Positions 1 through 57,684 of a DNA stretch of 57,684 nt are shown one piece after another. The notes under the pieces were generated by a model. That model was not told the DNA's origin. It saw nothing but the letters and a program-made list of their open reading frames with translations, and ran no database searches. Both the position numbers and the translations under genes were made by a program. Numbering within the stretch: position 1 is the first letter of the stretch; every line of letters starts with the position of its first letter. This DNA comes from Candidatus Doudnabacteria bacterium (lineage in GTDB: Bacteria > Patescibacteriota > Doudnabacteria > UBA920), in contig JBBRMG010000003.1 of the NCBI GenBank assembly GCA_038230955.1, forward strand, positions 1-57,684, written 5' to 3'.

Positions 1-126
1 ATTTTAAACATTGAGGAACTAGCAACAATTTTTCATTTGCCTTTGAGTGGCACCCCGGGGGCAGCGCCTGTTGAGCGAGTGGATAGCAAGAAGTCCCAGG
101 CACCGGTTAATTTGCCTACTGGATAA
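1..126 (+). CDS. 3' end of a conserved hypothetical protein (partial), of the type found upstream of CPR VirD4/TraD-like ATPases
   Basis: Frame 1 reads ILNIEELATIFHLPLSGTPGAAPVERVDSKKSQAPVNLPTG-stop. I recall the LNxEELATxFHxP...P.NLP C-terminus from CPR proteins preceding such ATPases. Confidence 0.6.
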   Translation: MLNIEELATIFHLPLSGTPGAAPVERVDSKKSQAPVNLPTG

Positions 127-243
127 ACTCTTAGATTTTCGTCGTTGTCCTCGTCGCTCTGCTCCTGCGGATTACTCCTCAAGACTAAGAGTTTATCCTA
201 GGGACTAATCGACATAGGCCAACAAAACAGTTAAACTTAAACT

Positions 244-2076
244 ATGCCAACAAATACAGATATTACATTCTTTGCCAAAACCAATTTCCGTAACCGGGAA
301 GTGCCTTTTGGTATTCGAGCAGATGACCGCCGGCGCCATATGTATGTCATGGGCAAAACCGGTATGGGCAAAACCACTCTCATGGAAAACATGGTCATTC
401 AGGACATCCGCAATGGTAAAGGAGTCTGCTTTATTGATCCACACGGAGATTCCGTGGTAAAAATTCTTGATTTCATTCCCAATAGCCGCATAAATGATGT
501 GGTTTATTTCAACCCGGCAGATATGGAATTTCCGATCGCCTTCAATATTTTAGAGTCGGTCGATTTAAAATACAAACATTTAGTGGCCTCCGGTTTAATG
601 GGCGTGTTTACCAAAATCTGGGCGAACATGTGGTCCGCCCGTATGGAATATATTCTCAATAATACAATTTTGGCTTTACTCGACAGCCCTGGCAATACCA
701 TGTTGGGAATTGTCCGTATGTATGTCGATAAGAAGTACCGCAAAAAAATTATCGATAATATTAAAGACCCAATGGTCCGCTCATTCTGGGTAGATGAATG
801 GGCCAACTATGCGGAAAAATTCCGGACAGAGGCGGTGGCACCTATTCAAAACAAAGTAGGGCAGTTTTTATCATCTTCTATTATTCGAAATATTGTCGGC
901 CAACCTCGTTCTACCATAGATTTGCGGGACATTATGGATAATAAAAAAATCTTGCTGTTAGACTTATCCAAAGGAAAAGTAGGGGAGGACAACTCCGCTT
1001 TGCTGGGAGCTATGATTATTACCAAATTGCAATTAGCTGCTTTGTCTCGAGTTGACATTCCTGAAGAGCAACGCGAAGATTTTTATTTATACGTGGACGA
1101 GTTCCAAAACTTTGTAACAGACAGTTTTGCTACCATATTGAGCGAAGCTCGCAAGTACAGACTCAATTTAATCATTGGGCACCAGTACATGGGCCAGCTA
1201 ATGCCCGATAAAAACAACACAAAAGTCCGCGATGCCGTGTTCGGTAACGTAGGGACAATGATTATTTTTCGCGTAGGATCTGCAGACGCTGAATACTTAG
1301 AAACTGAATTTGATCCAATATTTACCCCTAACGACATTGTTAATTTACCCAAAGCTCACATTATTTTAAAATTAATGATAAATGGGGTGGCCAGCGAACC
1401 TTTCTCCGCTGTCACATTGCCTCCGATAAGCGATGGATTTAGTGGTAACGCGGAAAAAGTAATAAAAGTATCACGAGAACGTCACGCTAACCCAGCTGCT
1501 GATGTAGAAGAAAAAATTAGTCGGTGGATGGGGGCGGAATTTCACGAACAAAGTGCGGAGTCCGCTAATCAAGAATCAATCCCTACCACTGTTAGCACTC
1601 CTACCAATACCCCCAACCGGGCTAGTGCCTCAAGCACCGCTAGTGCTAGTGCCCCTCGGAGTGCAAACGCCTACGCCCCCCCCATAAGGCGGGTTGAATC
1701 CAGCCCTGGGAGGCGTTATACGGATACTGCACCGAAGCCAGCTCCATTGCCAAAACAACCGGAGCCAAAAATTACCATAGCTGCGAGTGCGGTAGCATCA
1801 TTAAAGACTCCCACGCACTCACCAAAACCACCAGCGCATCATCCGTCAAAAACTACCAATACAGATCACAAACCTAGGGCTAGTAAGCCTCCGACTAAGT
1901 CAGATAACCCTATTTGGCACCAAGCCAATGAAATGGACTCTCAGAAATCTAATGTCTTAACCGAAAATTTGGTTGCGGCAATAGACTCTGCATTTTCCGA
2001 CAAACCTATTGTTCAGGCCGTAAACAATAATAATCAAAAAACTGTAGTTCAACCAGGGGAAGTCCATAAATTTTAA
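244..2076 (+). CDS. VirD4/TraD/HerA-FtsK-like P-loop ATPase with a long Ser/Thr/Pro-rich disordered C-terminal tail
   Basis: Walker A GKTGMGKT, FIDPHGD, Walker B LYVDEFQNF, SEARKYRLNLIIGHQY; last ~170 aa are low complexity. Confidence 0.85.
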   Translation: MPTNTDITFFAKTNFRNREVPFGIRADDRRRHMYVMGKTGMGKTTLMENMVIQDIRNGKGVCFIDPHGDSVVKILDFIPNSRINDVVYFNPADMEFPIAFNILESVDLKYKHLVASGLMGVFTKIWANMWSARMEYILNNTILALLDSPGNTMLGIVRMYVDKKYRKKIIDNIKDPMVRSFWVDEWANYAEKFRTEAVAPIQNKVGQFLSSSIIRNIVGQPRSTIDLRDIMDNKKILLLDLSKGKVGEDNSALLGAMIITKLQLAALSRVDIPEEQREDFYLYVDEFQNFVTDSFATILSEARKYRLNLIIGHQYMGQLMPDKNNTKVRDAVFGNVGTMIIFRVGSADAEYLETEFDPIFTPNDIVNLPKAHIILKLMINGVASEPFSAVTLPPISDGFSGNAEKVIKVSRERHANPAADVEEKISRWMGAEFHEQSAESANQESIPTTVSTPTNTPNRASASSTASASAPRSANAYAPPIRRVESSPGRRYTDTAPKPAPLPKQPEPKITIAASAVASLKTPTHSPKPPAHHPSKTTNTDHKPRASKPPTKSDNPIWHQANEMDSQKSNVLTENLVAAIDSAFSDKPIVQAVNNNNQKTVVQPGEVHKF

Positions 2077-2102
2077 GGGCTAACATTAAAACTTAAACAG
2101 TT

Positions 2103-2140
2103 AAAAAAACCACCTCTGGTAATAACCGAAGGTGGTTTTT
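2103..2140. terminator. Bidirectional intrinsic terminator between convergent genes
   Basis: AAAAACCACCT...AGGTGGTTTTT inverted repeat with an A-tract and a T-tract. Confidence 0.8.
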
Positions 2141-2155
2141 GATCATGTAAATTAG

Positions 2156-2479
2156 CTAGCTTAAATGTTTGGCAATTTCGGCCTCAATTGTGGCTTTCGG
2201 AGCGGCTCCAACAATTTCACCCACTAATTGGCCCCCTTTGAAGAATTTCATAGTAGGAATGCTCATAACATTATAGCGGCTGGCAAGTTCGCCGTGGGCA
2301 TCGACATCAACTTTACCAACTTTAAGCTTTCCTTCATAATCATGCGAAATTTCTTCAATAATTGGCCCTAATACCTTGCATGGACCGCACCATTCTGCCC
2401 AAAAATCGACAATTACGGGCAAGTTGGACTGCAGCACTTCGCTATCAAAGTTTTGTTCGTTTAGTTCAATTTTAGTCAT
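2156..2479 (-). CDS. trxA: Thioredoxin
   Basis: VDFWAEWCGPCK active site, cis-Pro motif SIPT, 107 aa. Confidence 0.97.
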   Translation of the reverse strand: MTKIELNEQNFDSEVLQSNLPVIVDFWAEWCGPCKVLGPIIEEISHDYEGKLKVGKVDVDAHGELASRYNVMSIPTMKFFKGGQLVGEIVGAAPKATIEAEIAKHLS

Positions 2480-2485
2480 GAATTA

Positions 2486-2535
2486 ACATTACCTCCAGAC
2501 AGCCACTTTGTCAACGGAACATTATTCCGTATAAT
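2486..2535. promoter_or_regulatory. Overlapping divergent sigma70-type promoters for trxA (minus) and the carboxypeptidase gene (plus)
   Basis: Minus: TTGACA (2514-2509), 17 bp, TAATGT (2491-2486). Plus: TTGTCA (2508-2513), 16 bp, TATAAT (2530-2535). Confidence 0.6.
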
Positions 2536-2541
2536 ACAAAG

Positions 2542-3573
2542 GTGAATACAGAGGTGAAAATAAAACACAGTATGCTCCATCAGGTTTCTAAAACTCAGAC
2601 AAAATACCATCGCATAATTTTCGGCGGCGCTATTTTTTCCGTAGTCATCTTACTTTCACTTGCAATGCCTCTTCACACTAGCATAGCTCCGTCATTAACA
2701 ATGACGGGGGGCAGTCTAGGGCTAAGTCCTAAGGTCTTAGGTGTGACCGACGGGACACAAAACTTAATACGAGGACAAGGGCAAACCTTAGAAATAGCGG
2801 CAGCCAAACCATTATTGCAAGTTCAGTCAATTTCTTTGAGCGGGGCAAACGCCAAAAGTATACTGATTTATGATGTGGCCACGGGTAGCATATTAGCGGA
2901 AAAAAATCCTAAATTTCCCCTACCTATTGCCAGCCTAACCAAATTGATGACAGCTTTTGTATCTTACAACCATTCCAATTTTAATGAGTCCGTAACAATA
3001 ACCGGTGATGGGGTATTAAATGTTAGCCCAACGCTTGGGCTAAAACCAGGAGAAGTGGTGACCACAGGAGATTTATTTAACAGCATGATGGTTGGTTCCG
3101 CTAATGATGCAGCGCTGTCTTTGGCCACTTACATATCACATAAAACAGGTACAAAATTTTCAATACTCATGAATGATACCGCGCTTGAGCTTCACATGAC
3201 GGATAGTCATTTTAGCAACCCTATGGGCTTTGACAGTGACACCAATTACTCTACTGCCGAAGATCTGAGGCTATTAGTCGATGCGGCTCGGCGCTATGAA
3301 GCTTTTTCTCTGATGGGACGGAAAACAAATTACAGTTTTGCAAACCAAAGTGGTCGGCGGTATGCAGTCAGAGCGACTAATACGTTACTTGCCGATCCCG
3401 AGATTTCAGCTATCAAAACAGGATTTACCCCTGAGGCGCAAGGATCAATGATTACAGAAATCAATCATAATAGCCACATTTTTATCATAATCCTTATCGG
3501 TAGCCCTAGTCGTGAACAAGATACCTTATTTTTGAAAAAAGAAATTATCAGCAATTATCATTGGGCTGAGTGA
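2542..3573 (+). CDS. D-alanyl-D-alanine carboxypeptidase (peptidase S11, DacA-like)
   Basis: SxxK (ASLTKLMT), SxN (GSANDAA), HFSNPMG and KTG motifs; N-terminal hydrophobic anchor. GTG start is uncertain. Confidence 0.9.
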   Translation: MNTEVKIKHSMLHQVSKTQTKYHRIIFGGAIFSVVILLSLAMPLHTSIAPSLTMTGGSLGLSPKVLGVTDGTQNLIRGQGQTLEIAAAKPLLQVQSISLSGANAKSILIYDVATGSILAEKNPKFPLPIASLTKLMTAFVSYNHSNFNESVTITGDGVLNVSPTLGLKPGEVVTTGDLFNSMMVGSANDAALSLATYISHKTGTKFSILMNDTALELHMTDSHFSNPMGFDSDTNYSTAEDLRLLVDAARRYEAFSLMGRKTNYSFANQSGRRYAVRATNTLLADPEISAIKTGFTPEAQGSMITEINHNSHIFIIILIGSPSREQDTLFLKKEIISNYHWAE

Positions 3574-3600
3574 TCATAAATGTGTTATAATTAACATATT

Positions 3601-4641
3601 ATGTCCTCAATAATTCTGACCAAAATTTCCATTCTGACATCAATGGCTTTTCTTAGCGCGTTATTAGTTACGCCTCTTCTAACCAATTTTTTATATAAAT
3701 ATAAACTAGGTAAAAACATTCGCAGTGGGCCCGAAACTCCATTATTTACTAAAATGCACGCTGCAAAAAAGGGGACACCAACAATGGGTGGGGTACTAGT
3801 TTGGGGCACAGCTGCATTATTAGCCGCAATGTTTTGGTTTTTGGACAGAGTACTCAATCTCAATGTGTTTCATGGGGTCAATTTCTTAACACGTCGAGAA
3901 ACATTGTTGCCACTCGGGGCAATGGTTGGCGCTGCTTTAGTTGGTTTAGTGGATGACTTTTTAGATATTAGGCAGCGCGGTCATGCAGGACGAGGAATTG
4001 CTTTTCAATTTAAAGTGTTCTTGTACATGCTTGTGGCCATCATTGGGGCGTGGTGGTTCTATTTCAAGCTTGGCTATAACTATGTGCACGTCCCATTCTT
4101 AGGCAATATTTTCTTGGGTGTGTGGTTTATACCTTTCTTCATACTGGTCGTGGTCGGTACTAGCTTTGCAGTTAACGAAACAGATGGCTTGGACGGCTTA
4201 GCAGGAGGAGTGCTACTAATCTCATTTTTTTGTTATGCCATAATTGCATTTATGCAAGGACGAGAAAATCTGGCTAGCCTATTAGCTGTGATAATCGGCG
4301 GCCTCCTAGCTTTTTTATGGTTTAATGTCTATCCGGCTCGATTCTTTATGGGAGATACCGGATCAATGGGATTGGGAGTATTGCTGGCTATCGTGGCCTT
4401 TCTCACAAATAGCGTTTTGCTGTTGCCCATTATTGGTTTTATTTTTGTCATTGAAACTGTAAGCGTAATGCTACAAATATTCTGGCGAAAAGTTTTCAAG
4501 AAAAAGCTGTTTTTATCAACCCCCCTCCATCATCATTTTGAAGCACTGGGTTGGCCAGAGTCAAAAGTGACTATGCGATTTTGGATAATTTCAGCCGTGA
4601 CAGGAATTATTGGTGTAGTGATATTCTTTTTAAATTTTTAA
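3601..4641 (+). CDS. mraY: Phospho-N-acetylmuramoyl-pentapeptide transferase
   Basis: KKGTPTMGG, GLVDD, NETDGLDGL, FMGDTGS, PLHHHFE motifs. Confidence 0.97.
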   Translation: MSSIILTKISILTSMAFLSALLVTPLLTNFLYKYKLGKNIRSGPETPLFTKMHAAKKGTPTMGGVLVWGTAALLAAMFWFLDRVLNLNVFHGVNFLTRRETLLPLGAMVGAALVGLVDDFLDIRQRGHAGRGIAFQFKVFLYMLVAIIGAWWFYFKLGYNYVHVPFLGNIFLGVWFIPFFILVVVGTSFAVNETDGLDGLAGGVLLISFFCYAIIAFMQGRENLASLLAVIIGGLLAFLWFNVYPARFFMGDTGSMGLGVLLAIVAFLTNSVLLLPIIGFIFVIETVSVMLQIFWRKVFKKKLFLSTPLHHHFEALGWPESKVTMRFWIISAVTGIIGVVIFFLNF

Positions 4642-4647
4642 GATAAT

Positions 4648-6216
4648 ATGTATTCCCAAATAATAAAAAATGCGTTGCTGATTGATGGCTCTGGCTCTCC
4701 GGAACGCCACTGCGATATCGCAATTCAGGATGACAAAATTGTAGCTATCGCAGATAAAATTGAGACTAGCTCACATGAATTTATTGATGCAAAAGGCAAA
4801 ATAGTGGCCCCTGGATTCATTGACACACAAAATCACAGTGATAGTTACTGGCAACTCTTTGATAACCCCAGCCTGAATAGCATGATTGCGCAAGGATATA
4901 CAACTGTATTCACAGGACAGTGTGGGGCCAGCTTAGCCCCATTGCTTTCCCAAGAAGCATTATTATCGCTTCAAAAATGGCATAACCTTGAAGGCACCAA
5001 TATTAATTGGCAAACATTTGGGGAATTTGCTGGGGCTATGTCGGAACGCCGCTTTGGTTGCAACATTGCCAGCTTTGTTGGTTATTCCACATTACGACGT
5101 GGTTTAAAGGGCGATAACACTGAGCCAATTACTAATGAAGAACTAAAAGCTTTGAAGCAGGCGTTACACAATGCGATAGACCAAGGGGCTTTTGGCTTAT
5201 CAACCGGATTGGCCTATTCTCATGAAGTAAGGACATCTGACCTTGAATTGTATGAACTCGCCGAAGTATTAAAAGCCACCAATACGAGTATGTCTATCCA
5301 TTTACGGGATGAGGGCGAATCCGTGGTGGAAAGTGTTCGTGAAGCCATCGCTATTGCTCAGCGCGCCGAAATACCTATAAAAATTTCGCACTTAAAAATT
5401 TGTGGATCAAAAAATTGGCGTATGACCAGTGAAGTATTGGCCGAACTCGACAATGCTTGGCATCAAGGGGTGCGTATTCATTACGATGCATATCCGTATA
5501 CTTCAATATGGCAAGTTTTGTACAAATATTTACCCACATGGGCTATTCAGGGAGGGCGCCATGTAATGCTTAATCATTTGCATAACCCCACGCAACGGAA
5601 TAAAATCCTGTCTTACTTAAATGAGCATGGGGATATAAAAAATTTGATTATTGCTTCAACTTCAGCCGGTTTGCACGTCACTGGAAAATCTATTGGCAAA
5701 CTAGCCGCCGACATGGAAGTATCTAGCGAAGAAGCGCTATTAAATATTGTAGAAAATGGGGGCAGTGAAATTTCAGTATTCGATAACTGCTTGGATGAAG
5801 GGAGCGTAGCAGAGTTGACTAATCACCCATTAAGTTTTATTGCAACTGATGGAGCTGGTTTTCCTCTAAAAAGTCAACGTGACAAATTAGTCCATCCTCG
5901 ATGTTTCGGCACGGCTCCGAAATTTTTACGTGGGGTGATTGACAGCGGTAAAATTTCATTACCGGAAGCTATTCGTAAACTTACCAGTGCTCCGGCAGCA
6001 GCTATGGGTTTAAGTAATCGAGGCACAATTAAAGCCGGCAATTTTGCTGATCTTGTTTTGTTTGATCCCCAAACCATTCGCGATCGTGCTACCACTTCCA
6101 ATCCATATCAATACGCTGAGGGCATAGAAGCTGTGTGGGTCAACGGAAAGATTGCTGTGCGCAATGGACGACCAGTAGAAATACTCGCGGGAAAGTTTAT
6201 TCGAAAGAACACATGA
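4648..6216 (+). CDS. N-acyl-D-amino-acid deacylase family amidohydrolase
   Basis: APGFID, GQCGAS (bridging Cys), SIHLRDE, ISHLK, IATDG, HPRCFGT, RGTIKAGNFADLVLFD. Confidence 0.85.
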   Translation: MYSQIIKNALLIDGSGSPERHCDIAIQDDKIVAIADKIETSSHEFIDAKGKIVAPGFIDTQNHSDSYWQLFDNPSLNSMIAQGYTTVFTGQCGASLAPLLSQEALLSLQKWHNLEGTNINWQTFGEFAGAMSERRFGCNIASFVGYSTLRRGLKGDNTEPITNEELKALKQALHNAIDQGAFGLSTGLAYSHEVRTSDLELYELAEVLKATNTSMSIHLRDEGESVVESVREAIAIAQRAEIPIKISHLKICGSKNWRMTSEVLAELDNAWHQGVRIHYDAYPYTSIWQVLYKYLPTWAIQGGRHVMLNHLHNPTQRNKILSYLNEHGDIKNLIIASTSAGLHVTGKSIGKLAADMEVSSEEALLNIVENGGSEISVFDNCLDEGSVAELTNHPLSFIATDGAGFPLKSQRDKLVHPRCFGTAPKFLRGVIDSGKISLPEAIRKLTSAPAAAMGLSNRGTIKAGNFADLVLFDPQTIRDRATTSNPYQYAEGIEAVWVNGKIAVRNGRPVEILAGKFIRKNT

Positions 6217-7652
6217 CCCCAACAGATCTCCAAAATAAAAAAGTGGCGATTTTAGGTTACGGGCAAGAAGGCCAAGCTGTTCTCCGCTACCTCGTAAAGC
6301 ACGGCATTAAACCCGTGCTGTTTGATCAGCAGGAGTCAGATAAGTTTCCAACCACCCTTATACAAGAGCTAGACGCGCAAGGCATTAGGCAAATACTCGG
6401 CCCTGAATGTCTAGACGAGCTAGAAGGTTTTGACGTGGCTTTCCGTAGTCCCGGACTGTGGCGACTAACACCAGAATTATTAAAGGCAGAAAAGACAGGA
6501 TTATTGATAACGAGTCAGATTATTTTTTTTATGAGCCAATGGCGCAATCGTGTAATTGGTATAACCGGCACTAAAGGCAAGGGAACTACATCAGCATTAA
6601 TTTATCATATTGTGAACGAGGGTATAAAGCGTTCTCAATTCCGAAGCCATACCATGATTACGGACCATTCCCAAGTTTACCTCACGGGCAATATCGGCAA
6701 AATTCAGCCTCTTGATATAATTGATGAATTGAAACCAGATGATATTATTATTTATGAAATGTCTAGTTTTCAGCTGCAAGATTTACACTTTAGTCCCACA
6801 ATTGGAGTAATTTTAATGATTACATCTGAACATTTAGATCATCATGCGAGTATGGCGGAGTATCAAACGGCTAAGTCTTCTATTGCCGCTTACCAAGGCC
6901 CCAAAGACACCATAATTGTCAACGCTGACTTCCCGGCATCTGAGAACGTAGGGAAACTCAGCAAAGGAAATAGATTGTATTTTAGCGCTGAGCATTCGGT
7001 AGACATGGGCGGATTTATTAACAACAACCAAATTATTATTACCGATCTATCTGTAGCTAAAACCCATTCATTTAGCGTGCCAACAGACACCGTGCCCCTG
7101 AAAGGAGTCCATAATTCCACCAATGCGACGGCCGCCATTTTAGCCAGCCTAATTGCGGGGGTCAGTGAATCATCCATAGAAAAAGCTATTTCGACTTTCG
7201 TAGGACTGCCACATCGCCTGCAACTAATCACAGGGCCAAAGGATATAGAATTTTACGACGATTCTTTTGCCACCGTTCCAGAGAATACTATCGCCGCTTT
7301 AAATTCATTTACGCAACCCGTTATTCTAATTTTAGGCGGTTCAGACAAGGGGGCAGACCTTAGTCCGTTAACCAAGCAAATTGCCCAGCACTCCAATATA
7401 AAAAGCGTATTTCTCGTTGGCACTGTGATGGCACCAAAGATAAAAGCATTATTACAACATAATAATTACACAGGACTTACCAAAGACGGTTTTGCCGATC
7501 TTGAATCAGCCATGAAAGAGATAAAAACTATAGTGAAGCCGGGAGATATAGTACTACTTAGCCCTGCCTGTGCTTCTTTTGACTCCTATACTAACTATGT
7601 CGAACGAGGAGACCATTTTCAAACACTTGTGAGAGAGTGGGCAAAACTCTAA
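6213..7652 (+). CDS. murD: UDP-N-acetylmuramoyl-L-alanine--D-glutamate ligase
   Basis: ILGYGQEG, ITGTKGKGTTS, GNIG, EMSSFQL, HLDHH, LSPACASFD. Start placed at ATG 6213, an ATGA overlap with the previous stop. Confidence 0.95.
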   Translation: MTPTDLQNKKVAILGYGQEGQAVLRYLVKHGIKPVLFDQQESDKFPTTLIQELDAQGIRQILGPECLDELEGFDVAFRSPGLWRLTPELLKAEKTGLLITSQIIFFMSQWRNRVIGITGTKGKGTTSALIYHIVNEGIKRSQFRSHTMITDHSQVYLTGNIGKIQPLDIIDELKPDDIIIYEMSSFQLQDLHFSPTIGVILMITSEHLDHHASMAEYQTAKSSIAAYQGPKDTIIVNADFPASENVGKLSKGNRLYFSAEHSVDMGGFINNNQIIITDLSVAKTHSFSVPTDTVPLKGVHNSTNATAAILASLIAGVSESSIEKAISTFVGLPHRLQLITGPKDIEFYDDSFATVPENTIAALNSFTQPVILILGGSDKGADLSPLTKQIAQHSNIKSVFLVGTVMAPKIKALLQHNNYTGLTKDGFADLESAMKEIKTIVKPGDIVLLSPACASFDSYTNYVERGDHFQTLVREWAKL

Positions 7653-7670
7653 AACTCAACTTCGCACAAA

Positions 7671-8771
7671 ATGAACAAAGCAAAAACAAACCGAGTAGAC
7701 TACATATTTCTAGGGCTAACCATGGCGATTTTAGTAGTGGGTCTTTTGGTGCTATCCTCAGCCTCAACCGTAGAATCTTATAATAATTTTGGAACCACTA
7801 CGTACTACTTCATGCATCAGTTGCTATATGGATGCTTAATTGGTTTGGTGGCAATGGCTATTATTAGTAAAATTGATTACCACTACTGGCAAAAATTTAT
7901 TATCCCTGCTATCATCACAAGCATTATTTTACTCATTTTAGTAAAAGTTCCGCATATTGGATTTAGCGCTAAGGGAGCTTCGCGATGGATTCATTTGGGA
8001 CCAATTTTTTTCCAACCGGCAGAAATTGCTAAACTGGCTGTGATTCTTTTCACAGCAGGATGGTTAAGCAAGACAGGCAGGCACTCCTCCTTCAAGCTTG
8101 GGCTATTGCCAGCATTGGCCGTGATAGGCGTAATTGGCCTGATGACATTATGGCAACCTGATTTAGGCAGTATGTTGTCTATTGTATTAACAGCGGCCAT
8201 TATGCTATTTGTAGGGGGAGTATCAATTAAACAATTAGGGACAGTGGCCGGAGCAAGCGCCTTAGCCCTATTAATTATAATTAAAATTGAGCCGTACCGA
8301 GCTCAACGTCTGACTACTTTTTTAAATCGCACCACGGATCCTCTCGGTATCGCTTATCATATTAACCAAGCGATATTAGCTATTGGAAGTGGGGGATGGT
8401 GGGGCTATGGCTACGGATTATCGCGGCAAAAGCATAACTATTTACCCGAAGCCATTGGGGATTCCGTATTTGCCATTATGGCGGAAGAACTCGGCCTAAT
8501 TCGGGTGCTGGCCATAATTACTTTGTTCTTAGGGTTTAGTTTGCGCGGCATTAAAATTGCCACTGAAGCCCCCGATAGATTTGGCAAAATATTAGGATTT
8601 GGAATTATGGCCGGGATAATAGTTAATGCTATCATAAATATAGGGGCCATTATGGGGCTCCTTCCTCTTACGGGTATTCCGCTGCCCTTCTTTAGTTACG
8701 GGAGTAGTTCGATGATTATTACATTGGCATCGTTAGGAATTGTATTAAACATTTCCCGTTATAAGTCCTAA
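7671..8771 (+). CDS. ftsW: SEDS family peptidoglycan polymerase (FtsW/RodA)
   Basis: GASRWI, FQPAEIAK, QPDLGS, YLPEA, PLTGIPLPFFSYGSSS. Confidence 0.92.
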   Translation: MNKAKTNRVDYIFLGLTMAILVVGLLVLSSASTVESYNNFGTTTYYFMHQLLYGCLIGLVAMAIISKIDYHYWQKFIIPAIITSIILLILVKVPHIGFSAKGASRWIHLGPIFFQPAEIAKLAVILFTAGWLSKTGRHSSFKLGLLPALAVIGVIGLMTLWQPDLGSMLSIVLTAAIMLFVGGVSIKQLGTVAGASALALLIIIKIEPYRAQRLTTFLNRTTDPLGIAYHINQAILAIGSGGWWGYGYGLSRQKHNYLPEAIGDSVFAIMAEELGLIRVLAIITLFLGFSLRGIKIATEAPDRFGKILGFGIMAGIIVNAIINIGAIMGLLPLTGIPLPFFSYGSSSMIITLASLGIVLNISRYKS

Positions 8772-8795
8772 CGACATAAAAGAACGCAATAATCT

Positions 8796-10967
8796 ATGTT
8801 TAAGCGGAAACGGGTTAAAATTTATACCCATCAAAACAAATATTTTGAAACAAATGATAGGCTGCCCATGCGCCGATCGTTTTTGGCTATAATGATGACC
8901 CCATTTCGAATCATATTTCAACTTTGTTATTACGTCGGTTTCGGCTTAATGGAAATTGTCAGATCTTTTTCTCAATTACCACAGGCCGGACGGCAACTCA
9001 AATTTAGCATGCACCGACGACGCTGGCGCTCATACAGCGTATCTTTAAATAGGCGGCAAACTCGATTAGCCTTAACCACATTTGTTTTAATGATTGGTGT
9101 AGTCTCTTTTGCTATACATGGTGCATTGCTAGTGGCATCGGGACAAAAATTAAAGGGGCAAGTGCTGGGGGCTGCTGACCAAGGATTAGGGCATTTACAT
9201 ATGGCTCAAGATGCTTTGCAAAATCAAGATAGTACCGCTATGAGCCAACAGCTTCAAATGGCTTTGCAAAGTTTTCAAACCAGTCAGCAAGATTTAGGCA
9301 GTACTAATATTTTATTAGGAAGCTTGCTCGAACTTACCCCGCAAAAACACGATGCTGATAAACTACTGCAGGCCAGCACTCTACTGACAGAAGGCGGAAT
9401 TAGCTGGACCAAATTTTACGAAATAAGCAAAGACGTGTCCGTTACACCACAAGGTATAACTGGTAAGTCAGGCCAATCAAACGTATTGGCTGACATGAAT
9501 GAGCAGTTACAAAGTGGGCGCACAAAGATTAATGAAGCCATAACATTATTAGAACAAATTGACCCGTCCTCCATACCAACCTCCAAGCGCATTGCTTTTA
9601 ACGAAGCCCGGAACAAAATGGAAATAGCTCGCACTGGCACAGCTGTAATAGGTGAGATGTTTGATTTGCTCGTGCAAATTACTTCTGGCGATAAAAACGT
9701 CCTTCTGCTATTTGAAAACAACAACGAACTGCGACCCACAGGTGGCTTTATTGGCACTTATGGTGCTATGCGTTTGCAAAATGGCCAAATTAATTCTCTT
9801 CATATTAGTAGTATTTACGATTTAGACGGACAGCTTAAACAAACTATACTGCCCCCTCAACCAATCCAAGCTGTTAATAATAAATGGTTTATGCGTGACA
9901 GTAATTGGTGGTCAGATTTCCCAGCCTCTGCTCATTCAATTACTAACTTTTACGAAAAAGAGGGTGGAGAAACGCCCGACCTCATACTGGCGATGACCCC
10001 CGATTTAATAACAGATGTTTTAAAAATTACCGGACCGATTACCTTAGATCGATATAAAGTGACTTTTACCGCTGATAACTTTGTCGAGCTAACGCAAGTA
10101 GAAAGTTCCATTAAATATGACAAAAAGTTAAACCAACCAAAACAAATTTTGGCTGATTTTGTGCCGGCGTTATTACAACGACTAAATTCCCTGAAAGGAC
10201 AGCAACTTATTCCCGTAATTACAGCGTTGCAAAAAGCACTGGTTCAAAAGCAGCTGCTATTTTATTCCCGCGATCCAGCGCTTCAAAAAAAACTGGATAG
10301 TTTTAACTGGGCTGGAGCCATAAAACAGACTGATCGGGATTATCTACTCATATCAGAAGCAAACTTGGGTGGAACAAAAACAGACACATTCCTCACAAAA
10401 GAAACTTCCTTAAACAGTGAAATAGGGTCCGACGGCACAATTAGCAATACGATAACCATAAAAAGAACAAATCCACTGGCAACCCTACCGCAATTTAAGC
10501 AACGCAGTTACTTGCGCATCTACGTGCCAAAAGGATCCAAATTAGTAGAAGCCCGCGGATTTACCCCAGTTAGTCTGCCTCCGAATAATGTCACAGGTGA
10601 TGCTGATCCCCAGGTACAGCAGTGGGAAAAAGACAGTGTTGTTGATACAGTAACGGGAACTTTCATTGGCCAAGAAAGCGGCAAAACTGTTTTTGGCAAT
10701 TGGGTAGAAATACCAGGAGGTGATGATAAAACAGTAACTATAAAATATACTCTTCCATTTAGACTAAGCGATTTTGATCATTTTAGTTTGTTACTACAGA
10801 AACAACCCGGATCGATAGAAGGTAATTTCAATTATTCAATTGATTTCCCTAACCATAAGATGGAATGGAAAAACGTCACCTTAAATTCGCTCGACTCTCA
10901 TAAACTAACTTTAGCCGAGCCTTTAGACAAAGATCATTTTTTTGGTTTTATTTTTACTCGCCCATGA
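8796..10967 (+). CDS. DUF4012 domain-containing membrane-anchored protein
   Basis: LLLFENNNELRPTGGFIG, MRDSNWWSDFP, EANLGGTKTD, LLQKQPG; N-terminal TM segment. Confidence 0.8.
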   Translation: MFKRKRVKIYTHQNKYFETNDRLPMRRSFLAIMMTPFRIIFQLCYYVGFGLMEIVRSFSQLPQAGRQLKFSMHRRRWRSYSVSLNRRQTRLALTTFVLMIGVVSFAIHGALLVASGQKLKGQVLGAADQGLGHLHMAQDALQNQDSTAMSQQLQMALQSFQTSQQDLGSTNILLGSLLELTPQKHDADKLLQASTLLTEGGISWTKFYEISKDVSVTPQGITGKSGQSNVLADMNEQLQSGRTKINEAITLLEQIDPSSIPTSKRIAFNEARNKMEIARTGTAVIGEMFDLLVQITSGDKNVLLLFENNNELRPTGGFIGTYGAMRLQNGQINSLHISSIYDLDGQLKQTILPPQPIQAVNNKWFMRDSNWWSDFPASAHSITNFYEKEGGETPDLILAMTPDLITDVLKITGPITLDRYKVTFTADNFVELTQVESSIKYDKKLNQPKQILADFVPALLQRLNSLKGQQLIPVITALQKALVQKQLLFYSRDPALQKKLDSFNWAGAIKQTDRDYLLISEANLGGTKTDTFLTKETSLNSEIGSDGTISNTITIKRTNPLATLPQFKQRSYLRIYVPKGSKLVEARGFTPVSLPPNNVTGDADPQVQQWEKDSVVDTVTGTFIGQESGKTVFGNWVEIPGGDDKTVTIKYTLPFRLSDFDHFSLLLQKQPGSIEGNFNYSIDFPNHKMEWKNVTLNSLDSHKLTLAEPLDKDHFFGFIFTRP

Positions 10968-12565
10968 ACACACCGATAAAATCAGAACGCTTTAATGGCG
11001 GTTGGGTGGTTGTAATGATTGCCGGGTTAACTGTAATTTCTCGCGGAGTGGGTTTTATTAGAGAGTTGCTTTTAGCAAGTCATTTTGGGGCTGGCACAAC
11101 TTTAGATATTTACTATACTGCATTTCGCTTACCTGATATTATTTATAACTTGCTAATTTTAGGCACTTTGAGCGTAGCCTTTATCCCAATTTTTAGCGCT
11201 TATTATAATAAAGATAAGGAAGAGGCTTTGGCTATTACCAACAGCGTAATTAACCTGGCTGGAATAGTCATGTTTATTGTATGCACTATATTATTTATTG
11301 GCGCGCGACCACTAACTCGGCTCATAGCACCTGGGTTTAGGGGTGATGAGTTCGAACAAACCGTCCAGTTAACCAGGTTAATGCTGCTATCCCCAGTATT
11401 ATTTACAATATCAAGCGTCCTAGGCAGTTACCTCACAGGAATTAGGCGGTTCTTTGCTATCAGCGCCGCGCCCGTGCTTTATAATGTGGGAATTATATTC
11501 GGTTTATATTTATTTTACCCACTGTGGGGGTTAATAGGCCTGGGCATGGGTGTAGTGTTAGGAGCATTTTTACATTTATTGCTTCAGGCTATAGACGCCT
11601 ACCGCCATGGCTACTCCTGGTTACCAAAATTGGACTTACATCACCCCGGAGTACGCCAAATTGGAATCTTGTTTGTGCCGCGAGTTTTGGCTTTGGATAT
11701 TTCCTACGTTAGCTTGCTCATCGCATCTATTATTGGATCAACTTTGGCCCAAGGGTCAATATCGGTTTTTAATTTAGCCAATAATTTGCAAGCAGTTGCT
11801 GTGGGAATTTTTGCTTTATCTACTGTGACGGCTATTTTTCCAGTACTAACAGATTTACACGCCCAAGGAGCGGGTGACAAGTTTGTTATGACCTTGAGAG
11901 ATAGTATTATTCGTATTTTATTTTTTATGATCCCTGTGGCCATTTTGATACTATTATACAGAGCCCACATTGTGCGTTTGGCCTATGGGTACGGCAAATT
12001 CGATTGGGAAAATACTATTTTAACTTTCAACACTCTAGGGATATTAGCTTTCGCGGTTATTAGCCAAAGCATGATTCCGCTAATGGCCCGGGCTTTCTAC
12101 GCTCAGCACAACACTAAAACCCCATTCCTGATCGGCCTAGGGGCAATGATAATTAACGTTATAGTATCTGTCTTCGCCGCCCAACATTATGGCGTCCTAG
12201 GAATCGCTCTCGGTTTCACTATTGCCAGTATATTTAACGGTCTAGTGTTATTTTTAGCACTGCGGTTGAAAATCACTCACTATGCGCAAGACTTGGAGAC
12301 TATTTTTGACTTGCCTTTACTGGAAGCCGTTACAAAAATTATCGCAGCAACCTTAGCTATGGGCATAACTTCTTACGTTTTATTATATTGGTTGGCGGAT
12401 CACATAAATACTCACACTGTCTATGGCATTTTTACCCAAGCTGCAATTTCGGGGCTTGGAGGGATCTTGGTCTACTGGGCAATCACTATCGTATTTGGAT
12501 TCAAGGAATCCACTTATGTATTTGAAGCGGTAAAACGTTTGAGTCAGCGTATCTACCGCGCCTAA
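10964..12565 (+). CDS. murJ: Lipid II flippase MurJ/MviN
   Basis: SRGVGFIRELLLA, AFRLPD, RAFYA; many TM helices; overlaps the previous stop. Confidence 0.93.
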   Translation: MNTPIKSERFNGGWVVVMIAGLTVISRGVGFIRELLLASHFGAGTTLDIYYTAFRLPDIIYNLLILGTLSVAFIPIFSAYYNKDKEEALAITNSVINLAGIVMFIVCTILFIGARPLTRLIAPGFRGDEFEQTVQLTRLMLLSPVLFTISSVLGSYLTGIRRFFAISAAPVLYNVGIIFGLYLFYPLWGLIGLGMGVVLGAFLHLLLQAIDAYRHGYSWLPKLDLHHPGVRQIGILFVPRVLALDISYVSLLIASIIGSTLAQGSISVFNLANNLQAVAVGIFALSTVTAIFPVLTDLHAQGAGDKFVMTLRDSIIRILFFMIPVAILILLYRAHIVRLAYGYGKFDWENTILTFNTLGILAFAVISQSMIPLMARAFYAQHNTKTPFLIGLGAMIINVIVSVFAAQHYGVLGIALGFTIASIFNGLVLFLALRLKITHYAQDLETIFDLPLLEAVTKIIAATLAMGITSYVLLYWLADHINTHTVYGIFTQAAISGLGGILVYWAITIVFGFKESTYVFEAVKRLSQRIYRA

Positions 12566-12588
12566 CTGAGTTCTGGTACAATACCTGC

Positions 12589-14391
12589 ATGCCTGACCAA
12601 AAACATATCAGAAATTTTTGCATTATCGCTCATATTGATCATGGTAAGTCGACCTTAGCCGATCGATTATTAGAAGTGACTCATACAGTGACCGGGCGCG
12701 AAATGAAAGCTCAGTTATTGGACCAAATGGATTTGGAACGCGAGCGCGGCATTACCATAAAACTTCAACCGGTGAGAATGGATTATACTTTGGCCAATCA
12801 AGAGTATATTTTGAATTTAATTGATACCCCCGGCCATGTCGATTTTAGCTATGAAGTATCGCGCAGTTTAGCAGCATGCGAAGGAGCCATCTTGGTTGTC
12901 GACAGTACACAGGGAATTGAAGCCCAAACTTTAGCCAATGCCTATCTTGCCACCGAACACAACCTAACTCTTATCCCCGTAATTAATAAAATTGATTTAC
13001 CGAATGCCGACAGAGAAGGCACAAGCAAAGAACTAATGTCTGTCTTCGGGTTTAAGCCCGAAGAAATTCTTTATGCATCCGGAAAAACTGGTGAAGGGGT
13101 ACAAGATATTTTAGAAGCAATTGTCAAAAAAATTCCGGCGCCGCAAGGTAAAGTGGACGCACCGCCCCGCGCTTTAATTTTTGATTCACTTTATGACATT
13201 CACCGTGGTGTGATTACATATGTCAGAATGGTAGACGGCCGCCTACAACAAGGAGACGATATTTATATGATGGGGAGCGCGACCCAAGCCGACAGCTTGG
13301 AAATTGGATTTTTCAGACCACAAATGGAAAAGAATAAAGCTTTAGAAACAGGGGAGGTAGGGTATGTGGTCACTGGACTACGCGAGGTTAGTAAAGCTCG
13401 AGTGGGAGACACCATTACCTTGGCCAAGAATCGCATCGGCGGCATTGTCGAACAACTTCCGGGGTACAAGCATGTCACGCCTATGGTTTACGCAAGCATT
13501 TTTCCGGTATCGGGCGATGATTACCCGCTACTCCGAGACGGCATGGACAAGCTAAAGCTCAACGACGCCGCATTAGTGTATGAACCGGAGCATATCCCCA
13601 GCATTGGGTTTGGGTTCCGTACGGGGTTCCTAGGACTGCTTCACATGGATATTGTGCAGGAACGACTATCGCGGGAGTACAATTTAGACCTCGTGCTAAC
13701 AGCCCCAAGTGTGGCTTATGAAATTGTGACCACCAATGGCAAAATAACGACTATTCACAATCCGGCTCAGTTCCCAGACCCAGCTACAATTAAAGAAGTA
13801 CGTGAACCCTGGATGAAAGTGGCCATCCTAACTCCTAGCGCGCATATCGGCCCTATAATGGAATTAGTCACTCAACGGCGAGGCTTGAGCGTGGATATTA
13901 AGTATTTGGGAACAGACCGCGTAGAAATGGTTTTTGAGATGCCGCTGTCCAGTATTATTATTGATTTCTACGATAAGTTAAAAAGTGTTTCTAGCGGCTA
14001 TGCCTCTCTCAATTATGAAATGATTGGTTTGCGCACAGGCGACTTGGTCAAAGTGGATGTTATGGTGGGAGGCGAAAAAGTGGAAGCGTTAGCTAATATT
14101 ATGCACCGGTCAACGGCTCAAACCGACGGCCGCGAGTTGGTTAGTAAATTGAAAGGGTTAATTCCCCGGCAACAATTTGAAATTGCCATTCAAGCGGCCA
14201 TTGGCGGAAAAGTGGTAGCACGCGAAACTATTTCCGCTTTACGGAAAGATGTCACAGGCTATTTGTACGGCGGTGATGTGACGCGTAAAATGAAACTACT
14301 CAATAAACAAAAAAAGGGAAAGAAACGAATGAAAAAAATTGGCAAAGTAGAAATTCCTCAAGAAGCATTTTTAGCAGTATTACAAAAATAA
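12589..14391 (+). CDS. lepA: Elongation factor 4
   Basis: IRNFCIIAHIDHGKSTLADR, DTPGHVDF, GFLGLLHM, LRKDVT, C-terminal EAFLAVL. Confidence 0.99.
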   Translation: MPDQKHIRNFCIIAHIDHGKSTLADRLLEVTHTVTGREMKAQLLDQMDLERERGITIKLQPVRMDYTLANQEYILNLIDTPGHVDFSYEVSRSLAACEGAILVVDSTQGIEAQTLANAYLATEHNLTLIPVINKIDLPNADREGTSKELMSVFGFKPEEILYASGKTGEGVQDILEAIVKKIPAPQGKVDAPPRALIFDSLYDIHRGVITYVRMVDGRLQQGDDIYMMGSATQADSLEIGFFRPQMEKNKALETGEVGYVVTGLREVSKARVGDTITLAKNRIGGIVEQLPGYKHVTPMVYASIFPVSGDDYPLLRDGMDKLKLNDAALVYEPEHIPSIGFGFRTGFLGLLHMDIVQERLSREYNLDLVLTAPSVAYEIVTTNGKITTIHNPAQFPDPATIKEVREPWMKVAILTPSAHIGPIMELVTQRRGLSVDIKYLGTDRVEMVFEMPLSSIIIDFYDKLKSVSSGYASLNYEMIGLRTGDLVKVDVMVGGEKVEALANIMHRSTAQTDGRELVSKLKGLIPRQQFEIAIQAAIGGKVVARETISALRKDVTGYLYGGDVTRKMKLLNKQKKGKKRMKKIGKVEIPQEAFLAVLQK

Positions 14392-14393
14392 TT

Positions 14394-14891
14394 ATGGCTT
14401 TAGGAAAATTGCGGCTTAGGGCAGGGGAAACTGTTCAAATCATTTACAAGCAAAGTGAAACTATATTGTTTTCACCGACAGTAATGGTAATGGTGACTTT
14501 ATACTTATCATGGTATTTTGCCATACGTTATGATCTCGTTGTTCAACGATGGGGGAGCTTAGTATTGTGGACTTTAGTCATTGGTATATATGCGGGATAT
14601 AGATATTACCACTGGTCCTCGACTCAGTATATTGTGACTTCCGAGCGACTGATTCAGACCGCCCAAGATAAGTTATTCCATCAATCAACTGTAGAAGTTT
14701 CCTTGGGTTCGATTACCAATATCAGCTACCATACAACTGGATTGCTATCTACTTTATTTGATTACGGAGATGTCGAAGTTCAGGCTCAAGGGATTGATAA
14801 ACCCATTATTTTATATCGGGTTCGCGACCCACAGGCCACAAAGGATTATTTGTGGGAATTAAGCCAAGCTATACCCAAAAAACTCGAATAA
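14394..14891 (+). CDS. Membrane protein with a bacterial PH (bPH_2-like) domain
   Basis: Two TM helices, then YIVTSERLI...ITNISY...LFDYGDVEVQ pattern. Confidence 0.7.
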   Translation: MALGKLRLRAGETVQIIYKQSETILFSPTVMVMVTLYLSWYFAIRYDLVVQRWGSLVLWTLVIGIYAGYRYYHWSSTQYIVTSERLIQTAQDKLFHQSTVEVSLGSITNISYHTTGLLSTLFDYGDVEVQAQGIDKPIILYRVRDPQATKDYLWELSQAIPKKLE

Positions 14892-14904
14892 TGTTATAAA
14901 TATT

Positions 14905-15273
14905 ATGAAACCACCGGCCTGGATAGGATCAAAACTAGTTATTGGACTGTTAATTATTGCGCTTGGCATAGTTGGCTATATGCAATTTAACCAATACCGA
15001 AAAAGGATTATTACCCAGCGCGAAATTGACGCTTTAGTTACTCAGCAGCGCGATTTGGAAGGTAAAAACAAAGACATCTCTGACTCTTTGCAATTACTGA
15101 ACGATCCCGCTTATCGGGAGAAGTTAGCTCGGGAACAACTAAACGTGAAGAAGCAAGGGGAGATTGTGGTTAATTTCCCGGCTCATGGTTCTCCTGTAGC
15201 GCAAGGAGGTCAACCTAACAGTGGGGAAACAAATCCCCAAAAATGGTGGCGCTACTTTTTTTATCATCAGTAA
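14905..15273 (+). CDS. Septum formation initiator (FtsB/DivIC-like)
   Basis: TM helix, coiled coil, then DPAYREKLAREQLNVKKQGEIV. Confidence 0.8.
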   Translation: MKPPAWIGSKLVIGLLIIALGIVGYMQFNQYRKRIITQREIDALVTQQRDLEGKNKDISDSLQLLNDPAYREKLAREQLNVKKQGEIVVNFPAHGSPVAQGGQPNSGETNPQKWWRYFFYHQ

Positions 15274-15282
15274 AATAAATAC

Positions 15283-16323
15283 ATGGACGAACATATCGAC
15301 GAACATGCTGGCAGCGGCGACAACAACCACGGCGACAAAATGACAAGCAAGAAGAAGTTTTTACTCCTTCTTCCGATACTTATTATTATTGCCATAATTG
15401 CATTTGGAGTGTGGTTATATACCGGCTCCTTAACTCAAGCCAAGCAAAATATTTTCAAAAAAACATCGCTACCTGTGGCTATGGTAGGGAATCATTTTAT
15501 TAGCGGTAAAGAGTTTGTTAACCGACTAGAGCTAGCCAAATCCTTATTACAGGGAGAGAAGAGTTTTGATGAAAACCAAGTTAAGAACCAGATCATTACT
15601 CAATTAGAAGAGAATCAAAAATTAGCAGCAGTCGCACAGGCTCATGGTGTTTCTGTTTCTGCGGATGCTGTTGATTCAGAGTACAAAGTATTTGTTCAAA
15701 ATTTTGCTAAAGGAGATGACAAAAAATTTGAGGATACGTTAAATAAAACTTACAAACTAAGTCCCAGTGATTTTAAAGCAAAAGTGCTGCAACCAGATTT
15801 ATTAACCACAGCCTTGACTGTGTGGTACAACAAGCAAGAGTCGTTGAATTCAGCAACCTTCAAAAAACAAAAAGGCATTCAGGCTAAGCTGGACGCCGGC
15901 ACTCCTTTTAGTGATGTCGCAAAGGCACTTTCGGAAGATGAAACGACCAAGCAATTAGGGGGCGATACTGGTTTTGTAGCTAGCGCCGATTTATTGCCAG
16001 AGTTCGGTTCTGAATTAAAAGGGCTGAAATTAAACGATCAGAAGCAAATTATTAGCCGGTTTGGTATTCATACAGTCAAAGTCCTTGAAATAGACCCTGC
16101 CAATGCTTCTCGTTATCATTTAGCCCAAATTTTCGTCAAAGGAGCCGGATATGAAAAATGGTATGCCGATCAAGCGGCCAATATCAAAACTCGGAACTTT
16201 ATAAAAATAGAGACTCCAAGCACTAGGCCTGCAGCAACGCGGTCAAATACTTCTGCTCCTGCTCAGTCCACCCCGCCTGATACTTCTGCAACACCACCAA
16301 CCCCAGCTCCTGCAACAAAGTAA
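15283..16323 (+). CDS. PrsA/SurA-type foldase (parvulin PPIase) with a Pro/Thr-rich tail
   Basis: TM anchor, SurA-N-like helical region, FSDVAKALSED...GGDTGF, ISRFGIH. Confidence 0.8.
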   Translation: MDEHIDEHAGSGDNNHGDKMTSKKKFLLLLPILIIIAIIAFGVWLYTGSLTQAKQNIFKKTSLPVAMVGNHFISGKEFVNRLELAKSLLQGEKSFDENQVKNQIITQLEENQKLAAVAQAHGVSVSADAVDSEYKVFVQNFAKGDDKKFEDTLNKTYKLSPSDFKAKVLQPDLLTTALTVWYNKQESLNSATFKKQKGIQAKLDAGTPFSDVAKALSEDETTKQLGGDTGFVASADLLPEFGSELKGLKLNDQKQIISRFGIHTVKVLEIDPANASRYHLAQIFVKGAGYEKWYADQAANIKTRNFIKIETPSTRPAATRSNTSAPAQSTPPDTSATPPTPAPATK

Positions 16324-16337
16324 GTAACAAGGCGTTC

Positions 16338-16411
16338 GCGGGTATCGTATAGTGGTAGTACGAGACCTTCCCAAGGTTTAAGCACGGGTTCGATTCCCGT
16401 TACCCGCTCCA
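16338..16411 (+). tRNA. tRNA-Gly(CCC)
   Basis: Acceptor GCGGGTA/TACCCGC, anticodon loop TTCCCAA, GGTTCGATTCC T arm, encoded TCCA. Confidence 0.95.
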
Positions 16412-16506
16412 CGAATGTGTTCACCACAAAGTGGTGGATACGTTCGTGGAGCACATAGACGGTGCCTAATGAGCGGAGCGAATGGCCAGGCCCGTTACCC
16501 GCTCCA
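16396..16506 (+). repeat. 16-bp direct repeat of the tRNA-Gly 3' end
   Basis: CCCGTTACCCGCTCCA at 16396-16411 and 16491-16506, 79 bp apart. Confidence 0.9.
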
Positions 16507-16590
16507 GAGGTTGCTCCACTGCTTAACCTCCGCCTGCAAAGCCGGACGTCGGCCCAAGTAGTGTCGCACGGGGCTGCATAACAATATTTC

Positions 16591-17232
16591 ATGGCTAGTA
16601 AAAAACCACCACAATCTAACCGCGACCTCGACTTCCTATTTGAGCTGGGAGCTTTTCGATTTATCGACCGATCGTGGCGACAATTCTACAACAAGGATTT
16701 AGCTAACAACACCGAGCACTCTTTCCGAGTAGCTTGGATTGCTTTACTAATTGCCAAACATGAAGGGGTCAAAGATACGGGCAAAGTAATGAAGATGGCA
16801 TTAATGCATGACCTAGCTGAAAGCCGGACAGGGGATGCTCATCATATGTCCCGACACTACGTCAAGCGCGACGAAGATGGGGCCATGACTGACATTTTTG
16901 CCGACACCATTTTAGGCAAAGAGATGTTAGCTTTGTGGAAAGAATACGAAGAGCGGAAAAGCATGGAGTCAAAAATTGTCAAAGACGCTGACGGGATAGA
17001 CGTAGATTTGGAATTAGCCGAGCAGGAGATTAACGGCAAACAAATGCGCGACCGTTACGCCGCCTATCGGAAATCAGCCGGGCATGATAAGTTCTTTACC
17101 AAAACAGCTCAGCGGATTTGGAAAACTATTCAAAAAACTGATCCGCACACTTGGTATCTGGGAACGATTCCGGGTAGGCAAGCGGCTAAGCCGGTGGGCA
17201 GGACAGCGAAAAAGGCGAAAGCAAAAAAGTAA
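16591..17232 (+). CDS. HD-domain phosphohydrolase (YfbR/HDDC2-like 5'-deoxynucleotidase family)
   Basis: RSW, EHSFRV, LMHDLAES, VKDADGID; basic C-terminal tail. Confidence 0.85.
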   Translation: MASKKPPQSNRDLDFLFELGAFRFIDRSWRQFYNKDLANNTEHSFRVAWIALLIAKHEGVKDTGKVMKMALMHDLAESRTGDAHHMSRHYVKRDEDGAMTDIFADTILGKEMLALWKEYEERKSMESKIVKDADGIDVDLELAEQEINGKQMRDRYAAYRKSAGHDKFFTKTAQRIWKTIQKTDPHTWYLGTIPGRQAAKPVGRTAKKAKAKK

Positions 17233-17238
17233 TACCGG

Positions 17239-17314
17239 GCCGGCTTAGCTCATCTGGTAGAGCAACGGTATCGTAAACCGTAGGTGGCCGGTTCAAGTCC
17301 GGCAGCCGGCTCCA
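17239..17314 (+). tRNA. tRNA-Thr(CGT)
   Basis: Acceptor GCCGGCT/AGCCGGC, anticodon stem ACGGT/ACCGT with loop ATCGTAA, encoded TCCA. Confidence 0.93.
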
Positions 17315-17425
17315 AACCAATTTTTATAGACCCTGACAAATTACTCAAATGTCAATACCCCCTAAAATTGGCCAGTCTTGCCAAAACGGCCTTTTTTTGT
17401 TAATCTTTGTGCGCCCACAATAAAA

Positions 17426-17689
17426 ATGACTGAAAATTCCCAACAAACTCCAGAACCACAGAAAACGCCGTCTCAACGGATGACTTTAGCTAAAACATTA
17501 GGCATTGCAGTAGAATTTGGTTTTATTGTAGCCCTTCCTCTATTGCTGTTTGTTTTTTTAGGGAAGTGGTTGGACCATAAGTATCACACCGTATTTATTG
17601 TTTACATCGGCATTACGCTGGCGTTGGCAGCAAGTACCCTCTGGTTTTATAAAAGAATTGTTGATTTAATGAATGATATGAAAAAATAG
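17426..17689 (+). CDS. AtpZ/AtpI-family small membrane protein
   Basis: GKWLDHKYHT plus two TM helices, at the head of the atp operon; ATG 17426 preferred over TTG 17378. Confidence 0.8.
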   Translation: MTENSQQTPEPQKTPSQRMTLAKTLGIAVEFGFIVALPLLLFVFLGKWLDHKYHTVFIVYIGITLALAASTLWFYKRIVDLMNDMKK

Positions 17690-17691
17690 AT

Positions 17692-18561
17692 ATGCTTGCA
17701 TTACCACCTTTAGCCGCAGAACCTATATTCAATATTGCCGGCTTCCCAGTCACTAATACATATATTAACTCCACACTAACCATGTTAGGTTTTGTGGTGT
17801 TTGCTTTGCTCATTCGAGCGATGGTGAAAAAGTATTACAGCACCGACAAAGCCCCTAAGGGAGCGCTGAACTTTTTTGAATCAATTTTAGAAGTGATGCT
17901 CGACTACGTAGATCGCGTTACTGGCAACCGCGAAAAATCTTTACGTTTTTTACCTTTAGTTGGTGCGCTATTCTTGTTTATAGTAGTGTCGAATTGGATT
18001 GGATTATTGCCCGGCATCGGCAGTATTGGCGTATATCAAATACACGAAGGGGCTCGCGAACTTATTCCACTGTTCCGACCAGCCAACACTGACCTCAACA
18101 TGACTTTGTCCATGGCTGTGATGGTTGTGGTACTATCTCACATTATCGGCATTGCCGCCATCGGCTTTTTTAAGTACTTTAACAAATTTATTAAAGTGGC
18201 TGATTTATGGCACGCAGCAAAAAGTGGCAAGATTATCAATATGCTGACAGCGGTTGTTGAATTTTTCGTCGGCTTGATTGAGGTATCATCGGAAGTAGCC
18301 AAAATGTTGTCTTTGTCTTTACGGTTATTCGGCAATGTGTTCGCCGGTGAAGTGTTGCTTACTGCCATGGCCTCGATGCTAGCTTATATCCTGCCCTTAC
18401 CGTTTATGGGCTTGGAACTGCTAGTGGGTCTTATTCAGGCGATGGTCTTTTCCATGCTGGCGTTAGTTTATCTAACTATTGCCACCACCGAGGTACATGG
18501 CCATGGCGACTTTGACGAGACCCACGACAAGAACCATTTAGAACCTACGCCGACAGCTTAG
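17692..18561 (+). CDS. atpB: ATP synthase F0 subunit a
   Basis: NWIGLLPG, RPANTDLN, SLSLRLFGNVFAGE, GLIQAMVF. Confidence 0.96.
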   Translation: MLALPPLAAEPIFNIAGFPVTNTYINSTLTMLGFVVFALLIRAMVKKYYSTDKAPKGALNFFESILEVMLDYVDRVTGNREKSLRFLPLVGALFLFIVVSNWIGLLPGIGSIGVYQIHEGARELIPLFRPANTDLNMTLSMAVMVVVLSHIIGIAAIGFFKYFNKFIKVADLWHAAKSGKIINMLTAVVEFFVGLIEVSSEVAKMLSLSLRLFGNVFAGEVLLTAMASMLAYILPLPFMGLELLVGLIQAMVFSMLALVYLTIATTEVHGHGDFDETHDKNHLEPTPTA

Positions 18562-18645
18562 GAAATGAGAGCCAATCATCAATACCTTATAGGATTAAAT
18601 TGATGCCCTGCTCTTGCTTCTTAATTAAATCACCGGAGCAAGTAA

Positions 18646-18891
<246 letters not shown>

Positions 18892-18987
18892 TCAAAATTT
18901 CGTATCGGTTGACGAGTGTTCGAGCCAAGCTATGAATTAGAAGTTTGGCTCGTTCACCTGGTAACAGATAACAATTAACGCATCAAT

Positions 18988-19551
18988 ATGGATTTTCCGT
19001 CATTATTTATACATATCGCTCAGGCTGCTGAGAATGCTGCACCAGCTAATCAAAGTGTTATCGGCTTATTTGGCTTAAACGGCAAATTATTTATTGCTCA
19101 GTTAGTCAACTTTGGTATTGTCTTTTTTGTCCTGTGGAAATGGGTCTTTAAACCGGTGGCAGCTGGCTTAGCCAAGCGTACTGAGAAAATTGAACAGTCT
19201 TTGGCTGAAGCGCAAAAAATTACTGACGACAAATTAACTTTCGAGACCTGGAAACAAGGCGAAATTAGCACAGTCCGTACAGAAGCTGCCGCTATTATTA
19301 CTCAGGCCAAACAAGAAGCGGAAGCTGTGAAACTAAGCATCGCTGACAAAACGAAACAAGAACAAGAACGGATTATCAACCAAGCAAAAACTCAGATTGA
19401 GCAAGAAAAGCAAAATGCCCTACAGGAAATTAAGAGCGAGGTAGCGGATATGGTGGTCAAAGCAACTGAAACAATTATTGGGGAAAAGCTCGATCCAAAA
19501 AAGGACGAGGCTCTAATTAAGCAGGCATTAGAGAAAGCGAAGGCCAAATAA
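18988..19551 (+). CDS. atpF: ATP synthase F0 subunit b
   Basis: FIAQLVNFGIVFFVLWKWVFKP, then a coiled coil. Confidence 0.95.
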   Translation: MDFPSLFIHIAQAAENAAPANQSVIGLFGLNGKLFIAQLVNFGIVFFVLWKWVFKPVAAGLAKRTEKIEQSLAEAQKITDDKLTFETWKQGEISTVRTEAAAIITQAKQEAEAVKLSIADKTKQEQERIINQAKTQIEQEKQNALQEIKSEVADMVVKATETIIGEKLDPKKDEALIKQALEKAKAK

Positions 19552-19946
19552 TGAAATTTTCTACGCAGCAATACGTCGAAGCTTTGCATCAAACTTTTCA
19601 CGAAACGAAGTCTTCTGACCATAGTAAAATAATTGCTAACTTTATTGAGGTCCTTAAAAGCAATGGAGACCTTCAGTACTATGAGAAAATTATTAACGCT
19701 TACGAAGACTACGATCGAAAACAGCGGGGGGTAAGACAAGTGGAACTGACTACCGCCCAAGAAATGAAGCCCGGCGCAAATATTGTTACTGAACTTAACG
19801 ACCTTGTTGGGAAAGACATAGAGCTAAAGCAAAAGGTAGACGCGAGTCTCATTGGCGGACTAATGCTCAAAGTCGAGGACACTCTCATAGATGGCAGTGT
19901 CAAGCGCCAACTTTCCAACCTAAAAGATTCCCTCCAAGACTCCTAA
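19551..19946 (+). CDS. atpH: ATP synthase subunit delta (short form)
   Basis: C-terminal VDASLIGGLMLKVEDTLIDGSVKRQL; operon position. Confidence 0.9.
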   Translation: MKFSTQQYVEALHQTFHETKSSDHSKIIANFIEVLKSNGDLQYYEKIINAYEDYDRKQRGVRQVELTTAQEMKPGANIVTELNDLVGKDIELKQKVDASLIGGLMLKVEDTLIDGSVKRQLSNLKDSLQDS

Positions 19947-19959
19947 TTAATACACGTAT

Positions 19960-21462
19960 ATGATCCAAGCAGACCCAATTATCAAACAACTCAAAGACCA
20001 GATTTCCAAATTTACCGCCGATGTGACAGTCGAGCAGGTAGGCACGGTAATTGAAATTGGCGACGGGGTAGCTCGCATCGCCGGCCTTACCCAAGTCGCT
20101 AGTATGGAAATGCTCGACTTTGGCAATGACACCGTTGGTGTGGCCCTAAACCTAGAAGAAAACACTGTCGGTTCTATTATTCTAGGTGACTACGAACACA
20201 TTAAGCAGGGCGACACTGTCCGCTCCACCGGCCGGATTTTATCTGTACCCGTCGGTGACGCCTTAATTGGCCGCGTGGTCAGTGCATTAGGTGTGCCAAA
20301 AGACGGCAAAGGGCCTATTAAGCAAGCGGCGTTCTATCCGATTGAAAAAATTGCTCCCGGCGTTATTACCCGTCAGTCCGTAAAACAACCCATGATGACC
20401 GGCATTAAAGCCATTGATGTTCTTATTCCAATTGGTCGCGGCCAGCGTGAATTGATTATTGGAGACCGCCAAACTGGTAAAACCGCTGTGGCTATTGACG
20501 CTATCATCAACCAAAAAGGGCAAGACATGATTTGTGTATACGTTGCCATTGGTCAAAAGGAAAGTAAGGTTGCAAAAATTGTGGCTGAACTGGAAGCCCA
20601 TGGGGCGCTTGAATACACAATTGTCGTTTCTGCCGGTGCTAGTGAGCCAGCGTCTCTGTCATACATTGCTCCTTACTCCGGCTGTGCTATGGCCGAGTAC
20701 TTCATGGATCAAGGCAAAGATGTACTGATTGTTTATGATGATTTATCCAAGCAAGCTGTGGCATATCGCGAAATTTCCTTAATTCTGCGTCGTCCTCCAG
20801 GACGCGAAGCTTACCCAGGTGATGTGTTCTATCTTCACTCTAGGTTACTCGAACGCGCCGCTAAACTTAACCCCGACTTCGGCGGCGGTAGCATTACCGC
20901 GTTGCCAATTATTGAAACCCAAGCTAACGACGTTTCTGCTTATATTCCAACCAATGTTATTTCTATTACAGACGGGCAGATTTTCCTGGAAAGCGATTTG
21001 TTCTTTAAAGGTGTGCGTCCAGCTTTAAATGTTGGTATTTCTGTATCTCGTGTCGGTTCCGCCGCTCAAACTAAAGCCATGAAAAAAGTGGCCGGCAAAT
21101 TAAAGCTCGATTTGGCTCAGTTCCGTGAAATGGAAGCGTTTGCTCAGTTCGGTTCTGATTTAGATGAATCTACTCAGCGCCAATTGGAACTAGGACGCCG
21201 CTTAACTGAACTATTGAAACAGCCGCAGTACGGACCAGTAGCCATGGAAAAACAAGTGGCCATACTTTACGCCGTTAATAACGGCTACTTGAATGATGTT
21301 TCAGTAGAGCGGGTTAGCGAGTTTGAAACCAAGTTTTATGACTTCATGGATACATCGGGCAAAGATGTGTTGTCCGCTATCGCTACAACGAAAGAATTAT
21401 CGGAAGATATTGAAGCTAACTTGAAAAGAGCGATTGAACAATTTAAACAAAGCTGGAGTTAA
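19960..21462 (+). CDS. atpA: ATP synthase subunit alpha
   Basis: [32 protein letters not shown]. Confidence 0.99.
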
Positions 21463-21472
21463 AACTTAAACC

Positions 21473-22354
21473 ATGCCCGGAACCCAAGAATTAACCAGAC
21501 GAATAACCTCAGTCAAAAGCACGCGCAAAGTGACGCGAGCTATGCAAATGGTATCCGCCGCCAAAATGCGCAAAAGTCAAAGTGCGACCATGTCTAGCCG
21601 GACTTATGCTCAATTGGCTTGGGAACTTATCCGGTCCCTGGGAGTGGATGGCGACACTGACATGCCTTTACTCCAATCATATCCTGAGGCGGCCAAAATT
21701 GGCATAGTGGTTGTCTCATCCAATCGTGGGCTTGTGGGAAGCTTTAACCAGAATCTCATTAACAAAGCACGAGAAGTAGAAACTGAAAACCCTGGGGCCA
21801 CAATAGAGTTTGTAGTTATTGGACGAAAAGCCAAGGACTCTACCGCCCGCCTGAAGAAAACAATACTGGCAGAATTCCCCAAGCAAGATAGCGTAATTCC
21901 GGTCGAACAAGTTTACCCTTTAGCAAAACTGTTATCAACAGCCTACTCGACAGGGGAGTATAAAAAGATTGTCGTTATTTATAATCACTTTGTTTCCACT
22001 TTAGTCCAGACGCCGACTGTAAAACAATTATTTCCGTTAATCAATAACACGGAGCAGGGCCAAACAACTGGAGCTGAAACTAGCCAGACTAGAGAAGACA
22101 CTCTGTATGAGCCCTCACCCCATGAAGTTCTTAACCACTTAATTCCGCGGATTATTGAGAGTCAGCTATATCAATCTATTTTAGAAAGTGATGCCTCAGA
22201 ACATTCCGCCCGCATGGTCATGATGAAGAACGCGACCGAAGCAGCAGGGGATTTAATAGATGACCTCACTCTGACCTTTAACCAGTTACGCCAGAACAAA
22301 ATTACAACAGAGCTTTCAGAAATTACAGCAGGTAGAATAGCCCTAGAGAAATAA
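21473..22354 (+). CDS. atpG: ATP synthase subunit gamma
   Basis: KVTRAMQMVSAAK, SEHSARM, NQLRQNKITTELSEI. Confidence 0.98.
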   Translation: MPGTQELTRRITSVKSTRKVTRAMQMVSAAKMRKSQSATMSSRTYAQLAWELIRSLGVDGDTDMPLLQSYPEAAKIGIVVVSSNRGLVGSFNQNLINKAREVETENPGATIEFVVIGRKAKDSTARLKKTILAEFPKQDSVIPVEQVYPLAKLLSTAYSTGEYKKIVVIYNHFVSTLVQTPTVKQLFPLINNTEQGQTTGAETSQTREDTLYEPSPHEVLNHLIPRIIESQLYQSILESDASEHSARMVMMKNATEAAGDLIDDLTLTFNQLRQNKITTELSEITAGRIALEK

Positions 22355-22370
22355 TTTACGAAATAATTAA

Positions 22371-23770
<1,400 letters not shown>

Positions 23771-23771
<1 letters not shown>

Positions 23772-24226
23772 TGACAAAGCTCCAAGTACAACTTGTTACG
23801 CCGGAACGGACAGTTCTCAGTACAGAACTAGACAGTTTATCGTGCCCAACAACTACAGGACAAATTACTATCCTGCCGGGCCATCTTCCATTAGTCTCAA
23901 ACTTAGCAGTAGGGGAGTTAATCGCCAAGAACCAAGGGGAAGAACATAACATTCACGTCGCCGGCGGATTTGTGCAAATACAACCAGATAACAAAATTAT
24001 TATTTTGGCTGATGCTGCCGAACATTTTTATGAAATTGATGAGCAGCAAGTAGAAGCAGCGATAAAACGTGCCAAAGAAACTATGGCCCAGGCATCGCTA
24101 GCAGATGAAGAGTATGCTATGGCAGCAATGAGTTTGGAACGTAGCCTCAGTCGTTTACATATTGCCCGCAAGCATGCACATCGTCGAACATCTGCCATTA
24201 CCGGTCAGGGAGTATTGCAACAATAA
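23771..24226 (+). CDS. atpC: ATP synthase subunit epsilon
   Basis: LVTPER, GQITILPGH, GGF motifs. Confidence 0.95.
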
Positions 24227-24232
24227 GTTTAA

Positions 24233-24922
24233 ATGAAAATAAAATACAATCCAATTAGTCCATTAGAAAAACTTGGTGCCAAAGTTTACTTAGCACTGAC
24301 TGAAAAGTATCCCCAAACTTTTTATGTAGGCGGTATGGTCCGAGACCTCTTGCTCGCTAGACCAGTTGTCGATATTGACATGACAACAGCTGCTCGCCCC
24401 GAAGAAATTGTCCGTCTGCTAGAACAAGCAGAGATTAGTTACGATGCGGAATACGCCCGCTTTGGCGTAATAGCAGCTTACAAAGACGCCAGTAAAATTG
24501 AAATCACCACTCTCAGAGAAGACCTCCCAAGCACGGATAGATACGCAGATGTTAGATTTATTACAGATCCGGAAACAGACAGCCGGCGGCGAGATTTTAC
24601 TCTAAACTCGCTCTACTTAAATGGCGCCAGCGGAGAAGTACTTGATTTCCATAACGGGTTAGGGGATATTGAACATAAACTTATTCGGGCTGTAGGAAAC
24701 CCTGTCATACGATTTACCGAAGATCCGTTACGAATGATTCGCGCCATGCGATTTGCATCTCTGCTAAATTTTACAATTGAACCTACGACAAATGAAGCAA
24801 TACAAAAATGTGCACATTTAATTACTGCGCTCACTGAATCGAAAATAAAAAAAGAAATAAACAAAATTTCAGACACGCAAACACGAAAACAATTACAAAA
24901 ACTTATCAACAGTTTAGCTTGA
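24233..24922 (+). CDS. Class II tRNA nucleotidyltransferase (CCA-adding family), unusually short
   Basis: YVGGMVRDLLL, DID, EITT, RRRDFTLN, EDPLRMIRAMRF; 229 aa. Confidence 0.85.
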   Translation: MKIKYNPISPLEKLGAKVYLALTEKYPQTFYVGGMVRDLLLARPVVDIDMTTAARPEEIVRLLEQAEISYDAEYARFGVIAAYKDASKIEITTLREDLPSTDRYADVRFITDPETDSRRRDFTLNSLYLNGASGEVLDFHNGLGDIEHKLIRAVGNPVIRFTEDPLRMIRAMRFASLLNFTIEPTTNEAIQKCAHLITALTESKIKKEINKISDTQTRKQLQKLINSLA

Positions 24923-24948
24923 CAGTGTGTTTACAAATATCTTATACT
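24919..24948 (+). promoter_or_regulatory. sigma70-type promoter for the small basic protein gene
   Basis: TTGACA (24919-24924), 18 bp, TATACT (24943-24948). Confidence 0.65.
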
Positions 24949-25114
24949 TTATGTAGTTCATTTTAGATACAACGCGCTCTACAAAGAAACGAAAAATCAA
25001 CTAGAAAAACAGAACGCACTTAAATTCTTATCTACTAACTCGTGACATTAGTTGCGAGGGTAGAAAATTAAGAAGCACATCAAAATTCAATGTGCTTCAG
25101 GGAGACTAGCCACA

Positions 25115-25267
25115 ATGGCAGCAAAAAAGAAAGCCGCTAAAAAGCGCACAGTTCGCCGAGCAGCCCCTAAGAAGGCCGCTAAAAAGCGCACAGTTCGCAA
25201 AGCAGCCCCTAAGAAGGCCGCTAAAAAGCGCCCAGCAAAAAAGGCCGCTAAAAAGCGTCGCCGTTAA
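25115..25267 (+). CDS. 50-aa Lys/Ala/Arg-rich histone-H1-like (Hc2/protamine-like) protein; not in the ORF track
   Basis: MAAKKKAAKKRTVRRAAPKKAAKKRTVRKAAPKKAAKKRPAKKAAKKRRR; GGAGA upstream; flanked by a promoter and a terminator; near-identical 42-bp tandem units. Confidence 0.8.
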   Translation: MAAKKKAAKKRTVRRAAPKKAAKKRTVRKAAPKKAAKKRPAKKAAKKRRR

Positions 25268-25294
25268 GCTAGAACTTTTAGTTCAAGCGACATG

Positions 25295-25324
25295 ACCACC
25301 TCAAAATAGAGGTGGTTTTGTTTT
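25295..25324 (+). terminator. Intrinsic terminator
   Basis: ACCACCTC-AAAATA-GAGGTGGT followed by TTTGTTTT. Confidence 0.8.
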
Positions 25325-25389
25325 AGTGTAAAAAATAGCGGTGCTCACATTATAAATGCAAGCACCGCAGCAAATACTAACTGTTTATT

Positions 25390-25905
25390 TTATATTGAAC
25401 ACGTGATCCAAACTTTTTGTGCCAGTTCCTTAAGAGGAACTAAGGCATCGCCAATGATTGGTTTCTGTCCCCATGGCTGAATTTCCACAACATACTTATT
25501 TTGATAGAACAAGCACATGAAAAACTCATCATCCAGTCCGACAAGAATCGCTTCATCAAAATCATTAACTCCAAGGAAATATGATGTGCAGATTGTGTCA
25601 TTATTTAACAACTTCACAAGTCTGTACTTTTCCATTTCGGGAAACAGTTTTTTTGCCTGGTTGATAACCCAGCGGTCATCTGTCTTGCTAACGATGTTCG
25701 ATTTTTGCGACCATAGTCTCCTGACAACTTCATCCAGAAATTCCCGATCGGTCATTGTTTTATCGCCGGCAATTGGGTAATTCACTGGTTTATCACTAAC
25801 GACTGGGCGTTTTCTCACAGACAGAATTACAACCGCAACATAAACGACAAAAGCTACGACCCAAACTAATACATACGGGGCATAAGCACCTTCAAAAAAT
25901 CTCAT
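25390..25905 (-). CDS. Hypothetical protein with an N-terminal TM helix
   Basis: 171-aa ORF, TM segment YVLVWVVAFVVYVAVVIL, GAGGTG SD upstream, GCGGTGCT/AGCACCGC hairpin downstream at 25338-25368. Confidence 0.7.
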   Translation of the reverse strand: MRFFEGAYAPYVLVWVVAFVVYVAVVILSVRKRPVVSDKPVNYPIAGDKTMTDREFLDEVVRRLWSQKSNIVSKTDDRWVINQAKKLFPEMEKYRLVKLLNNDTICTSYFLGVNDFDEAILVGLDDEFFMCLFYQNKYVVEIQPWGQKPIIGDALVPLKELAQKVWITCSI

Positions 25906-26037
25906 GTCATTTCACCTCTTTTGATAGATTTATATTCTATAATACTAGTTTAGGGTGGGGGGTGTCAATCGACCCGAAGGACTTGATTTTTATGCCAAAG
26001 TTTGGTATATTTACGAAGTCAATTTTTTTGACCTCGT

Positions 26038-26458
26038 CGCGGGGTAGAGCAACTGGCAGCTCGCAAGGCTCAATCTCGAGTAAGTTCTTTTTATGAATAT
26101 CGTCAAAAGTATTCATAGCGTTCGGTAGCACATTGTCTTTGGTCGAATCTGACAAACGTCAGAGGAAGCCGAAGTCTGCTAACTACCGAGAAGCGTTTGA
26201 ACTTATCTCACAATGGGCTGCGCCAGGGGTAACCTTGGTGTGAATTCTATCAAATTCGGGGAAACCTCCAGCAGTGGTAATCCCGAGCCAAGCTCCAAAT
26301 TTGGAGAAGGTGTAGAGACTTAATGGTAGACACCCTAACGCATTTTGCAAGGGTGAAGAGAAAGTCCAGACCACAAATTCGTATATAACGAAGCAGTTAA
26401 AGCTGTAGTGGTATGCATAACCTTGAGGTTCCGGGTTCGAATCCCGGCCCCGCAACCA
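26038..26458 (+). tRNA. Initiator tRNA-fMet(CAT), interrupted by a group I intron
   Basis: Exon 1 26038-26070 (CGCGGGG...CAAGGCT, exactly 33 nt). Exon 2 26416-26458 (CATAACCTTG...CCCCGCAACCA). C1:A72 mismatch typical of initiator tRNA; the joined anticodon arm is CAAGG-CTCATAA-CCTTG. Confidence 0.93.
26071..26415 (+). mobile_element. Group I intron (IC3-like), 345 nt, no ORF
   Basis: Inserted after U33 and ends in G. Core elements: P AAATTCGGGGAAAC (26252), Q AATCCCGAGC (26279), R GTAGAGACTTAATGG (26312), S AAGAGAAAGTCC (26356). IGS TGGGCT (26214-26219) gives the U33-G wobble. Confidence 0.92.
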
Positions 26459-26518
26459 AGCTAGTGCTGATTTAATTTTAGTGATAACAAATAAGCACTG
26501 ACTCGGTTAATGTGACGA

Positions 26519-26595
26519 GCCGGCGTAGCTCAGTTGGTTAGAGCGGAGGACTCATAAGCCTCAGGTCGTTGGTTCAATTCCAACCGCCGGTACCA
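26519..26595 (+). tRNA. tRNA with CAT anticodon (elongator Met or Ile2)
   Basis: GCCGGCG/CGCCGGT acceptor, loop CTCATAA, GGTTCAATTCC, ACCA end. Identity cannot be resolved by eye. Confidence 0.9.
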
Positions 26596-26632
26596 AATGT
26601 TGGAATAAGAATATACTAGCTCTTTAAAAAAT

Positions 26633-27283
26633 ATGCCTATTCACAAAACAGTAAATTCTTCATTCTTTCTAACATGGAGCAAGCCGATGGCTTATGTTTT
26701 AGGTTATTTTGCTGCCGATGGGTGCATGTTGAAAAACAAAAGAGGAGCCCACTTTATAGAGTTTACTTCTATAGACATAGAGCTTTTGCTTTCAATACAA
26801 AATGCAATCGGGTCAAACCATAGTATTTCTGTTAGAAATCGATTTACTTTTAACCAAAATATTGCTTATCGCTTGCAAATAGGAAGCAAGCAAATATTTA
26901 ACGACTTAAGCAACTTAGGCTTCACGTCAGCAAAAAGCAATTCCTTACAATTCCCTTCAGTGCCGATGCCCTATTTTAGTCATTTTACTAGAGGTTATTT
27001 TGATGGCGATGGACATGTATCAATTATCAAACGCTTGAATCGACCATCGAGTGTAATACAGTCTGGTTTCACTTCCGGCAGTCAAAAGTTTCTTACTCAA
27101 TTGCACACGGACTTAAAAAAATATGCTAGAATCAAGGGTGGTTCGTTCTGTTACCGTAAAGGTTACAGATTGAATTTCTCTATAAAAGATTCACTCCTAT
27201 TGTATAAATACATCTATAAAGATAGTGACAATTTATTTCTTGCGAGAAAACGTTTAGCATTCGAAAGATACTACAACGTTTAA
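26633..27283 (+). CDS. Free-standing double-motif LAGLIDADG homing-endonuclease-like protein
   Basis: Motif 1 YVLGYFAADG, motif 2 FTRGYFDGDG; basic; ends 7 bp before tRNA-Asp. Confidence 0.88.
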   Translation: MPIHKTVNSSFFLTWSKPMAYVLGYFAADGCMLKNKRGAHFIEFTSIDIELLLSIQNAIGSNHSISVRNRFTFNQNIAYRLQIGSKQIFNDLSNLGFTSAKSNSLQFPSVPMPYFSHFTRGYFDGDGHVSIIKRLNRPSSVIQSGFTSGSQKFLTQLHTDLKKYARIKGGSFCYRKGYRLNFSIKDSLLLYKYIYKDSDNLFLARKRLAFERYYNV

Positions 27284-27290
27284 TGCACAT

Positions 27291-27367
27291 GGACTGGTAG
27301 CTCAGTTGGTTAGAGCATCCGCTTGTCACGCGGAAGGTCGCGGGTTCGAGTCCCGTTCAGTCCGCCA
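27291..27367 (+). tRNA. tRNA-Asp(GTC)
   Basis: GGACTGG/TCAGTCC acceptor, TCCGC-TTGTCAC-GCGGA anticodon arm, GCCA end. Confidence 0.96.
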
Positions 27368-27375
27368 AACAAATT

Positions 27376-27403
27376 CACCTCATTTCATGGGGTGTTTTTG
27401 TTT
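27376..27403 (+). terminator. Intrinsic terminator of the tRNA operon
   Basis: CACCTCAT-TTC-ATGGGGTG followed by TTTTTGTTT. Confidence 0.75.
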
Positions 27404-27518
27404 GAGGATAGAGGATGAGTTTTAGGCCTAGCTAGAGAAATGCAGTGCTGAATGGGACGGGGCAAATGTGGTAAAATATAAAAGATAGGATTTTTGCCTC
27501 CCATGAGTATTTATTAAA

Positions 27519-30500
27519 ATGCCAGAAAAATTCAAACCGACACCTGAGGAGCTAGGAATAAAGGAAAATCTCGCCGAAAACGAGAAGTCTTTTGATGTTG
27601 TGGAATTAAATACAGAAACAAGTATTGAAGTAAGTAAGAAAGATAAAAAACCCATTGGTTACTGGACGGATGTTTCAGAGGAAGAATTAATTAAAGAAAT
27701 AGAATCCCGAGGCTTAGATCCAAAGAATTTGCCTAGTACGTCAATCTTAAACGAAGTTAACTCTAGCCTAGTTGGGGGTCTTAATAAGAGATACGGTAGT
27801 CTGACCAAAGCAAGAAAAGCTTTAGGAGGAAAAGTTATAAAGCTTGAACCAGGTTATTGGAAGAACATGTCCGAAGAGGAACTTATCGATGAAATGAAAT
27901 CTCGCGGTCTAGATCCGAAAAATTTACCCTCGCAAGCTGAGATGAATGTGCATAATGGAGATTTACTCGGAGGTCTCACGAAACGTTATGGCACTGTTAA
28001 TAAAGCAAGGTTGGCCCTGGGTAGTGAGATTATTCAAAGGGCACGAGGTTATTGGAATAACCTCTCGGAGGAGGGTATGATTCAGGAAATTAAATCACGG
28101 GGTTTAGATCCTAAAGATTTACCCAAAACAAGCATTCTTGAAGAAAATTATTCCGACTTACTTAGTGGCCTAATAATACGCTTTGGTAAGTTGAACGATG
28201 CTCGTGAAGCTTTAGGAGGTCGGATCATTAATAAAGCCCCAGGTTATTGGAAGAATATGTCCGAAGAAGACCTTATAGCAGACATTAAAGCTAGAGGTTT
28301 GGATACTAAAAATTTGCCACTTTGGCCTGAATTAGCAAAAGACCACCCAGATTTAGCCTATGGGCTATCAAGTAAGTTTGGCGGAATGACTAACGCCAGA
28401 GAGAAACTAGGTGGAATACTCAAGATAAAGCCTAAAGGTTATTGGCAAAATATTTCTTTAGAAGATTTGGTTCAAGAAATACAGTCACGGGGACTTGACC
28501 CCAAAGATTTACCTTCAGGAGATACTCTCCGAAATGATAACCCCGATTTAATGGGTGGTTTACAAAGTCGCTTTGGAAGTTTTAATAGGGCTCGTGAAGC
28601 TCTTGGAAGTGAAATTACTCAAAGATCACAAGGTTATTGGAAGAATCTTTCCGAAGAAGACCTTATAACATACATTAAATCTAGAGGTCTTGATCCTAAG
28701 AATCTCCCGACTTATTTAGACTTAAAAAACCATAAAGGTTTGCTTCAAGGATTACAAAAACGATTTGGTAGCTTGCAGGAGGCTCGTATAAAGCTAGGTG
28801 GCGAACCTTTGCTATGGCTACCAGGTCATTGGAGGAATATCTCTATAGAGGATCTCAAGGCCCATATTAAAAAGAAAGGATTTGATCCTGAAAATTTACC
28901 AAGTAATTTAGCGAAAGAAAACCCAGCTCTTACTCATATTTTAAGAACTCGATTCGGAGATATGGCCTCTGCAAGAATAGAATTAGGGGGAGAAAAAGTA
29001 AAAAGACCGCGCGGTTATTGGAAAAATCTGTCAATCGAAAATCTTATACAGGAAATCGAATCGCGTGGCTTAGACCCAAAAAATTTGCCAGGCACTCATG
29101 AATTAGATTCAGATTTAGCAGTAGGGCTAGCGCAACGCTATGGGAGTTTTACCGAGGCTAGGACAGCCGTGGGTGGCGAAGTATTAAAAAGGCGTGGAGG
29201 ATACTGGAAATCTATTAACGAAGAAAAATTAAAGCTAGAGATATTAGAAAGGGGCTTAGATCCACATAACCTCCCTTCTTATAAAATACTTCGAGATACT
29301 CACTCCGATTTAGTGGCTGGGCTTACCCAGCGTTATGGTAGTTTTCCTCGTGCCAGAGAAATGCTTGGTGGGAGGAAATTGAAGAATGAAGCAGGTTATT
29401 GGAACAATATTTCTGAAGAGGAACTGGAAAAAGAAATTCGAGGGCGTGGTTTGGACCCTAAAAATCTTCCAGCCACAGAAGAATTTCAGATTAAGCACTC
29501 CGGATTACTAGCAGGGCTTAGGCAACGGTTTGGTACTCTAAATGAAGCAAGGGAAGCGCTAGGAGGAGTGGTCTCCGCAACATATTCTAAAAATCGTGTC
29601 GATAGGATCATGGGGCATTTGCAGGAGAAAGTAGTAGAAGTAGCTAAAGGCGAAACTGTTGAAGCTAAAGAAATTCAAGATCTGATTAATATCTTTGGTA
29701 ATGCAAATTGTCTTGATATATTATATAAATTTCATCCCGAATATCACAAATTACCAACAGGCAGAGTAAAAAGCATACTGGCAGATTATTTAGGAGAATT
29801 TTTATCAAGTTCAATTCCACTAAATTTGGAAAGTATACCTAATAGGGGTTTGGAATTACTTGAGAATCATACTTTTCAAGATAGCTTGATTGAAATAATC
29901 AAGAATGATGCGTTAAGTTCTTTTAATAAAAAGAAAAAAACTGATTTTTCGGCGAGTCCTCAATTAATAATGACTGAGTATTTAGATAATCTTAGAAACA
30001 TAGGCATTAAATATAATAATACGGATCTATCCTCGGTAATTCAGACAGTAGAGTCATATTATGATTCTCTCTACGAATTAAGCAAGCCAGAAAATATTGT
30101 GGATTTCGTTGATCAAGGGAGGCGATTTCCTGAATTTTATCAGCAAATCAATATTAAAGAAATCGCTGACAAAAAGAAAATTTTGTTGGCAGATGAAATG
30201 GGTGTGGGGAAAAGTGCTTCAGCGATATTAGCTAAAGAGTATATGAATGTTAGGCAAGCCCTAATTGTTGCGCCTAATAATGTGATAGAAACTTGGCGCA
30301 ACTATTTATTAGACAAGATTGGCGAAGATGGAAAGCAAATAGGATATTTTAAAGAAGGCAATGCCCCTAAGGTTTTAATTGTAAACAATTTGAATAGCTT
30401 AGAAGATAAAGATCGGAACGATTATGAGTATATTCTAATTTCTCAGGAAAAATTAAATAAAAAATACACTCAAAAATTGAGTTCGCTAGATTATGAAATG

Positions 30501-32549
30501 CTTATTGTGGATGAAGTGCACAAGCTAAAAAACATTAGTTCAGGTATCCGCTCCACACATTTATTAGATTTGGCTAGTAAAATCGAAGGTAAAGATAAAT
30601 ACCTAGCTTTACTATCGGGTACGCCAATACCAAATAAAGTTGAGGATATTGCAATTACTCTCAAGTTACTGTATCCAGAAGAGTTTGAACATATGCCAAA
30701 TAAAACTCTCGTAAAGAGAATCATTCATAGCGATTCCATTGATTTGCGTACTAAATTGCTCCCAAGAATGGAAATGAAAAAATTAGCAGAAAGCGTCGAA
30801 ATGCCGTCACTGGAAGAAAATATTATCAGTCCGGAGCTGTCAGAGATTGAGCAATCTATCTATGAAATGTTACTGGAAGAAGATGAGATAGAGTCAACTG
30901 AAAAAATTAGAATTTTACGTCAGTTTTTACTTAACCCCGAATTATTAGACGCTACCCCAAATATTGAAAGTTCCAAGAGAACTGCTGTAGGTGAATCATT
31001 GCGAAAAACTTTTGAAGAAAAAGATAAAGTAGTCATGTTTGTGAATGGTTATATTTCAAATGTGATCAAGGGGGAGAAAAATATTATCCATCAGCTAAAT
31101 CTTCCTCTGGATGTAGACGTGAGAGTTATTCACGGGAATATTAGCATTACCGAAAGGGCAGCTATCCAAAAAGAGCTAAAGGACTCTGAAAATAAAATTT
31201 TGCTTTTGGTTAGCGGGCAAACTGCAGACGTTGGAGTTGATTTCTCTGGGGGACAAAGCGTTTATTTCTATAACGAGCCCTGGACTCGGTATGAGCAAAA
31301 ACAAGAGCTTGGTAGAGTCTATCGCCCAGGTTTAAGTGAAGATTTAGAAAGTAAAACCTTCATTACTAAAAATACTATTGAGGAAGGCATTCATTTGTAT
31401 ATTCAAGCAAAAGAACAGGCTATTGAGAAGTTACTCCGAGGATTACCAAGGTCTGAGATCGAGAATCGATTACTAGATGAAAGTGAAAAACAGACTGATC
31501 CAAATCTAGAAGTCAACCCAGAATTGGCTCGATATTATTTTTCCGATTGGGATAAAATGGCTAAGATTTTTGCACATATTAAAGAAATTGGTCAAGAAAA
31601 CTTTATGCAGTTCTTGGCCGATTTCGGCAAAGATTATGCCAGTTGTTATTTAAATTTAGGCAGTCGCAGTTACCATGCAAATGCTAATAGAGTTTCTGGA
31701 ACAATAATAGACGAGCTTGCAAAAAAATCTCAGCAGAATCCAGAAGACCTTCTCATCCTAGATATTGCTTCAGGACCAGAAATGCTAAAGAAACATATAC
31801 CGACTCAATATCAAAGTAAAATTACGAGCATGGATGTTAATAAGGAACATTTTAAGGGCGAAGGTGATGATAGAGTTGTTGGTAGTTTCCAAAAACTACC
31901 ATTTGCCGATCGATCGGTAGATTATGCTAACTTTGCTTTGGCGTTGCATTATACCCAATTTATCCCAAGCAGAAATAATTATGAAAGATTAGAAACTCTT
32001 CTAGAACTCAATAGAGTTTTGAAAATCGGCGGGAAGGCAGTCCTGAATATGATTTATAGCATAGATTTTAAGGACGGAAATAAGTTGCGGAATTCCTTGG
32101 AGGCAATTGGCTTAAAAATCAAAGATGAATACAGCGGCGAGGTACAGGTTGGTAAAAATTATAAATCAAAGATTTTAACATTAGAGAAAACCGAACACCT
32201 TAACGAATCGTTAGAAGACATGGTCGATAAAATCGGTAAAGATGATTTAGATGGATTGAAGTTCGTTGGCAATAAATCAAGTGTCAGGGATACGAGGAAA
32301 ATTATCGAACAGTTTGAATTAGGTGGTAAGCAATTTAAGATTGATTTTAATGAAGAAGATAAGCAAGTGCTGGCTGAAGAACAAGAAATCACTCGACAAG
32401 GCGAAACTCTAAAACTTCAATATGGCAGTATCCAGGATATCAATAAAGAAGATATCATTTCTAATGGATTTACTCGAATTTTAATTAAAGATAAGTACAT
32501 ATTATTTAAAAAACTTGAAAAAGGCACTGGGGTTGTAGTAATTAAATAG
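27519..32549 (+). CDS. 1676-aa protein: ten ~64-aa tandem repeats, SNF2-family ATPase/helicase, C-terminal class I SAM-dependent methyltransferase-like domain
   Basis: Repeats at aa ~47-687; motif I LADEMGVGKS (aa 890), II IVDEVH, III LSGTP, VI QELGRVYRPG (aa 1262); MTase-like LDIASGPE (aa 1414), SMDVN, LPFADRSVDY. Confidence 0.88.
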   Translation: MPEKFKPTPEELGIKENLAENEKSFDVVELNTETSIEVSKKDKKPIGYWTDVSEEELIKEIESRGLDPKNLPSTSILNEVNSSLVGGLNKRYGSLTKARKALGGKVIKLEPGYWKNMSEEELIDEMKSRGLDPKNLPSQAEMNVHNGDLLGGLTKRYGTVNKARLALGSEIIQRARGYWNNLSEEGMIQEIKSRGLDPKDLPKTSILEENYSDLLSGLIIRFGKLNDAREALGGRIINKAPGYWKNMSEEDLIADIKARGLDTKNLPLWPELAKDHPDLAYGLSSKFGGMTNAREKLGGILKIKPKGYWQNISLEDLVQEIQSRGLDPKDLPSGDTLRNDNPDLMGGLQSRFGSFNRAREALGSEITQRSQGYWKNLSEEDLITYIKSRGLDPKNLPTYLDLKNHKGLLQGLQKRFGSLQEARIKLGGEPLLWLPGHWRNISIEDLKAHIKKKGFDPENLPSNLAKENPALTHILRTRFGDMASARIELGGEKVKRPRGYWKNLSIENLIQEIESRGLDPKNLPGTHELDSDLAVGLAQRYGSFTEARTAVGGEVLKRRGGYWKSINEEKLKLEILERGLDPHNLPSYKILRDTHSDLVAGLTQRYGSFPRAREMLGGRKLKNEAGYWNNISEEELEKEIRGRGLDPKNLPATEEFQIKHSGLLAGLRQRFGTLNEAREALGGVVSATYSKNRVDRIMGHLQEKVVEVAKGETVEAKEIQDLINIFGNANCLDILYKFHPEYHKLPTGRVKSILADYLGEFLSSSIPLNLESIPNRGLELLENHTFQDSLIEIIKNDALSSFNKKKKTDFSASPQLIMTEYLDNLRNIGIKYNNTDLSSVIQTVESYYDSLYELSKPENIVDFVDQGRRFPEFYQQINIKEIADKKKILLADEMGVGKSASAILAKEYMNVRQALIVAPNNVIETWRNYLLDKIGEDGKQIGYFKEGNAPKVLIVNNLNSLEDKDRNDYEYILISQEKLNKKYTQKLSSLDYEMLIVDEVHKLKNISSGIRSTHLLDLASKIEGKDKYLALLSGTPIPNKVEDIAITLKLLYPEEFEHMPNKTLVKRIIHSDSIDLRTKLLPRMEMKKLAESVEMPSLEENIISPELSEIEQSIYEMLLEEDEIESTEKIRILRQFLLNPELLDATPNIESSKRTAVGESLRKTFEEKDKVVMFVNGYISNVIKGEKNIIHQLNLPLDVDVRVIHGNISITERAAIQKELKDSENKILLLVSGQTADVGVDFSGGQSVYFYNEPWTRYEQKQELGRVYRPGLSEDLESKTFITKNTIEEGIHLYIQAKEQAIEKLLRGLPRSEIENRLLDESEKQTDPNLEVNPELARYYFSDWDKMAKIFAHIKEIGQENFMQFLADFGKDYASCYLNLGSRSYHANANRVSGTIIDELAKKSQQNPEDLLILDIASGPEMLKKHIPTQYQSKITSMDVNKEHFKGEGDDRVVGSFQKLPFADRSVDYANFALALHYTQFIPSRNNYERLETLLELNRVLKIGGKAVLNMIYSIDFKDGNKLRNSLEAIGLKIKDEYSGEVQVGKNYKSKILTLEKTEHLNESLEDMVDKIGKDDLDGLKFVGNKSSVRDTRKIIEQFELGGKQFKIDFNEEDKQVLAEEQEITRQGETLKLQYGSIQDINKEDIISNGFTRILIKDKYILFKKLEKGTGVVVIK
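27657..29580 (+). repeat. Coding tandem repeat: 10 units of about 62-65 aa
   Basis: Consensus G(Y/H)WkNxSeEdLixeIxsRGLDPKnLP-x(8-12)-LxxGLxxRFGsxxxARxxLGG, counted ten times. Confidence 0.93.
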
Positions 32550-32704
32550 AAAATTCTAAGGATTGCGATTGCAAAATAGTCCTACCTTCCTCTAAACACC
32601 TCGCCATAAATTCCCCACATGTAGTAATCCACAGGTAAGTGCCTGTCAGGGTATGCTATACTAATTGAGGCAGTAAGCCACTTATAATCTATATAAGTTT
32701 CAAG

Positions 32705-32732
32705 AACAAGGCTTCTAGAGGGCCTTGTTTTT
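32705..32732 (+). terminator. Intrinsic terminator
   Basis: AACAAGGC...GCCTTGTT followed by a T-tract. Confidence 0.65.
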
Positions 32733-32805
32733 GGTTTGCGGAAAAGCCGCGCTCAGGCAATTTTGAGGTGGCTTTTGGGTCTGCAAATTGGTATACTACA
32801 TCTAT

Positions 32806-33837
32806 ATGAATACCGTTTTATATATCATATTAGCTTTGTTAGCCTTGGGCTTTGCAGTATTACTTTATATACTCCTGGACTTAAAACGAAGCGCCGCAAA
32901 ACCCCAAGACAACGAGTCGCTCCAAGTCATGATGGAGTGGATGAAAGACATCAAGGCTGGGACCGAAGCTACTCGCGTTGGTATGCAGGCCAGTATTAAT
33001 GATACCAACAAGCAAATTAACGACCGACTGACGGAAGCCGCAAAAGTCATTGGTGGATTGCAAGGCAAGCTTGGGGAGATGTCTCAAATTGGCCCCGACA
33101 TCCGCCGCTTGTCGGAAGTATTAGCATCACCAAAAGCCCGAGGTAATTTTGGGGAAGAGATGCTCGAAAACATGTTAGCCCAAGTTTTGAATAAGACAGC
33201 CTATCAATCTCAATACAAATTTAAAAATGGCGAGATTGTGGATATGGCCGTGTTTGTCGGGGACAAGATTTTATCTATAGACAGCAAATTTTCGATGGAG
33301 AACTTCCGTCTATATAAAGAAGCCAAGGAAGACGAAGCAGCCGAGAATTTAAAAAAAGCATTTTTGCGCGACATTCGCAAACGGATTGATGAAATCCATA
33401 AAAAGTATATTTTACCCCAGGAGCGAACTTTTGACTTTGCATTAATGTATATTCCCAGCGAAGGTGTATTTCATGAGGCATTGGAAGATTCCGCCACCAT
33501 CGAATACGCCCGTAACAAAAAAGTTTATTTAGTCAGCCCCAATACGCTGTACCATCATTTGCAAATTATTTTAATCGCACTAAGGGGACAGCAAGTCAAT
33601 GTGGTTGCGGAGAAGTTACTTCACATGGTCAGCGGTATTAAACAAGAGAGTGACAAGTTTGGCCGCAATCTTGGAGTACTATCGAATCATATCAAAAACG
33701 CTAGCAACACAATGGGCACAGTCAGCAATGATTTTAGCAAATTAGAAAGCAGTATTAGCAACGCTGCAACATTACAAATGGAAGAAGTAGAATTAAGCGA
33801 ACAGCAGTTACTTGAAGCTAAGAAATTAATAGAGTAA
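32806..33837 (+). CDS. rmuC: DNA recombination protein RmuC
   Basis: PKARGNFGEEML, IDSKFS, FALMYIPSEG, VSPNTL; N-terminal TM; ATG 32806 preferred. Confidence 0.93.
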   Translation: MNTVLYIILALLALGFAVLLYILLDLKRSAAKPQDNESLQVMMEWMKDIKAGTEATRVGMQASINDTNKQINDRLTEAAKVIGGLQGKLGEMSQIGPDIRRLSEVLASPKARGNFGEEMLENMLAQVLNKTAYQSQYKFKNGEIVDMAVFVGDKILSIDSKFSMENFRLYKEAKEDEAAENLKKAFLRDIRKRIDEIHKKYILPQERTFDFALMYIPSEGVFHEALEDSATIEYARNKKVYLVSPNTLYHHLQIILIALRGQQVNVVAEKLLHMVSGIKQESDKFGRNLGVLSNHIKNASNTMGTVSNDFSKLESSISNAATLQMEEVELSEQQLLEAKKLIE

Positions 33838-33840
33838 AAT

Positions 33841-34467
33841 ATGTCAATTAGAAACCCAGATCAGCGCGTCGGCGTATTCGTCGATGTGCAAAACCTTTAC
33901 TACTCAGCGCGCAATATTTATAACTCTCGCGTCAATTTTAACGAAGTCTTGCAAGCCGCAGTAGCCGGGCGGAAACTTATTCGAGCCATCGCCTATGTGG
34001 TCAAAGCTGATATGCCCGAGGAACAAAGCTTTTTTGATGCTTTGGAAAAAGCTGGCTTTGAAGTCAAAGCAAAGGACTTGCAGACATTCGCCGGTGGTCA
34101 CCAGAAAGGTGACTGGGATGTCGGCATTGCTATGGATATTATCAAACAGATGAACAAATTAGATGTCGTTGTTCTAGCCAGTGGCGACGGAGACTTTATT
34201 CCACTGCATGAGTATCTTCAAATGACCGGTCAGCTCACGGAGACTATTGCTTTTGGCAAGTCTTGTAGCGGCAAAGTGAAAGAATTAACAGATCATTTTA
34301 TTGATTTAGACGAAAATCCTAAAGCATTTTTGATGCCAATTAAAGGTGCTGGGCGACAAACCGTTCCATCGACTAGTCGAGGTCGCTCCGACAGTACCAG
34401 CCGCCCTGCTTCTGCTAGTCGTGATTCTTCCGACACAGCCACCAAGCGAACCAATACATACTTATAA
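33841..34467 (+). CDS. NYN-domain protein (LabA/DUF88, PIN-like fold)
   Basis: VFVDVQNLY, KGDWDVGIAMD, LASGDGDF. Confidence 0.9.
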   Translation: MSIRNPDQRVGVFVDVQNLYYSARNIYNSRVNFNEVLQAAVAGRKLIRAIAYVVKADMPEEQSFFDALEKAGFEVKAKDLQTFAGGHQKGDWDVGIAMDIIKQMNKLDVVVLASGDGDFIPLHEYLQMTGQLTETIAFGKSCSGKVKELTDHFIDLDENPKAFLMPIKGAGRQTVPSTSRGRSDSTSRPASASRDSSDTATKRTNTYL

Positions 34468-34468
34468 C

Positions 34469-34912
34469 ATGCGCGTAGTTTTAGATACAAATGTTTTAAT
34501 TGACGGCTTTAAAGACGACAATTCGTACGAAAAACGAATTATTGATGAAGTTATTGCTGGTAATATTGAAGCCTATGCCAACCGGCAAACCATGCAAGAA
34601 AATCGACTCATTTTAAGCCAAATTATTGAAAGTCCGGAGTACGTAGACCAGATGAATGACTTTTTTAGCCAGCTTAATTATGTCGTGAACCGGCGGCAGA
34701 TTAATATTGTTCGCGACCCCGAAGACAACAAAATTTTGGAAAGCGCGGTGGAAGCCGATGCAGCATACTTAATTACTCGGGACAACGATCTATTACGCAT
34801 TGAGTCATATGACAAAATAAAAATTGTGAACCCCAGTGAATTTTGGGTGAAGTACAAAGACGATGGCGAAGATACTTGGAAACAATGGGCTGGGTTTATT
34901 CGCAGCCAATAA
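34469..34912 (+). CDS. PIN-domain protein (putative toxin-component family)
   Basis: MRVVLDTNVL, RDPEDNKILESA, YLITRDNDLL; start placed at ATG 34469. Confidence 0.88.
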   Translation: MRVVLDTNVLIDGFKDDNSYEKRIIDEVIAGNIEAYANRQTMQENRLILSQIIESPEYVDQMNDFFSQLNYVVNRRQINIVRDPEDNKILESAVEADAAYLITRDNDLLRIESYDKIKIVNPSEFWVKYKDDGEDTWKQWAGFIRSQ

Positions 34913-34926
34913 CTTTTATATAAAAC

Positions 34927-37809
34927 ATGGCCGCTCCGCTCGATAGTTTGAATAAACAACAACTCCAGGCCGTCACTCATACAGACGGACCACTGCTTAT
35001 TATCGCCGGGGCGGGCACTGGTAAAACCACTGTGGTGGTCAATCGCATAGCGCATCTCATTGAACAAGGTTTAGCTAAGCCTGAGGAAATTTTAGCCCTG
35101 ACATTTACCGATAAAGCCGCGAGTGAGATGGAAGAACGCCTAGATATACTACTGCCGCTAGGCAATTATGATTTATGGATTTCCACCTTTCATAGTTTTT
35201 GCGAACGCATTTTAAAGCAACACGCCCTCGACATTGGCATTCCTAACGACTTTAAACTTTTAAATGACGTCCGCCAATGGGTCTTAGTGTTTAATAATTT
35301 CGATAAATTTAATTTAAATTATTACCGCCCACTAGGCAGTCCCAATAAATTTATTAGCGCTTTAGTCAAACACTTTTCCAAGTGCAAGGATGAAATGATC
35401 ACGCCAGAGCAATATCTGAAATACGCTAACGATATGCGAGCGCAGTTCAATGGCAATAAACAGGGGGGCAAGGACACAGAAAATGATATTGTTGAAATCA
35501 ATCGAATTGAGGAAATAGCAAAAGCTTATGAAACATACCAACAACTCCTTCTCGACAACGAATATTTGGATTTTGGCGATTTAATCAACTACACCATGCG
35601 GCTATTTGAACAAAGGCCGAATATTCTAAAGTATTACCAAAAACATTTTAAATTTATTATGGTGGATGAATTCCAAGACACCAACTTTGCCCAGTATCAA
35701 TTAGTAAAAATGCTAGCCGGTTGCACCGATAAAACCAATGCGCACAATATAGTAGTAGTGGGGGACGACGACCAATCTATTTACAAATTCCGTGGAGCAT
35801 CGGTGTCTAACATTTTAAAGTTTAAAAAAGAATTTAACAATGTAAAGGAAGTAACCTTAATTGAAAATTACCGCAGCAGTCAAAACATTCTCGATTTAGC
35901 CTATGAATTTATTCAAGCCAATAATCCCGACCGACTAGAGCCCGAGCTAGGTATAAATAAAAAGCTGCACAGTAACCTGAAAGACGAGGGAGTTATTCGG
36001 GTTTTGGAAGGTAAAGACTTAAGCGAAGAACTTGATTTGGTGGTGAAAAAAGCCCAGGAGCTCAGAAAAACAGACATCGGATCAACTTGGAATGATTTTG
36101 CTATTCTTATCCGCGCTAACTCAGCGGCTGACTCATTACTGCCAAGACTTGAATCTGCCGGAATTACTTACAGTTTTGTGTCCAACCGTGGATTATACAA
36201 AAAGCCTCTAATTTACGACATTATTTCATACATGCGCCTATTGGATAATTATCACTCATCCGATGCACTTTTTAGAACTATGCGCTTACCAAAGTTTGCA
36301 CTATCCACTCGCGACATGGCCGCCGTTACTCAAGCCACATACAAAAAAACTTGGTCCCTTTATGATGCGTTGGTAAACATTCGCGAAATTGCAAATCTTT
36401 CTGACGATAGCTACACAAAAGCCGAGAGCTTAATTGAACAACTACATAAGCACAGTGAACTAGCGAGTGAGCGCTCTATTATTGAGTTATTTGTTACTAT
36501 CATTGATGACCTAGGCATACCTGAGGGGTTACAAACTGACACGCTACAAAATTTCCAAAACCGGGATATGCTGGATCAATTCTACAAACGAATTGAAGAT
36601 TTTGAAGACCAAAACGACGACAAAACTTTGCGCAATTTTATTCATACTCTGGACTTAGAAATGTTGGCGGGCGACGAGGGGCCTATTAAATTTGATCCGG
36701 AATTAGGGCCGGAGAGTCTAAGAATAATGACCATTCATTCAGCCAAAGGACTGGAATTCAAATACGTCTTCATTTTAAATATGGTTGACCAACGTTTTCC
36801 CACTCGTGCCCACAAAGACTCAATAGAAATTCCAGAGCCCCTAATTCAAGACATTCTGCCGCAAGGAGATTTTCACATGCAAGAAGAGCGCCGGCTGTTT
36901 TATGTTGGATTAACCCGAGCCAAGTCCCACATCTATTTATCGTGGGCTCAAGATTATGGCGGAGCCAAAACCAAAAAACCATCATCTTTTTTGGTAGAAA
37001 CAAAGCTAGTGCCGAGCGATAAAATTAGTCGAGCCACGGGCAAAGTGGTATTTACTCGAGAGCCGGCCAATAAAAACGCCGTGTACAAACATTTGCCCAC
37101 GGAATTTTCTTTTACCGATATTTCATTATTTAAAAACTGCCCGTTAGAATACAAATATCGCTCTTACTTAAAACTACCAATGCCCGGTAGCGGTCAGCTA
37201 AGCTTTGGAAAAACCATTCACAAAGTATTGCAATTATTTGCTGAGCAATATCAGGTAAGCCCAAACTTACCATTTGCTGTGATTGAACAATTATACGAAA
37301 GCCACTGGATTGATGAATGGTATGCAACCAAGCCAATCAAAGAAAAATACCGCGGCATGGGGCAAGAAATGATCCGCTGTTTTTACGATGACACACTAAA
37401 AACCAAACCCAATATTAAATATATTGAAACTAGTTTCCGGTTGCCATTAGGGGAGTTCTGGTTTAAAGGTAAGGCAGATAGAGCAGACTCTACATTGGAA
37501 GGACTTCAAGTGATTGACTACAAAACAGGGGAAGTGCCCAAAATAAAAAGCGGCGTGGATCAGTTACGCATTTATCAATGGGCGGCTGAAGAAGCTTGGC
37601 ATGAAAAAGTTAACCATCTTGAGTATTGGTATCTCAAAGAAAATCACCGCGCAGAAGTAAAACTAGCCAGTCCGGAAGAAATCGAATCTTTAAAATTAAA
37701 CCTGCTTGCGACAATTGAAGAAATCCGCCATGCCATTGAATTCGACGAATTCGCAATAATTCATGAAAAAACGAAACAACATAGCTGTAAATATGTAGAT
37801 TTACTTTAA
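34927..37809 (+). CDS. UvrD/PcrA-like SF1 helicase fused to a C-terminal PD-(D/E)XK nuclease (AdnAB/AddA-like)
   Basis: AGAGTGKT, VDEFQDTN, VVGDDDQSIYKFRGA, ENYRS, TIHSAKGLEF, EERRLFYVGLTRA; nuclease GKADRAD...IDYKTG. Confidence 0.92.
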   Translation: MAAPLDSLNKQQLQAVTHTDGPLLIIAGAGTGKTTVVVNRIAHLIEQGLAKPEEILALTFTDKAASEMEERLDILLPLGNYDLWISTFHSFCERILKQHALDIGIPNDFKLLNDVRQWVLVFNNFDKFNLNYYRPLGSPNKFISALVKHFSKCKDEMITPEQYLKYANDMRAQFNGNKQGGKDTENDIVEINRIEEIAKAYETYQQLLLDNEYLDFGDLINYTMRLFEQRPNILKYYQKHFKFIMVDEFQDTNFAQYQLVKMLAGCTDKTNAHNIVVVGDDDQSIYKFRGASVSNILKFKKEFNNVKEVTLIENYRSSQNILDLAYEFIQANNPDRLEPELGINKKLHSNLKDEGVIRVLEGKDLSEELDLVVKKAQELRKTDIGSTWNDFAILIRANSAADSLLPRLESAGITYSFVSNRGLYKKPLIYDIISYMRLLDNYHSSDALFRTMRLPKFALSTRDMAAVTQATYKKTWSLYDALVNIREIANLSDDSYTKAESLIEQLHKHSELASERSIIELFVTIIDDLGIPEGLQTDTLQNFQNRDMLDQFYKRIEDFEDQNDDKTLRNFIHTLDLEMLAGDEGPIKFDPELGPESLRIMTIHSAKGLEFKYVFILNMVDQRFPTRAHKDSIEIPEPLIQDILPQGDFHMQEERRLFYVGLTRAKSHIYLSWAQDYGGAKTKKPSSFLVETKLVPSDKISRATGKVVFTREPANKNAVYKHLPTEFSFTDISLFKNCPLEYKYRSYLKLPMPGSGQLSFGKTIHKVLQLFAEQYQVSPNLPFAVIEQLYESHWIDEWYATKPIKEKYRGMGQEMIRCFYDDTLKTKPNIKYIETSFRLPLGEFWFKGKADRADSTLEGLQVIDYKTGEVPKIKSGVDQLRIYQWAAEEAWHEKVNHLEYWYLKENHRAEVKLASPEEIESLKLNLLATIEEIRHAIEFDEFAIIHEKTKQHSCKYVDLL

Positions 37810-38618
37810 ACTTCAAACTTTACCCAGAGGGGTCTGTGGTCTGACACATCTATGTCTTGCTCCACCCCGAAATCGATGAGTTTAACGTCGCGAGTATAAA
37901 TGCCGTCTAAATTCATATGGCCCAGCGGCGATACATGTGTGTAACCACGATGGTTAGACGCAACTTCATAGCCCCGATCCAACAAATGCTTACGCACCAA
38001 CCGACGCTGATTAGAATAAGACACGGGAATACCTCTAGCCGCCCATTTTAGCGGTGCAGTGTTCAAATCACCGGCAAAGATAATCGCATCGACCGGTGTT
38101 TTTTCCAGTGCTTCCAAGGCAGGAGAAATTTGAGTAATCCGATCCTCAGCACTAAGCGGCATGTCCAAATGAATATTGCAAACTCGTATCACTTTGCCAG
38201 CAAGCTCCAAATCTACATACAAAGCAATACGGGATCTTTCCCGAAACATCAGCTTATACTTTGGCAGTGCGACGACCTTATACGTTTTTATTGGGAGGCG
38301 GCTTAAAATAGCCAGTCCATGCGTCCCTTTTTGCTTTCGTATTTGAGCTGGTGCATAAACGCAATGGTAGCCCAAACTCGCTGCCAGTTTCTCAGCGCGT
38401 GATTTTATTTCAACGACGTGATCTTCAACTTCTTGCAGAAGTATGATATCAGCCTTACTCAAATTTTCATTTTGCTCAAATATCGCTTGAATCAGCTCTG
38501 TTTTTTTGCCAAAATGAACATTATACGATACCAGGGTCAATGGCAATGTGGGATTTATTATGTTTTCAGGGAAGACTGTCAGTTTTGGACGTGAAAGGTC
38601 GATTGATAAATTTTCCAT
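37806..38618 (-). CDS. Endonuclease/exonuclease/phosphatase (EEP) family protein
   Basis: SYNVH, LLQEV, GLAILS, AGDLN, LDGIY, SDHRPL. Confidence 0.92.
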   Translation of the reverse strand: MENLSIDLSRPKLTVFPENIINPTLPLTLVSYNVHFGKKTELIQAIFEQNENLSKADIILLQEVEDHVVEIKSRAEKLAASLGYHCVYAPAQIRKQKGTHGLAILSRLPIKTYKVVALPKYKLMFRERSRIALYVDLELAGKVIRVCNIHLDMPLSAEDRITQISPALEALEKTPVDAIIFAGDLNTAPLKWAARGIPVSYSNQRRLVRKHLLDRGYEVASNHRGYTHVSPLGHMNLDGIYTRDVKLIDFGVEQDIDVSDHRPLWVKFEV

Positions 38619-38638
38619 AGACTTAATTATATTGTACT

Positions 38639-40054
38639 ATGGAATATATGCAAACCTCCTTATTCGGCTCCGAAACCAAGCCATCATCAAAAAAAACTCC
38701 TACTAGAAAGAGGGGGGTCGTAAAAAAACGCACCACTGTACCTAAACTTATGGCAACTGAACCTATGGTGGCAGATTCCCCTAAAGACCCCATTGGCATT
38801 AACGACGAACTAGAGAAAATCCTCGGCGTTGGTGAATATTTGGATTATATTAACCACATTCTCAAAGTTACTGAAGATGTAAAAGTGCAAGGCGAAATCT
38901 CTCGTCTCAGTCCTCATCCTACTGGTGTCTATATGACCCTAAAAGATAAGGATGGCGAGGGCGTACTGGACTGTTACATCAATCCCTACACTTTCCAAGG
39001 CCTTGGCATACAACTGGAAGAAGGAATGGAAGTAAAACTGACCGGCACGCCCGGAATATTTAAACGGCGTAGTCAGCTATCATTCAAAGTAGAAAACGTC
39101 GAGCTCACTGGCGAGGGAAGTTTAAAAAAAGCTTATGAATTACTTAAGGCTAAATTAGAGCAAGAAGGTTTATTTGACCGAAAACGAGAATTACCAGAAT
39201 TCATTCACTCTATTGGTGTCATAACTTCTAAAACTGGTGCTGTCATAGATGATTTCCGTCACAACCTTGAAAAACGAGGATTCAAACTATACTTCAAAGA
39301 TTGCCGGGTAGAGGGTGCTCAGTCAGTCAGTCAAATCAGCGCGGCTATAAAAAACTTTAACATCAATTATCCTGATTTGGATTGCTTGGTAGTCATGCGG
39401 GGCGGCGGCAGTCTGGAAGACATGCAAGCTTTTAATAACGAGGGGATAGTGAAAGAAGTTTTCGCTTCGCGCATACCAGTAATAGCTGCTATTGGCCATG
39501 ACCGCGATGTGCCCCTAGCGTGCCTAGCCGCTGATAAGTTTACCTCAACACCCACGGCAGCAGCGGTCTTAATTAATTCTTCTTGGGCGCGATTGCAAAC
39601 TGAATTACCAGAACTCCAAAACAGTTTAACTCAACAGTTTGAAAATGCTTTGCATTCTCAGCGCAATCGCCTCGCCAACATAACGCACAAACTGACTGGG
39701 AGTTTCAATGCCATATTCCAAAGGTTTCGTTATTTATCAGAAAAAATCTTACGCGGGGCCGGGCAAGTAGAAACAGGGGTGATAGAAATCAAGCAACGGG
39801 CGATATCGACACTCAACCACTCCCTAGTAGCGTTAGAAAGACAGCTGCAAAAATATGGGGAGCAGGTAGTCAGTGCCGGAAAATTGCTGGCTACCGCCAA
39901 TCCGGAGCGCAATCTAAAACTGGGCTACTCCTTAGCTTACAATAGCGCCGGTAAAATTATTAGATCGGCCAGTAGTGTGGCAAAAGGGTCACATATTAAG
40001 GTACAATTACACAAAGGCAGTATGGACGCGGAAATTATTAATATTGAACAATAA
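38639..40054 (+). CDS. xseA: Exodeoxyribonuclease VII large subunit
   Basis: VQGEIS, LFDRKRELP, MRGGGSLED, AIGHDRD, TPTAAA, LKLGYS. Confidence 0.95.
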   Translation: MEYMQTSLFGSETKPSSKKTPTRKRGVVKKRTTVPKLMATEPMVADSPKDPIGINDELEKILGVGEYLDYINHILKVTEDVKVQGEISRLSPHPTGVYMTLKDKDGEGVLDCYINPYTFQGLGIQLEEGMEVKLTGTPGIFKRRSQLSFKVENVELTGEGSLKKAYELLKAKLEQEGLFDRKRELPEFIHSIGVITSKTGAVIDDFRHNLEKRGFKLYFKDCRVEGAQSVSQISAAIKNFNINYPDLDCLVVMRGGGSLEDMQAFNNEGIVKEVFASRIPVIAAIGHDRDVPLACLAADKFTSTPTAAAVLINSSWARLQTELPELQNSLTQQFENALHSQRNRLANITHKLTGSFNAIFQRFRYLSEKILRGAGQVETGVIEIKQRAISTLNHSLVALERQLQKYGEQVVSAGKLLATANPERNLKLGYSLAYNSAGKIIRSASSVAKGSHIKVQLHKGSMDAEIINIEQ

Positions 40055-40263
40055 TGGGAAAAGAATCACAAGAACCAACTATTAAAGACTCTCTCAAAAA
40101 GCTCGAAAATATTGCTAGTTGGTTCGACGAACAGGAAGAAGTAGATGTGGAACAAGGGCTTCTAAAGGTCAAACAGGGGACGGTCTTAATTAAAGAATTA
40201 AAGGCCAAGCTGAAAGAAGTAGAAAATGAATTTGAGGAAATAAAAAAAGGTTTGGAGGATTAA
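40054..40263 (+). CDS. xseB: Exodeoxyribonuclease VII small subunit
   Basis: SLKKLENI...VEQGL...GTVLIKELKAKL; coupled to xseA. Confidence 0.9.
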   Translation: MGKESQEPTIKDSLKKLENIASWFDEQEEVDVEQGLLKVKQGTVLIKELKAKLKEVENEFEEIKKGLED

Positions 40264-40289
40264 CCCACTTTGTGGTATAGTTTAAAGTA

Positions 40290-40661
40290 ATGATGCTGGA
40301 AAAATCCCGATCTCATGTTGCAATCTTGAGTATTGGCACAATTCTCTGTGCTTTCTCTTTAGCCAGCATTATTAAATTTACTGATCCCTATAAAGTGGGG
40401 GCCGGGGCACATGCTTTGCTGTACATTACATTGTTTCTTTTTGGGTTAGGGTTGTTTACTACCCTAGGCATTGTAATAAGACAGCGATTTTCTGCCGGAA
40501 TATACATTGTCAACGTTAAAGTCAGCACTCGACAGGCCTTCCTGCTATCAGCCTTGCTAACCGGTTCAATTCTGCTTCAAGGAAAAAACTTATTGTTCTG
40601 GTGGGTAGAACTACTTTTAATCTTATTTATTATTGTCTTAGAAATATTTTTTAATCTCTAA
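40290..40661 (+). CDS. Hypothetical 4-TM membrane protein
   Basis: 123-aa hydrophobic ORF; extended -10 element immediately upstream. Confidence 0.7.
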   Translation: MMLEKSRSHVAILSIGTILCAFSLASIIKFTDPYKVGAGAHALLYITLFLFGLGLFTTLGIVIRQRFSAGIYIVNVKVSTRQAFLLSALLTGSILLQGKNLLFWWVELLLILFIIVLEIFFNL

Positions 40662-40687
40662 TTATTATTTTACTTTAAAACAAAACC

Positions 40688-42085
40688 ATGGCTGAAGAAG
40701 AAAATCACATTTTTTATAACGTTATGCCGGCGGAGAAAGCCGATGGTCCCATGGTCAACGCCCCTGTTGGAACCAGCACTGTATCCGTTGGCAGTGCCAC
40801 CACTAGTTCAAGATCTCGTGGAGCTGTTTTAGCGAGCATGGCCAAAAATTCTCGGATCCCAATTATAATTGGAGCAGCGGTCGTTATACTGGCTGCGGCT
40901 TTTGGGGGTTACAAACTACTAAAAAGCCGTACTAACAATCCAACTCCTGCTACACAGGCCACTCAAAACAACCCAGACCAACAGCCTTCCGCGCCGCAAC
41001 AACCAACTGGCGTGACAACATCGCCAGAATGGCAAAAGCGCTACTTCGCCAATGAGATTTGCCAGACTGTAGAAGTTTGTGGCGACGAGAGCGATCCGGA
41101 CCGTGATGGACTGAAAAACATTGATGAACAAAAACTTAACACTGACCCCAATAACCCAGATAGCAGTGGCGGTGGCATCGCCGACGGTGACAAAGTAAAC
41201 ATCTTCGGCGGAGATCCTCTCAAGGCCAAGTCCAAAGCTGGAAAATACACGGATGCAGACTACTACAAATACGGATATGACCTCGCTACAGACCAGCCCT
41301 ATGCTCCTGATAAGCTTCAGGCAATCAAAGACAAAATTACAAAGCAGGGATTCCATCAACCTACGATTAAAACATTGGGTCCAGATGGATTAAAATTATA
41401 CGACTTTACGGATCCCACAGCACCAACAGACCCATTGGCGAACTTAAATATAGATATGTCTGCATCCGCGAAACTAGACCGCGATACTCAACGATCAGCC
41501 ACTATCAAAAAAGTAGGAACTGGCCTGTTAGCATACCGGAAAGACCATACAACGTTTCCCACCACCACCGATTTTGCGCCAATGACCGAACAGATAAAAC
41601 CTTACATATTAGTTGCCACCAACTTTAATGACCCAATAAACAAAGATAAGTACGTTTACGGTTATATCCCATCTAATGTGAATCAAGATTTCACTTTAAC
41701 TTATTATAGTGAAACCCAAAACCTTCTAATTAAATACAAGGCGTCCGACGCCAAGGCCAATGACGTTAAGCAGAACTCAAGCGCCATGGATAATCAGCGT
41801 CGAATGGATCTAGAAAACATCCGCGTAGCATTGCTTCTCTATTCCAGTCATAATACTGATTCTCAAAGTACCCAACAGTACGTTTTTCCGCCAGCCGAAA
41901 AATATACTACTGCCTTAGTCCCAGATTTACTAAAAACCCTGCCAAAAGATCCCGTAACCAAAAACAATTATATTTATAATACCAGTGACAAATTCGACAC
42001 ATTTACTTTAAAGACCGCCCTAGATAATCCTGCCCCCGGTACCACAGGTTATGTTTGCAATCAGGAAAGCTGTCAGAATTACTAA
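40688..42085 (+). CDS. Membrane-anchored surface protein with TSP3-like Ca-binding repeats and two pilin/GspG-like segments
   Basis: TM IIIGAAVVILAAAFGGY; DPDRDGLKNIDEQKLNTDPNNPDS; RDTQRSATIKKVGTGLLAY...FP and DNQRRMDLENIRVALLLY...FP...LPKDP. Confidence 0.65.
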   Translation: MAEEENHIFYNVMPAEKADGPMVNAPVGTSTVSVGSATTSSRSRGAVLASMAKNSRIPIIIGAAVVILAAAFGGYKLLKSRTNNPTPATQATQNNPDQQPSAPQQPTGVTTSPEWQKRYFANEICQTVEVCGDESDPDRDGLKNIDEQKLNTDPNNPDSSGGGIADGDKVNIFGGDPLKAKSKAGKYTDADYYKYGYDLATDQPYAPDKLQAIKDKITKQGFHQPTIKTLGPDGLKLYDFTDPTAPTDPLANLNIDMSASAKLDRDTQRSATIKKVGTGLLAYRKDHTTFPTTTDFAPMTEQIKPYILVATNFNDPINKDKYVYGYIPSNVNQDFTLTYYSETQNLLIKYKASDAKANDVKQNSSAMDNQRRMDLENIRVALLLYSSHNTDSQSTQQYVFPPAEKYTTALVPDLLKTLPKDPVTKNNYIYNTSDKFDTFTLKTALDNPAPGTTGYVCNQESCQNY

Positions 42086-42103
42086 CTTCAGAATTCCATA
42101 ACT

Positions 42104-42514
42104 ATGTTTAACTTTATAAAAAGGTTGTTTGGGGGCGGGGAATCTAAGCCTGCGTTATCGGGTTTAATCGTTGCGGCCAAAGTAGTTGATATATCCAAAC
42201 ATCCCAACGCAGATCGTCTGCGCGTAATTTCTTTGTTCGATGGCAAGCATACCATTGAACCCGTGGTCTGCGGCGCGTTTAACTTCACAGAAGGCGATAT
42301 TGTCGCTTTGGCTTTGCCAGGTGCTGTTATTGCCCGCAATATTCACTCAGACAAACATGAATCGTTCACTTTAGACCGCGCTACTATCCGTGGTGTCGAA
42401 AGCCAAGGAATGATCTGCGCCGCCTACGAAATTGGGTTGAGTGATGAATTGAGCGAAAAACCAGAAATTATGGTCTTGCCAGAAACGACTCGGGTTGGTA
42501 AAATTCTGGCTTAG
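42104..42514 (+). CDS. Stand-alone tRNA-binding OB-fold protein (PheT B2/YtpR/Trbp111-like)
   Basis: HPNADRL, VVCGAFN, IRGVESQGMICAAYEIGL. Confidence 0.88.
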   Translation: MFNFIKRLFGGGESKPALSGLIVAAKVVDISKHPNADRLRVISLFDGKHTIEPVVCGAFNFTEGDIVALALPGAVIARNIHSDKHESFTLDRATIRGVESQGMICAAYEIGLSDELSEKPEIMVLPETTRVGKILA

Positions 42515-42532
42515 AACTTCTAACCCCATCCT

Positions 42533-43666
42533 ATGCACGATATTACTATTCCGTCTGAAGACGAGCAGCGTTTGTTACAGCAACTTGAAAATCGGCACGA
42601 TGCGGAAGCGGAAAGAATGAAGCGCTACCTGAACATGTCCGATCTTTCCCGCACCGAAGGCTCTCCTCTGAAAGCCATCATCGACCACGTTGCGCAAATC
42701 CCAGCTTTTAAAGATTTTGACAATGTCATTATTCCGGAAATTGTTCCGGTTGATGTTAGCTTCGACATGTTTAACTTCGCCCCAGACCATGTAGCACGCA
42801 GTAAGTCCGACACATACTACGTAGATGACACCAACATTCTCCGTACTCATGACACTGTTATGTGGTACTACTATATCAATCACCCGGAAGTAAAAGAAAA
42901 GATTAAAGCCGGGCAATCATTTGGCGTCATCTGTTACGGTAAAGTGTTTCGCAAAGATGAAATCGATCGTCATCATATGAATATTTTCCACCAAATGGGT
43001 GGGCTGTTCATGGTCCCTGACAGCGAAAAAACTCTGAGGTTGGATGACTTAAAAAATGCTCTGGTTGAAATAGCTCAAAGTATTTTCGGCGTAGATGTAA
43101 AATACCGATTCAACGAAGACACTTTTCCCTACACAGACCCTAGTTTGGAAATGGAAATTGAAAAAGACGGGCAGTGGATAGAAATCCTGGGTGGGGGAAT
43201 GCCTCGCAAAACCGTCATGTCTAACTTTGGCCTAGAAGGTTATAACGGTTGGGCGTTTGGCTTTGGCCTAGAACGCTTAGCCATTATTAGCATGGGCTTG
43301 CCAGACATTCGCTTGCTGTGGTCAGAAGATCCACGAGTGACAAAACAATTACAGTTAGGCCAGAAGTTTGTGGAAGTCAGCAAGTATCCACCAATTATTC
43401 GCGATATCTCCTTTATTGTTGATAAGAGTTTCATCCCTAACGATTACTTCGATTTAATTCGCGATATTGGTGGTAGCTTAGTGGAAGAAGTGCAATTGCT
43501 CGACAAATACGAAAATGACGAGAAGTTCGGCCCTAACAGAATGAGTTACACCTACCGCATTCTTTACCGCAGTAACGACCGCACCCTAAAAGCGGAAGAA
43601 ATTGACCCACTCCAAGAGCAAGTTTATGCTCAAACCGCGGAGCAGTTTCAGGCAGAGTTACGTTAG
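42533..43666 (+). CDS. pheS: Single-chain (mitochondrial-type) phenylalanyl-tRNA synthetase: alpha catalytic domain plus FDX-ACB domain
   Basis: HVARSKSDTYY, LRTHDT, FRKDEIDRHH, FPYTDPS, GWAFGFGLERL, then YPPIIRDISF...YRILYRS. Confidence 0.9.
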   Translation: MHDITIPSEDEQRLLQQLENRHDAEAERMKRYLNMSDLSRTEGSPLKAIIDHVAQIPAFKDFDNVIIPEIVPVDVSFDMFNFAPDHVARSKSDTYYVDDTNILRTHDTVMWYYYINHPEVKEKIKAGQSFGVICYGKVFRKDEIDRHHMNIFHQMGGLFMVPDSEKTLRLDDLKNALVEIAQSIFGVDVKYRFNEDTFPYTDPSLEMEIEKDGQWIEILGGGMPRKTVMSNFGLEGYNGWAFGFGLERLAIISMGLPDIRLLWSEDPRVTKQLQLGQKFVEVSKYPPIIRDISFIVDKSFIPNDYFDLIRDIGGSLVEEVQLLDKYENDEKFGPNRMSYTYRILYRSNDRTLKAEEIDPLQEQVYAQTAEQFQAELR

Positions 43667-43689
43667 TAATTTCGCAACAAAAAACATTC

Positions 43690-43718
43690 AAAAACTCCCT
43701 TGAAAAAGGGAGTTTTTT
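43690..43718 (+). terminator. Intrinsic terminator
   Basis: AAAAACTCCCT-TGAAA-AAGGGAGTTTTTT. Confidence 0.8.
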
Positions 43719-43784
43719 ATACTCATAATGCTATTGTTTACGACCAAATTATGCTATAATTAGGGCAAGAAAAACTACTAATAA

Positions 43785-47213
<3,429 letters not shown>

Positions 47214-47222
47214 AAATAATTC

Positions 47223-47263
47223 AAAAAAATAAGGCTTCGGGAAATTTCTTTCTCGAAGCCTTT
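47223..47263. terminator. Bidirectional terminator
   Basis: AAGGCTTCG...CGAAGCCTT with a flanking A-tract and TTT. Confidence 0.7.
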
Positions 47264-47280
47264 CTTCAGCTTAGTACTAC

Positions 47281-47757
47281 TTATTCTATTTTTAACCGTT
47301 CAGTTCGCTTACCCATGACAAACGCGACAGGTCGACCATCTGACGAAAAGTCCTCGCTCACATTATTTATGGGCTTTATGTGGGCATTAAATATCCTTCT
47401 CATCATGTTCTGAAATTTACTGGAGTCATTTAGGAAAAACGATAGCACAATGTTTATGAACCACCAGTCAATCGGTTGTCCTAAATTTGCACGAACGGCC
47501 TCTATCTGGCTTATCGTCTTCGCACTGAGGCCGGCGCGTTTGCCCAAGATCAATGCTTCGGCTAAAATCCTAAGCGCTCTTTTATCGCTTATGGGCTCAG
47601 TGTCCCACTCGATATATGAATTGATCTTAACCTCTGGGATGATTACTTCGTCATCTCCCAGTATTCCGCCTAAACGGGCTCTTTTTGTTAGCAGTACAAA
47701 TTCCGCTCTGAACAATTCCAAGATTTGTTTTGGGTTTCCTTTTTTTGCTTTTTTCAT
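47281..47757 (-). CDS. Hypothetical protein
   Basis: 158-aa ORF with GAGGGGG SD-like site; 16 bp downstream of the next gene; no motif recognised. Confidence 0.6.
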   Translation of the reverse strand: MKKAKKGNPKQILELFRAEFVLLTKRARLGGILGDDEVIIPEVKINSYIEWDTEPISDKRALRILAEALILGKRAGLSAKTISQIEAVRANLGQPIDWWFINIVLSFFLNDSSKFQNMMRRIFNAHIKPINNVSEDFSSDGRPVAFVMGKRTERLKIE

Positions 47758-47773
47758 ATACCCCCCTCAAGTC

Positions 47774-48898
47774 TTATTCCATCCGACTAACCAAATTGTA
47801 ATTGCTCCGGTAGTTGGCGATTTTGGCATTACGTAAGCTTCCTTTTTCAGGAGGATGATGGATCAACCAAAATGAGGTTAAATCTTGAACGTACTGCGCA
47901 AATCGCAAGTTAGCTTCCATGTTCGACGCTGGTCCGAACAGGGCATCGAGCTTTTGCATATCTGCCGTTTTTAGTGTCGCTAGAAGCTCGGTTGTATTCC
48001 GGGCGTTTTTAGAATCGACAATAGTTTGCAGTTCCTTTTCATAAGCTCCGGCAGTTGTCTGGTTAAGCACTGCCGATTCGAGTTCATGGGCTTCCACTTC
48101 CTCGCCACTCCAATCGTCTGAAAGCATTAGTGCATGAGAGGAGAACTTTCCTTCCCGGTCAGCTACGGCATGATTGAGCTCGTGGATAATTAACGCATCT
48201 TTCCACTGCGGTGAAAATTCTACACCGCCGATTAATATCGCCTTCCAGTTAGATTCATAAAGTGCAAACTCGCCCTCGACCATTGAGTAATTTTGGGATA
48301 GCTCATCAAACAAAATTAATCCGATATGATCAGCGGGTAGATCAAACGGATTGCCTTTTTTCGGATCTCCCATGGCATGATCGAAAAACTCGACCATAAA
48401 TTTTCCGCTGAACATCTGGGCCTGCTTAGCCACTGCGGGTAGGGAAGAGTGTCTGGCAAGCATTCCATTTAAATCCGCTTTTATTTGCTCTTGCATCGAG
48501 TTCGCATCCTCGAACTTAACCTGGTCATGGACATACCAGTTATCGGGCGGCCGTTTGGCTAAATAACCTTGAACGACCGAACTTAAATTGCGTGCGGCAT
48601 CGTCTTCGGTAGGAAGTCTAGTAACATAAAGATAGAGGGCGACCCCTGTTATCATAACCAATGCCACTGCTAATACGCGTACGATACCTTTGTTTCGGTG
48701 AGTGTTTTGTTCAATCTGCCGTTGTGATTTAGCTGCGGTCACTTCAGCTACCCCAGCCGCTTCGGCCAGAATCTTCCGCACGCTACCCTTGGGCAACCCC
48801 ATATCCCTAGCGATGCGTACATCTCTGTGGTGCCTCTCTTGAGCACGGCGAATAACTTCCTGTCTCGTTTCTTCCGAAACATCTAGTTTTTCATTCAT
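47774..48898 (-). CDS. Single-pass membrane protein: possible N-terminal HTH and a distal HExxH metallopeptidase-like domain
   Basis: RIARDMGLPKGSVRKIL; TM VLAVALVMITGVALYLYV; LIIHELNHAVAD followed by EEVEAHELE; AGGAGAAGGA SD. Confidence 0.65.
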   Translation of the reverse strand: MNEKLDVSEETRQEVIRRAQERHHRDVRIARDMGLPKGSVRKILAEAAGVAEVTAAKSQRQIEQNTHRNKGIVRVLAVALVMITGVALYLYVTRLPTEDDAARNLSSVVQGYLAKRPPDNWYVHDQVKFEDANSMQEQIKADLNGMLARHSSLPAVAKQAQMFSGKFMVEFFDHAMGDPKKGNPFDLPADHIGLILFDELSQNYSMVEGEFALYESNWKAILIGGVEFSPQWKDALIIHELNHAVADREGKFSSHALMLSDDWSGEEVEAHELESAVLNQTTAGAYEKELQTIVDSKNARNTTELLATLKTADMQKLDALFGPASNMEANLRFAQYVQDLTSFWLIHHPPEKGSLRNAKIANYRSNYNLVSRME

Positions 48899-48974
48899 AG
48901 TCCTTCTCCTGTTTGTGTTTTTATTTTGAAATTAAACCAAGCCTGATTATATTAATCAGCCCGCTTTATCGCCT

Positions 48975-49003
48975 ATAATAGCAACTATTTGACCACCAGT
49001 CAA
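48975..49003 (-). promoter_or_regulatory. sigma70-type promoter
   Basis: TTGACT, 17 bp, TATTAT with an extended TG. Confidence 0.7.
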
Positions 49004-49066
49004 CGTGTTGTGTTGTATGAAATATTTACGATGAACTTGTTGAGATTGACAATCTAATATTTAAAC

Positions 49067-49104
49067 AAAAAAATAAGGCCGGACGATGTATGTCATTCCG
49101 GCCT
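49067..49104 (-). terminator. Terminator after the ECF sigma gene
   Basis: AGGCCGGA/TCCGGCCT stem with a T-tract on the minus strand. Confidence 0.7.
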
Positions 49105-49141
49105 CATACTTTAAGTAATTACTTATCGATTATTTGTGCGG

Positions 49142-49708
49142 CTAGGATTTCATCAAGGACTTTCTTAGTATGCGTCGCGCCTTATAAAGGGTGTCCTTAG
49201 ATATCCCAACTGTGCATCCTAAAATCCTGGCAACTTCCCCATGGTCAAACCCTTCGACGTCGTGAAGTACGAAAACATTCCTGCACTCATCCGGCAACAT
49301 CTTAATTGCATCATCCATTACTAGTTTATCAATAAATTGCATATTGCGCGGATTACGAGAGACAGGGGTATACGAATCAACAGACCCGTTATCGCCCGAC
49401 GTATCCTTGAGTTTTACTGTGCGCTTACGGAAGTGATTTAAAACCTGATTGACCGTCATGCGATGCAACCAAGTGGTGAAAGCGGAGTCACCGCGAAAAC
49501 TGCCAATCTTGCGGAATAGCAAAATAAATACATCCTGCATAAGATCTTCCGCTTCTGCCGTATTTTGCAACATCCGTAAACAAATGCTGTACACACGGCC
49601 GTGGTATCTGGAGTATATCTCTTCAAAAGCAGCCTTATCGCCCCGTGCGGCTGCTTTCGTTAAATCAGAATCCTCATCGTTACCATAATTTATAATTACT
49701 TGGGTCAT
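49142..49708 (-). CDS. ECF-type RNA polymerase sigma factor
   Basis: [33 protein letters not shown], region 4 [10 protein letters not shown]; ATG 49708 with AGGAGG SD. Confidence 0.93.
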
Positions 49709-49906
49709 TAAAATCCTCCTAGGATTTCGTACCAGTTTTAAGGTCGGCACCACCAATTTTTGAACTGACCACACTATGTCACACATGCATATTTTAGTCA
49801 AGTAATTGACTGGAAAATACAAGTATAGTATAATACATGAAAAGCCCCGAAGGGCTTTTAAAAAAGCCGAAAAATGCTTCTATATTTGGCTTAAATAAAG
49901 GAACCT

Positions 49907-50098
49907 ATGACAAGAGTAATCGACTTTTTTAAAGACGTTAAATCCGAATTATACAAAGTAGTATGGCCAAGTCGCCAAGATACTATCCGTTACACCATAA
50001 CGGTCATCATCTTCAGCCTGGTCATCGCTCTAATATTAGGCGCTGCTGACTACGGTTTGCTTCGACTATTCGAATTTTTGATTAACCGCGGTAATTAG
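49907..50098 (+). CDS. secE: Preprotein translocase subunit SecE
   Basis: ELYKVVWPSR, single TM, directly upstream of nusG. Confidence 0.95.
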   Translation: MTRVIDFFKDVKSELYKVVWPSRQDTIRYTITVIIFSLVIALILGAADYGLLRLFEFLINRGN

Positions 50099-50109
50099 CA
50101 AACACTCAT

Positions 50110-50655
50110 ATGGCAAAACAACAGGTCACCGGCGAACGCCATTGGTACGTTCTCCACACCTACAGCGGCTACGAAGATAGCGTTGCTTGGAACCTCACCC
50201 AACGTATAGAAAACATGGGCATGCACGACAAAATTTTTGACGCTATTGTACCAAAAGAAAAGAAGATTAAAATTAATAATGGCAAACGGACCACAGTAGA
50301 AGAAAAGATTTTCCCTGGTTATGTGCTAGTGGATATGATTGTAACCGACGACTCTTGGTACGTTGTCCGGAACACCCCTAATGTAACAGGGTTCGTGGGT
50401 TCCGGCACAGTGCCAACACCAATCGCCGATGAAGAATGGAACTACCTCCAGAAACGCATGGGTATCGAAGAACCAAAATTCAAAGTCGACTTTGAGCAAG
50501 GTGAACTGGTGCGCATTACCGACGGTCCGTTCAAAGACTATGAGGGTAAGGTTAGCGAGATCGATGAGTCTAAGGGGAAAGTCAAAGTTATGGTTACCAT
50601 TTTTGGTCGCGAAACCCCGGTGGAATTGGACTTCTTACAAGTCAAAAAGATTTAA
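50110..50655 (+). CDS. nusG: Transcription elongation factor NusG
   Basis: WYVLHTYSGYE, FPGYVLV, KOW ITDGPF, IFGRETPVEL. Confidence 0.98.
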   Translation: MAKQQVTGERHWYVLHTYSGYEDSVAWNLTQRIENMGMHDKIFDAIVPKEKKIKINNGKRTTVEEKIFPGYVLVDMIVTDDSWYVVRNTPNVTGFVGSGTVPTPIADEEWNYLQKRMGIEEPKFKVDFEQGELVRITDGPFKDYEGKVSEIDESKGKVKVMVTIFGRETPVELDFLQVKKI

Positions 50656-50673
50656 TTATTCAACTTATACACT

Positions 50674-51102
50674 ATGGCCAAGAAAGTAAAAATAATGGTG
50701 AAACTGCAGCTCCCTGCAGGAAAAGCCACGCCAGCCCCTCCGGTTGGTACAGCACTGGGACCACACGGCATTAACATTGCCCAGTTCGTCAAAGAATTCA
50801 ATGACAAGACTGGCCCGATGGGCGACACAGTTATTCCAGTTGAAATGACCATCTACGATGATCGGTCTTTCACTTTCATCTTAAAAACTCCTCCGGCCTC
50901 TAATCTAATCATGAAAGCCGCTGGCATTGCCAAAGGTAGCGGTAATCCGCTAATGACTAAAGTTGGTAAAATTAAAGCGTCCCAGGTTCGAGAAATAGCC
51001 ACTGAAAAAATGGTTGACCTCAACGCTACTTCGCTTGAAGCAGCTGAAAGCATCATTCGTGGTACCGCTCGCTCTATGGGCGTGGAAGTAACAGGGGACT
51101 AA
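50674..51102 (+). CDS. rplK: 50S ribosomal protein L11
   Basis: [28 protein letters not shown]. Confidence 0.98.
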
Positions 51103-51106
51103 TATT

Positions 51107-51892
51107 ATGTTCTTTATAATCATACTTGCATTTTTCATACTAATATTCATCGTCCTGCCGGGCTTGCGAGTTGTTCAGCAATACCAAGAAGGTGTGGTAT
51201 TTCGATTGGGTAAAATCCGCACAACTAAGGGACCGGGACTAAGCATTATTATCCCGTATATTGAATCAATGAAAAAAGTGGACTTGCGCACAGTGACCCT
51301 ACCAATTCCACCACAGCAAATCATCACCAAAGATAATGTCTCTGTTGATGTCTCGGCTGTGGCTTACTACAAGATTGTAGATTCTACGAAAAGTATTGTC
51401 GCTATTGCCGACGTCATGAATGCCATCAACCAGATTGCGCAGACATCCATGCGTAACATTGTCGGTAAGTTTCAGTTGGATGAAATTTTGTCCGAACGCG
51501 AAAGCATCAACAACGAAATTACTAAGGTGCTCGATACCCACACCGAAGAGTGGGGCGTAATTGTTTCCATTGTCGAAATTAAAGACATTCAGTTACCAGA
51601 AGGAATGCAGCGAGCTATGGCCAAGCAAGCAGAAGCGGAACGCGAAAAGCGCGCAAAGATTATTGCTGCTGAAGGTGAGTTCTTGTCTTCTCAAAAGCTG
51701 GCTGATACTGCCGACATTATGGCCGCTCATCCCATTGCATTACAATTGCGCAACTTGCAAACCATGGCCGAAATTAGCGTAGAAAAAAACTCCACTATTA
51801 TTTTCCCGGCTCAATTTATGAGCACTATTACTGATATTCAAAAATTTATTGCTGCCGAAGCCAAGGCTGACACTAAGTCGAACGTTTCTTAA
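51107..51892 (+). CDS. SPFH/band 7 (stomatin-like) protein
   Basis: VVFRLG, ITKDNVSV, AMAKQAEAEREKRAKII, LQLRNLQT. Confidence 0.93.
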   Translation: MFFIIILAFFILIFIVLPGLRVVQQYQEGVVFRLGKIRTTKGPGLSIIIPYIESMKKVDLRTVTLPIPPQQIITKDNVSVDVSAVAYYKIVDSTKSIVAIADVMNAINQIAQTSMRNIVGKFQLDEILSERESINNEITKVLDTHTEEWGVIVSIVEIKDIQLPEGMQRAMAKQAEAEREKRAKIIAAEGEFLSSQKLADTADIMAAHPIALQLRNLQTMAEISVEKNSTIIFPAQFMSTITDIQKFIAAEAKADTKSNVS

Positions 51893-51902
51893 TATCAATC
51901 AC

Positions 51903-52262
51903 ATGCAACACATCAAAAAAATCTATCTCTATGTAGTATCCCTAGTCGGTTTAATAATCCTAATTGTTGCCGGCGTTACTCTTATCAATATGGGCTTAAA
52001 AGCTTGGGTGTTTACAAAGGCTGACAGTAATATTGGTTACGCTCCGCAAATTTCCTGTGCCCAACCTCCATCTGCCCCAGACACCACCAACGCTAAGCCA
52101 CCAGAATGCAGTGATCCGAATTACGCTGCTAAGCAAAAGCAAATTGAGACTGACCAACGGGCGGCCCAGCGCCAAAGTGATGCGGCACACGCTATAGCTA
52201 TGATCATTGTCGGCGTTCCGGTATTTGTGTATCACTGGAGATTAGCTCGCAAAGAAGCATAA
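51903..52262 (+). CDS. Small 2-TM hypothetical protein (DUF5671-like)
   Basis: KKIYLYVVSLVGL...AIAMIIVGVPVFVYHWR; start at ATG 51903. Confidence 0.65.
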   Translation: MQHIKKIYLYVVSLVGLIILIVAGVTLINMGLKAWVFTKADSNIGYAPQISCAQPPSAPDTTNAKPPECSDPNYAAKQKQIETDQRAAQRQSDAAHAIAMIIVGVPVFVYHWRLARKEA

Positions 52263-52281
52263 CCTTATTTATATTAATATT

Positions 52282-52316
52282 TGTGGGAGAGTCGCTATAA
52301 ACGGCTCGCCACACCA
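52282..52316 (+). promoter_or_regulatory. Probable L1 autoregulatory binding site upstream of rplA
   Basis: GTGGGAG...hairpin...ACCAC pattern resembling the L1 mRNA target. Confidence 0.55.
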
Positions 52317-52330
52317 CGAAAGGGACATTC

Positions 52331-53014
52331 ATGTCACACACATCCAAGAGAGTCAAAGCCAACGGAGAATCCGTAGACAAAGATAAAGTTTACACGGTTG
52401 AGGAAGCCATTGAATTAGCTAAGAAAACCGCTACTACTAAATTTGTCGGTTCCATCGAACTCCATATTAAGACCAACATTGACCCAAAGAAGACCGACCA
52501 AGCTATTCGCGGCGCAGTCACCCTGCCTCACGGTACTGGTAAAACCAAGCGCATTGCCGCTTTTGTAACGGAAACTCGGGAGAAAGAAGCTAAGGATGCC
52601 GGTGCCACTATTGTTGGGGGAGAAGAGATGATTAAGGGGATTAAAGAATCTGGAAAAACCGATTTTGATGTCGCCGTTGCAGAACCAGCAATCATGGCCA
52701 AATTAGCCCAGATTGCTAAAATTCTTGGTACGCGCGGCCTCATGCCTAACCCTAAGACTGGTACTGTATCAGAAAACATTGCCGCAGCTATTAAAGAAAT
52801 TGCCGGTGGTCGTGTGAACTTCAAAAATGATGACTCTGGCAACGTTCATCAGCCAATTGGCAAAACTAGTTTTGATTCCGCCCAAATTGCTGAAAACCTT
52901 AAGGTTTTTATTTCAGCAGTGCAAACTTCCAAACCTATTACCGTAAAGAAGCAGCTGATTGCTAGTGTCAGCATTAACTCTACTATGGGTCCTGGCATCC
53001 GTGTTAAAGTTTAA
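52331..53014 (+). CDS. rplA: 50S ribosomal protein L1
   Basis: RGAVTLPHGTGK, LGTRGLMPNPKTGTV, STMGPG. Confidence 0.98.
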   Translation: MSHTSKRVKANGESVDKDKVYTVEEAIELAKKTATTKFVGSIELHIKTNIDPKKTDQAIRGAVTLPHGTGKTKRIAAFVTETREKEAKDAGATIVGGEEMIKGIKESGKTDFDVAVAEPAIMAKLAQIAKILGTRGLMPNPKTGTVSENIAAAIKEIAGGRVNFKNDDSGNVHQPIGKTSFDSAQIAENLKVFISAVQTSKPITVKKQLIASVSINSTMGPGIRVKV

Positions 53015-53041
53015 TCTTTTACATTTATCTAAAAAACCAAA

Positions 53042-53650
53042 ATGATTCTTTCAGACCGCGACATTAAAAAGGCCATTGCCGACAAACGAATTATCATCAC
53101 CCCAAAACCAGACTACAACGTCCAATTGGGGGCTTGTAGTATCGACTTGCATCTCGACAATAAATTCAGAGTGTTCCATAACTCCAAGTATCCCTACATT
53201 GATTTGCGGAACCCAGTGGACATGAGCAAGATTATGGAAGAGCGGATTCTTAAAAAAGATGAGCCATTCATAATGCAGCCAGGGGACTTCGCTTTAGTGA
53301 CGACCGTAGAGAATTTGGAAATTTCCAATGACTTGTTGGGCCGGATTGAAGGCCGATCTTCTTTAGGGCGGCTTGGTATTATAGTTCACGGCACCGCTTC
53401 TATATTTGATCCCGGTTGGATAGGGAAGCCAACCATGGAGCTGGGTAACCTTGGCACTATGCCCGTAGCTTTGTACCCGGGAATGCGTATTTGTGCTTTT
53501 ACTTTTGAAGAAGTATCGAGTCCGGTAGAAGTACCGTATCGTGACAAGAAGAATAACAAGTACGCTGGACAGACTGATCCGCGGGCTTCTAGACTGAACG
53601 AAGAAATGAGTAAAGGCAGATCTAAGAGTACGACCAAGCGCAAAAATTAA
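53042..53650 (+). CDS. dcd: dCTP deaminase
   Basis: MILSDRDI, SIDLHL, EGRSSLGRLG, DPGWIG, LYPGMRIC. Confidence 0.95.
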   Translation: MILSDRDIKKAIADKRIIITPKPDYNVQLGACSIDLHLDNKFRVFHNSKYPYIDLRNPVDMSKIMEERILKKDEPFIMQPGDFALVTTVENLEISNDLLGRIEGRSSLGRLGIIVHGTASIFDPGWIGKPTMELGNLGTMPVALYPGMRICAFTFEEVSSPVEVPYRDKKNNKYAGQTDPRASRLNEEMSKGRSKSTTKRKN

Positions 53651-53661
53651 TTATACAAACC

Positions 53662-53688
53662 AAAACCGCTCCACAGGGAGCGGTTTTT
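53662..53688. terminator. Bidirectional terminator
   Basis: AAAACCGCTCC-ACAG-GGAGCGGTTTT. Confidence 0.82.
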
Positions 53689-53798
53689 ATTTTGCTTCAA
53701 ACCATTGTGATTTTATAAAGCGTGACCTGATATCTATATAAAGATTAGGCTATATATTAACTGATGTCAATACTATATTATAAAATCTTTCTAAAATC

Positions 53799-53870
53799 TG
53801 GTGGACCTGAGGGGAGTTACACCCCTGAAGCACAGATATCAAGCCAGGCTTCGACAATTGGCCCAGGCCC
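53799..53870 (-). ncRNA. 72-nt tRNA-like RNA resembling the tmRNA tRNA-like domain
   Basis: GGGCCTG/CAGGTCC acceptor with G3:U70, discriminator A and CCA; T stem AGGGG/CCCCT with loop TGTAACT; no D stem; GAAGC/GCTTC helix. Confidence 0.7.
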
Positions 53871-53880
53871 CCAGAAATTA

Positions 53881-53889
53881 ACCATAGCA
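53881..53889 (-). promoter_or_regulatory. Extended -10 promoter for the tRNA-like RNA
   Basis: TGCTATGGT, ending 10 nt upstream of G1. Confidence 0.5.
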
Positions 53890-54057
53890 AAACACAGTTC
53901 ACCAAAAGTTAAATGAAAAGTCAATTCCAAATAAAAACAGAAGGGCGGCGAATTTTACTCTTATTGATATAGCAATCATTGACACTTAATTAAATCCATA
54001 GTACATTGGGGGTATTCTTATTGACGCGTAAATCAGATTTACGTAGAAATAGAAAAT

Positions 54058-54411
54058 ATGACGAAATCACAGGAGAGAGTTATGCTTTTTGAAAGAAATA
54101 TTGATGACACAACCGGTGCTATCATGATGGTCGTGTTCATTACCGTATTCATTGTAGTTTTATTCTGGCTCCGTAGAATTCGACGAAACCCCAAGCCGGG
54201 ATCGACCAGTCCATTTGTCGATGGCGATAATTCAGGCCTGAGTCAACTTGTCGATGACGACGATTCCAGCCTTAATGGAACTAGTCCAAAAGAACCGATA
54301 CCGCATTCTCCCGACCCGGTCTACACGGATTTTGTGAACAGCGGTTCGCGCTTAGGCCAACAGCCAGCGCAAAAACGAGGTCCACCTCTCAGCACAGAGA
54401 AAGACGATTAA
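54058..54411 (+). CDS. Hypothetical single-TM protein with a disordered tail
   Basis: TM AIMMVVFITVFIVVLFWL; terminator follows. Confidence 0.6.
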   Translation: MTKSQERVMLFERNIDDTTGAIMMVVFITVFIVVLFWLRRIRRNPKPGSTSPFVDGDNSGLSQLVDDDDSSLNGTSPKEPIPHSPDPVYTDFVNSGSRLGQQPAQKRGPPLSTEKDD

Positions 54412-54434
54412 CACTGCGGCCACATATAACGTAG

Positions 54435-54509
54435 CAGCGAAGTTTCCCTAGGAGCTTCGCTGATTTTTTTTATACCAAAAACTGCCTCGAATGGTGAGGC
54501 AGTTTTTTT
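54435..54509. terminator. Two tandem terminator hairpins between convergent genes
   Basis: CAGCGAAG/CTTCGCTG with a T-tract; AAAAACTGCCTC/GAGGCAGTTTTT. Confidence 0.75.
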
Positions 54510-54614
54510 CAAACCAAATTACTTACCTTTTTTTGGTTTCTTCTTTTCTTTTTTTTGAGAATTGTTGCCTTTGGCCATATGTTTATATTACTTTTAGTTA
54601 GTATACATTAAATC

Positions 54615-55571
54615 TTACCCTTCAAACAATCCACCAGCCACTGTCAGCTCGCCTCTCAAGCCAGGATGCGGATCATAACCCTCTAAAATGGCATACTCGG
54701 GGCGGAAGTCATCTATATCTTGCACGCTCGGGTCAATCTTTAAAGTCGGAAAAGGTTTAGGCTCACGAGACAACTGGTCTTTCACTTGCTCCATGTGATT
54801 TTCATAAATATGCGCGTCTCCAAACGTATGAACAAATTCACCGGGCTGATAACCCGTCACTTGCGCCAGAATTATAGTCAGCAGGGCGTAACTAGCAATG
54901 TTAAATGGCACACCCAAGAATAAGTCAGCACTACGCTGATACAACTGTAAATTCAATTTGCCCTCTTTCATACTAATCTGATACATGTTATGACAAATAG
55001 GGAAGCGGGATGCATCTTCATTTGTCGCCATGGTATAGAGATATTCCGGGTTCCAGGAATTGACGATTAAATTACGCGCATCGGGATCATCTTTTAACTC
55101 CTGAATAACCCACTTCAATTGGTCAACGGTACGGTCAGTGCGAGTGGGCCAACGACGCCACATTTCACCGTAAATTCGTTTTAATTCGCCGTATTTTAAA
55201 GCGAACTGTTCATCGTCCACAATTTTTTGAACAAAGTCATGTTTGGTCATTGTTGGGACAGATCCTTGCTCCGCCAATTTGTTGTACATCTTAAACGGGT
55301 AGTCGTTCCAAATATGCACGCCATTTTGGGCCAGGTACCTAATATTGGATTGCCCTGACATGAACCAGTACAACTCTTGCAATACGCCCTTCCAGTAAAC
55401 ACGCTTAGTCGTTAACAACGGAAACCCTTTAGATAAGTCGTAGCGAGTCTGACGACCAAACACACTGTACGATACAGCGCCGGTACCACGATCGACATTT
55501 TTAATGCCATGCTCCTGCACTTCTTTTAACAAATTGAGATATTGAAACTCCGGGTGATTTTGGTCTGACAT
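54615..55571 (-). CDS. thyA: Thymidylate synthase
   Basis: DRGTG, FPLLTTKRVYW, ELYWF, PICH, YQRSADLFLGVPFNIASY, GDAHIYENH. Confidence 0.97.
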   Translation of the reverse strand: MSDQNHPEFQYLNLLKEVQEHGIKNVDRGTGAVSYSVFGRQTRYDLSKGFPLLTTKRVYWKGVLQELYWFMSGQSNIRYLAQNGVHIWNDYPFKMYNKLAEQGSVPTMTKHDFVQKIVDDEQFALKYGELKRIYGEMWRRWPTRTDRTVDQLKWVIQELKDDPDARNLIVNSWNPEYLYTMATNEDASRFPICHNMYQISMKEGKLNLQLYQRSADLFLGVPFNIASYALLTIILAQVTGYQPGEFVHTFGDAHIYENHMEQVKDQLSREPKPFPTLKIDPSVQDIDDFRPEYAILEGYDPHPGLRGELTVAGGLFEG

Positions 55572-55572
55572 T

Positions 55573-56253
55573 TTATTCTATATTAAATACTTTATCTGTT
55601 CCGTAGTAATCTTGCCAATTATTATTGTAATAATCAAACATGCGCGCTAATCGATCTTGTGGCAATTCAACTACTCCGAGTTCTGTCATCATAACGCGCA
55701 AACTTTCCTTCATGAAGTCAGCTGTGTCGGGATCCTCCGCCACCAGCTCAAACTCTGCTAAATAGCCGTATCCGGCGTTTTTATCAATACTTACGGCTAC
55801 ATCTTTGTATATATATTCTTCGCGAGCCCGAGACCATTTGGCCTGATACTGAAACCCGGAGTCCAAAAGAATTTGATCCAGTTGTTCAAGCGATAACCCG
55901 GCCATTTGGTTTTCAAACTCAAGACGGGCGGTGCCATTTGAGCTAGTAGTGTCATCTATAGATGCTTTCAACACAAAAATCACCCGGCCATCGGCCCAAC
56001 GAGTGCGAACTGAAAAATCTTTCACGTCGTTGACGATTTTTTCCAGCTGATCGACTTTATCAGCTGGGAGATAGGGGAGTAGCGCACCGCTAAGTTTGCC
56101 CAAATCACCACCAGAAAAATAATGGTTCAGCTGAGTATGAGAACTCTTATGGACAAGTTTCGAGTCTTTTTGTCGCATGACGTCTTTCAGTTTTTCCGCG
56201 TTTGCTTTGCTACCCAATAACGTCTTTATTTCAATTTCATAGGAGTGATTCAT
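55573..56253 (-). CDS. CYTH (triphosphate tunnel metalloenzyme) domain protein
   Basis: N-terminal EIEIK, VRTR, REEY, IDKNAGYGYLAEFE. Confidence 0.8.
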   Translation of the reverse strand: MNHSYEIEIKTLLGSKANAEKLKDVMRQKDSKLVHKSSHTQLNHYFSGGDLGKLSGALLPYLPADKVDQLEKIVNDVKDFSVRTRWADGRVIFVLKASIDDTTSSNGTARLEFENQMAGLSLEQLDQILLDSGFQYQAKWSRAREEYIYKDVAVSIDKNAGYGYLAEFELVAEDPDTADFMKESLRVMMTELGVVELPQDRLARMFDYYNNNWQDYYGTDKVFNIE

Positions 56254-56281
56254 GTATTATTTATACCATGAAAATGGGCAT

Positions 56282-56322
56282 AAAAAAAGACCGGGATTCG
56301 CAAAAAAATAAGCGAAGCCCGG
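56282..56322 (-). terminator. Intrinsic terminator on the minus strand, upstream of the CYTH gene
   Basis: CCGGG-CTTCGC...GCGAAT-CCCGG followed by TCTTTTTTT. Confidence 0.7.
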
Positions 56323-56687
56323 CTATCTGCCGCTGAAAAATCACTTGTGTTAAATGATCATCAATATTTGTAGCACCGTACCCGAGGTTGTATGGGGCAG
56401 CCCTGGCGCCGCCACTTCATCCACCGCCAGGGTGGAACGCATCGGACCCACATCACGATAAGGATTACACCCAAGAAGATTGGTGCAAACAGGGGGGCAA
56501 CAAAGCCGCCCAACAAGGTCAGAACTAACGAGCGATCTGCCTCAAGGTAATGCCAGTCTCCCTCGGCCTAGAGCTGTTAACTCCTGCCGAGGCGGTTACA
56601 AAGTGTTTCCAAGGTCATGTCGTCTAGAGGGACATAATGGGATCGTTCATAATCCCCAAAGCCCACACATTTTGCTATAATAGCTTT

Positions 56688-57239
56688 ATGTCTACTATAA
56701 TTGCGGTCCTTGGGGAGAAACTGTCAGGCAAAGATACTATCGCCCAATACCTCGTCGATACCCGAGGCGCTTTTCATACGCGTTTCAGCGAAATTCTCGA
56801 CGAAATTTTAGCCCTGCTTAATCTACCGGTAATCCGGCGCAATGAAAACGATCTTGGCTATGCGCTCCGAGAATATTTTGGCACAAGAGTATTGTCTGAC
56901 GCCTTAATGCATCGGGTTAAAAATTCTCAGGCCGACCTTATTGTCATGAACAGCTTCAGATTTCAAGAAGAGCTTGACGCCGCAAAATCTCTTGGGGCTA
57001 AAGTTATTTACGTCACGGCACCAAAAGATGTCCGCTTCCAACGCACCCACAACCGCACCGAAAAAGGAGACGCAGAACAATCTCGCGATGTGTTTGATCA
57101 ACAGGAAAAAGAAATATACGAGTCTAATATTCCCGCTTTAGGCGCCCAAGCCGATTATAAAATTGAAAATTCTGGCACGCTGGAAGATTTATACAAACAG
57201 ATCGATACTATTTTAGAACAGATAACCGCAACCGAATGA
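56688..57239 (+). CDS. P-loop nucleotide kinase (dNMP kinase/dephospho-CoA kinase-like)
   Basis: GEKLSGKDT Walker A, FRFQEE, RFQRTHNR; ATG 56688. Confidence 0.8.
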   Translation: MSTIIAVLGEKLSGKDTIAQYLVDTRGAFHTRFSEILDEILALLNLPVIRRNENDLGYALREYFGTRVLSDALMHRVKNSQADLIVMNSFRFQEELDAAKSLGAKVIYVTAPKDVRFQRTHNRTEKGDAEQSRDVFDQQEKEIYESNIPALGAQADYKIENSGTLEDLYKQIDTILEQITATE

Positions 57240-57684
57240 CTTTAATTAGCAAACTCAAAAGCAAAAAAGTAGCCAAGAAGAAGGTTGAACCCGGCAAATT
57301 AATCGTGCTCGATGGCACCGATGGCGCCGGCAAATCCACTCAAACAGAACTCCTCATAGAAACACTCCGCCTCAATGGTTTTAAAGTGGAGATAGCTAAA
57401 TTTCCCCAGTACGGCAAATTATCGGCCGGGCCAGTCGAAACGTATCTTAATGGTGAGTATGGGACTAATCTCAACCCTCGAGCTGCTTCGCTGTTTTACG
57501 CCATTGACCGCTTCGACGCCAGTTCTAAAATTCGCCAGTGGTTAGTAGAAGGGAAAATTGTTATCAGTGATCGCTATGTCACCGCCAATGCCGGACATCA
57601 AGGTGGCAAGATTACGGACAAATATGACCGGCTCAAATTTTACAAATGGCTGGACGACCTAGAGTACAATATTTTGGGCATTCC
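57236..57684 (+). CDS. tmk: Thymidylate kinase (partial, runs off the window end)
   Basis: Frame from ATG 57236: LIVLDGTDGAGKSTQ, FPQYG, LFYAIDR, VISDRYV; ATGA overlap with the previous gene. Confidence 0.92.
   Translation, partial: MTLISKLKSKKVAKKKVEPGKLIVLDGTDGAGKSTQTELLIETLRLNGFKVEIAKFPQYGKLSAGPVETYLNGEYGTNLNPRAASLFYAIDRFDASSKIRQWLVEGKIVISDRYVTANAGHQGGKITDKYDRLKFYKWLDDLEYNILGI

What the first reader, a model, noticed from the sequence alone, without database searches (positions are those of the whole stretch)
26038..26458. Group I intron in initiator tRNA-fMet with an ORF-less, highly structured 140-nt P1 extension
Seen: insertion after U33, a terminal G, and IC3-like P/Q/R/S elements. 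The guide sequence TGGGCT lies ~140 nt from the 5' splice site. The intervening loop folds as GAGTAAGTTC/GAACTTA-T-CTC, TATGAATA/TATTCATA, TCGGTAG/CTACCGA and TCTGAC/GTCAGA. Established: introns at this tRNA-fMet position are known from cyanobacteria, where the Synechocystis copy carries the I-Ssp6803I endonuclease gene in the P1 loop. Inference: the endonuclease gene was lost or replaced by a structured insert. If this is the only fMet gene, translation initiation depends on splicing. Standard annotation may miss the tRNA.
Basis: partly seen in the sequence, partly recalled or inferred. Interest (0 to 1): 0.68.

Follow-up and report, generated by a model that had tools for sequence, protein, structure and literature searches.

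The report
Initiator-tRNA intron with decayed homing gene
The only start-of-translation tRNA gene of this tiny-genome (Saccharibacteria) bacterium is split by a well-known type of self-splicing intron, and the "structured insert" in it is what remains of the intron's own DNA-cutting (homing endonuclease) gene after a roughly 300-base deletion, so it is an ordinary element caught in mid-decay.

Summary
The gene at 26038-26458 is an initiator tRNA, split after U33 by a 345-nt group I intron (26071-26415; Rfam 68 bits). The guide sequence lies 144 nt from the 5' splice site, behind a very stable fold (z = -5.2).

The "ORF-less P1 extension" is not a new insert. Twelve relatives in the family carry the same intron at 640-781 nt. 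All hold an I-Ssp6803I-type gene in the P1 loop, normally a 147-150-aa ORF (PDB 2OST, E = 2e-55), though a few copies are damaged or cut.

The window keeps that gene's leader, its ATG and its last 48 codons. The 48 codons are out of frame with the ATG. About 299 nt, including the catalytic PYD...QVK motif, are gone.

- a P1 extension helix that encloses the ORF;
- a long-range helix that pairs the start codon with codons 106-108. Two synonymous third positions covary there: 28 of 38 Watson-Crick against 7-9 expected.

The deletion removed almost exactly the loop this second helix closes. The inner helices are conserved only within the lineage.

No second fMet gene and no intact endonuclease exist in the 98%-complete assembly. 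This is a known element in HEG decay, of modest interest.

The parts
25983..26011 (+). Promoter-like site (TTGATT, 17-nt spacer, TG, TATATT) 27 nt upstream of the tRNA gene
   Evidence: Consensus scan, 9 of 12 matches. Weak evidence; a consensus match only.
26038..26070 (+). 5' exon of tRNA-fMet (positions 1-33), ending in U33
   Evidence: It has the C1-A72 mismatch and the A11:U24 pair. The spliced sequence folds as a cloverleaf.
26071..26415 (+). Group I intron, 345 nt
   Evidence: ARAGORN i(34,345). Rfam RF00028 at 68.1 bits. Aligns with 78 other tRNA-fMet introns, all inserted at the same site.
26067..26072 (+). P1 5' strand: exon GGCU plus intron CA; the 5' splice site follows U33 (26070)
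   Evidence: Pairs with 26214-26219 in the MFE fold, with a U-G wobble at the splice site.
26214..26219 (+). Internal guide sequence UGGGCU (P1 3' strand). In relatives it is also the Trp-Ala codons of the endonuclease gene.
26078..26087 (+). P1a (P1 extension helix), 5' strand GAGUAAGUUC, in the leader of the former endonuclease gene
   Evidence: Pairs with 26199-26209. Compensatory changes occur in relatives, for example CUGUUAUUAAC/GUUAAUAACAG in L026. Each leader pairs with its own 3' strand at -9.5 kcal/mol against -7.2 for cross-pairs; permutation P < 1e-4.
26199..26209 (+). P1a 3' strand GAACUUAUCUC (former codons Glu-Leu-Ile-Ser)
26092..26099 (+). Start-codon helix (H2), 5' arm UAUGAAUA; holds the relic ATG at 26093-26095
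   Evidence: In 46 ORF-bearing introns the 8-bp core is 91% paired, against 28-48% when the partner is slid. One pair of synonymous sites covaries (CG 16, UA 15).
26100..26109 (+). Loop left by the deletion. The junction lies at about 26099/26100. Relatives have about 299 nt more here (codon 3 to codon 102).
   Evidence: Alignment with 11 ORF-bearing family members. BLAST gaps of about 300 nt at query positions 62-69.
26110..26117 (+). H2 3' arm UAUUCAUA (former Val-Phe-Ile codons 106-108)
26097..26243 (+). Remnant of the I-Ssp6803I-type endonuclease gene: the last 48 codons plus TGA, in the +1 frame relative to the relic ATG
   Evidence: tblastn with the relative's protein gives 88% identity over residues 106-148, E = 9e-20. 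Pfam PF11645 positions 106-137, E = 0.003, below the family cut-off.
26118..26198 (+). Inner folded domain of the remnant: H3 26122-28/26183-89, H5 26137-43/26168-74 and H4 26148-53/26158-63
   Evidence: Present in the MFE folds. Paired 75-89% in 10 Saccharibacteria relatives but only 52-63% in other phyla. RNAalifold predicts it only within the lineage. z = -5.3 here against a mean of -2.5 in ORF-bearing relatives.
26220..26241 (+). P2 hairpin with a GUAA (GNRA) loop; overlaps the last codons of the former gene
   Evidence: 94-99% paired in all groups, with many compensatory changes.
26245..26406 (+). Catalytic core P3-P9: P3 about 26245-51/26325-30, P4 26255-61/26281-87, P5, P6, P7 26315-20/26363-67, P8 26331-55, and P9 hairpins 26378-92 and 26393-406
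   Evidence: Rfam alignment, motif positions, and conserved blocks shared with cyanobacterial fMet introns.
26415..26415 (+). Terminal guanosine (omega-G) at the 3' splice site
   Evidence: All 79 related introns end in G before CAUAA.
26416..26458 (+). 3' exon of tRNA-fMet (anticodon CAU to the encoded CCA)

Best explanation
This is the single initiator tRNA gene of a Saccharibacteria genome. It is interrupted between U33 and C34 by a member of the known tRNA-fMet group I intron family, whose type example is the Synechocystis PCC 6803 intron encoding I-Ssp6803I.

In the ancestral form, still present in relatives, a gene of about 149 codons for a PD-(D/E)XK homing endonuclease fills the P1 loop. 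It starts about 22 nt after the 5' splice site and runs through the guide sequence into P2.

In this genome one deletion of about 299 nt removed codons 3-102, including the catalytic PYD...QVK motif. What remains is the leader, the ATG and the last 48 codons, now out of frame. The intron has therefore lost its mobility function.

The retained RNA keeps every helix that brings the guide sequence to the splice site:
- P1;
- the P1 extension helix (P1a) that encloses the former ORF;
- a long-range helix that pairs the start codon with codons 106-108.

The deletion took out almost exactly the loop closed by that last helix.

Inferred, not shown: the precursor self-splices by the usual two steps. 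Guanosine attacks after U33, then omega-G 26415 is released. The product is GGCU|CAUAA, and the cell depends on this for translation initiation.

The inner hairpins of the remnant are most likely leftover coding sequence with a lineage-specific tendency to fold, not a required domain.
For: Intron identity:
- Rfam RF00028, 68.1 bits.
- Intron boundaries from ARAGORN.
- A U-G wobble in P1 and a terminal G.

Same family as the cyanobacterial element:
- All 79 loci from at least nine phyla are split at U33|C34 and end in G.
- The core blocks align with those of Nostocales, Chroococcidiopsis and Leptolyngbya introns.

Endonuclease in relatives:
- A 147-150-aa ORF in the 640-781-nt forms.
- phmmer to PDB 2OST, E = 1.9e-55.
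- Pfam PF11645, E = 5e-47.

Remnant here:
- The alignment shows one gap, between ATGAATA and TCGTCAAAAGTATTC.
- tblastn gives 88% identity over residues 106-148. There is no other hit in the genome.
- Differences from relatives are mostly at third codon positions, for example 4/3/12 against L011. Most divergence therefore predates the loss of coding, and the deletion is recent.

Conserved helices:
- H2 is 91% paired, against 28-48% when slid.
- The synonymous pair is Watson-Crick in 28 of 38, against 7-9 expected from each ORF's own codon use (P < 5e-6).
- Ser at codon 2 is AGY in 11 of 11, against 38% elsewhere.
- P1a passes the own-versus-cross duplex test.
- P2 is 94-99% paired.

Sole fMet gene; the assembly is 97.9% complete.

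The junction is real: an independent contig of the source run covers 25800-26700 with no differences.
Against: - Splicing itself was not observed. No RNA run of this organism exists.
- The genome is a 53-contig MAG, so a second fMet gene in the missing 2% cannot be excluded.
- The L9 loop is UAAA rather than the GAAA of most relatives. Three relatives share this, and it might weaken a tertiary contact.
- The remnant's inner domain is more stable than in any ORF-bearing relative (z = -5.3 against a mean of -2.5). That could mean selection on the RNA rather than passive decay.
- Evidence for H2 rests mainly on one covarying pair plus codon choice. The other pairs are fixed by conserved amino acids.
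Confidence: 0.88

Rival explanations
1. The remnant is not mere debris. After the deletion, the 140-nt three-way P1 domain (P1a, H2 and the inner hairpins) was kept, and even stabilised, because the ribozyme in this lineage needs it to position the guide sequence or to fold correctly.
For: - It is very stable (z = -5.2 and -5.3), more so than the same region in every ORF-bearing relative.
- The deletion end points lie at the base of H2, so all helices survive.
- Some window-specific substitutions add pairs: CGC to AGG extends H4, and GGN to GCG adds a closing GC.
Against: - The inner helices are not conserved outside the family (52-63% paired, no alifold prediction).
- Seven relatives in the order work with a 217-261-nt intron that lacks them.
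- The allele is unique among 146 species of the order, and two metagenome scans found no other copy.
- The substitution pattern is that of a recently coding sequence.
Confidence: 0.15
2. The intron no longer splices and the gene is a dead initiator tRNA. The working copy lies in unassembled DNA.
For: - The assembly has 53 contigs and is about 98% complete.
- The L9 loop departs from GNRA.
Against: - All conserved core blocks, the P1 wobble and omega-G are intact.
- Both exons are identical or nearly identical to the uninterrupted genes of relatives.
- The synteny fMet-Met-Asp is that of the single-copy locus in 17 relatives.
- Three other tRNAs, including the only Phe and Tyr genes, are also intron-split in this genome, so splicing must work here.
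Confidence: 0.05
3. The remnant still encodes a small protein (36-48 aa, for example from the TTG at 26133) derived from the endonuclease's C-terminal tail.
For: - The frame is open for 48 codons and 88% identical to relatives.
- A TTG-started 36-aa ORF is listed.
Against: - The ATG is in another frame and is base-paired.
- No ribosome-binding site is evident.
- The fragment lacks the whole nuclease fold (Pfam positions 1-105).
- The open frame is explained by the deletion being recent.
Confidence: 0.03
4. The 345-nt form is an assembly artefact or a minority variant of a population whose main allele has the full endonuclease gene.
For: Depth is low, about 6.5x.
Against: - A second assembler's contig of the same run gives the identical sequence, with no alternative joint.
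- A 299-nt collapse without repeats has no obvious cause.
Confidence: 0.03

Closest known systems
Group I intron of the Synechocystis sp. PCC 6803 tRNA-fMet gene encoding I-Ssp6803I (655 nt, 150-aa ORF; listed in PMC1995217; structure PDB 2OST)
   Same: - Same insertion site (U33/C34).
- Homologous ribozyme core.
- Same endonuclease family, at the same place in the P1 loop and running into the guide sequence and P2.
   Different: - Here two thirds of the endonuclease gene, including the catalytic motif, are deleted and the rest is out of frame.
- The host is a Saccharibacteria (CPR) bacterium, not a cyanobacterium.
ORF-less tRNA-fMet introns of other cyanobacteria and of Saccharibacteria relatives (217-305 nt)
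   Same: - Same site and same core.
- No working endonuclease.
- P1 is closed by a short extension hairpin.
   Different: Those have 0-45 nt between the splice site and the guide sequence. This one still has 143 nt, with recognisable coding sequence. It is an intermediate between the full and empty forms.
The homing cycle of invasion, endonuclease degeneration, and intron loss (Goddard and Burt 1999, cited in PMC1995217); degenerated intron endonucleases of T4-like phages (PMC3984707)
   Same: - Sporadic distribution: 22 of 146 species in the order.
- Full and empty forms are interleaved on the tree.
- Every decay stage is seen: a frameshift (G037), a frameshift plus a 63-nt deletion (G098), the 299-nt deletion here, and empty forms.
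   Different: Nothing in principle. This is a further instance, in an essential single-copy tRNA gene.
Translational control of I-TevI in the phage T4 td intron by RNA structure around its ribosome-binding site and start codon (recalled from the T4 literature; reviewed in PMC2988022 and PMC3014915, which I did not read in detail)
   Same: The start codon of an intron-borne endonuclease gene is base-paired in the folded RNA.
   Different: Here the partner lies about 300 nt downstream, inside the same ORF. The helix doubles as the closure of the P1 loop. No experiment exists for this family.

Membership tests
Group I intron (Rfam RF00028) | Covariance-model score above the curated threshold over the P3-P9 core | tested here: met
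   68.1 bits against a gathering score of 50; E = 3e-15; the whole model is matched.
Group I intron (Rfam RF00028) | 5' splice site after a U that forms a U-G wobble with the internal guide sequence in P1; the intron ends in G | tested here: met
   GGCU|CA pairs with UGGGCU, U33 with G. G at 26415 precedes CAUAA.
Group I intron (Rfam RF00028) | Guanosine-dependent self-splicing | not testable with these tools
   No RNA data exist for this organism. An in vitro assay is needed.
tRNA-fMet U33/C34 intron family (Synechocystis type) | Insertion between U33 and C34 of an initiator tRNA | tested here: met
   The same site in all 79 related loci. The exons rebuild a tRNA with C1-A72 and A11:U24.
tRNA-fMet U33/C34 intron family (Synechocystis type) | Ribozyme core homologous to the cyanobacterial fMet introns | tested here: met
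   Long identical blocks in the alignment with Cylindrospermum, Scytonema, Calothrix and Chroococcidiopsis introns. All group in one tree.
IC3 subgroup of group I introns | Subgroup-specific architecture: P2 and P9 with GNRA loops, no P2.1, no P5abc | tested here: inconclusive
   The L2 loop is GUAA and no extra P5 or P2.1 domain is seen. L9 is UAAA here, against GAAA in most relatives. No subgroup classifier was run. That this intron family belongs to IC3 is recalled, not tested.
I-Ssp6803I / PDDEXK_5 homing endonuclease (PF11645) | Complete nuclease fold with the PD...(D/E/Q)xK catalytic motif | tested here: not met
   Only profile positions 106-137 remain (E = 0.003, 17.9 bits, below the 26.1 cut-off). 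PYD36 and Q49-V-K51 of relatives lie in the deleted segment. It is a gene remnant, not a member.
Bacterial initiator tRNA | C1-A72 mismatch and an A11:U24 pair | tested here: met
   Read from the exon sequence.
Bacterial initiator tRNA | Three consecutive G-C pairs (29:41, 30:40, 31:39) in the anticodon stem | tested here: inconclusive
   Only 30:40 and 31:39 are G-C; 29:41 is A-U. Intron-less relatives show the same, so it is a lineage trait.

The most novel reading that the evidence does not exclude
In the whole I-Ssp6803I / tRNA-fMet intron family the endonuclease gene may be dual-coded with the ribozyme. Three features would support this:
- Its leader and last codons form the P1 extension.
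- Its Trp-Ala codons are the guide sequence.
- Its start codon is locked in a helix with codons 106-108, about 300 nt away.

Folding of a splicing-competent P1 and translation of the endonuclease would then exclude each other. This would be a built-in switch, conserved across at least nine phyla.

The window would be a natural 'loop-out' deletion that removed only the unpaired coding loop. That would explain why an essential tRNA gene tolerated it.
Probability: 0.45. Interest if true: 0.5.

Novelty: new member of a known kind. Interest (0 to 1): 0.3.

Why it matters
For annotation:
- The only initiator tRNA of this genome is invisible to default tRNA finders, as are its only tRNA-Phe and tRNA-Tyr genes. 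Such genomes can therefore look as if they lack essential tRNAs.

For biology:
- The locus adds a clear intermediate to a natural decay series. Within one bacterial order the series runs from an intact endonuclease, through a frameshift, a small deletion and a large deletion, to an empty intron.
- The comparison uncovered RNA-level constraint inside the endonuclease ORF: the start-codon helix and P1a. If confirmed, this would explain how a mobile intron keeps its passenger gene from disturbing the splicing of an essential tRNA.

None of this changes the classification: it is a known element.

Tried and rejected
- An independent structured RNA or a small repeat element inserted into P1. Rejected: the region has no other copy in the genome and is 88% identical at protein level to the 3' end of relatives' endonuclease gene.
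- An intact or free-standing I-Ssp6803I homologue elsewhere in the genome. None found (tblastn).
- Inner helices H3, H4 and H5 as conserved RNA structure. Not supported outside the family, so left open as lineage-specific.
- Other genomes with the same deletion. None among 146 species of the order, and none in two metagenome-contig scans, one for the exact junction and one for a degenerate 'short loop' pattern.
- RNA evidence for splicing. Only two wastewater RNA runs hold about 4% of the words, probably conserved exons of other organisms.
- Whether H2 is specific to the intron context. Free-standing homologues keep 86% pairing and 11 of 20 Watson-Crick at the covarying pair. This is weaker than in introns (28 of 38) but not decisive.
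- Papers by Bonocora and Shub 2001, Paquin 1997 and Zhao 2007 are not held. I therefore could not check whether the start-codon helix was described before.

Full report
**1. What is at the coordinates**

The sequence at 26038-26458 reads CGCGGGGUAGAGCAACUGGCAGCUCGCAAGGCU | 345 nt | CAUAACCUUGAGGUUCCGGGUUCGAAUCCCGGCCCCGCAACCA.

- Joined, the two exons fold into a cloverleaf with a CAU anticodon. They carry the bacterial initiator marks: a C1-A72 mismatch and an A11:U24 pair.
- Only two of the usual three G-C pairs of the anticodon stem are present. Intron-less relatives show the same.
- ARAGORN finds the gene only when introns are allowed, as tRNA-Met i(34,345).
- Default ARAGORN and the Rfam tRNA model miss it.
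- Rfam's group I intron model matches 26199-26383 at 68.1 bits, above the threshold of 50.
- The intron starts after U33 (26070) and ends in G (26415).
- In the minimum-energy fold, exon GGCU plus intron CA pair with UGGGCU at 26214-26219. U33 sits opposite G there.
- The 141-nt stretch between the splice site and the guide sequence is far more stable than shuffled versions (-47.2 against -28.2 +/- 3.6 kcal/mol, z = -5.2).

**2. Genome context**

- The window is contig 3 of a 1.04-Mb, 43% G+C assembly that is 97.9% complete.
- Record titles of close relatives name it Saccharibacteria.
- The assembly has eight group I intron matches. Four are in tRNA genes: fMet here, Thr-UGU, the only Phe gene and the only Tyr gene. 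Four are in or next to the 23S rRNA gene.
- The only other CAU tRNA (26519-26595) has a paired 1:72 end. Because the genome also has tRNA-Ile(UAU), it is the elongator Met.
- BLAST of the exons finds no second fMet gene.

**3. What the 'P1 extension' is**

I searched the 95 species of the family with the whole gene.

- Most have an uninterrupted fMet gene.
- Nineteen carry the intron, in three size classes: 217-261 nt in six genomes, 345 nt in this one only, and 640-781 nt in twelve.
- The long forms differ from the window by about 300 extra nucleotides.
- The long forms hold an ORF, normally of 147-150 codons, that begins about 22 nt after the 5' splice site. It runs through the guide sequence (its Trp-Ala codons) into P2. 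One of the twelve is frameshifted (section 6), one is cut by a contig end, and one has a masked stretch.
- The protein matches PDB 2OST, the homing endonuclease I-Ssp6803I, at E = 1.9e-55. It matches Pfam PF11645 at E = 5e-47.

The window retains three pieces of this gene:
- the leader;
- the ATG (26093-26095);
- after a junction at about 26099/26100, the last 48 codons and the stop (26097-26243), shifted by +1 relative to the ATG.

These 48 codons are 88% identical to a relative's residues 106-148 (E = 9e-20). They are the only trace of the gene in the genome.

Relative to L011, the deletion removed 299 nt, from codon 3 to codon 102. That segment includes the PYD36 ... Q49-V-K51 motif.

Differences between the remnant and its relatives fall mainly on third codon positions and are no more numerous than between intact genes. 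Most of the divergence therefore accumulated while the sequence still coded, and the deletion is recent. A contig built by another assembler from the source run gives the same junction.

**4. Which helices are real RNA structure**

I used 46 distinct endonuclease-bearing introns from Saccharibacteria and at least eight other phyla. I threaded them on the gapless protein alignment.

(a) P1a (26078-87/26199-209).
- It encloses the whole ORF in relatives.
- Compensatory changes are plain within the family.
- Each leader pairs better with its own 3' strand than with those of other introns (-9.5 against -7.2 kcal/mol; permutation P < 1e-4).

(b) The hairpin TATGAATA/TATTCATA.
- In relatives it is a long-range helix, AUGRRNAC with GUNUUYAU, between the start codon and the Val-Phe-Ile codons 106-108, about 300 nt apart.
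- It is 91% paired, against 28-48% when the partner is slid.
- Most of its pairs are fixed by conserved residues, but two synonymous-level signals remain.
- First, the third base of codon 2 and the third base of the Val codon form C-G in 16 sequences and U-A in 15. That is 28 Watson-Crick of 38, against 7-9 expected from each ORF's own codon use (P < 5e-6).
- Second, Ser at codon 2 is always AGY (11 of 11, against 38% elsewhere).

(c) P2 is 94-99% paired everywhere.

(d) The inner helices (TCGGTAG/CTACCGA, TCTGAC/GTCAGA and CTTTGGT/GCCGAAG).
- They are 75-89% paired in the ten close relatives but only 52-63% in other phyla.
- RNAalifold predicts them only within the lineage.
- They are absent from the empty introns.
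- The window's inner domain is the most stable of all (z = -5.3, against a mean of -2.5 in ORF-bearing relatives and -1.6 in other phyla). I cannot tell whether that reflects selection or chance.

**5. Mechanism**

Shown:
- an intact ribozyme core, P1 geometry and omega-G;
- loss of the endonuclease;
- a single-copy essential host gene.

Inferred:
- The precursor, possibly transcribed from the promoter-like site at 25983-26011, folds with P1 closed by P1a and H2.
- It then splices by the standard guanosine-initiated pathway.
- The mature initiator tRNA depends on this.
- Without its endonuclease the intron can no longer home.

The deletion end points sit at the base of H2, so only the unpaired coding loop was lost. 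I read this as survivorship: deletions that break P1a or H2 would be lethal in an essential gene. That reading is an inference.

**6. Comparison and novelty**

- The element belongs to the family first described in Synechocystis (655 nt, 150-aa ORF; PMC1995217).
- The same intron plus endonuclease occurs in many phyla. Earlier notes of this scan say so too.
- Group I introns in CPR tRNA genes are mentioned in PMC8172020.
- Within the order, 22 of 146 species carry the intron.
- Full and empty forms interleave on the tree.
- Other decay stages exist: a one-base frameshift in G037, and a frameshift plus a 63-nt deletion of the PYD region in G098.

This is the classical homing cycle. The window is a new member of a known kind, notable only as a clean intermediate. 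The start-codon helix is the one result that may be new. I could not check the primary papers.

Noticed in passing
window 26633-27283 (+): A 216-aa ORF with a LAGLIDADG_3 domain (PF14528, E = 5e-11) fills the spacer between elongator tRNA-Met and tRNA-Asp. In 15 relatives with the same fMet-Met-Asp synteny this spacer is only 8-319 nt, so the gene is a recent free-standing insertion. Whether it can mobilise the now ORF-less intron is untested. It is the subject of another finding of this scan.
   Followed up: partly
genome contigs C35:541-883, C13:29785-30072, C5:3562-3850: Three more tRNA genes are split by group I introns: Thr-UGU (268 nt, 87 bits), Phe-GAA (213 nt, 71 bits) and Tyr-GUA (202 nt, 38 bits, below threshold). 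The Phe and Tyr genes are the only ones for those amino acids. Default ARAGORN misses all three.
   Followed up: partly
genome contig C11:1-6471 (L003, L008): The 23S rRNA gene is interrupted by at least three group I introns above threshold (78, 50 and 84 bits). A fourth, weaker match lies at C11:4814-4971, after the end of the 23S match and before the 5S gene.
   Followed up: no
genome contig C2:54445-54521: The genome has tRNA-Ile(UAU) and no third CAU tRNA. AUA is therefore apparently read without a lysidine-modified tRNA-Ile2.
   Followed up: no
L077, L081, L085, L096, L099, L100, L104, L106, L109, L114, L115, L116: In Nostocales, Chroococcidiopsis, Leptolyngbyaceae and some Bacteroidota the fMet intron is short (243-305 nt). 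The I-Ssp6803I homologue is then a separate gene, mostly 70-150 nt downstream of the tRNA (about 800 nt in L081). Earlier findings of this scan already noted this.
   Followed up: partly
L027 (G037) and L123 (G098): Two other decayed endonuclease genes in the same order. L027 has a one-base deletion causing a frameshift. L123 has a frameshift plus a 63-nt deletion that removes GVSKPIGDRLPYDLIADV.GK, including the catalytic Asp.
   Followed up: yes
L015, L026, L027 (intron P8 loop; also the P6 loop in L027): Three family members carry an extra 60-130 nt inside peripheral loops of the ribozyme, giving intron lengths of 736-781 nt. The origin of these inserts was not examined.
   Followed up: no
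window 26397-26402: The terminal P9 hairpin has a UAAA loop closed by U-G instead of the GAAA tetraloop of most relatives. L010, L019 and L023 share the variant.
   Followed up: no

Follow-up and report, generated by a model that had tools for sequence, protein, structure and literature searches.

The window, as we call the whole stretch of DNA analysed here, is 57,684 nucleotides of a Candidatus Doudnabacteria contig (JBBRMG010000003.1, assembly GCA_038230955.1). It contains one very long open reading frame (ORF) that lies directly after the terminator of a tRNA cluster, where the initial annotation had placed it. The ORF, its domains and its flanking signals occupy the following positions, all on the forward strand:

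27291-27367 (+): tRNA-Asp(GTC), the gene immediately upstream, given for context only (ARAGORN; Rfam tRNA 70.1 bits)
27376-27404 (+): terminator-like hairpin and T-run closing the tRNA cluster; hairpin at 27376-27394 with an 8-bp stem that has 4 GC pairs, then the T-run, tail TTTTTGTTTG
27469-27477 (+): TGGTAAAAT, candidate extended -10 element, 41 nt 5' of the ATG; consensus match only
27519-32549 (+): whole ORF, 1676 aa plus stop; ATG start, 100% self-match to database entry P0001
27519-27656 (+): N-terminal leader, aa 1-46, acidic and hydrophilic
27657-29585 (+): aa 47-689, the array; ten repeats of 62-65 aa each that belong to the Pfam HNH_repeat type (Pfam, self-comparison, 3-repeat model)
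29586-30158 (+): aa 690-880, the conserved helical N-domain in the core of the family; its last part is an FP(E/D)..Q.IN.KE stretch before Walker A
30159-31478 (+): SNF2-family ATPase, two RecA-like lobes, aa 881-1320 (Pfam, PDB sequence matches, motifs)
31479-32192 (+): helical extension and class I SAM methyltransferase, RRP8/nucleomethylin-like, aa 1321-1558 (Pfam, alignment, AF2, Foldseek)
32193-32546 (+): C-terminal alpha/beta domain, aa 1559-1676 (family-conserved; high-confidence model jointly with the methyltransferase)
32705-32740 (+): candidate terminator of the ORF, a perfect 8-bp hairpin AACAAGGC / GCCTTGTT with a 9-nt loop and a T-rich tail, read by eye

The gene had been credited with its own extended -10 element and its own terminator, and candidates for both can be located. 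The promoter/terminator scanner found no -35 element to accompany the former, and the 3' hairpin (32705-32729), which begins 156 nt past the stop codon, is missing from the scanner's list because its loop of 9 nt exceeds the limit of 8. The possibility that the ORF is an assembly chimera can be set aside, since the homologues P0002, P0003 and P0004, from other assemblies, are collinear with it and carry the same repeat type and the same core, and tiled contigs from an independent sediment-metagenome run match it at 99-100% identity and show no joints. Even the first residues of the leader (MPEKFKPTPEEL) are common to P0002 and P0003.

The ten repeats of about 64 aa that were first noticed are present and in register, with a period of 62-65 aa and starts at aa 47, 112, 177, 242, 307, 372, 436, 499, 561 and 626. 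They keep the scaffold GYW..S.E.L..EI..RGLDPKNLP...L....L..GL..RFG...AR..LGG, and their variable patches follow NLP and precede AR. Pairwise identity between repeats is 37-61% in protein and 42-63% in DNA; the array has a DNA-level period of 195 nt at 61-73% identity, and TRF reported no tandem repeat in the array DNA. Because pairwise identity is low and TRF is blank, the repeats are old and diverged and not an assembly duplication. All ten match the Pfam HNH_repeat model (PF18780), and their summed score of 57.7 bits against a cut-off of 26 places the array in that family by sequence match, with no single stretch passing the cut-off alone and the best stretch spanning 1-52 of 54 model positions. 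The likeness ends with the repeats: neither an HNH nor any other nuclease domain is among the protein's Pfam matches at E<=0.01, and the protein does not class as an HNH homing endonuclease.

A model of three repeats (pLDDT 81) predicts five short helices per repeat. Searched against the PDB, this model gave no match with E<1; its best BFVD match is an uncharacterised phage protein (E 5e-4), and matches of the SAP, HeH/LEM and Rho-N types appear only at E>0.5. The array is nearly neutral, with a net charge of +8 over 643 aa. The proposal that the array binds nucleic acid thus stands in part: it gains indirect support from the helix-turn-helix (HTH) repeats of relatives and from separate array genes upstream of related cores, and loses some from the missing PDB fold match. 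Since no solved structure matches significantly, putative DNA binding by the array rests on the Pfam family association and on analogy with relatives. A protein search with the array alone returned one match, P0254, a stand-alone 447-aa array of the GYW...RGLDPKNLP sub-type that sits among housekeeping genes and not beside any core.

Between the array and the ATPase lies the helical N-domain, whose profile has no match in Pfam or the PDB. The ATPase itself belongs to the SNF2/Swi2 family, with 70.5 bits for SNF2-rel_dom (cut-off 24.9) and 41.4 for Helicase_C (cut-off 23.5), and its PDB sequence matches are CHD1, a Sulfolobus Rad54-like protein, ISWI and INO80 (E 4e-12 to 1e-9, the first two at 4e-12). 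The motifs had been called intact, and motifs I, II, III and VI can be located and are conserved across homologues: GVGKS at 895-899 (nt 30201-30215), DEVH at 998-1001 (nt 30510-30521), SGTP at 1033 and QELGRVYRPG at 1262. In 5 homologues, no change occurs in the Walker A and DExH sequences, in motif III or in the arginines of motif VI, and in 49 these are nearly invariant. SNF2 motors are double-stranded DNA translocases that track along duplex DNA.

The methyltransferase domain scores above cut-off for both Methyltransf_8 (30.7 bits, cut-off 27) and Methyltransf_11 (29.1 bits, cut-off 21.2). The latter is the resemblance noted at the outset, and the closest relatives are RRP8 and nucleomethylin; PF05148 is precomputed for many relatives of the window's protein as well. 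RRP8/nucleomethylin (Pfam Methyltransf_8; PDB 2zfu) is the eukaryotic rRNA m1A methyltransferase. Nucleomethylin 2zfu is the top Foldseek match (E 4e-9, TMt 0.67), and the best structural neighbours also include Hvo_0019, Bud23 and NTM1. RRP8 has a strand-4 motif, D-x-A-x-F-C-L-S-L-M-G, to which vDYANFALALHY in the window's protein is similar. The two differ in that identity is just 19-20% and that, in the window's protein, the domain forms one chain with an SNF2 motor and with extra helical and C-terminal domains. SAM binding is predicted from SAM motif I, ILDIASG at 1413-1419 (nt 31755-31775), from residues D1415, G1419, P1420 and D1439, which are invariant in an alignment of 49 homologues, and from an AF2 model (pLDDT 91.7) whose Rossmann-like fold contains motif I and, following strand 2, an acidic residue. 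Judged from these motifs and the model, both enzymes, the SNF2 ATPase and the SAM methyltransferase, look active. The methyltransferase was said not to look like the restriction-modification (R-M) type, and this agrees with what we find: (N/D/S)PP(Y/F/W), PCQ and ENV are absent anywhere in the 1676 aa, and no DNA methyltransferase is among the top 50 structural matches. The profile of the C-terminal domain that follows has a marginal PDB match to SaPI CpmB (E 3e-4), a kinship that we rejected as probably a helical coincidence.

With rRNA methyltransferases as the best structural and Pfam matches of this domain, the protein could be an RNA-directed enzyme, in which a methyltransferase of rRNA or tRNA bases (m1A in the manner of RRP8, m7G in that of Bud23) would be joined to an RNP-remodelling SF2 ATPase and the arrays would bind structured RNA. 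The window's gene comes after a tRNA cluster, and several family loci adjoin translation genes. We nonetheless regard an RNA-directed enzyme as distinctly improbable. The ATPase is clearly SNF2, as the CHD1, ISWI and INO80 matches indicate, and this family tracks on duplex DNA; the common array type among relatives is HTH/winged helix; and there would be no need for hypervariable arrays in an enzyme that modifies rRNA. Nor does the proximity to tRNA genes hold up as a linkage across loci of the Candidate Phyla Radiation (CPR): the window, L005 and L008 each have an adjacent tRNA, and L001 has one beyond an intervening recombinase element, which makes 3-4 of 13 loci, near chance in a small genome and not clearly above it.

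The combination of repeats, SNF2 ATPase and methyltransferase is as originally described, and it is not unique: the protein is one of hundreds of related CPR proteins. A profile built on aa 695-1676 (the last 982 aa) retrieved 371 proteins at E<=1e-10; more than 120 are full-length relatives, and the top 120 cover 95-100% of the core at 43-79% identity. An exhaustive search at E<=1e-30 gave 298 clusters at 50% identity. Members come from Levybacteria, Blackburnbacteria, Saccharimonadia, Paceibacterota and a few Micrarchaeota, and core identity is 45-55% across distant CPR classes. The core is always C-terminal, behind an N-terminal extension of 18 to about 1650 aa. The window's ORF, collinear across the whole 980-aa core and with that core at its C-terminus, is by sequence a member of this large, unnamed and uncharacterised CPR/Patescibacteria family with a few DPANN archaeal members. 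As the alignments show, a core of about 980 aa is constant, with a predicted helical N-domain, SNF2 ATPase, RRP8/nucleomethylin-like methyltransferase and small C-terminal domain, and the catalytic motifs of both putative enzymes are invariant across the family. Relatives bear only the generic names 'SNF2-related protein' or 'methyltransferase domain-containing protein', and the literature that we searched holds no description of the family. The statement that the architecture matches no named system is borne out, with only generic or partial matches.

What varies is the array. Full-length collinear relatives such as P0019 (Candidatus Levybacteria), P0036 (Saccharimonadia) and P0112 (Blackburnbacteria) share the core and the principle of an N-terminal repeat array with the window's protein. 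They differ in the repeats, which in the window are of the HNH_repeat type and in most members are of an HTH type ('PEGW...YYSPELV') or of other classes. The window's repeat type is found in just 5 of 123 long N-termini, the window's own included, and most of the others have HTH-type repeats; in place of the window's type, relatives bear unrelated repeat classes, the commonest of which passes the Pfam cut-offs for HTH_29, HTH_23 and HTH_28. Ten units make the longest array of the window's type that was found. The window's protein is, by sequence comparison, an unusual variant of the family, because it has ten HNH_repeat units where most relatives use the HTH type. Arrays diverge much faster than the core. 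The core of P0016 is 66% identical to that of the window's protein, yet its repeats are of the HTH type, and the best window repeat is at most 64% identical to the repeats of P0002-P0004, though the cores are 72-79% identical. Where the core is short, 2-5 co-oriented array genes lie directly upstream (5 of 5 such loci examined), and the array proteins end in a common ISPDEA..L..L.E-like tail in 4 of these 5. The core is thus joined to a highly variable array of 60-90-aa repeats, predicted to be helical, that is either fused at the N-terminus or encoded by 2-5 separate upstream genes, and across the sequences compared the array behaves as an exchangeable module.

The composition of the gene is atypical. 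Its codon usage was thought to be AT-rich, and its GC3 of 0.302 is indeed the lowest among the 41 ORFs of at least 150 aa in the window (mean of the others 0.422, s.d. 0.046). Family genes likewise fall below the mean GC3 of their neighbours in 14 of 15 other loci, and no synteny is common to the 14 family loci compared. Two loci adjoin a large serine recombinase and a VirD4-like ATPase. We infer from these comparisons that the gene is accessory and horizontally mobile. The more specific suggestion of integration at the tRNA flank fares worse: there is no att-like direct repeat of the tRNA-Asp 3' end within 27250-32900, no integrase or recombinase among the flanking window ORFs scanned, and neither tRNA linkage nor synteny in common among loci, which leaves atypical GC3 as the sole island-like trait. 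A phage or plasmid origin was considered and rejected, as IMG/VR gave generic SNF2 matches only (core residues 76-646, 20-33% identity) and PLSDB and INPHARED gave no match to the methyltransferase and C-terminal region.

The neighbours in the window are tRNAs and genes for LAGLIDADG, RmuC, NYN, PIN and AddA-like proteins. Most family loci lie among housekeeping genes and not in defence islands, for example beside rpoB/rpoC (L172), S15/PNPase (L170) or a mur/mraZ cluster (L087). These surroundings, together with the 45-55% core identity across distant CPR classes, would suit a housekeeping nucleoid or transcription remodeller whose SNF2 motor strips or repositions proteins and whose methyltransferase modifies a nucleoid protein or RNA polymerase, with the arrays as anchors. 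RapA and Mot1 are the comparison cases for such stripping and repositioning of proteins on DNA. The structural neighbours of the methyltransferase include NTM1/NRMT (TMq 0.35-0.37), which methylate protein N-termini, and there is a weak NCBIfam match to RapA (PRK04914), but at 28.1 bits against a cut-off of 576 the protein is not a RapA. One would not expect a housekeeping remodeller to swap its array radically between close cores or to have several alternative array genes at one locus. Also against it are a GC3 systematically below that of host genes and the lack of common synteny, and a few hundred clusters against many thousands of CPR genomes (our own estimate) suggests a patchy distribution. 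On balance, we consider a housekeeping remodeller unlikely.

A host-directed effector of an episymbiont, secreted or injected to remodel or methylate host DNA, was also suggested at first. The family is restricted to episymbiotic lineages, CPR and DPANN, and one relative does lie beside a VirD4/TraG-like coupling ATPase. Such a neighbour is present in only 1 of 17 loci, however; no secretion genes lie near the window's gene, and no homologue was found on plasmids or phages. Because the 1676-aa protein has no signal peptide or transmembrane segment and its maximum 19-residue hydropathy is 0.98, a secreted effector is unlikely, and we give this explanation almost no weight. By its sequence, the protein is cytoplasmic and single-chain.

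A defence role is possible, and it was the other function first suggested. In the strict form, the protein, by itself or together with partner proteins, would recognise and inactivate invading DNA much as components of DISARM, BREX, Zorya or Hma do. Hypervariable targeting modules and atypical composition would fit this, as would the RmuC, NYN and PIN genes downstream in the window, and the best partial PADLOC matches are HmaA, ZorD, BrxH and DrmD. But all of these matches are confined to the SNF2 domain: HmaA (64 bits) and DrmD (39.7 bits) both cover its N-lobe, about 220 of 1176 model positions, and NCBIfam defence models score 33-54 bits against cut-offs of 500-1100, so the search of PADLOC and NCBIfam turned up only partial SNF2-domain matches far below family cut-offs. 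The protein does not class as DISARM (DrmD 33.4 bits, cut-off 610, with neither DrmA/DrmB nor a DrmM methylase among the window's neighbours) or as Zorya, BREX, Dpd or Hma, which give partial SNF2-lobe matches only (DpdE 40 bits, cut-off 500). The methyltransferase domain matches no PADLOC model, HmaB included, there is no nuclease or other killing domain, and the majority of loci do not lie in defence islands. Directly upstream in L003 is an SMC-like ATPase that matches PADLOC mad3 (2.5e-61) and LmuB, and in L002 a mad8-like ATPase lies downstream; these are points for defence, but the mad3/mad8 matches are of generic ATPase folds and occur in two loci only. A strictly anti-phage role seems to us rather improbable. 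In mechanism it overlaps the explanation that we prefer below, from which it differs only by claiming an immune role.

Several known systems combine similar parts. Hma (HmaA SNF2 helicase, HmaB methylase, HmaC ATPase) and DISARM with DrmD share the theme of helicase plus methylase, unlike the window's protein in that coverage is partial, HmaB is not matched and partner genes are absent from the window. Type ISP enzymes (LlaGI, LlaBIII) and Type I R-M systems (HsdS/HsdM/HsdR) each couple a module for targeting to an SF2 translocase and a SAM methyltransferase in one machine, and the arrays of short-core relatives, being separate, multiple and exchangeable, may be analogous to HsdS. The window's protein differs from both types in that it has no nuclease Pfam match and no (N/D)PP(Y/F) (NPPY included) such as a gamma-class N6A methyltransferase would have, its methyltransferase is not of the DNA-methyltransferase class, its motor is SNF2 and not HsdR/Type ISP, and it has tandem repeats in place of target recognition domains. 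DNMT5, a fungal protein, likewise has an SNF2 motor and a methyltransferase in one chain, the latter a C5 cytosine methyltransferase, and it sets a precedent for methylation that depends on ATP hydrolysis by the fused motor. It differs in being eukaryotic, in having a C5-methyltransferase with PCQ/ENV, and in its opposite domain order.

The explanation that we prefer, held with slightly less than even confidence, is that the protein is an array-targeted, ATP-driven methyltransferase of nucleic acid, probably DNA, and that it is accessory and horizontally mobile. The array would be an exchangeable module for targeting or anchoring on nucleic acid, with double-stranded DNA as the likeliest kind; the SNF2 motor would spend ATP tracking along or distorting the duplex, and whatever it lays bare would be methylated by the tethered methyltransferase. 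The likeliest target is a DNA base, whereas a bound protein or RNA is less likely. The role would be in genome conflict or epigenetic marking, as an accessory function rather than core housekeeping. The type of motor points to a DNA substrate, as does a neighbouring gene present in 7 of 17 loci; against DNA is the fact that the nearest relatives of the methyltransferase act on rRNA (RRP8, Bud23) or protein N-termini. Several observations run counter to the preferred explanation as a whole, namely the near-neutral array, the lack of a structure match for the repeats, the absence of that neighbouring gene from the window, the housekeeping surroundings of most loci, and the PADLOC result, which picks out the SNF2 domain only.

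The neighbour in question encodes a small protein weakly like 3-methyladenine DNA glycosylase (AAG). One member reaches 26.2 bits in Pfam against a cut-off of 27, which is below significance, and the five best PDB profile matches are all human AAG, at E about 0.1. Kinship between this protein and the C-terminal domain of the core was considered and rejected (hhalign probability 0.2).

These parts might be assembled into a modular, re-targetable DNA-marking machine of episymbiotic prokaryotes. Arrays, fused or as adaptors that dock by the common C-terminal tail, would pick targets by analogy with HsdS or TALE; once the SNF2 motor had opened the duplex, a purine would receive from the RRP8-like enzyme a non-canonical methylation of the m1A, m3A or m7G type, on its Watson-Crick or minor-groove face; and the adjacent AAG-fold protein would read or excise the mark. 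That all of these hold jointly is a long shot. If they did, this would be immune or epigenetic chemistry not known in bacteria.

CPR and DPANN make up a large share of microbial diversity, and a function is known for only a few of the proteins specific to these lineages. Here, a conserved and clearly enzymatic two-engine protein exists in hundreds of variants, in which the motor-methyltransferase is constant and the repeat arrays are exchangeable. Should it be the arrays that determine which DNA is targeted, nature would have provided, in this family, a modular system for steering methylation; and should a DNA purine be the substrate, at which the AAG-like neighbour hints, the family would bring new chemistry to bacterial genome marking or immunity. 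The more modest outcome is a domain map and a name for a family annotated only in generic terms. For expression and assay, the fused form in the window offers a convenient single gene.

The 1676-residue protein belongs to an unnamed CPR family that is present in databases yet undescribed in the literature searched. A first full-length search found four relatives and suggested near-orphan status, which was overturned by a profile built on the C-terminal 982 residues, the core: 371 proteins match it at E≤1e-10, so the architecture is not unique. The best 120 of these 371 have 95-100% core coverage and 43-79% identity. When 1.84 billion cluster representatives were searched exhaustively with HMMER, 298 passed E≤1e-30, with the core C-terminal in every one and N-terminal extensions of 18 to about 1650 residues. 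Source labels are generic ('SNF2-related protein', 'methyltransferase domain-containing protein', 'SNF2 family helicase/UbiE methylase'), and the organisms given are Candidatus Levybacteria, Blackburnbacteria, Saccharimonadia and Patescibacteria group; the GTDB species set holds members in Saccharimonadales, Paceibacterota and Micrarchaeota (25% identity). IMG/VR returned no family member, only generic SNF2 matches, and PLSDB and INPHARED returned no family member. Widespread and well defined, the family is a dark-matter enzyme whose modular design is unusual. Two distant members of about 25% identity, one in a Micrarchaeota MAG (L009 9485-12643) and the other P0007, have no repeat arrays and retain the SNF2-then-methyltransferase order; the pairing therefore predates the arrays or does not depend on them.

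The reading frame lies exactly where the initial annotation placed it:

27519-32549 (+): whole ORF, 1676 aa
27291-27367: tRNA-Asp upstream of the ORF (ARAGORN, Rfam)
27376-27394: terminator-like hairpin and T-run between tRNA-Asp and the ORF
27469-27477: TGGTAAAAT string upstream of the ORF, consensus-level only
32705-32740: perfect 8-bp hairpin with T-rich tail 3' of the ORF, consensus-level only
aa 690-880: conserved helical N-domain
aa 881-1320: SNF2 ATPase (Pfam and PDB sequence matches)

The proposed order of array, SNF2 ATPase and methyltransferase holds, with HNH_repeat, SNF2-rel_dom, Helicase_C, Methyltransf_8 and Methyltransf_11 all over Pfam cut-off and the motifs GVGKS, DEVH, SGTP, QELGRVYRPG and ILDIASG present. 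The N-domain has no Pfam or PDB match; the SNF2 domain matches CHD1, a Sulfolobus Rad54-like enzyme, ISWI and INO80 by sequence (E 4e-12 to 1e-9). A model of aa 1320-1676, built from 49 homologues (pLDDT 91.7, pTM 0.90), predicts a class I Rossmann-type methyltransferase between an extension of three helices and a C-terminal alpha/beta domain. In a Foldseek search of the PDB, the top neighbour of the methyltransferase is nucleomethylin/RRP8 (2zfu, E 4e-9), others are the Trm112-dependent Hvo_0019, Bud23, SAMTOR, WBSCR27 and NTM1, and the best 50 matches include no DNA methyltransferase. All 1676 residues are free of (N/D/S)PP(Y/F/W), PCQ and ENV motifs, and the earlier assignment to a class other than the restriction-modification DNA methyltransferases was correct. 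D1415, G1419, P1420 and D1439 of the SAM site are invariant in 49/49 sequences, and the same holds for N1388 and R1391 of the helical extension. From the intact motifs and invariant SAM-site residues, both ATPase and methyltransferase look catalytically competent. The protein genuinely belongs to the SNF2 family, to the RRP8-like class I methyltransferase branch and to Pfam HNH_repeat. Because the nearest relatives of the methyltransferase act on rRNA or protein N-termini, its substrate could be RNA or protein; the rRNA enzymes among them favour an RNA-directed enzyme, a reading we consider quite improbable.

The ORF is not a chimera, since three proteins from separate assemblies join the same repeat type to the same core, and a sediment metagenome sequenced in an independent run has contigs that span it, free of joints, at 99-100% identity. 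Contigs of this run also diverge from the window at 29096, in a conserved repeat motif, and at 30236, in the Walker A region; the same sample therefore contains related genes or strains. The suspected AT-rich codon usage is real: GC3 is 0.302, the minimum among the 41 ORFs of the window (remainder 0.422 ± 0.046).

The window array consists of ten repeats of 62-65 aa, starting at aa 47, 112, 177, 242, 307, 372, 436, 499, 561 and 626, in which variable patches, chiefly after NLP and before AR, interrupt a conserved scaffold. Between repeats, identity is 37-61% at the protein level and 42-63% at the DNA level; a search for gapless repeats detects a 195-nt period at 61-73% identity, and Tandem Repeats Finder calls no repeat in the array. 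Judged by this divergence and by the blank from Tandem Repeats Finder, the array is old, and recent or assembly duplication is ruled out. Only 5/123 long family N-termini cluster with its HNH_repeat type, making the protein a rare array variant inside the family. A stand-alone 447-aa protein of the same GYW/RGLDPKNLP sub-type, P0254 (L168 8001-9344), is 48% identical to half of the window array and lies in housekeeping surroundings with no SNF2-methyltransferase nearby.

Repeat classes differ widely among relatives:

'PEGW...(HTH)...YYSPELV' class: about 70 aa, at least 58/126 members (HMM), 2-12 copies
'LPQVDKETGIYTDENGEQW' class: about 85 aa
'W..R..L..IF..W' class
diverged GYW class, plus others

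The commonest class exceeds the Pfam cut-offs for HTH_29 (39.4 bits), HTH_23 (31.9) and HTH_28 (29.7). For P0016 the nearest core is that of the window's protein (66%), yet the array of P0016 is HTH-type. Even the three relatives with the same repeat type (P0002, P0003 and P0004), whose cores are 72-79% identical, have no repeat more than 64% identical to any window repeat, and no one-to-one order is retained. To judge by these comparisons, the arrays are swapped and fast-evolving. In all five short-core loci examined (cores of 1045-1132 aa), 2-5 tightly packed, co-oriented repeat-only genes lie directly upstream of the core:

L085 1096-6951: repeat-only genes
L087 3774-6998: repeat-only genes
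L170 1559-6994: repeat-only genes
L171 4529-6997: repeat-only genes
L172 1-6996: repeat-only genes of the GYW class

Several classes occur across the five. The array proteins of four of these loci share an end tail of about 15 aa, ISPDEA..L..LLE-like (ISPDEAREELSKLLE, ISPQEAKEEFDKLFE, SPDQADELMRGLEEE or SSDEADRWLKELI), and the short cores of tail-bearing loci have an additional conserved N-terminal stretch, on which the tail may dock. That the link between array and core recurs, whether by fusion or by adjacency of the genes, is the best evidence for the two acting together, with the array probably an exchangeable module. The modular logic first proposed is upheld, the array being fused or encoded next door and its class swapped between close cores.

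A comparison of the ORFs up to 7 kb from the gene at 14 loci shows no synteny in common, apart from the array genes and one small protein (100-190 aa), which weakly resembles 3-methyladenine DNA glycosylase (AAG) and directly adjoins core or array genes in 7/17 loci:

L006 12930-13457 (-): AAG-like gene
L086 12090-12524 (-): AAG-like gene
L007 5111-5416 (-): AAG-like gene
L008 7351-7767 (+): AAG-like gene
L085 681-1037 (-): AAG-like gene
L087 10416-10985 (+): AAG-like gene
L171 10268-10723 (+): AAG-like gene

Against Pfam Pur_DNA_glyco (cut-off 27), one member reaches 26.2 bits (E 6e-6). The five top PDB matches of a seven-sequence profile are all human 3-methyladenine DNA glycosylase (AAG/MPG; E about 0.1), with a collinear, sub-threshold alignment; the catalytic TEAY is retained in the L007 protein, and the L171 protein has ETQPY. 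The window contains no member of this small family. The neighbour is a lead that may point to DNA-purine chemistry.

GC3 of the gene is under the neighbours' mean in 14/15 other loci, most clearly in higher-GC genomes, which fits a horizontally moving gene. A tRNA-island origin was not borne out. The family gene is directly 3' of tRNA-Trp in L005; in L001, tRNA-Trp and the family gene are separated by a roughly 5.8-kb element (1424-7198) that encodes a large serine recombinase and looks like an insertion beside the gene, not its carrier. A VirD4/TraG-like ATPase adjoins the gene in L002. In L003, a 766-aa SMC-like ATPase (7697-9997, +) that matches PADLOC mad3 (2.5e-61) and LmuB (2.5e-19) stops 4 nt upstream of the homologue P0005; two unannotated genes follow P0005, so these genes may form a larger operon in that lineage. 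Remaining neighbours are mostly housekeeping genes.

The comparisons across relatives show two apparently intact enzymes on one chain, and an array that is tied to their function and can be interchanged. The array would anchor or target the protein on DNA, the SNF2 motor would translocate along or distort the duplex, and the methyltransferase would modify whatever becomes accessible; we propose this mechanism as a whole only tentatively. A DNA base would be the most economical substrate, since the motor is of the SNF2 type, relatives have HTH arrays and an AAG-like gene adjoins the system in some loci. An accessory, conflict-type or epigenetic role is suggested by arrays that evolve fast and can be swapped, by a distribution that is patchy and lacks shared synteny, and by the atypical composition; a housekeeping remodeller is unlikely. 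A strict anti-phage role, raised in the initial annotation as defence, is less likely still, since no known defence system is matched and the protein has no nuclease, and the host-directed effector also suggested there was not borne out, a secreted effector being very improbable. Type I and Type ISP restriction-modification enzymes and DNMT5 resemble the protein as translocase-coupled methyltransferases, and Hma and DISARM as helicase-methylase pairs with translocase-coupled methylation, but it lacks a nuclease, the DNA-methyltransferase motifs and the partner genes by which these systems are defined. It scores far under their family cut-offs, and the earlier failure to recognise a named system therefore stands.

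On its upstream side in the window, the ORF is flanked by an ATP synthase operon, tRNAs, a LAGLIDADG gene and a gene for a CCA-adding-type enzyme. The downstream stretch (32788-40054) is a series of genes for DNA and RNA processing: it encodes RmuC, an NYN nuclease and a PIN_3 protein, the last with a listed ORF that overlaps the NYN gene, as well as XseA, an ExoIII-family enzyme and an AddA-like UvrD helicase that carries a PD-(D/E)XK nuclease. An initiator-like tRNA-Met(CAT) with a C1/A72 mismatch (26038-26458, +), missed by default ARAGORN and recovered only with introns allowed, has its anticodon loop split by a 345-nt intron that holds a group I intron (Rfam RF00028, 68 bits, 26199-26383). 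Outside this intron, between tRNA-Met and tRNA-Asp, lies a free-standing LAGLIDADG homing-endonuclease-like ORF (26633-27283, +; 216 aa; LAGLIDADG_3, E 5e-11). Its overall GC of 0.353 is the window minimum and its GC3 of 0.341 is among the lowest; this ORF and the 1676-aa ORF together make the DNA around tRNA-Asp AT-rich.

Follow-up and report, generated by a model that had tools for sequence, protein, structure and literature searches.

The repeat family closest to the array described here, Pfam HNH_repeat (PF18780), is catalogued without a solved structure or an experimentally established function. The one paper we found on it only names it among repeat families that lack a structural template, and our literature search turned up no functional work on HNH_repeat or on the Snf2-methyltransferase family that carries it here. 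Its name derives from a link to HNH or homing endonuclease domains, a link that the Pfam model does not require. TALE, PPR and Pumilio proteins are built from near-identical repeats of ~34–36 aa, with few specificity positions and a small recurring alphabet, in a continuous superhelix that follows the nucleic acid at one unit per base. The (HhH)2 repeats of Methanopyrus topoisomerase V and the SANT-SLIDE domains of ISWI and Chd1 are accessory DNA-binding modules of DNA enzymes. Snf2 enzymes themselves are known double-stranded-DNA translocases.

Here we describe P0001, a protein in which an HNH_repeat array sits on a predicted DNA motor that is fused to a methyltransferase. The gene lies in a 57,684-nt stretch of a Candidatus Doudnabacteria contig, which we analysed whole and call the window. 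As its most likely role, we propose that the array tethers or targets the Snf2-methyltransferase through multivalent nucleic-acid binding. The analysis shows the repeat architecture, the HNH_repeat membership, a predicted helical fold, the pattern of variation, differing unit numbers and other repeat types in place of the array in orthologues; nucleic-acid binding and the binding face are both things we infer, and we regard the proposal as evenly poised between right and wrong. An initial annotation had suggested a modular recognition code, with ten units reading a long site and specificity changing by unit exchange.

Ten divergent HNH_repeat units

P0001 carries ten tandem units, as the initial annotation had claimed, in a single uninterrupted open reading frame (27519–32549, + strand, 1676 aa; Table 1). 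Anchored on G[YH]W, the units are about 62–66 aa long and fill aa 47–690 (nt 27657–29588). A profile HMM of the units scores each of them at 82–104 bits (E 1e-25 to 1e-34); run on a six-frame translation of the window, it detects these ten alone. Pairs of units share 37–61% of their residues (mean 50%) and 42–63% of their nucleotides (mean 55%). Tandem Repeats Finder missed the array because the units share just ~55% DNA identity; a repeat search of the DNA recovered the 195-nt period. All ten variable segments quoted in the annotation are present, letter for letter. Its list of conserved motifs (GYW, SxExL, RGLDPKxLP, GL, R(F/Y)G and AR..LG) holds generally, with exceptions in unit 4 (LDTK, KFG), unit 7 (GHW, KKGFDPENLP, IL), unit 8 (AVGG) and unit 9 (NEEKL).

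Table 1. Features of the P0001 locus, in window coordinates
Feature	Position (nt)	Strand	Residues (aa)	Length (aa)	Remarks
tRNA-Asp(GTC) and terminator-like hairpin	27291..27394	+			directly upstream of the P0001 gene
P0001, full ORF	27519..32549	+		1676	leader, ten HNH_repeat-type units, linker domain, Snf2 ATPase, SAM methyltransferase, C-terminal domain
N-terminal leader	27519..27656	+	1-46		acidic; MPEKFKPTPEEL kept in P0002 and P0003
Unit 1	27657..27851	+	47-111	65	
Unit 2	27852..28046	+	112-176	65	best single-unit Pfam HNH_repeat match, 21.6 bits
Unit 3	28047..28241	+	177-241	65	
Unit 4	28242..28436	+	242-306	65	conversion tract common with unit 6
Unit 5	28437..28631	+	307-371	65	
Unit 6	28632..28823	+	372-435	64	
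Unit 7	28824..29012	+	436-498	63	most divergent, most basic
Unit 8	29013..29198	+	499-560	62	short variable segment
Unit 9	29199..29393	+	561-625	65	
Unit 10	29394..29588	+	626-690	65	
Linker domain	29589..30170	+	691-884		conserved; motif FG..N..DILY.FHPEY
Snf2 ATPase N-lobe	30171..30896	+	885-1126		Walker A, DEMGVGKSAS
Helicase_C lobe	31008..31331	+	1164-1271		
Class I SAM methyltransferase	31686..32129	+	1390-1537		Pfam Methyltransf_8 and Methyltransf_11
C-terminal domain and stop codon	32130..32549	+	1538-1676		conserved

By profile comparison, the array is a divergent subfamily of HNH_repeat, the family that the annotation had named. Against PF18780, full-length P0001 reaches 57.7 bits (E 1.4e-15, profile positions 1–52 of 54), where the gathering score is 26 bits, and precomputed database domains place PF18780 on both P0001 and its homologue P0002. 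Taken singly, units 2, 4, 5, 6 and 10 score 14–22 bits (E 3e-4 to 0.06), units 1, 3, 8 and 9 give no match, and unit 7 gives no HNH_repeat match. The reverse search retrieves accepted HNH_repeat proteins: the unit profile, run against 1.84 billion entries, returned 165 protein clusters at E<=1e-3, and 46 of the best 86 match PF18780 (best E 3.7e-156). Most HNH_repeat relatives are repeat-only proteins, and HNH is not among the 25 Pfam families that these 86 match most often.

Units and family share an acidic helix 1 followed by G..P-(S/T) and helix 2, a helix 3 ending in R-F/Y-G-S, a helix 4 ending in A..(L)G, and tandem copies with a period of ~55–68 aa. Unlike HNH_repeat generally, the units here carry the subfamily-specific GYW and RGLDPKNLP. 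P0001 has no HNH nuclease, nor any nuclease domain that Pfam or NCBIfam could find; its array is instead fused to the Snf2 ATPase and methyltransferase.

Predicted structure and charge

Each unit is predicted to be a small helical domain, in line with the helical character first attributed to the units. AlphaFold2 folds single units as small helical bundles (pLDDT 82–85) with helices at unit residues 2–5, 8–17, 28–34, 36–46 and 49–55, and leaves inter-unit packing uncertain. A four-unit model, whose input was a MAFFT alignment of sliding four-unit windows that were staggered rather than in register, reached pLDDT 85 with dips at the linkers and a pTM of 0.47, and thus does not predict a continuous superhelix.

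Neither structure nor profile searches tie the units to a solved fold. In Foldseek, the single-unit model matched nothing significant in the PDB (best E 2.3, TM <=0.42) and only uncharacterised phage proteins in BFVD (E 0.2–0.6). The four-unit model retrieved generic alpha-solenoids only (best E 0.016, TM 0.12), and a profile search of PDB sequences gave chance matches, the best of which, an acetolactate synthase regulatory subunit (E 0.009), is not meaningful. The canonical DNA-binding helical folds (HTH, HhH and SAP/HeH) showed no significant profile or structural match to the units, which score 13.9–19.9 bits against Pfam SAP, below its 23.9 cut-off, with HTH likeness likewise below threshold.

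The array is the sole basic segment of P0001 (pI 9.0). It is mildly basic overall, with a net charge of +8 over 644 aa and four of its ten units acidic, and the inter-unit linkers are 27–29% Lys/Arg. Asp and Glu make up 2% of the exposed variable positions of helix 3, and none of the 40 such residues in the window's units, against 10–39% at other exposed positions. Helix 2 positions are 18% acidic, and helix 1 has conserved acidic residues.

Variable positions and rearrangement

The variable positions are localised and do not bear out the proposed recognition code. In an alignment of 27 units, drawn from four proteins, entropy is highest in columns 28–31 and 33–37 (up to 3.7 bits) and in columns 40–41 and 44–45, and insertions and deletions are confined to these high-entropy columns. 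Helix 2 and the outward side of helix 3 hold the most variable positions. No two of the 27 variable segments are alike, and no small alphabet recurs. The arrays resemble TALE, PPR and Pumilio proteins in their tandem helical repeats, conserved scaffold, localised variable positions and varying copy number. The units are ~65 aa long and ~50% identical, however, with ~13 variable positions each where those proteins have 2–3, and so are not the short, near-identical repeats with a small alphabet by which TALE, PPR and PUF arrays are recognised. As a functional analogy only, they can be set beside the modules of topoisomerase V and SANT-SLIDE, small helical domains, sometimes tandem, on a DNA motor or topoisomerase. 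Those modules give DNA tethering and not base-by-base reading, which is the mode we propose for the array, although no sequence or fold relationship to the units is detectable and the topoisomerase V profile match is at chance level (E 0.59).

Arrays in this subfamily change in length, and one exchange between units has left a trace in the window. Close homologues, compared as the annotation had proposed, contain 10 (P0001), 8 (P0002), 5 (P0003) and 4 (P0004) units. P0002 has undergone a two-unit block duplication: the unit 7 type recurs as its units 1 and 5 and the unit 8 type as its units 2 and 6, and the two types stand side by side at one place in the window and at two in P0002, three occurrences in all. 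The unit tree is star-like and unresolved, and one-to-one unit orthology between proteins is absent, so no conserved 'word' is visible.

The DNA of units 4 and 6 indicates gene conversion or a mosaic. Over the first 57 nt the pair reaches 91% identity, where the mean of all pairs is 63% (sd 8%), and codons for shared residues in this tract are identical in 14 of 14 cases against a background of 43%; past the tract, identity is no more than 50%. The near-identical starts noticed in the initial annotation are thus real and statistically unusual. The likeness of the LGSEIxQR linkers of units 2 and 5, cited alongside them, exists in the protein and not in the DNA. Shuffling of units survives as a claim in part: unit number varies, a block was duplicated in P0002 and units 4 and 6 form a mosaic, but this sole detectable exchange homogenises the conserved helix 1 and spares the variable part.

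Snf2 motor, methyltransferase and orthologues

The P0001 ATPase is a genuine Snf2 family member, judged by its sequence matches. Both lobes are present (SNF2-rel_dom 70.5 bits, Helicase_C 41.4 bits in Pfam), and PDB sequence matches include SsoRad54-like 1z63, Chd1 and ISWI (E ~1e-11 to 1e-12). The methyltransferase matches Methyltransf_8 (30.7 bits, cut-off 27), which is the Rrp8 type, and Methyltransf_11 (29.1 bits), and matches none of the DNA-methyltransferase families in Pfam; it looks more like enzymes that act on RNA or small molecules than like a classical DNA methyltransferase. The linker domain has no Pfam family match and no BLASTP match to the C-terminal domain of the repeat-only protein P0016, and the C-terminal domain of P0001 is without Pfam or PDB matches.

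Known helicases of prokaryotic defence or mobile-element systems share the motor and little else. HmaA, ZorD, DrmD, BrxH and DpdE also have a Snf2 ATPase core, and a methyltransferase is associated in some of their systems. They match P0001 in the helicase lobes only, at <=64 bits in PADLOC and at 33–54 bits in NCBIfam against cut-offs of 500–1100, and their models have neither an N-terminal repeat array nor a Methyltransf_8-type enzyme. With the match limited to the lobes and no Hma, Zorya, DISARM, BREX or Dpd partner gene in the window, we rejected P0001 as the helicase of a known defence system.

Orthologues keep the enzyme and differ at the N-terminus. We found 24 in Patescibacteria, 44–51% identical over aa ~700–1676, all with the linker domain irrespective of N-terminal repeat type. 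The N-terminal position holds from 0 to ~13 tandem units of other helical repeats, many of them HTH-like, and some orthologues have no repeats there. Across the family, small helical repeats of at least four unrelated kinds occupy it, in 0 to ~14 copies: HNH_repeat, an HTH-like 'PEGW...HPEWF' repeat and two others. Two of six N-termini tested (L011, L013) have summed HTH Pfam scores above threshold (HTH_29 45 bits, HTH_28 37 bits). For the P0001 and 'PEGW' units hhalign gave 47% probability over 19 columns, which does not establish homology. Several orthologues adjoin large serine recombinases or a TraG/VirD4-like ATPase and apparently lie on mobile elements. Viral contigs in IMG/VR yielded just generic Snf2 relatives (21–35% identity).

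HNH_repeat arrays also occur in other settings. In a distant lineage, P0027 combines ~13 HNH_repeat units with Snf2, and a separate Methyltransf_8/11 gene follows it; the P0027 array matches P0001 at E 1e-25 (BLASTP). Some other HNH_repeat proteins contain NUMOD-like or HTH modules. The free-standing proteins P0005 and P0006 carry the unit subtype of P0001 behind an N-terminal domain of unknown kind, lack any nucleic-acid enzyme and are encoded in a chromosomal neighbourhood that is conserved, and a metagenome scan for GLDPKNLP returned only a free-standing gene of the P0006 type.

Possible roles of the array

In our reading the ten units form a string of small helical domains. Each domain has four longer helices besides a short one, and basic linkers of ~8 residues connect neighbouring domains. 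Helix 1 and the RGLDPKNLP loop would be the conserved scaffold of the unit. The likely contacts to an anionic ligand would come from three elements: the side of helix 3 that is polar and basic but never acidic, the R(F/Y)G-S/T hairpin that leads into helix 4, and the linker rich in K/R. The variable positions of helices 2 and 3, which differ between units, may tune preference. The array would anchor the motor and the methyltransferase to DNA and bias their sites of action. Unit duplication, deletion and gene conversion lengthen, shorten and partly homogenise the arrays.

Several lines point to such a tether: the reciprocal HNH_repeat match together with the predicted helical fold of the unit, the fusion to a genuine Snf2 ATPase, and the other helical repeats that orthologues carry at the same position, two of them above HTH thresholds. 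The distant lineage repeats the combination of array, Snf2 and Methyltransf_8/11 as two genes, and NUMOD-like or HTH modules recur in other HNH_repeat proteins. The near absence of acidic residues on helix 3, the basic linkers and the high pI of the array agree with an anionic ligand, and unit number, the P0002 duplication and the conversion tract with changing arrays. Against it count the mild net charge and the acidic units, the acidic residues of helix 1, the absence of a significant match to a solved DNA-binding fold, SAP and HTH scores below Pfam thresholds, a methyltransferase that does not look like a classical DNA-modifying one, and a repeat family without experimentally known function.

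Some of the same facts would suit a protein-interaction scaffold or spacer, whose units bind each other or a repeated or oligomeric partner such as RNA polymerase, nucleoid proteins or a conjugation or defence component, the variable patch being partner-specific or simply unconstrained surface. The near-neutral net charge of the array, the conserved acidic surface of helix 1 and the unit's lack of a match to any solved DNA-binding fold fit this picture, as do P0005 and P0006, which use the subtype away from any nucleic-acid enzyme, and the prevalence of repeat-only relatives. We consider it unlikely, given that two distant lineages join HNH_repeat arrays to Snf2 ATPases, by fusion or by linkage, that some relatives have NUMOD or HTH modules, that orthologue repeats at the array position in part reach HTH thresholds, and that the exposed helix 3 face excludes acidic residues. 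Slightly less probable still, in our judgement, is a sequence-specific modular reader, in which residues of helices 2 and 3 read sub-sites and ten units a long site that is reprogrammed by exchange. Variation and length changes do focus on helix 2 and exposed helix 3, a helix-turn-helix-like pair, and homologues differ in unit number and order, the unit-7/unit-8 pair recurs, and whole arrays of unrelated repeats have been swapped into orthologues. Yet the variable segments lack a recurring alphabet, the half-identical units give a star-like tree without orthology, helix 2 carries acidic residues, the low pTM and linker dips suggest beads on a string and not a DNA-tracking superhelix, and the one exchange that can be detected, that of units 4 and 6, carried over conserved helix 1 and left the variable part untouched.

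The enzymatic half of P0001 raises a further alternative, in which the array binds rRNA, tRNA or R-loops and presents RNA to the Rrp8-type methyltransferase, with the ATPase as a remodeller of RNA or RNA-DNA. The Methyltransf_8 and Methyltransf_11 matches, set beside the unmatched DNA-methyltransferase families, and the tRNA genes adjoining the P0001 gene are what recommend it. It is nevertheless very unlikely: known members with this Snf2-type ATPase core translocate on double-stranded DNA, orthologues have not kept the tRNA neighbourhood, and their position beside serine recombinases or a TraG/VirD4-like ATPase speaks for mobile-element DNA transactions. A bolder reading seems rather unlikely to us: the N-terminus of this Snf2-methyltransferase family could be a natural plug-in targeting slot, whose array programmes where the translocase deposits methyl groups or what it protects or excludes. 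If so, the variable patch of helices 2 and 3 would be a true specificity surface, and mobile elements of Patescibacteria would possess, in this family, a targeting system that is evolvable and so far uncharacterised.

The comparative pattern offers a first concrete, testable functional hypothesis for HNH_repeat, namely that it tethers or targets its enzyme through multivalent contacts with nucleic acid. It further draws attention to an unstudied enzyme family that is widespread in ultra-small bacteria and often found beside recombinases or conjugation genes. Should the arrays set target specificity, nature would have equipped a DNA-modifying motor with a modular targeting system; should they be unspecific tethers, the annotation would be useful and otherwise ordinary.

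Genomic context

The P0001 gene stands apart from its neighbours. With tRNA-Asp(GTC) and a terminator-like hairpin directly upstream, it is therefore a separate transcription unit. Elsewhere in the window lie genes for ATP synthase, a PolyA_pol-domain protein that is probably the CCA-adding enzyme, RmuC, NYN, XseA and an AddA-like UvrD-type helicase with a PD-(D/E)XK nuclease domain. Synteny with the orthologous loci is absent and the tRNA neighbourhood is not conserved among them, and a search for an att-like direct repeat of the 3' end of tRNA-Asp found none. The stretch is present in one sediment-metagenome run only, as contigs at ~5x depth, and population variation is therefore not readable from it; these contigs confirm contiguity across units 1–5 and 6–8.

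Family comparison

Comparing the array with the wider Snf2-methyltransferase family is what tells most about it. The core of P0001, the window's 1676-aa protein, comprises the linker domain, Snf2, methyltransferase and C-terminal domain (aa ~700-1676) and has orthologues in 24 species-level genomes, 39-51% identical and 44-51% in all but two. Most of these genomes are Patescibacteria (Saccharimonadia, Taylor-, Kaiser-, Vogel-, Peri- and Gracilibacteria). The window's repeat type is absent from all 24-genome orthologues. Their N-termini carry 3 to ~13 tandem copies of a 66-80-aa PEGW unit (PEGW...HPEWF...YHPDLV) or other repeats (see table), and at L005 and L008 no array is present. Six N-termini were tested, and in two the summed Pfam scores exceeded an HTH threshold (L013, HTH_29, 45 bits; L011, HTH_28, 37 bits); no single Pfam family covers the PEGW repeat as such. 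Homology between PEGW and window units was not demonstrated (hhalign, 47% probability over 19 columns).

The neighbours of these genes point to mobility. A large serine recombinase adjoins the Snf2-methyltransferase gene in 5 of 26 loci and a TraG/VirD4-like ATPase in 2 of 26, suggesting that the family often resides on mobile elements, which appear to be integrative or conjugative. No close relative was found in IMG/VR phage contigs. Directly 3' of the gene lie two clusters of small convergent ORFs (101-175 aa; 8 and 6 loci), which have no Pfam match and no counterpart seen in the window.

HNH_repeat arrays also occur in other settings. P0027, from a distant GC-rich lineage, has ~13 canonical HNH_repeat units followed by a Snf2 ATPase, and a separate 181-aa Methyltransf_8/11 gene lies directly 3'; MerR/HTH_17, TniQ and TnsA-like genes are near this two-gene system. 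The free-standing proteins P0005 and P0006 join an uncharacterised N-terminal domain to 5 or 3 units of the window's subtype. RNase J / solute-binding-protein genes and a deoxyhypusine synthase gene flank them, with a SecG gene also called in P0005 loci.

Features of the window and of related loci
Locus	Feature	Position	Strand	Evidence or detail
Window	P0001 ORF, uninterrupted	27519-32549	+	1676 aa
Window	Ten-unit array	aa 47-690, nt 27657-29588	+	division anchored on G[YH]W
Window	SNF2-rel_dom	aa 885-1126	+	Pfam, 70.5 bits
Window	Walker A DEMGVGKSAS	aa 889-898, nt 30183-30212
Window	Helicase_C	aa 1164-1271	+	Pfam
Window	Class I SAM methyltransferase	aa 1390-1537	+	Pfam Methyltransf_8 30.7 bits, Methyltransf_11 29.1 bits
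Window	ORF with LAGLIDADG-like motifs	26633-27283		216 aa, ORF list
L083	P0002 units 1-8	331-1863
L004; L011; L026	PEGW arrays	5418-8100; 5058-8100; 5922-8100
L022, L006, L024, L025, L019, L003, L009	PEGW arrays
L014	HTH-like N-terminal units			~100 aa
L020	N-terminal AREYLALLAE repeat
L016, L017 (Vogelbacteria)	N-terminal Trp-rich repeat			~65 aa
L001; L004; L006; L020; L024; L002; L011	Serine recombinases and TraG/VirD4-like ATPases	1483-3084; 3292-4905; 3768-5423; 5053-6309; 13946-15559; 6411-9170; 2512-4989
L003; L014; L024; L016; L022	Small convergent ORFs	4374-4898; 10930-11457; 10992-11369; 11010-11333; 5111-5416	-
L087	Two-gene array-Snf2 and methyltransferase system	6001-11284
L084; L111	Free-standing P0005, P0006	8001-9344; 5272-6594

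A divergent HNH_repeat subfamily

The initial annotation had noted a resemblance to HNH_repeat, and profile comparison bears this out in both directions. PF18780 scores 57.7 bits against P0001 (gathering score 26), aligning over profile positions 1-52 of 54. We class the array as a divergent subfamily because single units score weakly: five of ten reach 14-22 bits and five have no HNH_repeat match. Conversely, a profile of 27 units from P0001 and its three close relatives, searched against 1.84 billion representative proteins, retrieved 165 clusters at E<=1e-3; 46 among the best 86 belong to Pfam HNH_repeat, and some of these have eight canonical repeats (467 bits). The array's units and these proteins share an acidic helix 1, G..P-(S/T), helix 2, a helix 3 ending R-(F/Y/H)-G-(S/G), a helix 4 ending A..(L)G and a linker ending KP.GYW. 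In the literature we found one paper that names HNH_repeat, listing it with repeat families that lack a structural template.

The array units are divergent. Lengths from unit 1 to 10 are 65, 65, 65, 65, 65, 64, 63, 62, 65 and 65 aa; the unit HMM scores each at 82-104 bits and finds no further copies in a six-frame translation of the window. The ten variable segments first read from the sequence are present as written, and the conserved motifs described around them hold with few exceptions (units 4, 7, 8, 9). Pairwise identity is 37-61% for protein (mean 50%) and 42-63% for DNA (mean 55%); the units are old copies that were not homogenised recently. This divergence is why Tandem Repeats Finder missed the array; find_repeats did recover its 195-nt period. 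In an independent Logan assembly of the sole public run with the stretch, units 1-5 and 6-8 each lie in one piece with zero differences.

Unit number changes between close relatives. Only three other proteins in 5.8 billion share both repeat subtype and full architecture: P0002, P0003 and P0004, with 8, 5 and 4 units. The 27 units form a star-like maximum-likelihood tree, in which the only well-supported groups are within-protein duplicates: u1/u5 and u2/u6 of P0002, a recent two-unit block duplication with 73% and 82% identity. The two unit types involved correspond to window units 7-8; a unit-7 type followed by a unit-8 type, both with a shortened variable segment, occurs twice in P0002 and once in the window. 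Identity among the four P0004 units is 67-71%, versus ~50% elsewhere. The initial annotation had proposed shuffling, partly from the similar starts of units 4 and 6. Their first 57 nt are indeed 91% identical (mean over all pairs 63%, sd 8%), with 14 of 14 shared-residue codons identical against a 43% background, and the remainder is 50% identical, indicating a gene-conversion or recombination tract; this tract spans conserved helix 1 and does not include the variable part. Arrays thus change through duplication and loss of units and through partial homogenisation, and single units are not kept as recognisable "words" between proteins.

Predicted structure and interpretation

Modelling supports the helical units first proposed. 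A model of units 3-6 reached mean pLDDT 85 and pTM 0.47, falling to pLDDT ~72-75 at every linker, and a single-unit model built from the 27 aligned units reached 82 and 0.60. Both predict helices at unit residues 2-5, 8-17, 28-34, 36-46 and 49-55, which places the variable segment after LP in helix 2 and the helix 3 cap. Foldseek found no significant PDB relative of either model, and in BFVD only uncharacterised phage proteins (E 0.2-0.6).

Variation concentrates in helix 2 and on an almost acid-free exposed face of helix 3. Numbered by the first aligned unit, W3, G19, D21, L25, P26, L42, G47, A52, L56 and G57 are invariant or nearly so among the 27 units. Entropy peaks at columns 28-31, 33-37 (up to 3.7 bits), 40-41 and 44-45, and indels are confined to these columns. 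With exposure judged from helical periodicity and residue type, the exposed variable positions of helix 3 are mostly Q, R, S, K, T and small hydrophobics, acidic in 0 of 40 cases in the window's units. Asp/Glu and Lys/Arg make up 2% and 20% of these positions, 18% and 14% of helix 2, 39% and 16% of exposed helix 1 positions, 16% and 13% of exposed helix 4 positions, and 10% and 27% of linkers. The array is the sole basic segment of P0001 (pI 9.0, net charge +8; single units -3 to +5). This variable, non-acidic face adjoins the basic linkers, the Gly-Ser hairpin and a conserved Arg. Such a combination would be expected where a protein contacts an anionic polymer, which makes it suggestive, though short of proof.

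These findings fit a view of the array as an accessory module of small helical domains that can be exchanged at the N-terminus of a double-stranded-DNA translocase, to which a methyltransferase is coupled. The array's best explanation is putative multivalent nucleic-acid tethering or targeting, which has about an even chance of being right. Four grounds favour it: the attached enzyme, the HTH-type arrays that some orthologues have in its place, the recurrence of an HNH_repeat array together with Snf2 and Methyltransf_8, and the charge pattern. A protein scaffold is unlikely, and an RNA-binding array less likely still. The initial annotation had read the units as a modular code for a long site, with specificity that unit exchange would change; this is distinctly doubtful, as known code repeats have hallmarks that the array does not show. 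HNH_repeat is already catalogued, and DNA motors with accessory DNA-binding repeats are an established principle. What is new is a divergent subfamily, the fusion of that subfamily to Snf2-methyltransferase, and the family-wide view of an N-terminal slot variable in repeat number and type. Tethering or targeting offers a first testable hypothesis for HNH_repeat function.

The remaining protein and its surroundings

The ATPase part of P0001 matches PDB chains of SsoRad54-like, Chd1 and ISWI proteins; no PDB sequence is related to the methyltransferase and C-terminal region. Matches in NCBIfam and PADLOC were weak and confined to the helicase lobes (RapA, DrmD, DpdE, ZorD, BrxH and HmaA), all far under cut-offs. 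The Walker A variant GKSAS, versus the usual GKT, recurs in the distant HNH_repeat-Snf2 proteins P0027 and P0046.

Housekeeping genes surround P0001: F-type ATP synthase, a PolyA_pol-domain protein (probably the CCA-adding enzyme), RmuC, NYN, XseA and a UvrD-type helicase, AddA-like, with a PD-(D/E)XK nuclease domain. Immediately upstream are tRNA-Asp and a terminator-like hairpin; a search for an att-like repeat of this tRNA found none. Across window 28000-32000, GC over the gene is 0.36-0.39 versus 0.41-0.46 in the flanks, and GC skew is strongly positive. Directly upstream of the P0001 gene, tRNA-Met(CAT) and tRNA-Asp enclose an ORF with LAGLIDADG-like motifs.

Follow-up and report, generated by a model that had tools for sequence, protein, structure and literature searches.

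A candidate tmRNA mimic reduced to its tRNA-like domain, with an antisense neighbour, in a lineage-specific insert of Candidatus Doudnabacteria

To our knowledge, tmRNA–SmpB is treated in bacteria as a single, near-universal, essential-like rescue pathway. Tag-less tmRNAs are already known from one phage, mitochondria and two plastids. The 57,684-nt (57.7-kb) stretch of a Candidatus Doudnabacteria contig analysed here, hereafter the window, raises the question of whether a bacterial chromosome can also carry such a form. The initial annotation, made from the sequence alone, had described a short tRNA-like sequence on its minus strand as a tmRNA-type tRNA-like domain (TLD) without an mRNA-like domain. 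We asked whether this 72-nt element is a genuine gene, where it comes from, and what an RNA of this kind could do.

Anatomy and authenticity of the 72-nt element

The exact sequence, with the parts claimed for it, is found at the following position:

53870..53799, minus strand: TLD-only tmRNA-like RNA gene, 72 nt (sequence, fold, strict chance test and top match of the covariance model R1)

The acceptor GGGCCUG/CAGGUCC (nt 1-7/62-68) is paired at 7 of 7 positions, including G3:U70, and is followed by A73 and an encoded CCA; the full alanine identity set (G3:U70 plus A73) is present, as claimed. The T arm (nt 45-61) comprises a stem of five Watson-Crick pairs (AGGGG/CCCCU) and the loop UGUAACU. 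The D-loop (nt 8-20) is stemless and ends in UCGA (U17-C18-G19-A20), at the same positions as in tmRNA. A P2 helix of 5 bp (GAAGC/GCUUC, nt 19-23/40-44) closes only 16 nt, in which no frame gives a tag, and at a total length of 72 nt both the long P2 helix and the pseudoknots PK1-PK4 are absent, which bears out the reading as a TLD lacking the mRNA-like domain. The 5' strand precedes the 3' strand, the standard order, confirming that the gene is not permuted. The minimum-energy fold retains the acceptor and the T arm, both for the element alone and in a 226-nt context.

The bare architecture with unlimited G:U pairs proved common (0.54 per shuffled window), and the shape is therefore weak evidence by itself. 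Strict criteria were defined as at most one G:U pair in the acceptor, an all-Watson-Crick T stem, and U54/R57/A58. Under these criteria 2/1000 shuffled windows gave a match, and none of 1000 when G3:U70 and A73 were added, so that a chance origin was rejected. In the real window, three true tRNAs and the 72-nt element pass, and nothing else. Furthermore, the source sample had also been assembled independently, run by run, and one contig from there spans 53164-54164 with zero differences; the locus is thus no binning or assembly artefact.

The prediction that scanners would miss the element held. ARAGORN called neither a tRNA nor a tmRNA there, and Rfam returned no tRNA, tmRNA or mt-tmRNA match at gathering thresholds or, for the local region, at E<=10; for the tmRNA model RF00023 the element lies below the gathering threshold (47 bits), with nothing even at E<=10. 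The ordinary-tRNA score proposed as a check, by the Rfam tRNA model and ARAGORN, likewise gave nothing. With no call from either program, an ordinary tRNA, a degenerate tRNA-Ala, an mt-tmRNA and a permuted tmRNA were ruled out. The fold shows no D arm, anticodon arm or 7-nt anticodon loop of the tRNA cloverleaf (RF00005), the strand order and the lack of a match set aside the permuted two-piece tmRNAs (RF04321, RF01849-51), and the mitochondrial model (RF02544) was without a match at E<=10. Remnants of att sites in ssrA carry the 3' part only; the 5' strand and D-loop, by contrast, are both in place here and complementary, and the corresponding site of relatives holds no ssrA gene; a remnant of an island integrated in ssrA was therefore discarded.

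The conserved homologues that the initial annotation had named as a check did not come to light in the genomes, metagenome contigs and sequencing runs searched. A pattern-limited search of 185k species genomes and 241M metagenome contigs found no homologue of the element or its proposed partner (described below); the pattern scans returned full-length tmRNAs and chance matches only. Neither viral contigs nor phage records contained a sequence homologue of the element or of the partner, other sequencing runs placed the locus in the source sample only, and no other contig of that sample matched at 80% likeness.

tmRNA ancestry and mini-TLD relatives

The T-loop had been described as non-canonical. 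Its sequence was read correctly, but it is no anomaly, as UGUAACU/UGCAAnU loops (G55) are native to the tmRNAs of Patescibacteria and to permuted tmRNAs. UGUAACU together with UCCACCA occurs in full-length CPR tmRNAs at three of our loci (L010, 68 bits; L018 and L021, 64-66 bits), and the tmRNAs of clade relatives carry UGCAAGU/UGCAACU. One CPR tmRNA of full length, with a G55-type T-loop, was likewise missed by ARAGORN. The CCAAUU core of the D-loop, no part of the search pattern, is common to the element and the tmRNAs L021/L030; the element's acceptor and T stems differ from those of L018/L021 by whole base-pair swaps only. Given the native T-loop and the matching D-loop core, the element is best described as a Patescibacteria tmRNA TLD without tag reading frame or pseudoknots, and these features place it nearer to tmRNA than to the tRNAs of its own lineage.

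Among IMG/VR viral contigs, five distinct unannotated mini-TLDs of standard order were identified (70-83 nt):

L032: 81 nt
L041/L070: 70 nt
L054/L060: 83 nt
L059: 80 nt
L063: 73 nt

L032 reaches the Rfam tmRNA threshold on its TLD alone (48.1 bits). Across seven mini-TLDs, 98% of cells pair, compensatory changes occur in 10/15 pairs, and G1:C72, G2:C71 and G3:U70 are invariant. A mini-TLD covariance model (R1), built without the 72-nt element, gives the element 34.5 bits (E 2e-6). This is the best score in the window and exceeds every tRNA by 12 bits, the true tRNAs reaching 16-22 bits. For comparison, the held-out L032 scores 62.6 bits, training members 72-89 and tmRNA 3' halves alone 25-38.

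The element also lacks the junction GA(C/U)...(A/G)GAC that abuts the T arm, in place of which it has a fully Watson-Crick GAAG...CUUC; all five CPR tmRNAs and all six other mini-TLDs examined keep this motif or GCAC. With the junction missing and a low R1 score, it is an outlier among TLDs. SmpB binding is doubtful for the same two reasons, the score being 34.5 bits against 62.6-88.7 in other mini-TLDs.

The insert and the antisense neighbour

The element lies in an insert of ~925 bp, flanked by the dcd terminator on one side and the end of thyA on the other. The insert is absent from the nearest relatives: at L001, L002/L003 and L015, dcd, the terminator and thyA follow each other with 24-75 bp between, and syntenic conservation beside dcd was accordingly rejected. 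Its junctions were confirmed by the independent assembly. Within it lies a protein-free block of 407 bp (53651-54057), and an orphan reading frame travels along. The features of the region, in addition to the element, are as follows:

53662..53687, both strands: bidirectional intrinsic terminator (terminator scan, both strands), homologous to the dcd terminator of L015
53695..53705, plus strand: left 11-nt direct repeat (CTTCAAACCAT), insert edge (repeat D10 and boundary against L015)
53717..53738, minus strand: anti-TLD segment UAUAGAUAUCAGGUCACGCUUU, complementary to element nt 19-40 (16 Watson-Crick pairs, 5 G:U, 1 mismatch)
53742..53770, minus strand: putative promoter of a partner RNA, with -35 TTGACA (53770-53765), 17-nt spacer and weak -10 TAATCT (53747-53742)
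53881..53889, minus strand: possible extended -10 of the element, TGcTATGGT, 10 nt upstream of G1 (from sequence)
53924-53919 and 53901-53896, minus strand: alternative promoter of the element, TTGACT, 17 nt, TGAACT
54058..54411, plus strand: orphan ORF117, with one transmembrane helix, an acidic low-complexity tail and a 33-nt tandem repeat
54435-54462, plus strand: terminator after ORF117 (terminator scan)
54477-54507, both strands: bidirectional terminator after ORF117, now also serving thyA (perfect 12-bp inverted repeat I7)
54620-54630: right copy of the 11-nt direct repeat, CTTCAAACAAT, inside the last codons of thyA

The two 11-nt copies are a possible target duplication bounding the ~925 bp, the repeat not being significant alone. 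ORF117 is divergent from the element and has its own promoter (53979-54007, TTGACA-17-TACATT). Its codon-usage score of 0.22 is at the bottom of the real-gene range, a search of 5.8 billion proteins returned only its self-match, and no Pfam or PHROG match was found. Partial look-alikes of the element occur within the insert at 53718-53735, 54235-54254 and 54376-54386. A larger tmRNA-like gene inside ORF117 (54234-54387, plus strand) was considered and rejected, with no T arm and no Rfam or R1 match. The ordered 5'/3' look-alikes in this interval are unusual (0/282 controls) and are possibly duplication debris.

The transcription signals proposed initially were retained in part. The extended -10 upstream is present, but a consensus promoter scan makes no call for it, nor for the partner promoter, both being weak consensus matches. 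The bidirectional terminator exists as well; it does not follow the CCA directly but lies 111 nt beyond. It is the ancestral dcd terminator, with a homologue in the insert-free relative L015, and minus-strand transcripts of the insert would end there too. The view of the element as a stand-alone unit is too simple, since it belongs to a lineage-specific insert with an orphan ORF and has, downstream on its own strand, a segment complementary to P2.

This anti-TLD segment is 22 nt long, lies 61 nt downstream of the element on the same strand and is complementary to its P2 arm (inverted repeat I2). Unconstrained RNAduplex energy does not single the segment out, and ungapped-segment and cofold tests were used for this reason. 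Its ungapped antisense score is 34 against a background maximum of 32 (0/795 pieces reach it), and the heterodimer ddG with the element, -9.3 kcal/mol, was matched by none of 300 shuffled-seed controls. With true tRNAs or clade tmRNAs the ddG was -1.2 to -3.4, so that the complementarity is specific to the 72-nt element. We propose that the segment is the 5' seed of a partner small RNA of ~75 nt, with a predicted start near 53735.

Interpretation, rival explanations and known systems

The observed anatomy, tmRNA affinity, insertion and specific complementarity are best explained by a TLD-only mimic of tmRNA and an antisense RNA cognate to it. We put the probability that this is a real two-RNA module built on such a mimic at about one half. 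The lineage gained the ~925-bp insert; in this reading, the insert carries an element in which the P2-to-P2 interior of a Patescibacteria-type tmRNA, with its tag reading frame and pseudoknots, has given way to a loop of 16 nt. G3:U70, A73 and the acceptor/T-arm stack suffice for recognition by AlaRS and RNase P, and AlaRS requires only the acceptor helix. The RNA would be transcribed, trimmed at its 5' end by RNase P and aminoacylated by AlaRS, the charging being expected because G1:C72, G2:C71, G3:U70 and A73 are all present. Having no resume codon or tag, it could not complete trans-translation. It may compete with the real tmRNA for SmpB, AlaRS or EF-Tu; competition of this kind has been reported in E. 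coli for a DS6A-like RNA. The second small transcription unit, which would follow on the same strand, start with the segment complementary to the P2 arm and end at the shared terminator, could neutralise the first RNA, unfolding it through base pairs with nt 19-40.

The function of the mimic is a further inference, and interference with SmpB and trans-translation as the specific mechanism is a tentative proposal, more doubtful than the module itself. More speculative still is a fuller scenario, in which the insert would be a self-contained, all-RNA control or addiction module: a stable, alanine-chargeable mimic would jam or throttle SmpB-dependent rescue or sequester AlaRS/EF-Tu, the antisense RNA encoded just downstream would restrain it by unfolding the P2 arm and acceptor, and modules of this kind would be mobile within Patescibacteria, their origin lying in the tmRNA of the lineage itself and separate from that of the phage mini-tmRNAs.

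The rival that survives best, though we consider it unlikely, is inert debris: a second or acquired ssrA would have suffered an internal deletion and local duplications, leaving the element, an inverted trailer copy and the ORF117 fragments as functionless remnants. The element is a singleton in lineage-specific DNA, its promoters are weak, the GA/AG junction is missing, the model score is low, and the three look-alikes fit local duplication and decay. On the other side, all 12 acceptor and T-arm pairs are intact, as are G3:U70, A73 and CCA, and the changes relative to clade tmRNAs are base-pair swaps that preserve pairing. The lost junction has been replaced by the perfectly complementary GAAG/CUUC, which is not random decay. 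Moreover, the supposed partial copy has a TTGACA box on one side and a terminator on the other, and its strand and orientation give G:U rather than A-C pairs with the element.

A structure acting at the DNA level is improbable. In such a reading the hairpins and inverted repeats would fold into a site for recombination of a small mobile cassette, either integron-attC-like or tRNA-homing, with ORF117 as its passenger. The 11-nt direct repeat bounding the insert, an orphan ORF with its own signals and the several inverted repeats would suit a cassette, but there is no recombinase in or near the insert, and the insertion site is neither a tRNA nor a tmRNA gene. An encoded CCA and an invariant set of alanine identity elements would be meaningless for a DNA hairpin; the G:T wobble at 3:70 and the five G:T in the 22-nt repeat would weaken DNA pairing and are neutral for a minus-strand RNA.

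It had also been suggested that the RNA is a minimal SmpB partner. If it replaced tmRNA as the sole rescue RNA of a lineage that had lost the tag-encoding form, the TLD would free stalled ribosomes with SmpB but without tagging, as in jakobid and oomycete mitochondria. CPR genomes are reduced, and Rfam finds no standard tmRNA in the window. Furthermore, PMC11915505 presents CDS-less tmRNAs co-occurring with SmpB as accepted for mitochondria and two plastids. The window, however, simply lacks infC and rplT, and infC was our route to the ssrA genes of the clade (the conserved neighbours of L010 and L018 gave no route). Through it, a relative whose dcd is 73% identical was found to have a normal block of smpB, a 385-nt ssrA (94 bits) and infC, and ssrA adjoins infC in L021 and L030. 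Since relatives keep this normal locus, the element is probably an extra copy beside a normal tmRNA; it also lies in an insert missing from closer relatives and lacks the junction conserved in functional TLDs, all of which makes the replacement highly improbable.

The least probable alternative is a dedicated Ala donor that, with no anticodon, would act off the ribosome in a cell-wall cross-bridge, lipid aminoacylation or similar reaction: the AlaRS identity set is complete and altered T-loops also occur in non-proteinogenic staphylococcal tRNA-Gly species, but tmRNA ancestry accounts for the altered T-loop, the antisense partner and insert context would be left unexplained, and no Fem/MurM/MprF-type gene lies in the neighbourhood, which leaves the suggested cell-wall role unsupported.

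If the two-RNA module is real, it would point to cells or their mobile DNA tuning or sabotaging ribosome rescue by a pure RNA device, and would be a new example of RNA-versus-RNA control. If the element is debris, its value is smaller, and it shows a tmRNA gene collapsing to its TLD with every stem kept. Genes of the mini-TLD type are probably under-counted, because both ARAGORN and Rfam miss them and ARAGORN's misses extend to the G55 CPR tmRNA mentioned above. What appears to be new here is a chromosomal TLD-only form paired with an antisense segment in a reduced-genome member of the Patescibacteria; our literature search found no published description of such a pair.

Several known systems share parts of this arrangement. 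The Patescibacteria one-piece tmRNAs (RF00023) resemble the element in sequence: the T-loop is identical in L021/L018, the acceptor of L018 is one base-pair swap away, and the 3' end is likewise UCCACCA. These tmRNAs (L021, L030, L028 and L018) measure 320-387 nt, have the tag reading frame and pseudoknots, and lie in the smpB-ssrA-infC block (with SmpB encoded at 1535-1981 of L028), whereas in the element 16 nt replace ~300 and the genomic place is different. tRNA-Ala and alanine minihelices share G3:U70, A73 and the coaxial acceptor/T-arm stack, and the element differs from tRNA-Ala in having no D stem, anticodon arm or anticodon. Type I/III toxin-antitoxin systems and adjacent antisense RNA modules also combine two neighbouring small transcription units, a 5' seed and a terminator hairpin. 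In the present pair there is no toxic peptide or protein, the two units are on the same strand without overlap, and the toxicity of the TLD is presumed.

Mitochondrial ORF-less tmRNAs had been put forward as the precedent. The precedent that comes closest is mycobacteriophage DS6A, whose tmRNA is TLD-only. CDS-less tmRNAs are described from jakobid and oomycete mitochondria (Jacob et al. 2004 and Hafez et al. 2013, as cited in PMC6514570) and from Mallomonadaceae plastids (as described in PMC11915505). These organellar forms (RF02544; Mallomonadaceae plastid) share with the element the lack of a tag reading frame, with TLD-only forms of about 65 nt, and differ in being mostly permuted and the sole ssrA of the organelle. 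The IMG/VR mini-TLDs have the same standard-order TLD-only build, a G55-type T-loop (UGCAAnU), an encoded CCA, the invariant G1-G3/U70-C72 and stems held by compensatory changes. They differ in the UAGnnUCGA(C/U) D-loop and the (G/A)GA(C/A/G) junction, neither of which the element has, and show no significant antisense flank (L059 is borderline).

The DS6A tmRNA (tmID 11587, tmRNA Website) is listed as TLD-only and inhibitory (Mao et al. 2009, as cited in PMC4131195 and PMC11915505), and a TLD-only RNA like it is reported to inhibit trans-translation in E. coli, as summarised in the same two sources. We located its gene at JN698994 28478-28557, and its architecture matches that of the element: a 7-bp acceptor with G3:U70 and A73, a T arm, a stemless D-loop of 13-14 nt ending in UCGA, and a short P2 helix over a 16-20-nt loop, with no tag ORF or pseudoknots, at a length of about 75-80 nt and a location in mobile or acquired DNA. 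DS6A differs in its canonical UUCGAUU T-loop, the GG in its D-loop, the retained junction UCGAC...GCAC and a CCA that is not encoded, and it is phage-borne without a flanking antisense segment. The 72-nt element, in contrast, is chromosomal, of the Patescibacteria TLD type, with a fully Watson-Crick junction and a cognate antisense neighbour.

Anatomy and chance expectation

A stand-alone 72-nt mini-tmRNA, with an alanine-type tRNA-like domain (TLD) and no mRNA domain, had been proposed in the initial annotation, and the quoted sequence with its described parts was found at 53870..53799 on the minus strand.

Parts of the element (minus strand), read from the sequence
Acceptor: GGGCCUG/CAGGUCC, seven pairs, with G3:U70
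3' end: A73 followed by an encoded CCA
T arm: stem AGGGG/CCCCU, loop UGUAACU
D region: stemless, with UCGA at nt 17-20
P2 helix: GAAGC/GCUUC around 16 nt

The alanine identity set is complete, and the minimum free energy fold retains the acceptor and T arm with an energy that is unremarkable by itself (z = -1.8). As had been predicted, the scanners passed over the element: ARAGORN called four other, ordinary tRNAs in the window, Rfam gave no match to it at gathering thresholds, and a permissive local Rfam scan around it (E<=10) returned no tRNA, tmRNA or mt-tmRNA match.

Under a loose definition (seven pairs with unlimited G:U, followed by a 5-bp stem closing a 7-nt loop and by NCCA), shuffled windows contained 0.54 matches each and the real window two obviously spurious ones. 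A tight definition drawn from the element's own features (no more than one G:U, a T stem of Watson-Crick pairs only, and U54/R57/A58) was matched in 2 of 1000 shuffles, and in none of 1000 once G3:U70 and A73 were added. Applied to the real window, the tight definition picked out the element and three genuine tRNAs, and nothing else. The element is a real feature, beyond chance.

Patescibacterial tmRNA ancestry

The search pattern, UCCACCA following a G/C-rich T stem that carries the exact loop UGUAACU, was scanned against 185,579 species genomes. The single meaningful match was a full-length tmRNA in a Candidatus Saccharibacteria MAG (L010; Rfam 68 bits), missed by ARAGORN, the only one of these tmRNAs tested with that program. 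The same pattern in a metagenome collection yielded two more full-length tmRNAs, on L018 and L021, the latter from a lineage of Patescibacteria close to Kerfeld- and Veblenbacteria. On L021, ssrA lies directly upstream of infC, which was then used as the route into relatives. One 96-kb contig, L028, holds both a dcd that shares 73% identity with that of the window and a normal smpB-ssrA locus, a conserved block in which smpB, a 385-nt ssrA (94 bits), infC, rpmI, rplT and argS span 1535-5505. On L030, too, ssrA lies upstream of infC, with a GIY-YIG gene separating the two.

Full-length Patescibacteria tmRNAs
L010, 2-388, minus strand
L018, 572-891, minus strand
L021, 3-386, plus strand
L028, 2039-2423, plus strand
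L030, 47-426, plus strand

These tmRNAs have D-loops without the usual GG. The T-loops of L028 and L030 are UGCAAGU and UGCAACU, and that of L018 and L021 is UGUAACU, identical to the element's; a G at position 55 is therefore normal for this clade, and the T-loop is not the non-canonical one it had been taken for. The element's D-loop core, CCAAUU, which lay outside the search pattern, is identical to that of the L021 and L030 tmRNAs (UUUACCAAUUUGAUAG), and single swaps of whole base pairs separate its acceptor stem and T stem from those of L018. The element is thus a Patescibacteria-type tmRNA TLD, with 16 nt replacing about 300 nt of tag frame and pseudoknots. The genome and metagenome pattern scans, made with the exact loop only, found no sequence homologue of the element; since the clade's loop varies, diverged homologues may exist that such patterns would leave unseen.

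The insert and the antisense neighbour

The window is chromosomal Patescibacteria (CPR) DNA from a sediment metagenome assembly. The order around the element is sigma factor, nusG, rplK, Band-7, DUF5671, rplA, dcd, element, ORF117, thyA, CYTH and kinases, with xseA, pheS and an intein-containing gyrB farther upstream. The neighbourhood survey found no SmpB, integrase, phage gene or Fem-type transferase.

Genes flanking the element
53042-53650, plus strand: dcd
54058-54411, plus strand: ORF117, an orphan of 117 codons
54615-55571, minus strand: thyA

In the closest relatives fetched (L001, L002/L003 and L015, with dcd 83%, 79% and 89% identical to the window's), the convergent genes dcd and thyA are separated by just 24-75 bp, with nothing between them except a terminator homologous to window 53662-53687. 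The approximately 925 bp from about 53695 to 54619 are therefore an insertion specific to this lineage. Its two edges carry the copies of an 11-nt direct repeat (CTTCAAACCAT / CTTCAAACAAT), the second within the last thyA codons, which is suggestive and on its own not significant. The insert is no assembly artefact, because an independent Logan assembly of the source run contains a 1001-nt contig spanning 53164-54164 with zero differences, and further contigs of that run extend into thyA.

Among 5.8 billion proteins ORF117 matched only itself, and neither Pfam nor PHROG gave a match. A near-consensus promoter and two terminators accompany the ORF, whose codon usage is at the low end of the real-gene range. 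Partial look-alikes of the element occur within it: 54235-54254 corresponds to nt 2-20 at 17/20, and 54376-54386 resembles the 3' end. Both in order were seen in 0 of 282 controls, a pattern compatible with past local duplication. A 33-nt tandem repeat in ORF117 (54208-54272) has units carrying CCATTTGTCGA / CAACTTGTCGA, comparable to the element's D-loop CCAATTGTCGA; together with a downstream GAGGTCCACCT, the units imitate, on the plus strand, first the 5' and then the 3' end of the element.

Selfish elements are abundant in this genome, among them the intein interrupting gyrB (43788-47213, plus strand; Pfam Intein_splicing, residues 456-881) and a group I intron at 26199-26383 beside tRNA-Met(CAT). 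The normally adjacent rplK and rplA are separated by the Band-7/SPFH and DUF5671 membrane-protein genes (51107-52262). The dcd homologues at L016 1422-2042 and L017 1515-2135 equal the database protein only if TGA is read as Trp, so both come from a recoded lineage.

A repeat scan revealed an inverted repeat (I2) in which part of the element finds its complement in the 3' trailer. Nucleotides 19-40, the whole P2 arm and loop, pair with the same-strand segment 53738-53717 over 22 nt (16 Watson-Crick, five G:U, one mismatch). The score of 34 was exceeded by none of 795 equal-length window pieces, whose maximum was 32. Co-folding favoured the heterodimer by 9.3 kcal/mol; shuffled-seed controls averaged 1.8 and reached 6.4 kcal/mol at best, with none of 300 equalling the real partner, and pairing the partner with window tRNAs or clade tmRNAs gained just 1.2-3.4 kcal/mol. 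Unconstrained duplex energy failed to discriminate the partner from background. In the predicted dimer, the element's acceptor helix is lost. The complementary segment begins at the predicted start of a transcript from TTGACA (53770-53765), 17 nt and TAATCT, and a bidirectional terminator lies about 30 nt beyond it.

The trailer between CCA and this segment contains inverted repeats (GATTTTATAAAG / CTTTCTAAAATC; 53709-53720 / 53787-53798) and an 11-nt tandem repeat at 53778-53799, which are predicted to mask the anti-TLD seed in a read-through transcript. In the source sample, another contig (311 nt, depth 8) shares just 34 nt with the window, 53766-53799, with three mismatches; the match lies directly 3' of CCA and divergence begins exactly at 53799. 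This 34-mer has no second copy in the window.

Comparison with known TLD-only tmRNAs

In their tmRNA census, Hudson, Lau and Williams include an entry 'Mycobacterium phage DS6A (TLD only)' and describe a DS6A-like molecule as strongly inhibiting tmRNA, chargeable or not, perhaps by titrating SmpB (PMC4131195). A 2025 database paper again credits the DS6A form with inhibition of endogenous tmRNA in E. coli, adds two plastid genes of about 65 bp each, and notes that a tag frame is absent from mitochondrial tmRNAs (PMC11915505). The DS6A gene, known from the tmRNA Website and unannotated in its GenBank record, was located at JN698994 28478-28557 (plus strand) in the gp33/gp34 gap; it has no encoded CCA and shares the element's segment plan.

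When viral contigs were scanned with a relaxed pattern (T-loop UGNAANU, UCGA within 18-40 nt), 48 loci matched, mostly known permuted two-piece tmRNAs. Five distinct loci among them were standard-order mini-TLDs of 70-83 nt, unannotated, with a UGCAAnU T-loop, encoded CCA and stems maintained by compensatory changes.

Viral mini-TLDs on IMG/VR contigs
L032, 3675-3755, plus strand
L041, 5907-5976, minus strand (counterpart L070, 5259-5328, minus strand)
L054, 8948-9030, minus strand (counterpart L060, 12357-12439, plus strand)
L059, 1224-1303, plus strand
L063, 8046-8118, minus strand

The L032 TLD alone barely attains the Rfam tmRNA threshold (48.1 bits), and the motif GCCGAAGYGCA occurs in the inner loops of both L032 and L059. 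No comparable antisense flank was found beside DS6A or the viral mini-TLDs; L059 was borderline, with a 14-nt perfect antisense match (AGGCCGAAGCGCAC / GUGCGCUUCGGCUU) to its inner loop less than 300 nt away on the opposite strand (1/25 background).

A covariance model (R1), trained on DS6A and four viral mini-TLDs with the element excluded, scored its training members at 72-89 bits, the held-out L032 at 62.6, 3' halves of ordinary or permuted tmRNAs at 25-38 and the window's true tRNAs at 16-22. The element was the top match in the window (34.5 bits, E 2e-6), its score coming from the acceptor, T arm and ACCA, with misfits in the D-loop and at the junction that precedes the T arm. All real tmRNAs and other mini-TLDs examined carry 5' GA(C/U) and 3' (A/G)GA(C/A/G) or GCAC at this junction, whereas in the element GAAG faces a fully complementary CUUC. 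When the seven mini-TLDs were aligned, 98% of cells were paired and 10 of 15 pairs changed on both sides, counts biased toward structure by fitting to the model; G1:C72, G2:C71, G3:U70 and G7:C66 were invariant. The element is TLD-only by architecture and ancestry, yet an outlier, and its origin is probably independent (Patescibacterial) of the phage genes.

The observation in the initial annotation thus holds, and its interpretation is supported in part. The missing GA/AG junction makes SmpB binding uncertain. A weak or extended -10 promoter would drive transcription of the element RNA, which would then be matured and alanylated; with no tag frame it would be unable to finish trans-translation and might compete for SmpB, AlaRS or EF-Tu, as described for the DS6A-like RNA, with the partner RNA counteracting it. 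That the element is inert debris stays a serious rival, since no homologues were found and no RNA sequencing run was found to contain the locus. A competitor role is a candidate function. The form for which we found no description in the literature is chromosomal and Patescibacteria-type, has a Watson-Crick junction and lies beside a cognate antisense segment; the element itself is a TLD-only tmRNA derivative, of a known but rare kind.
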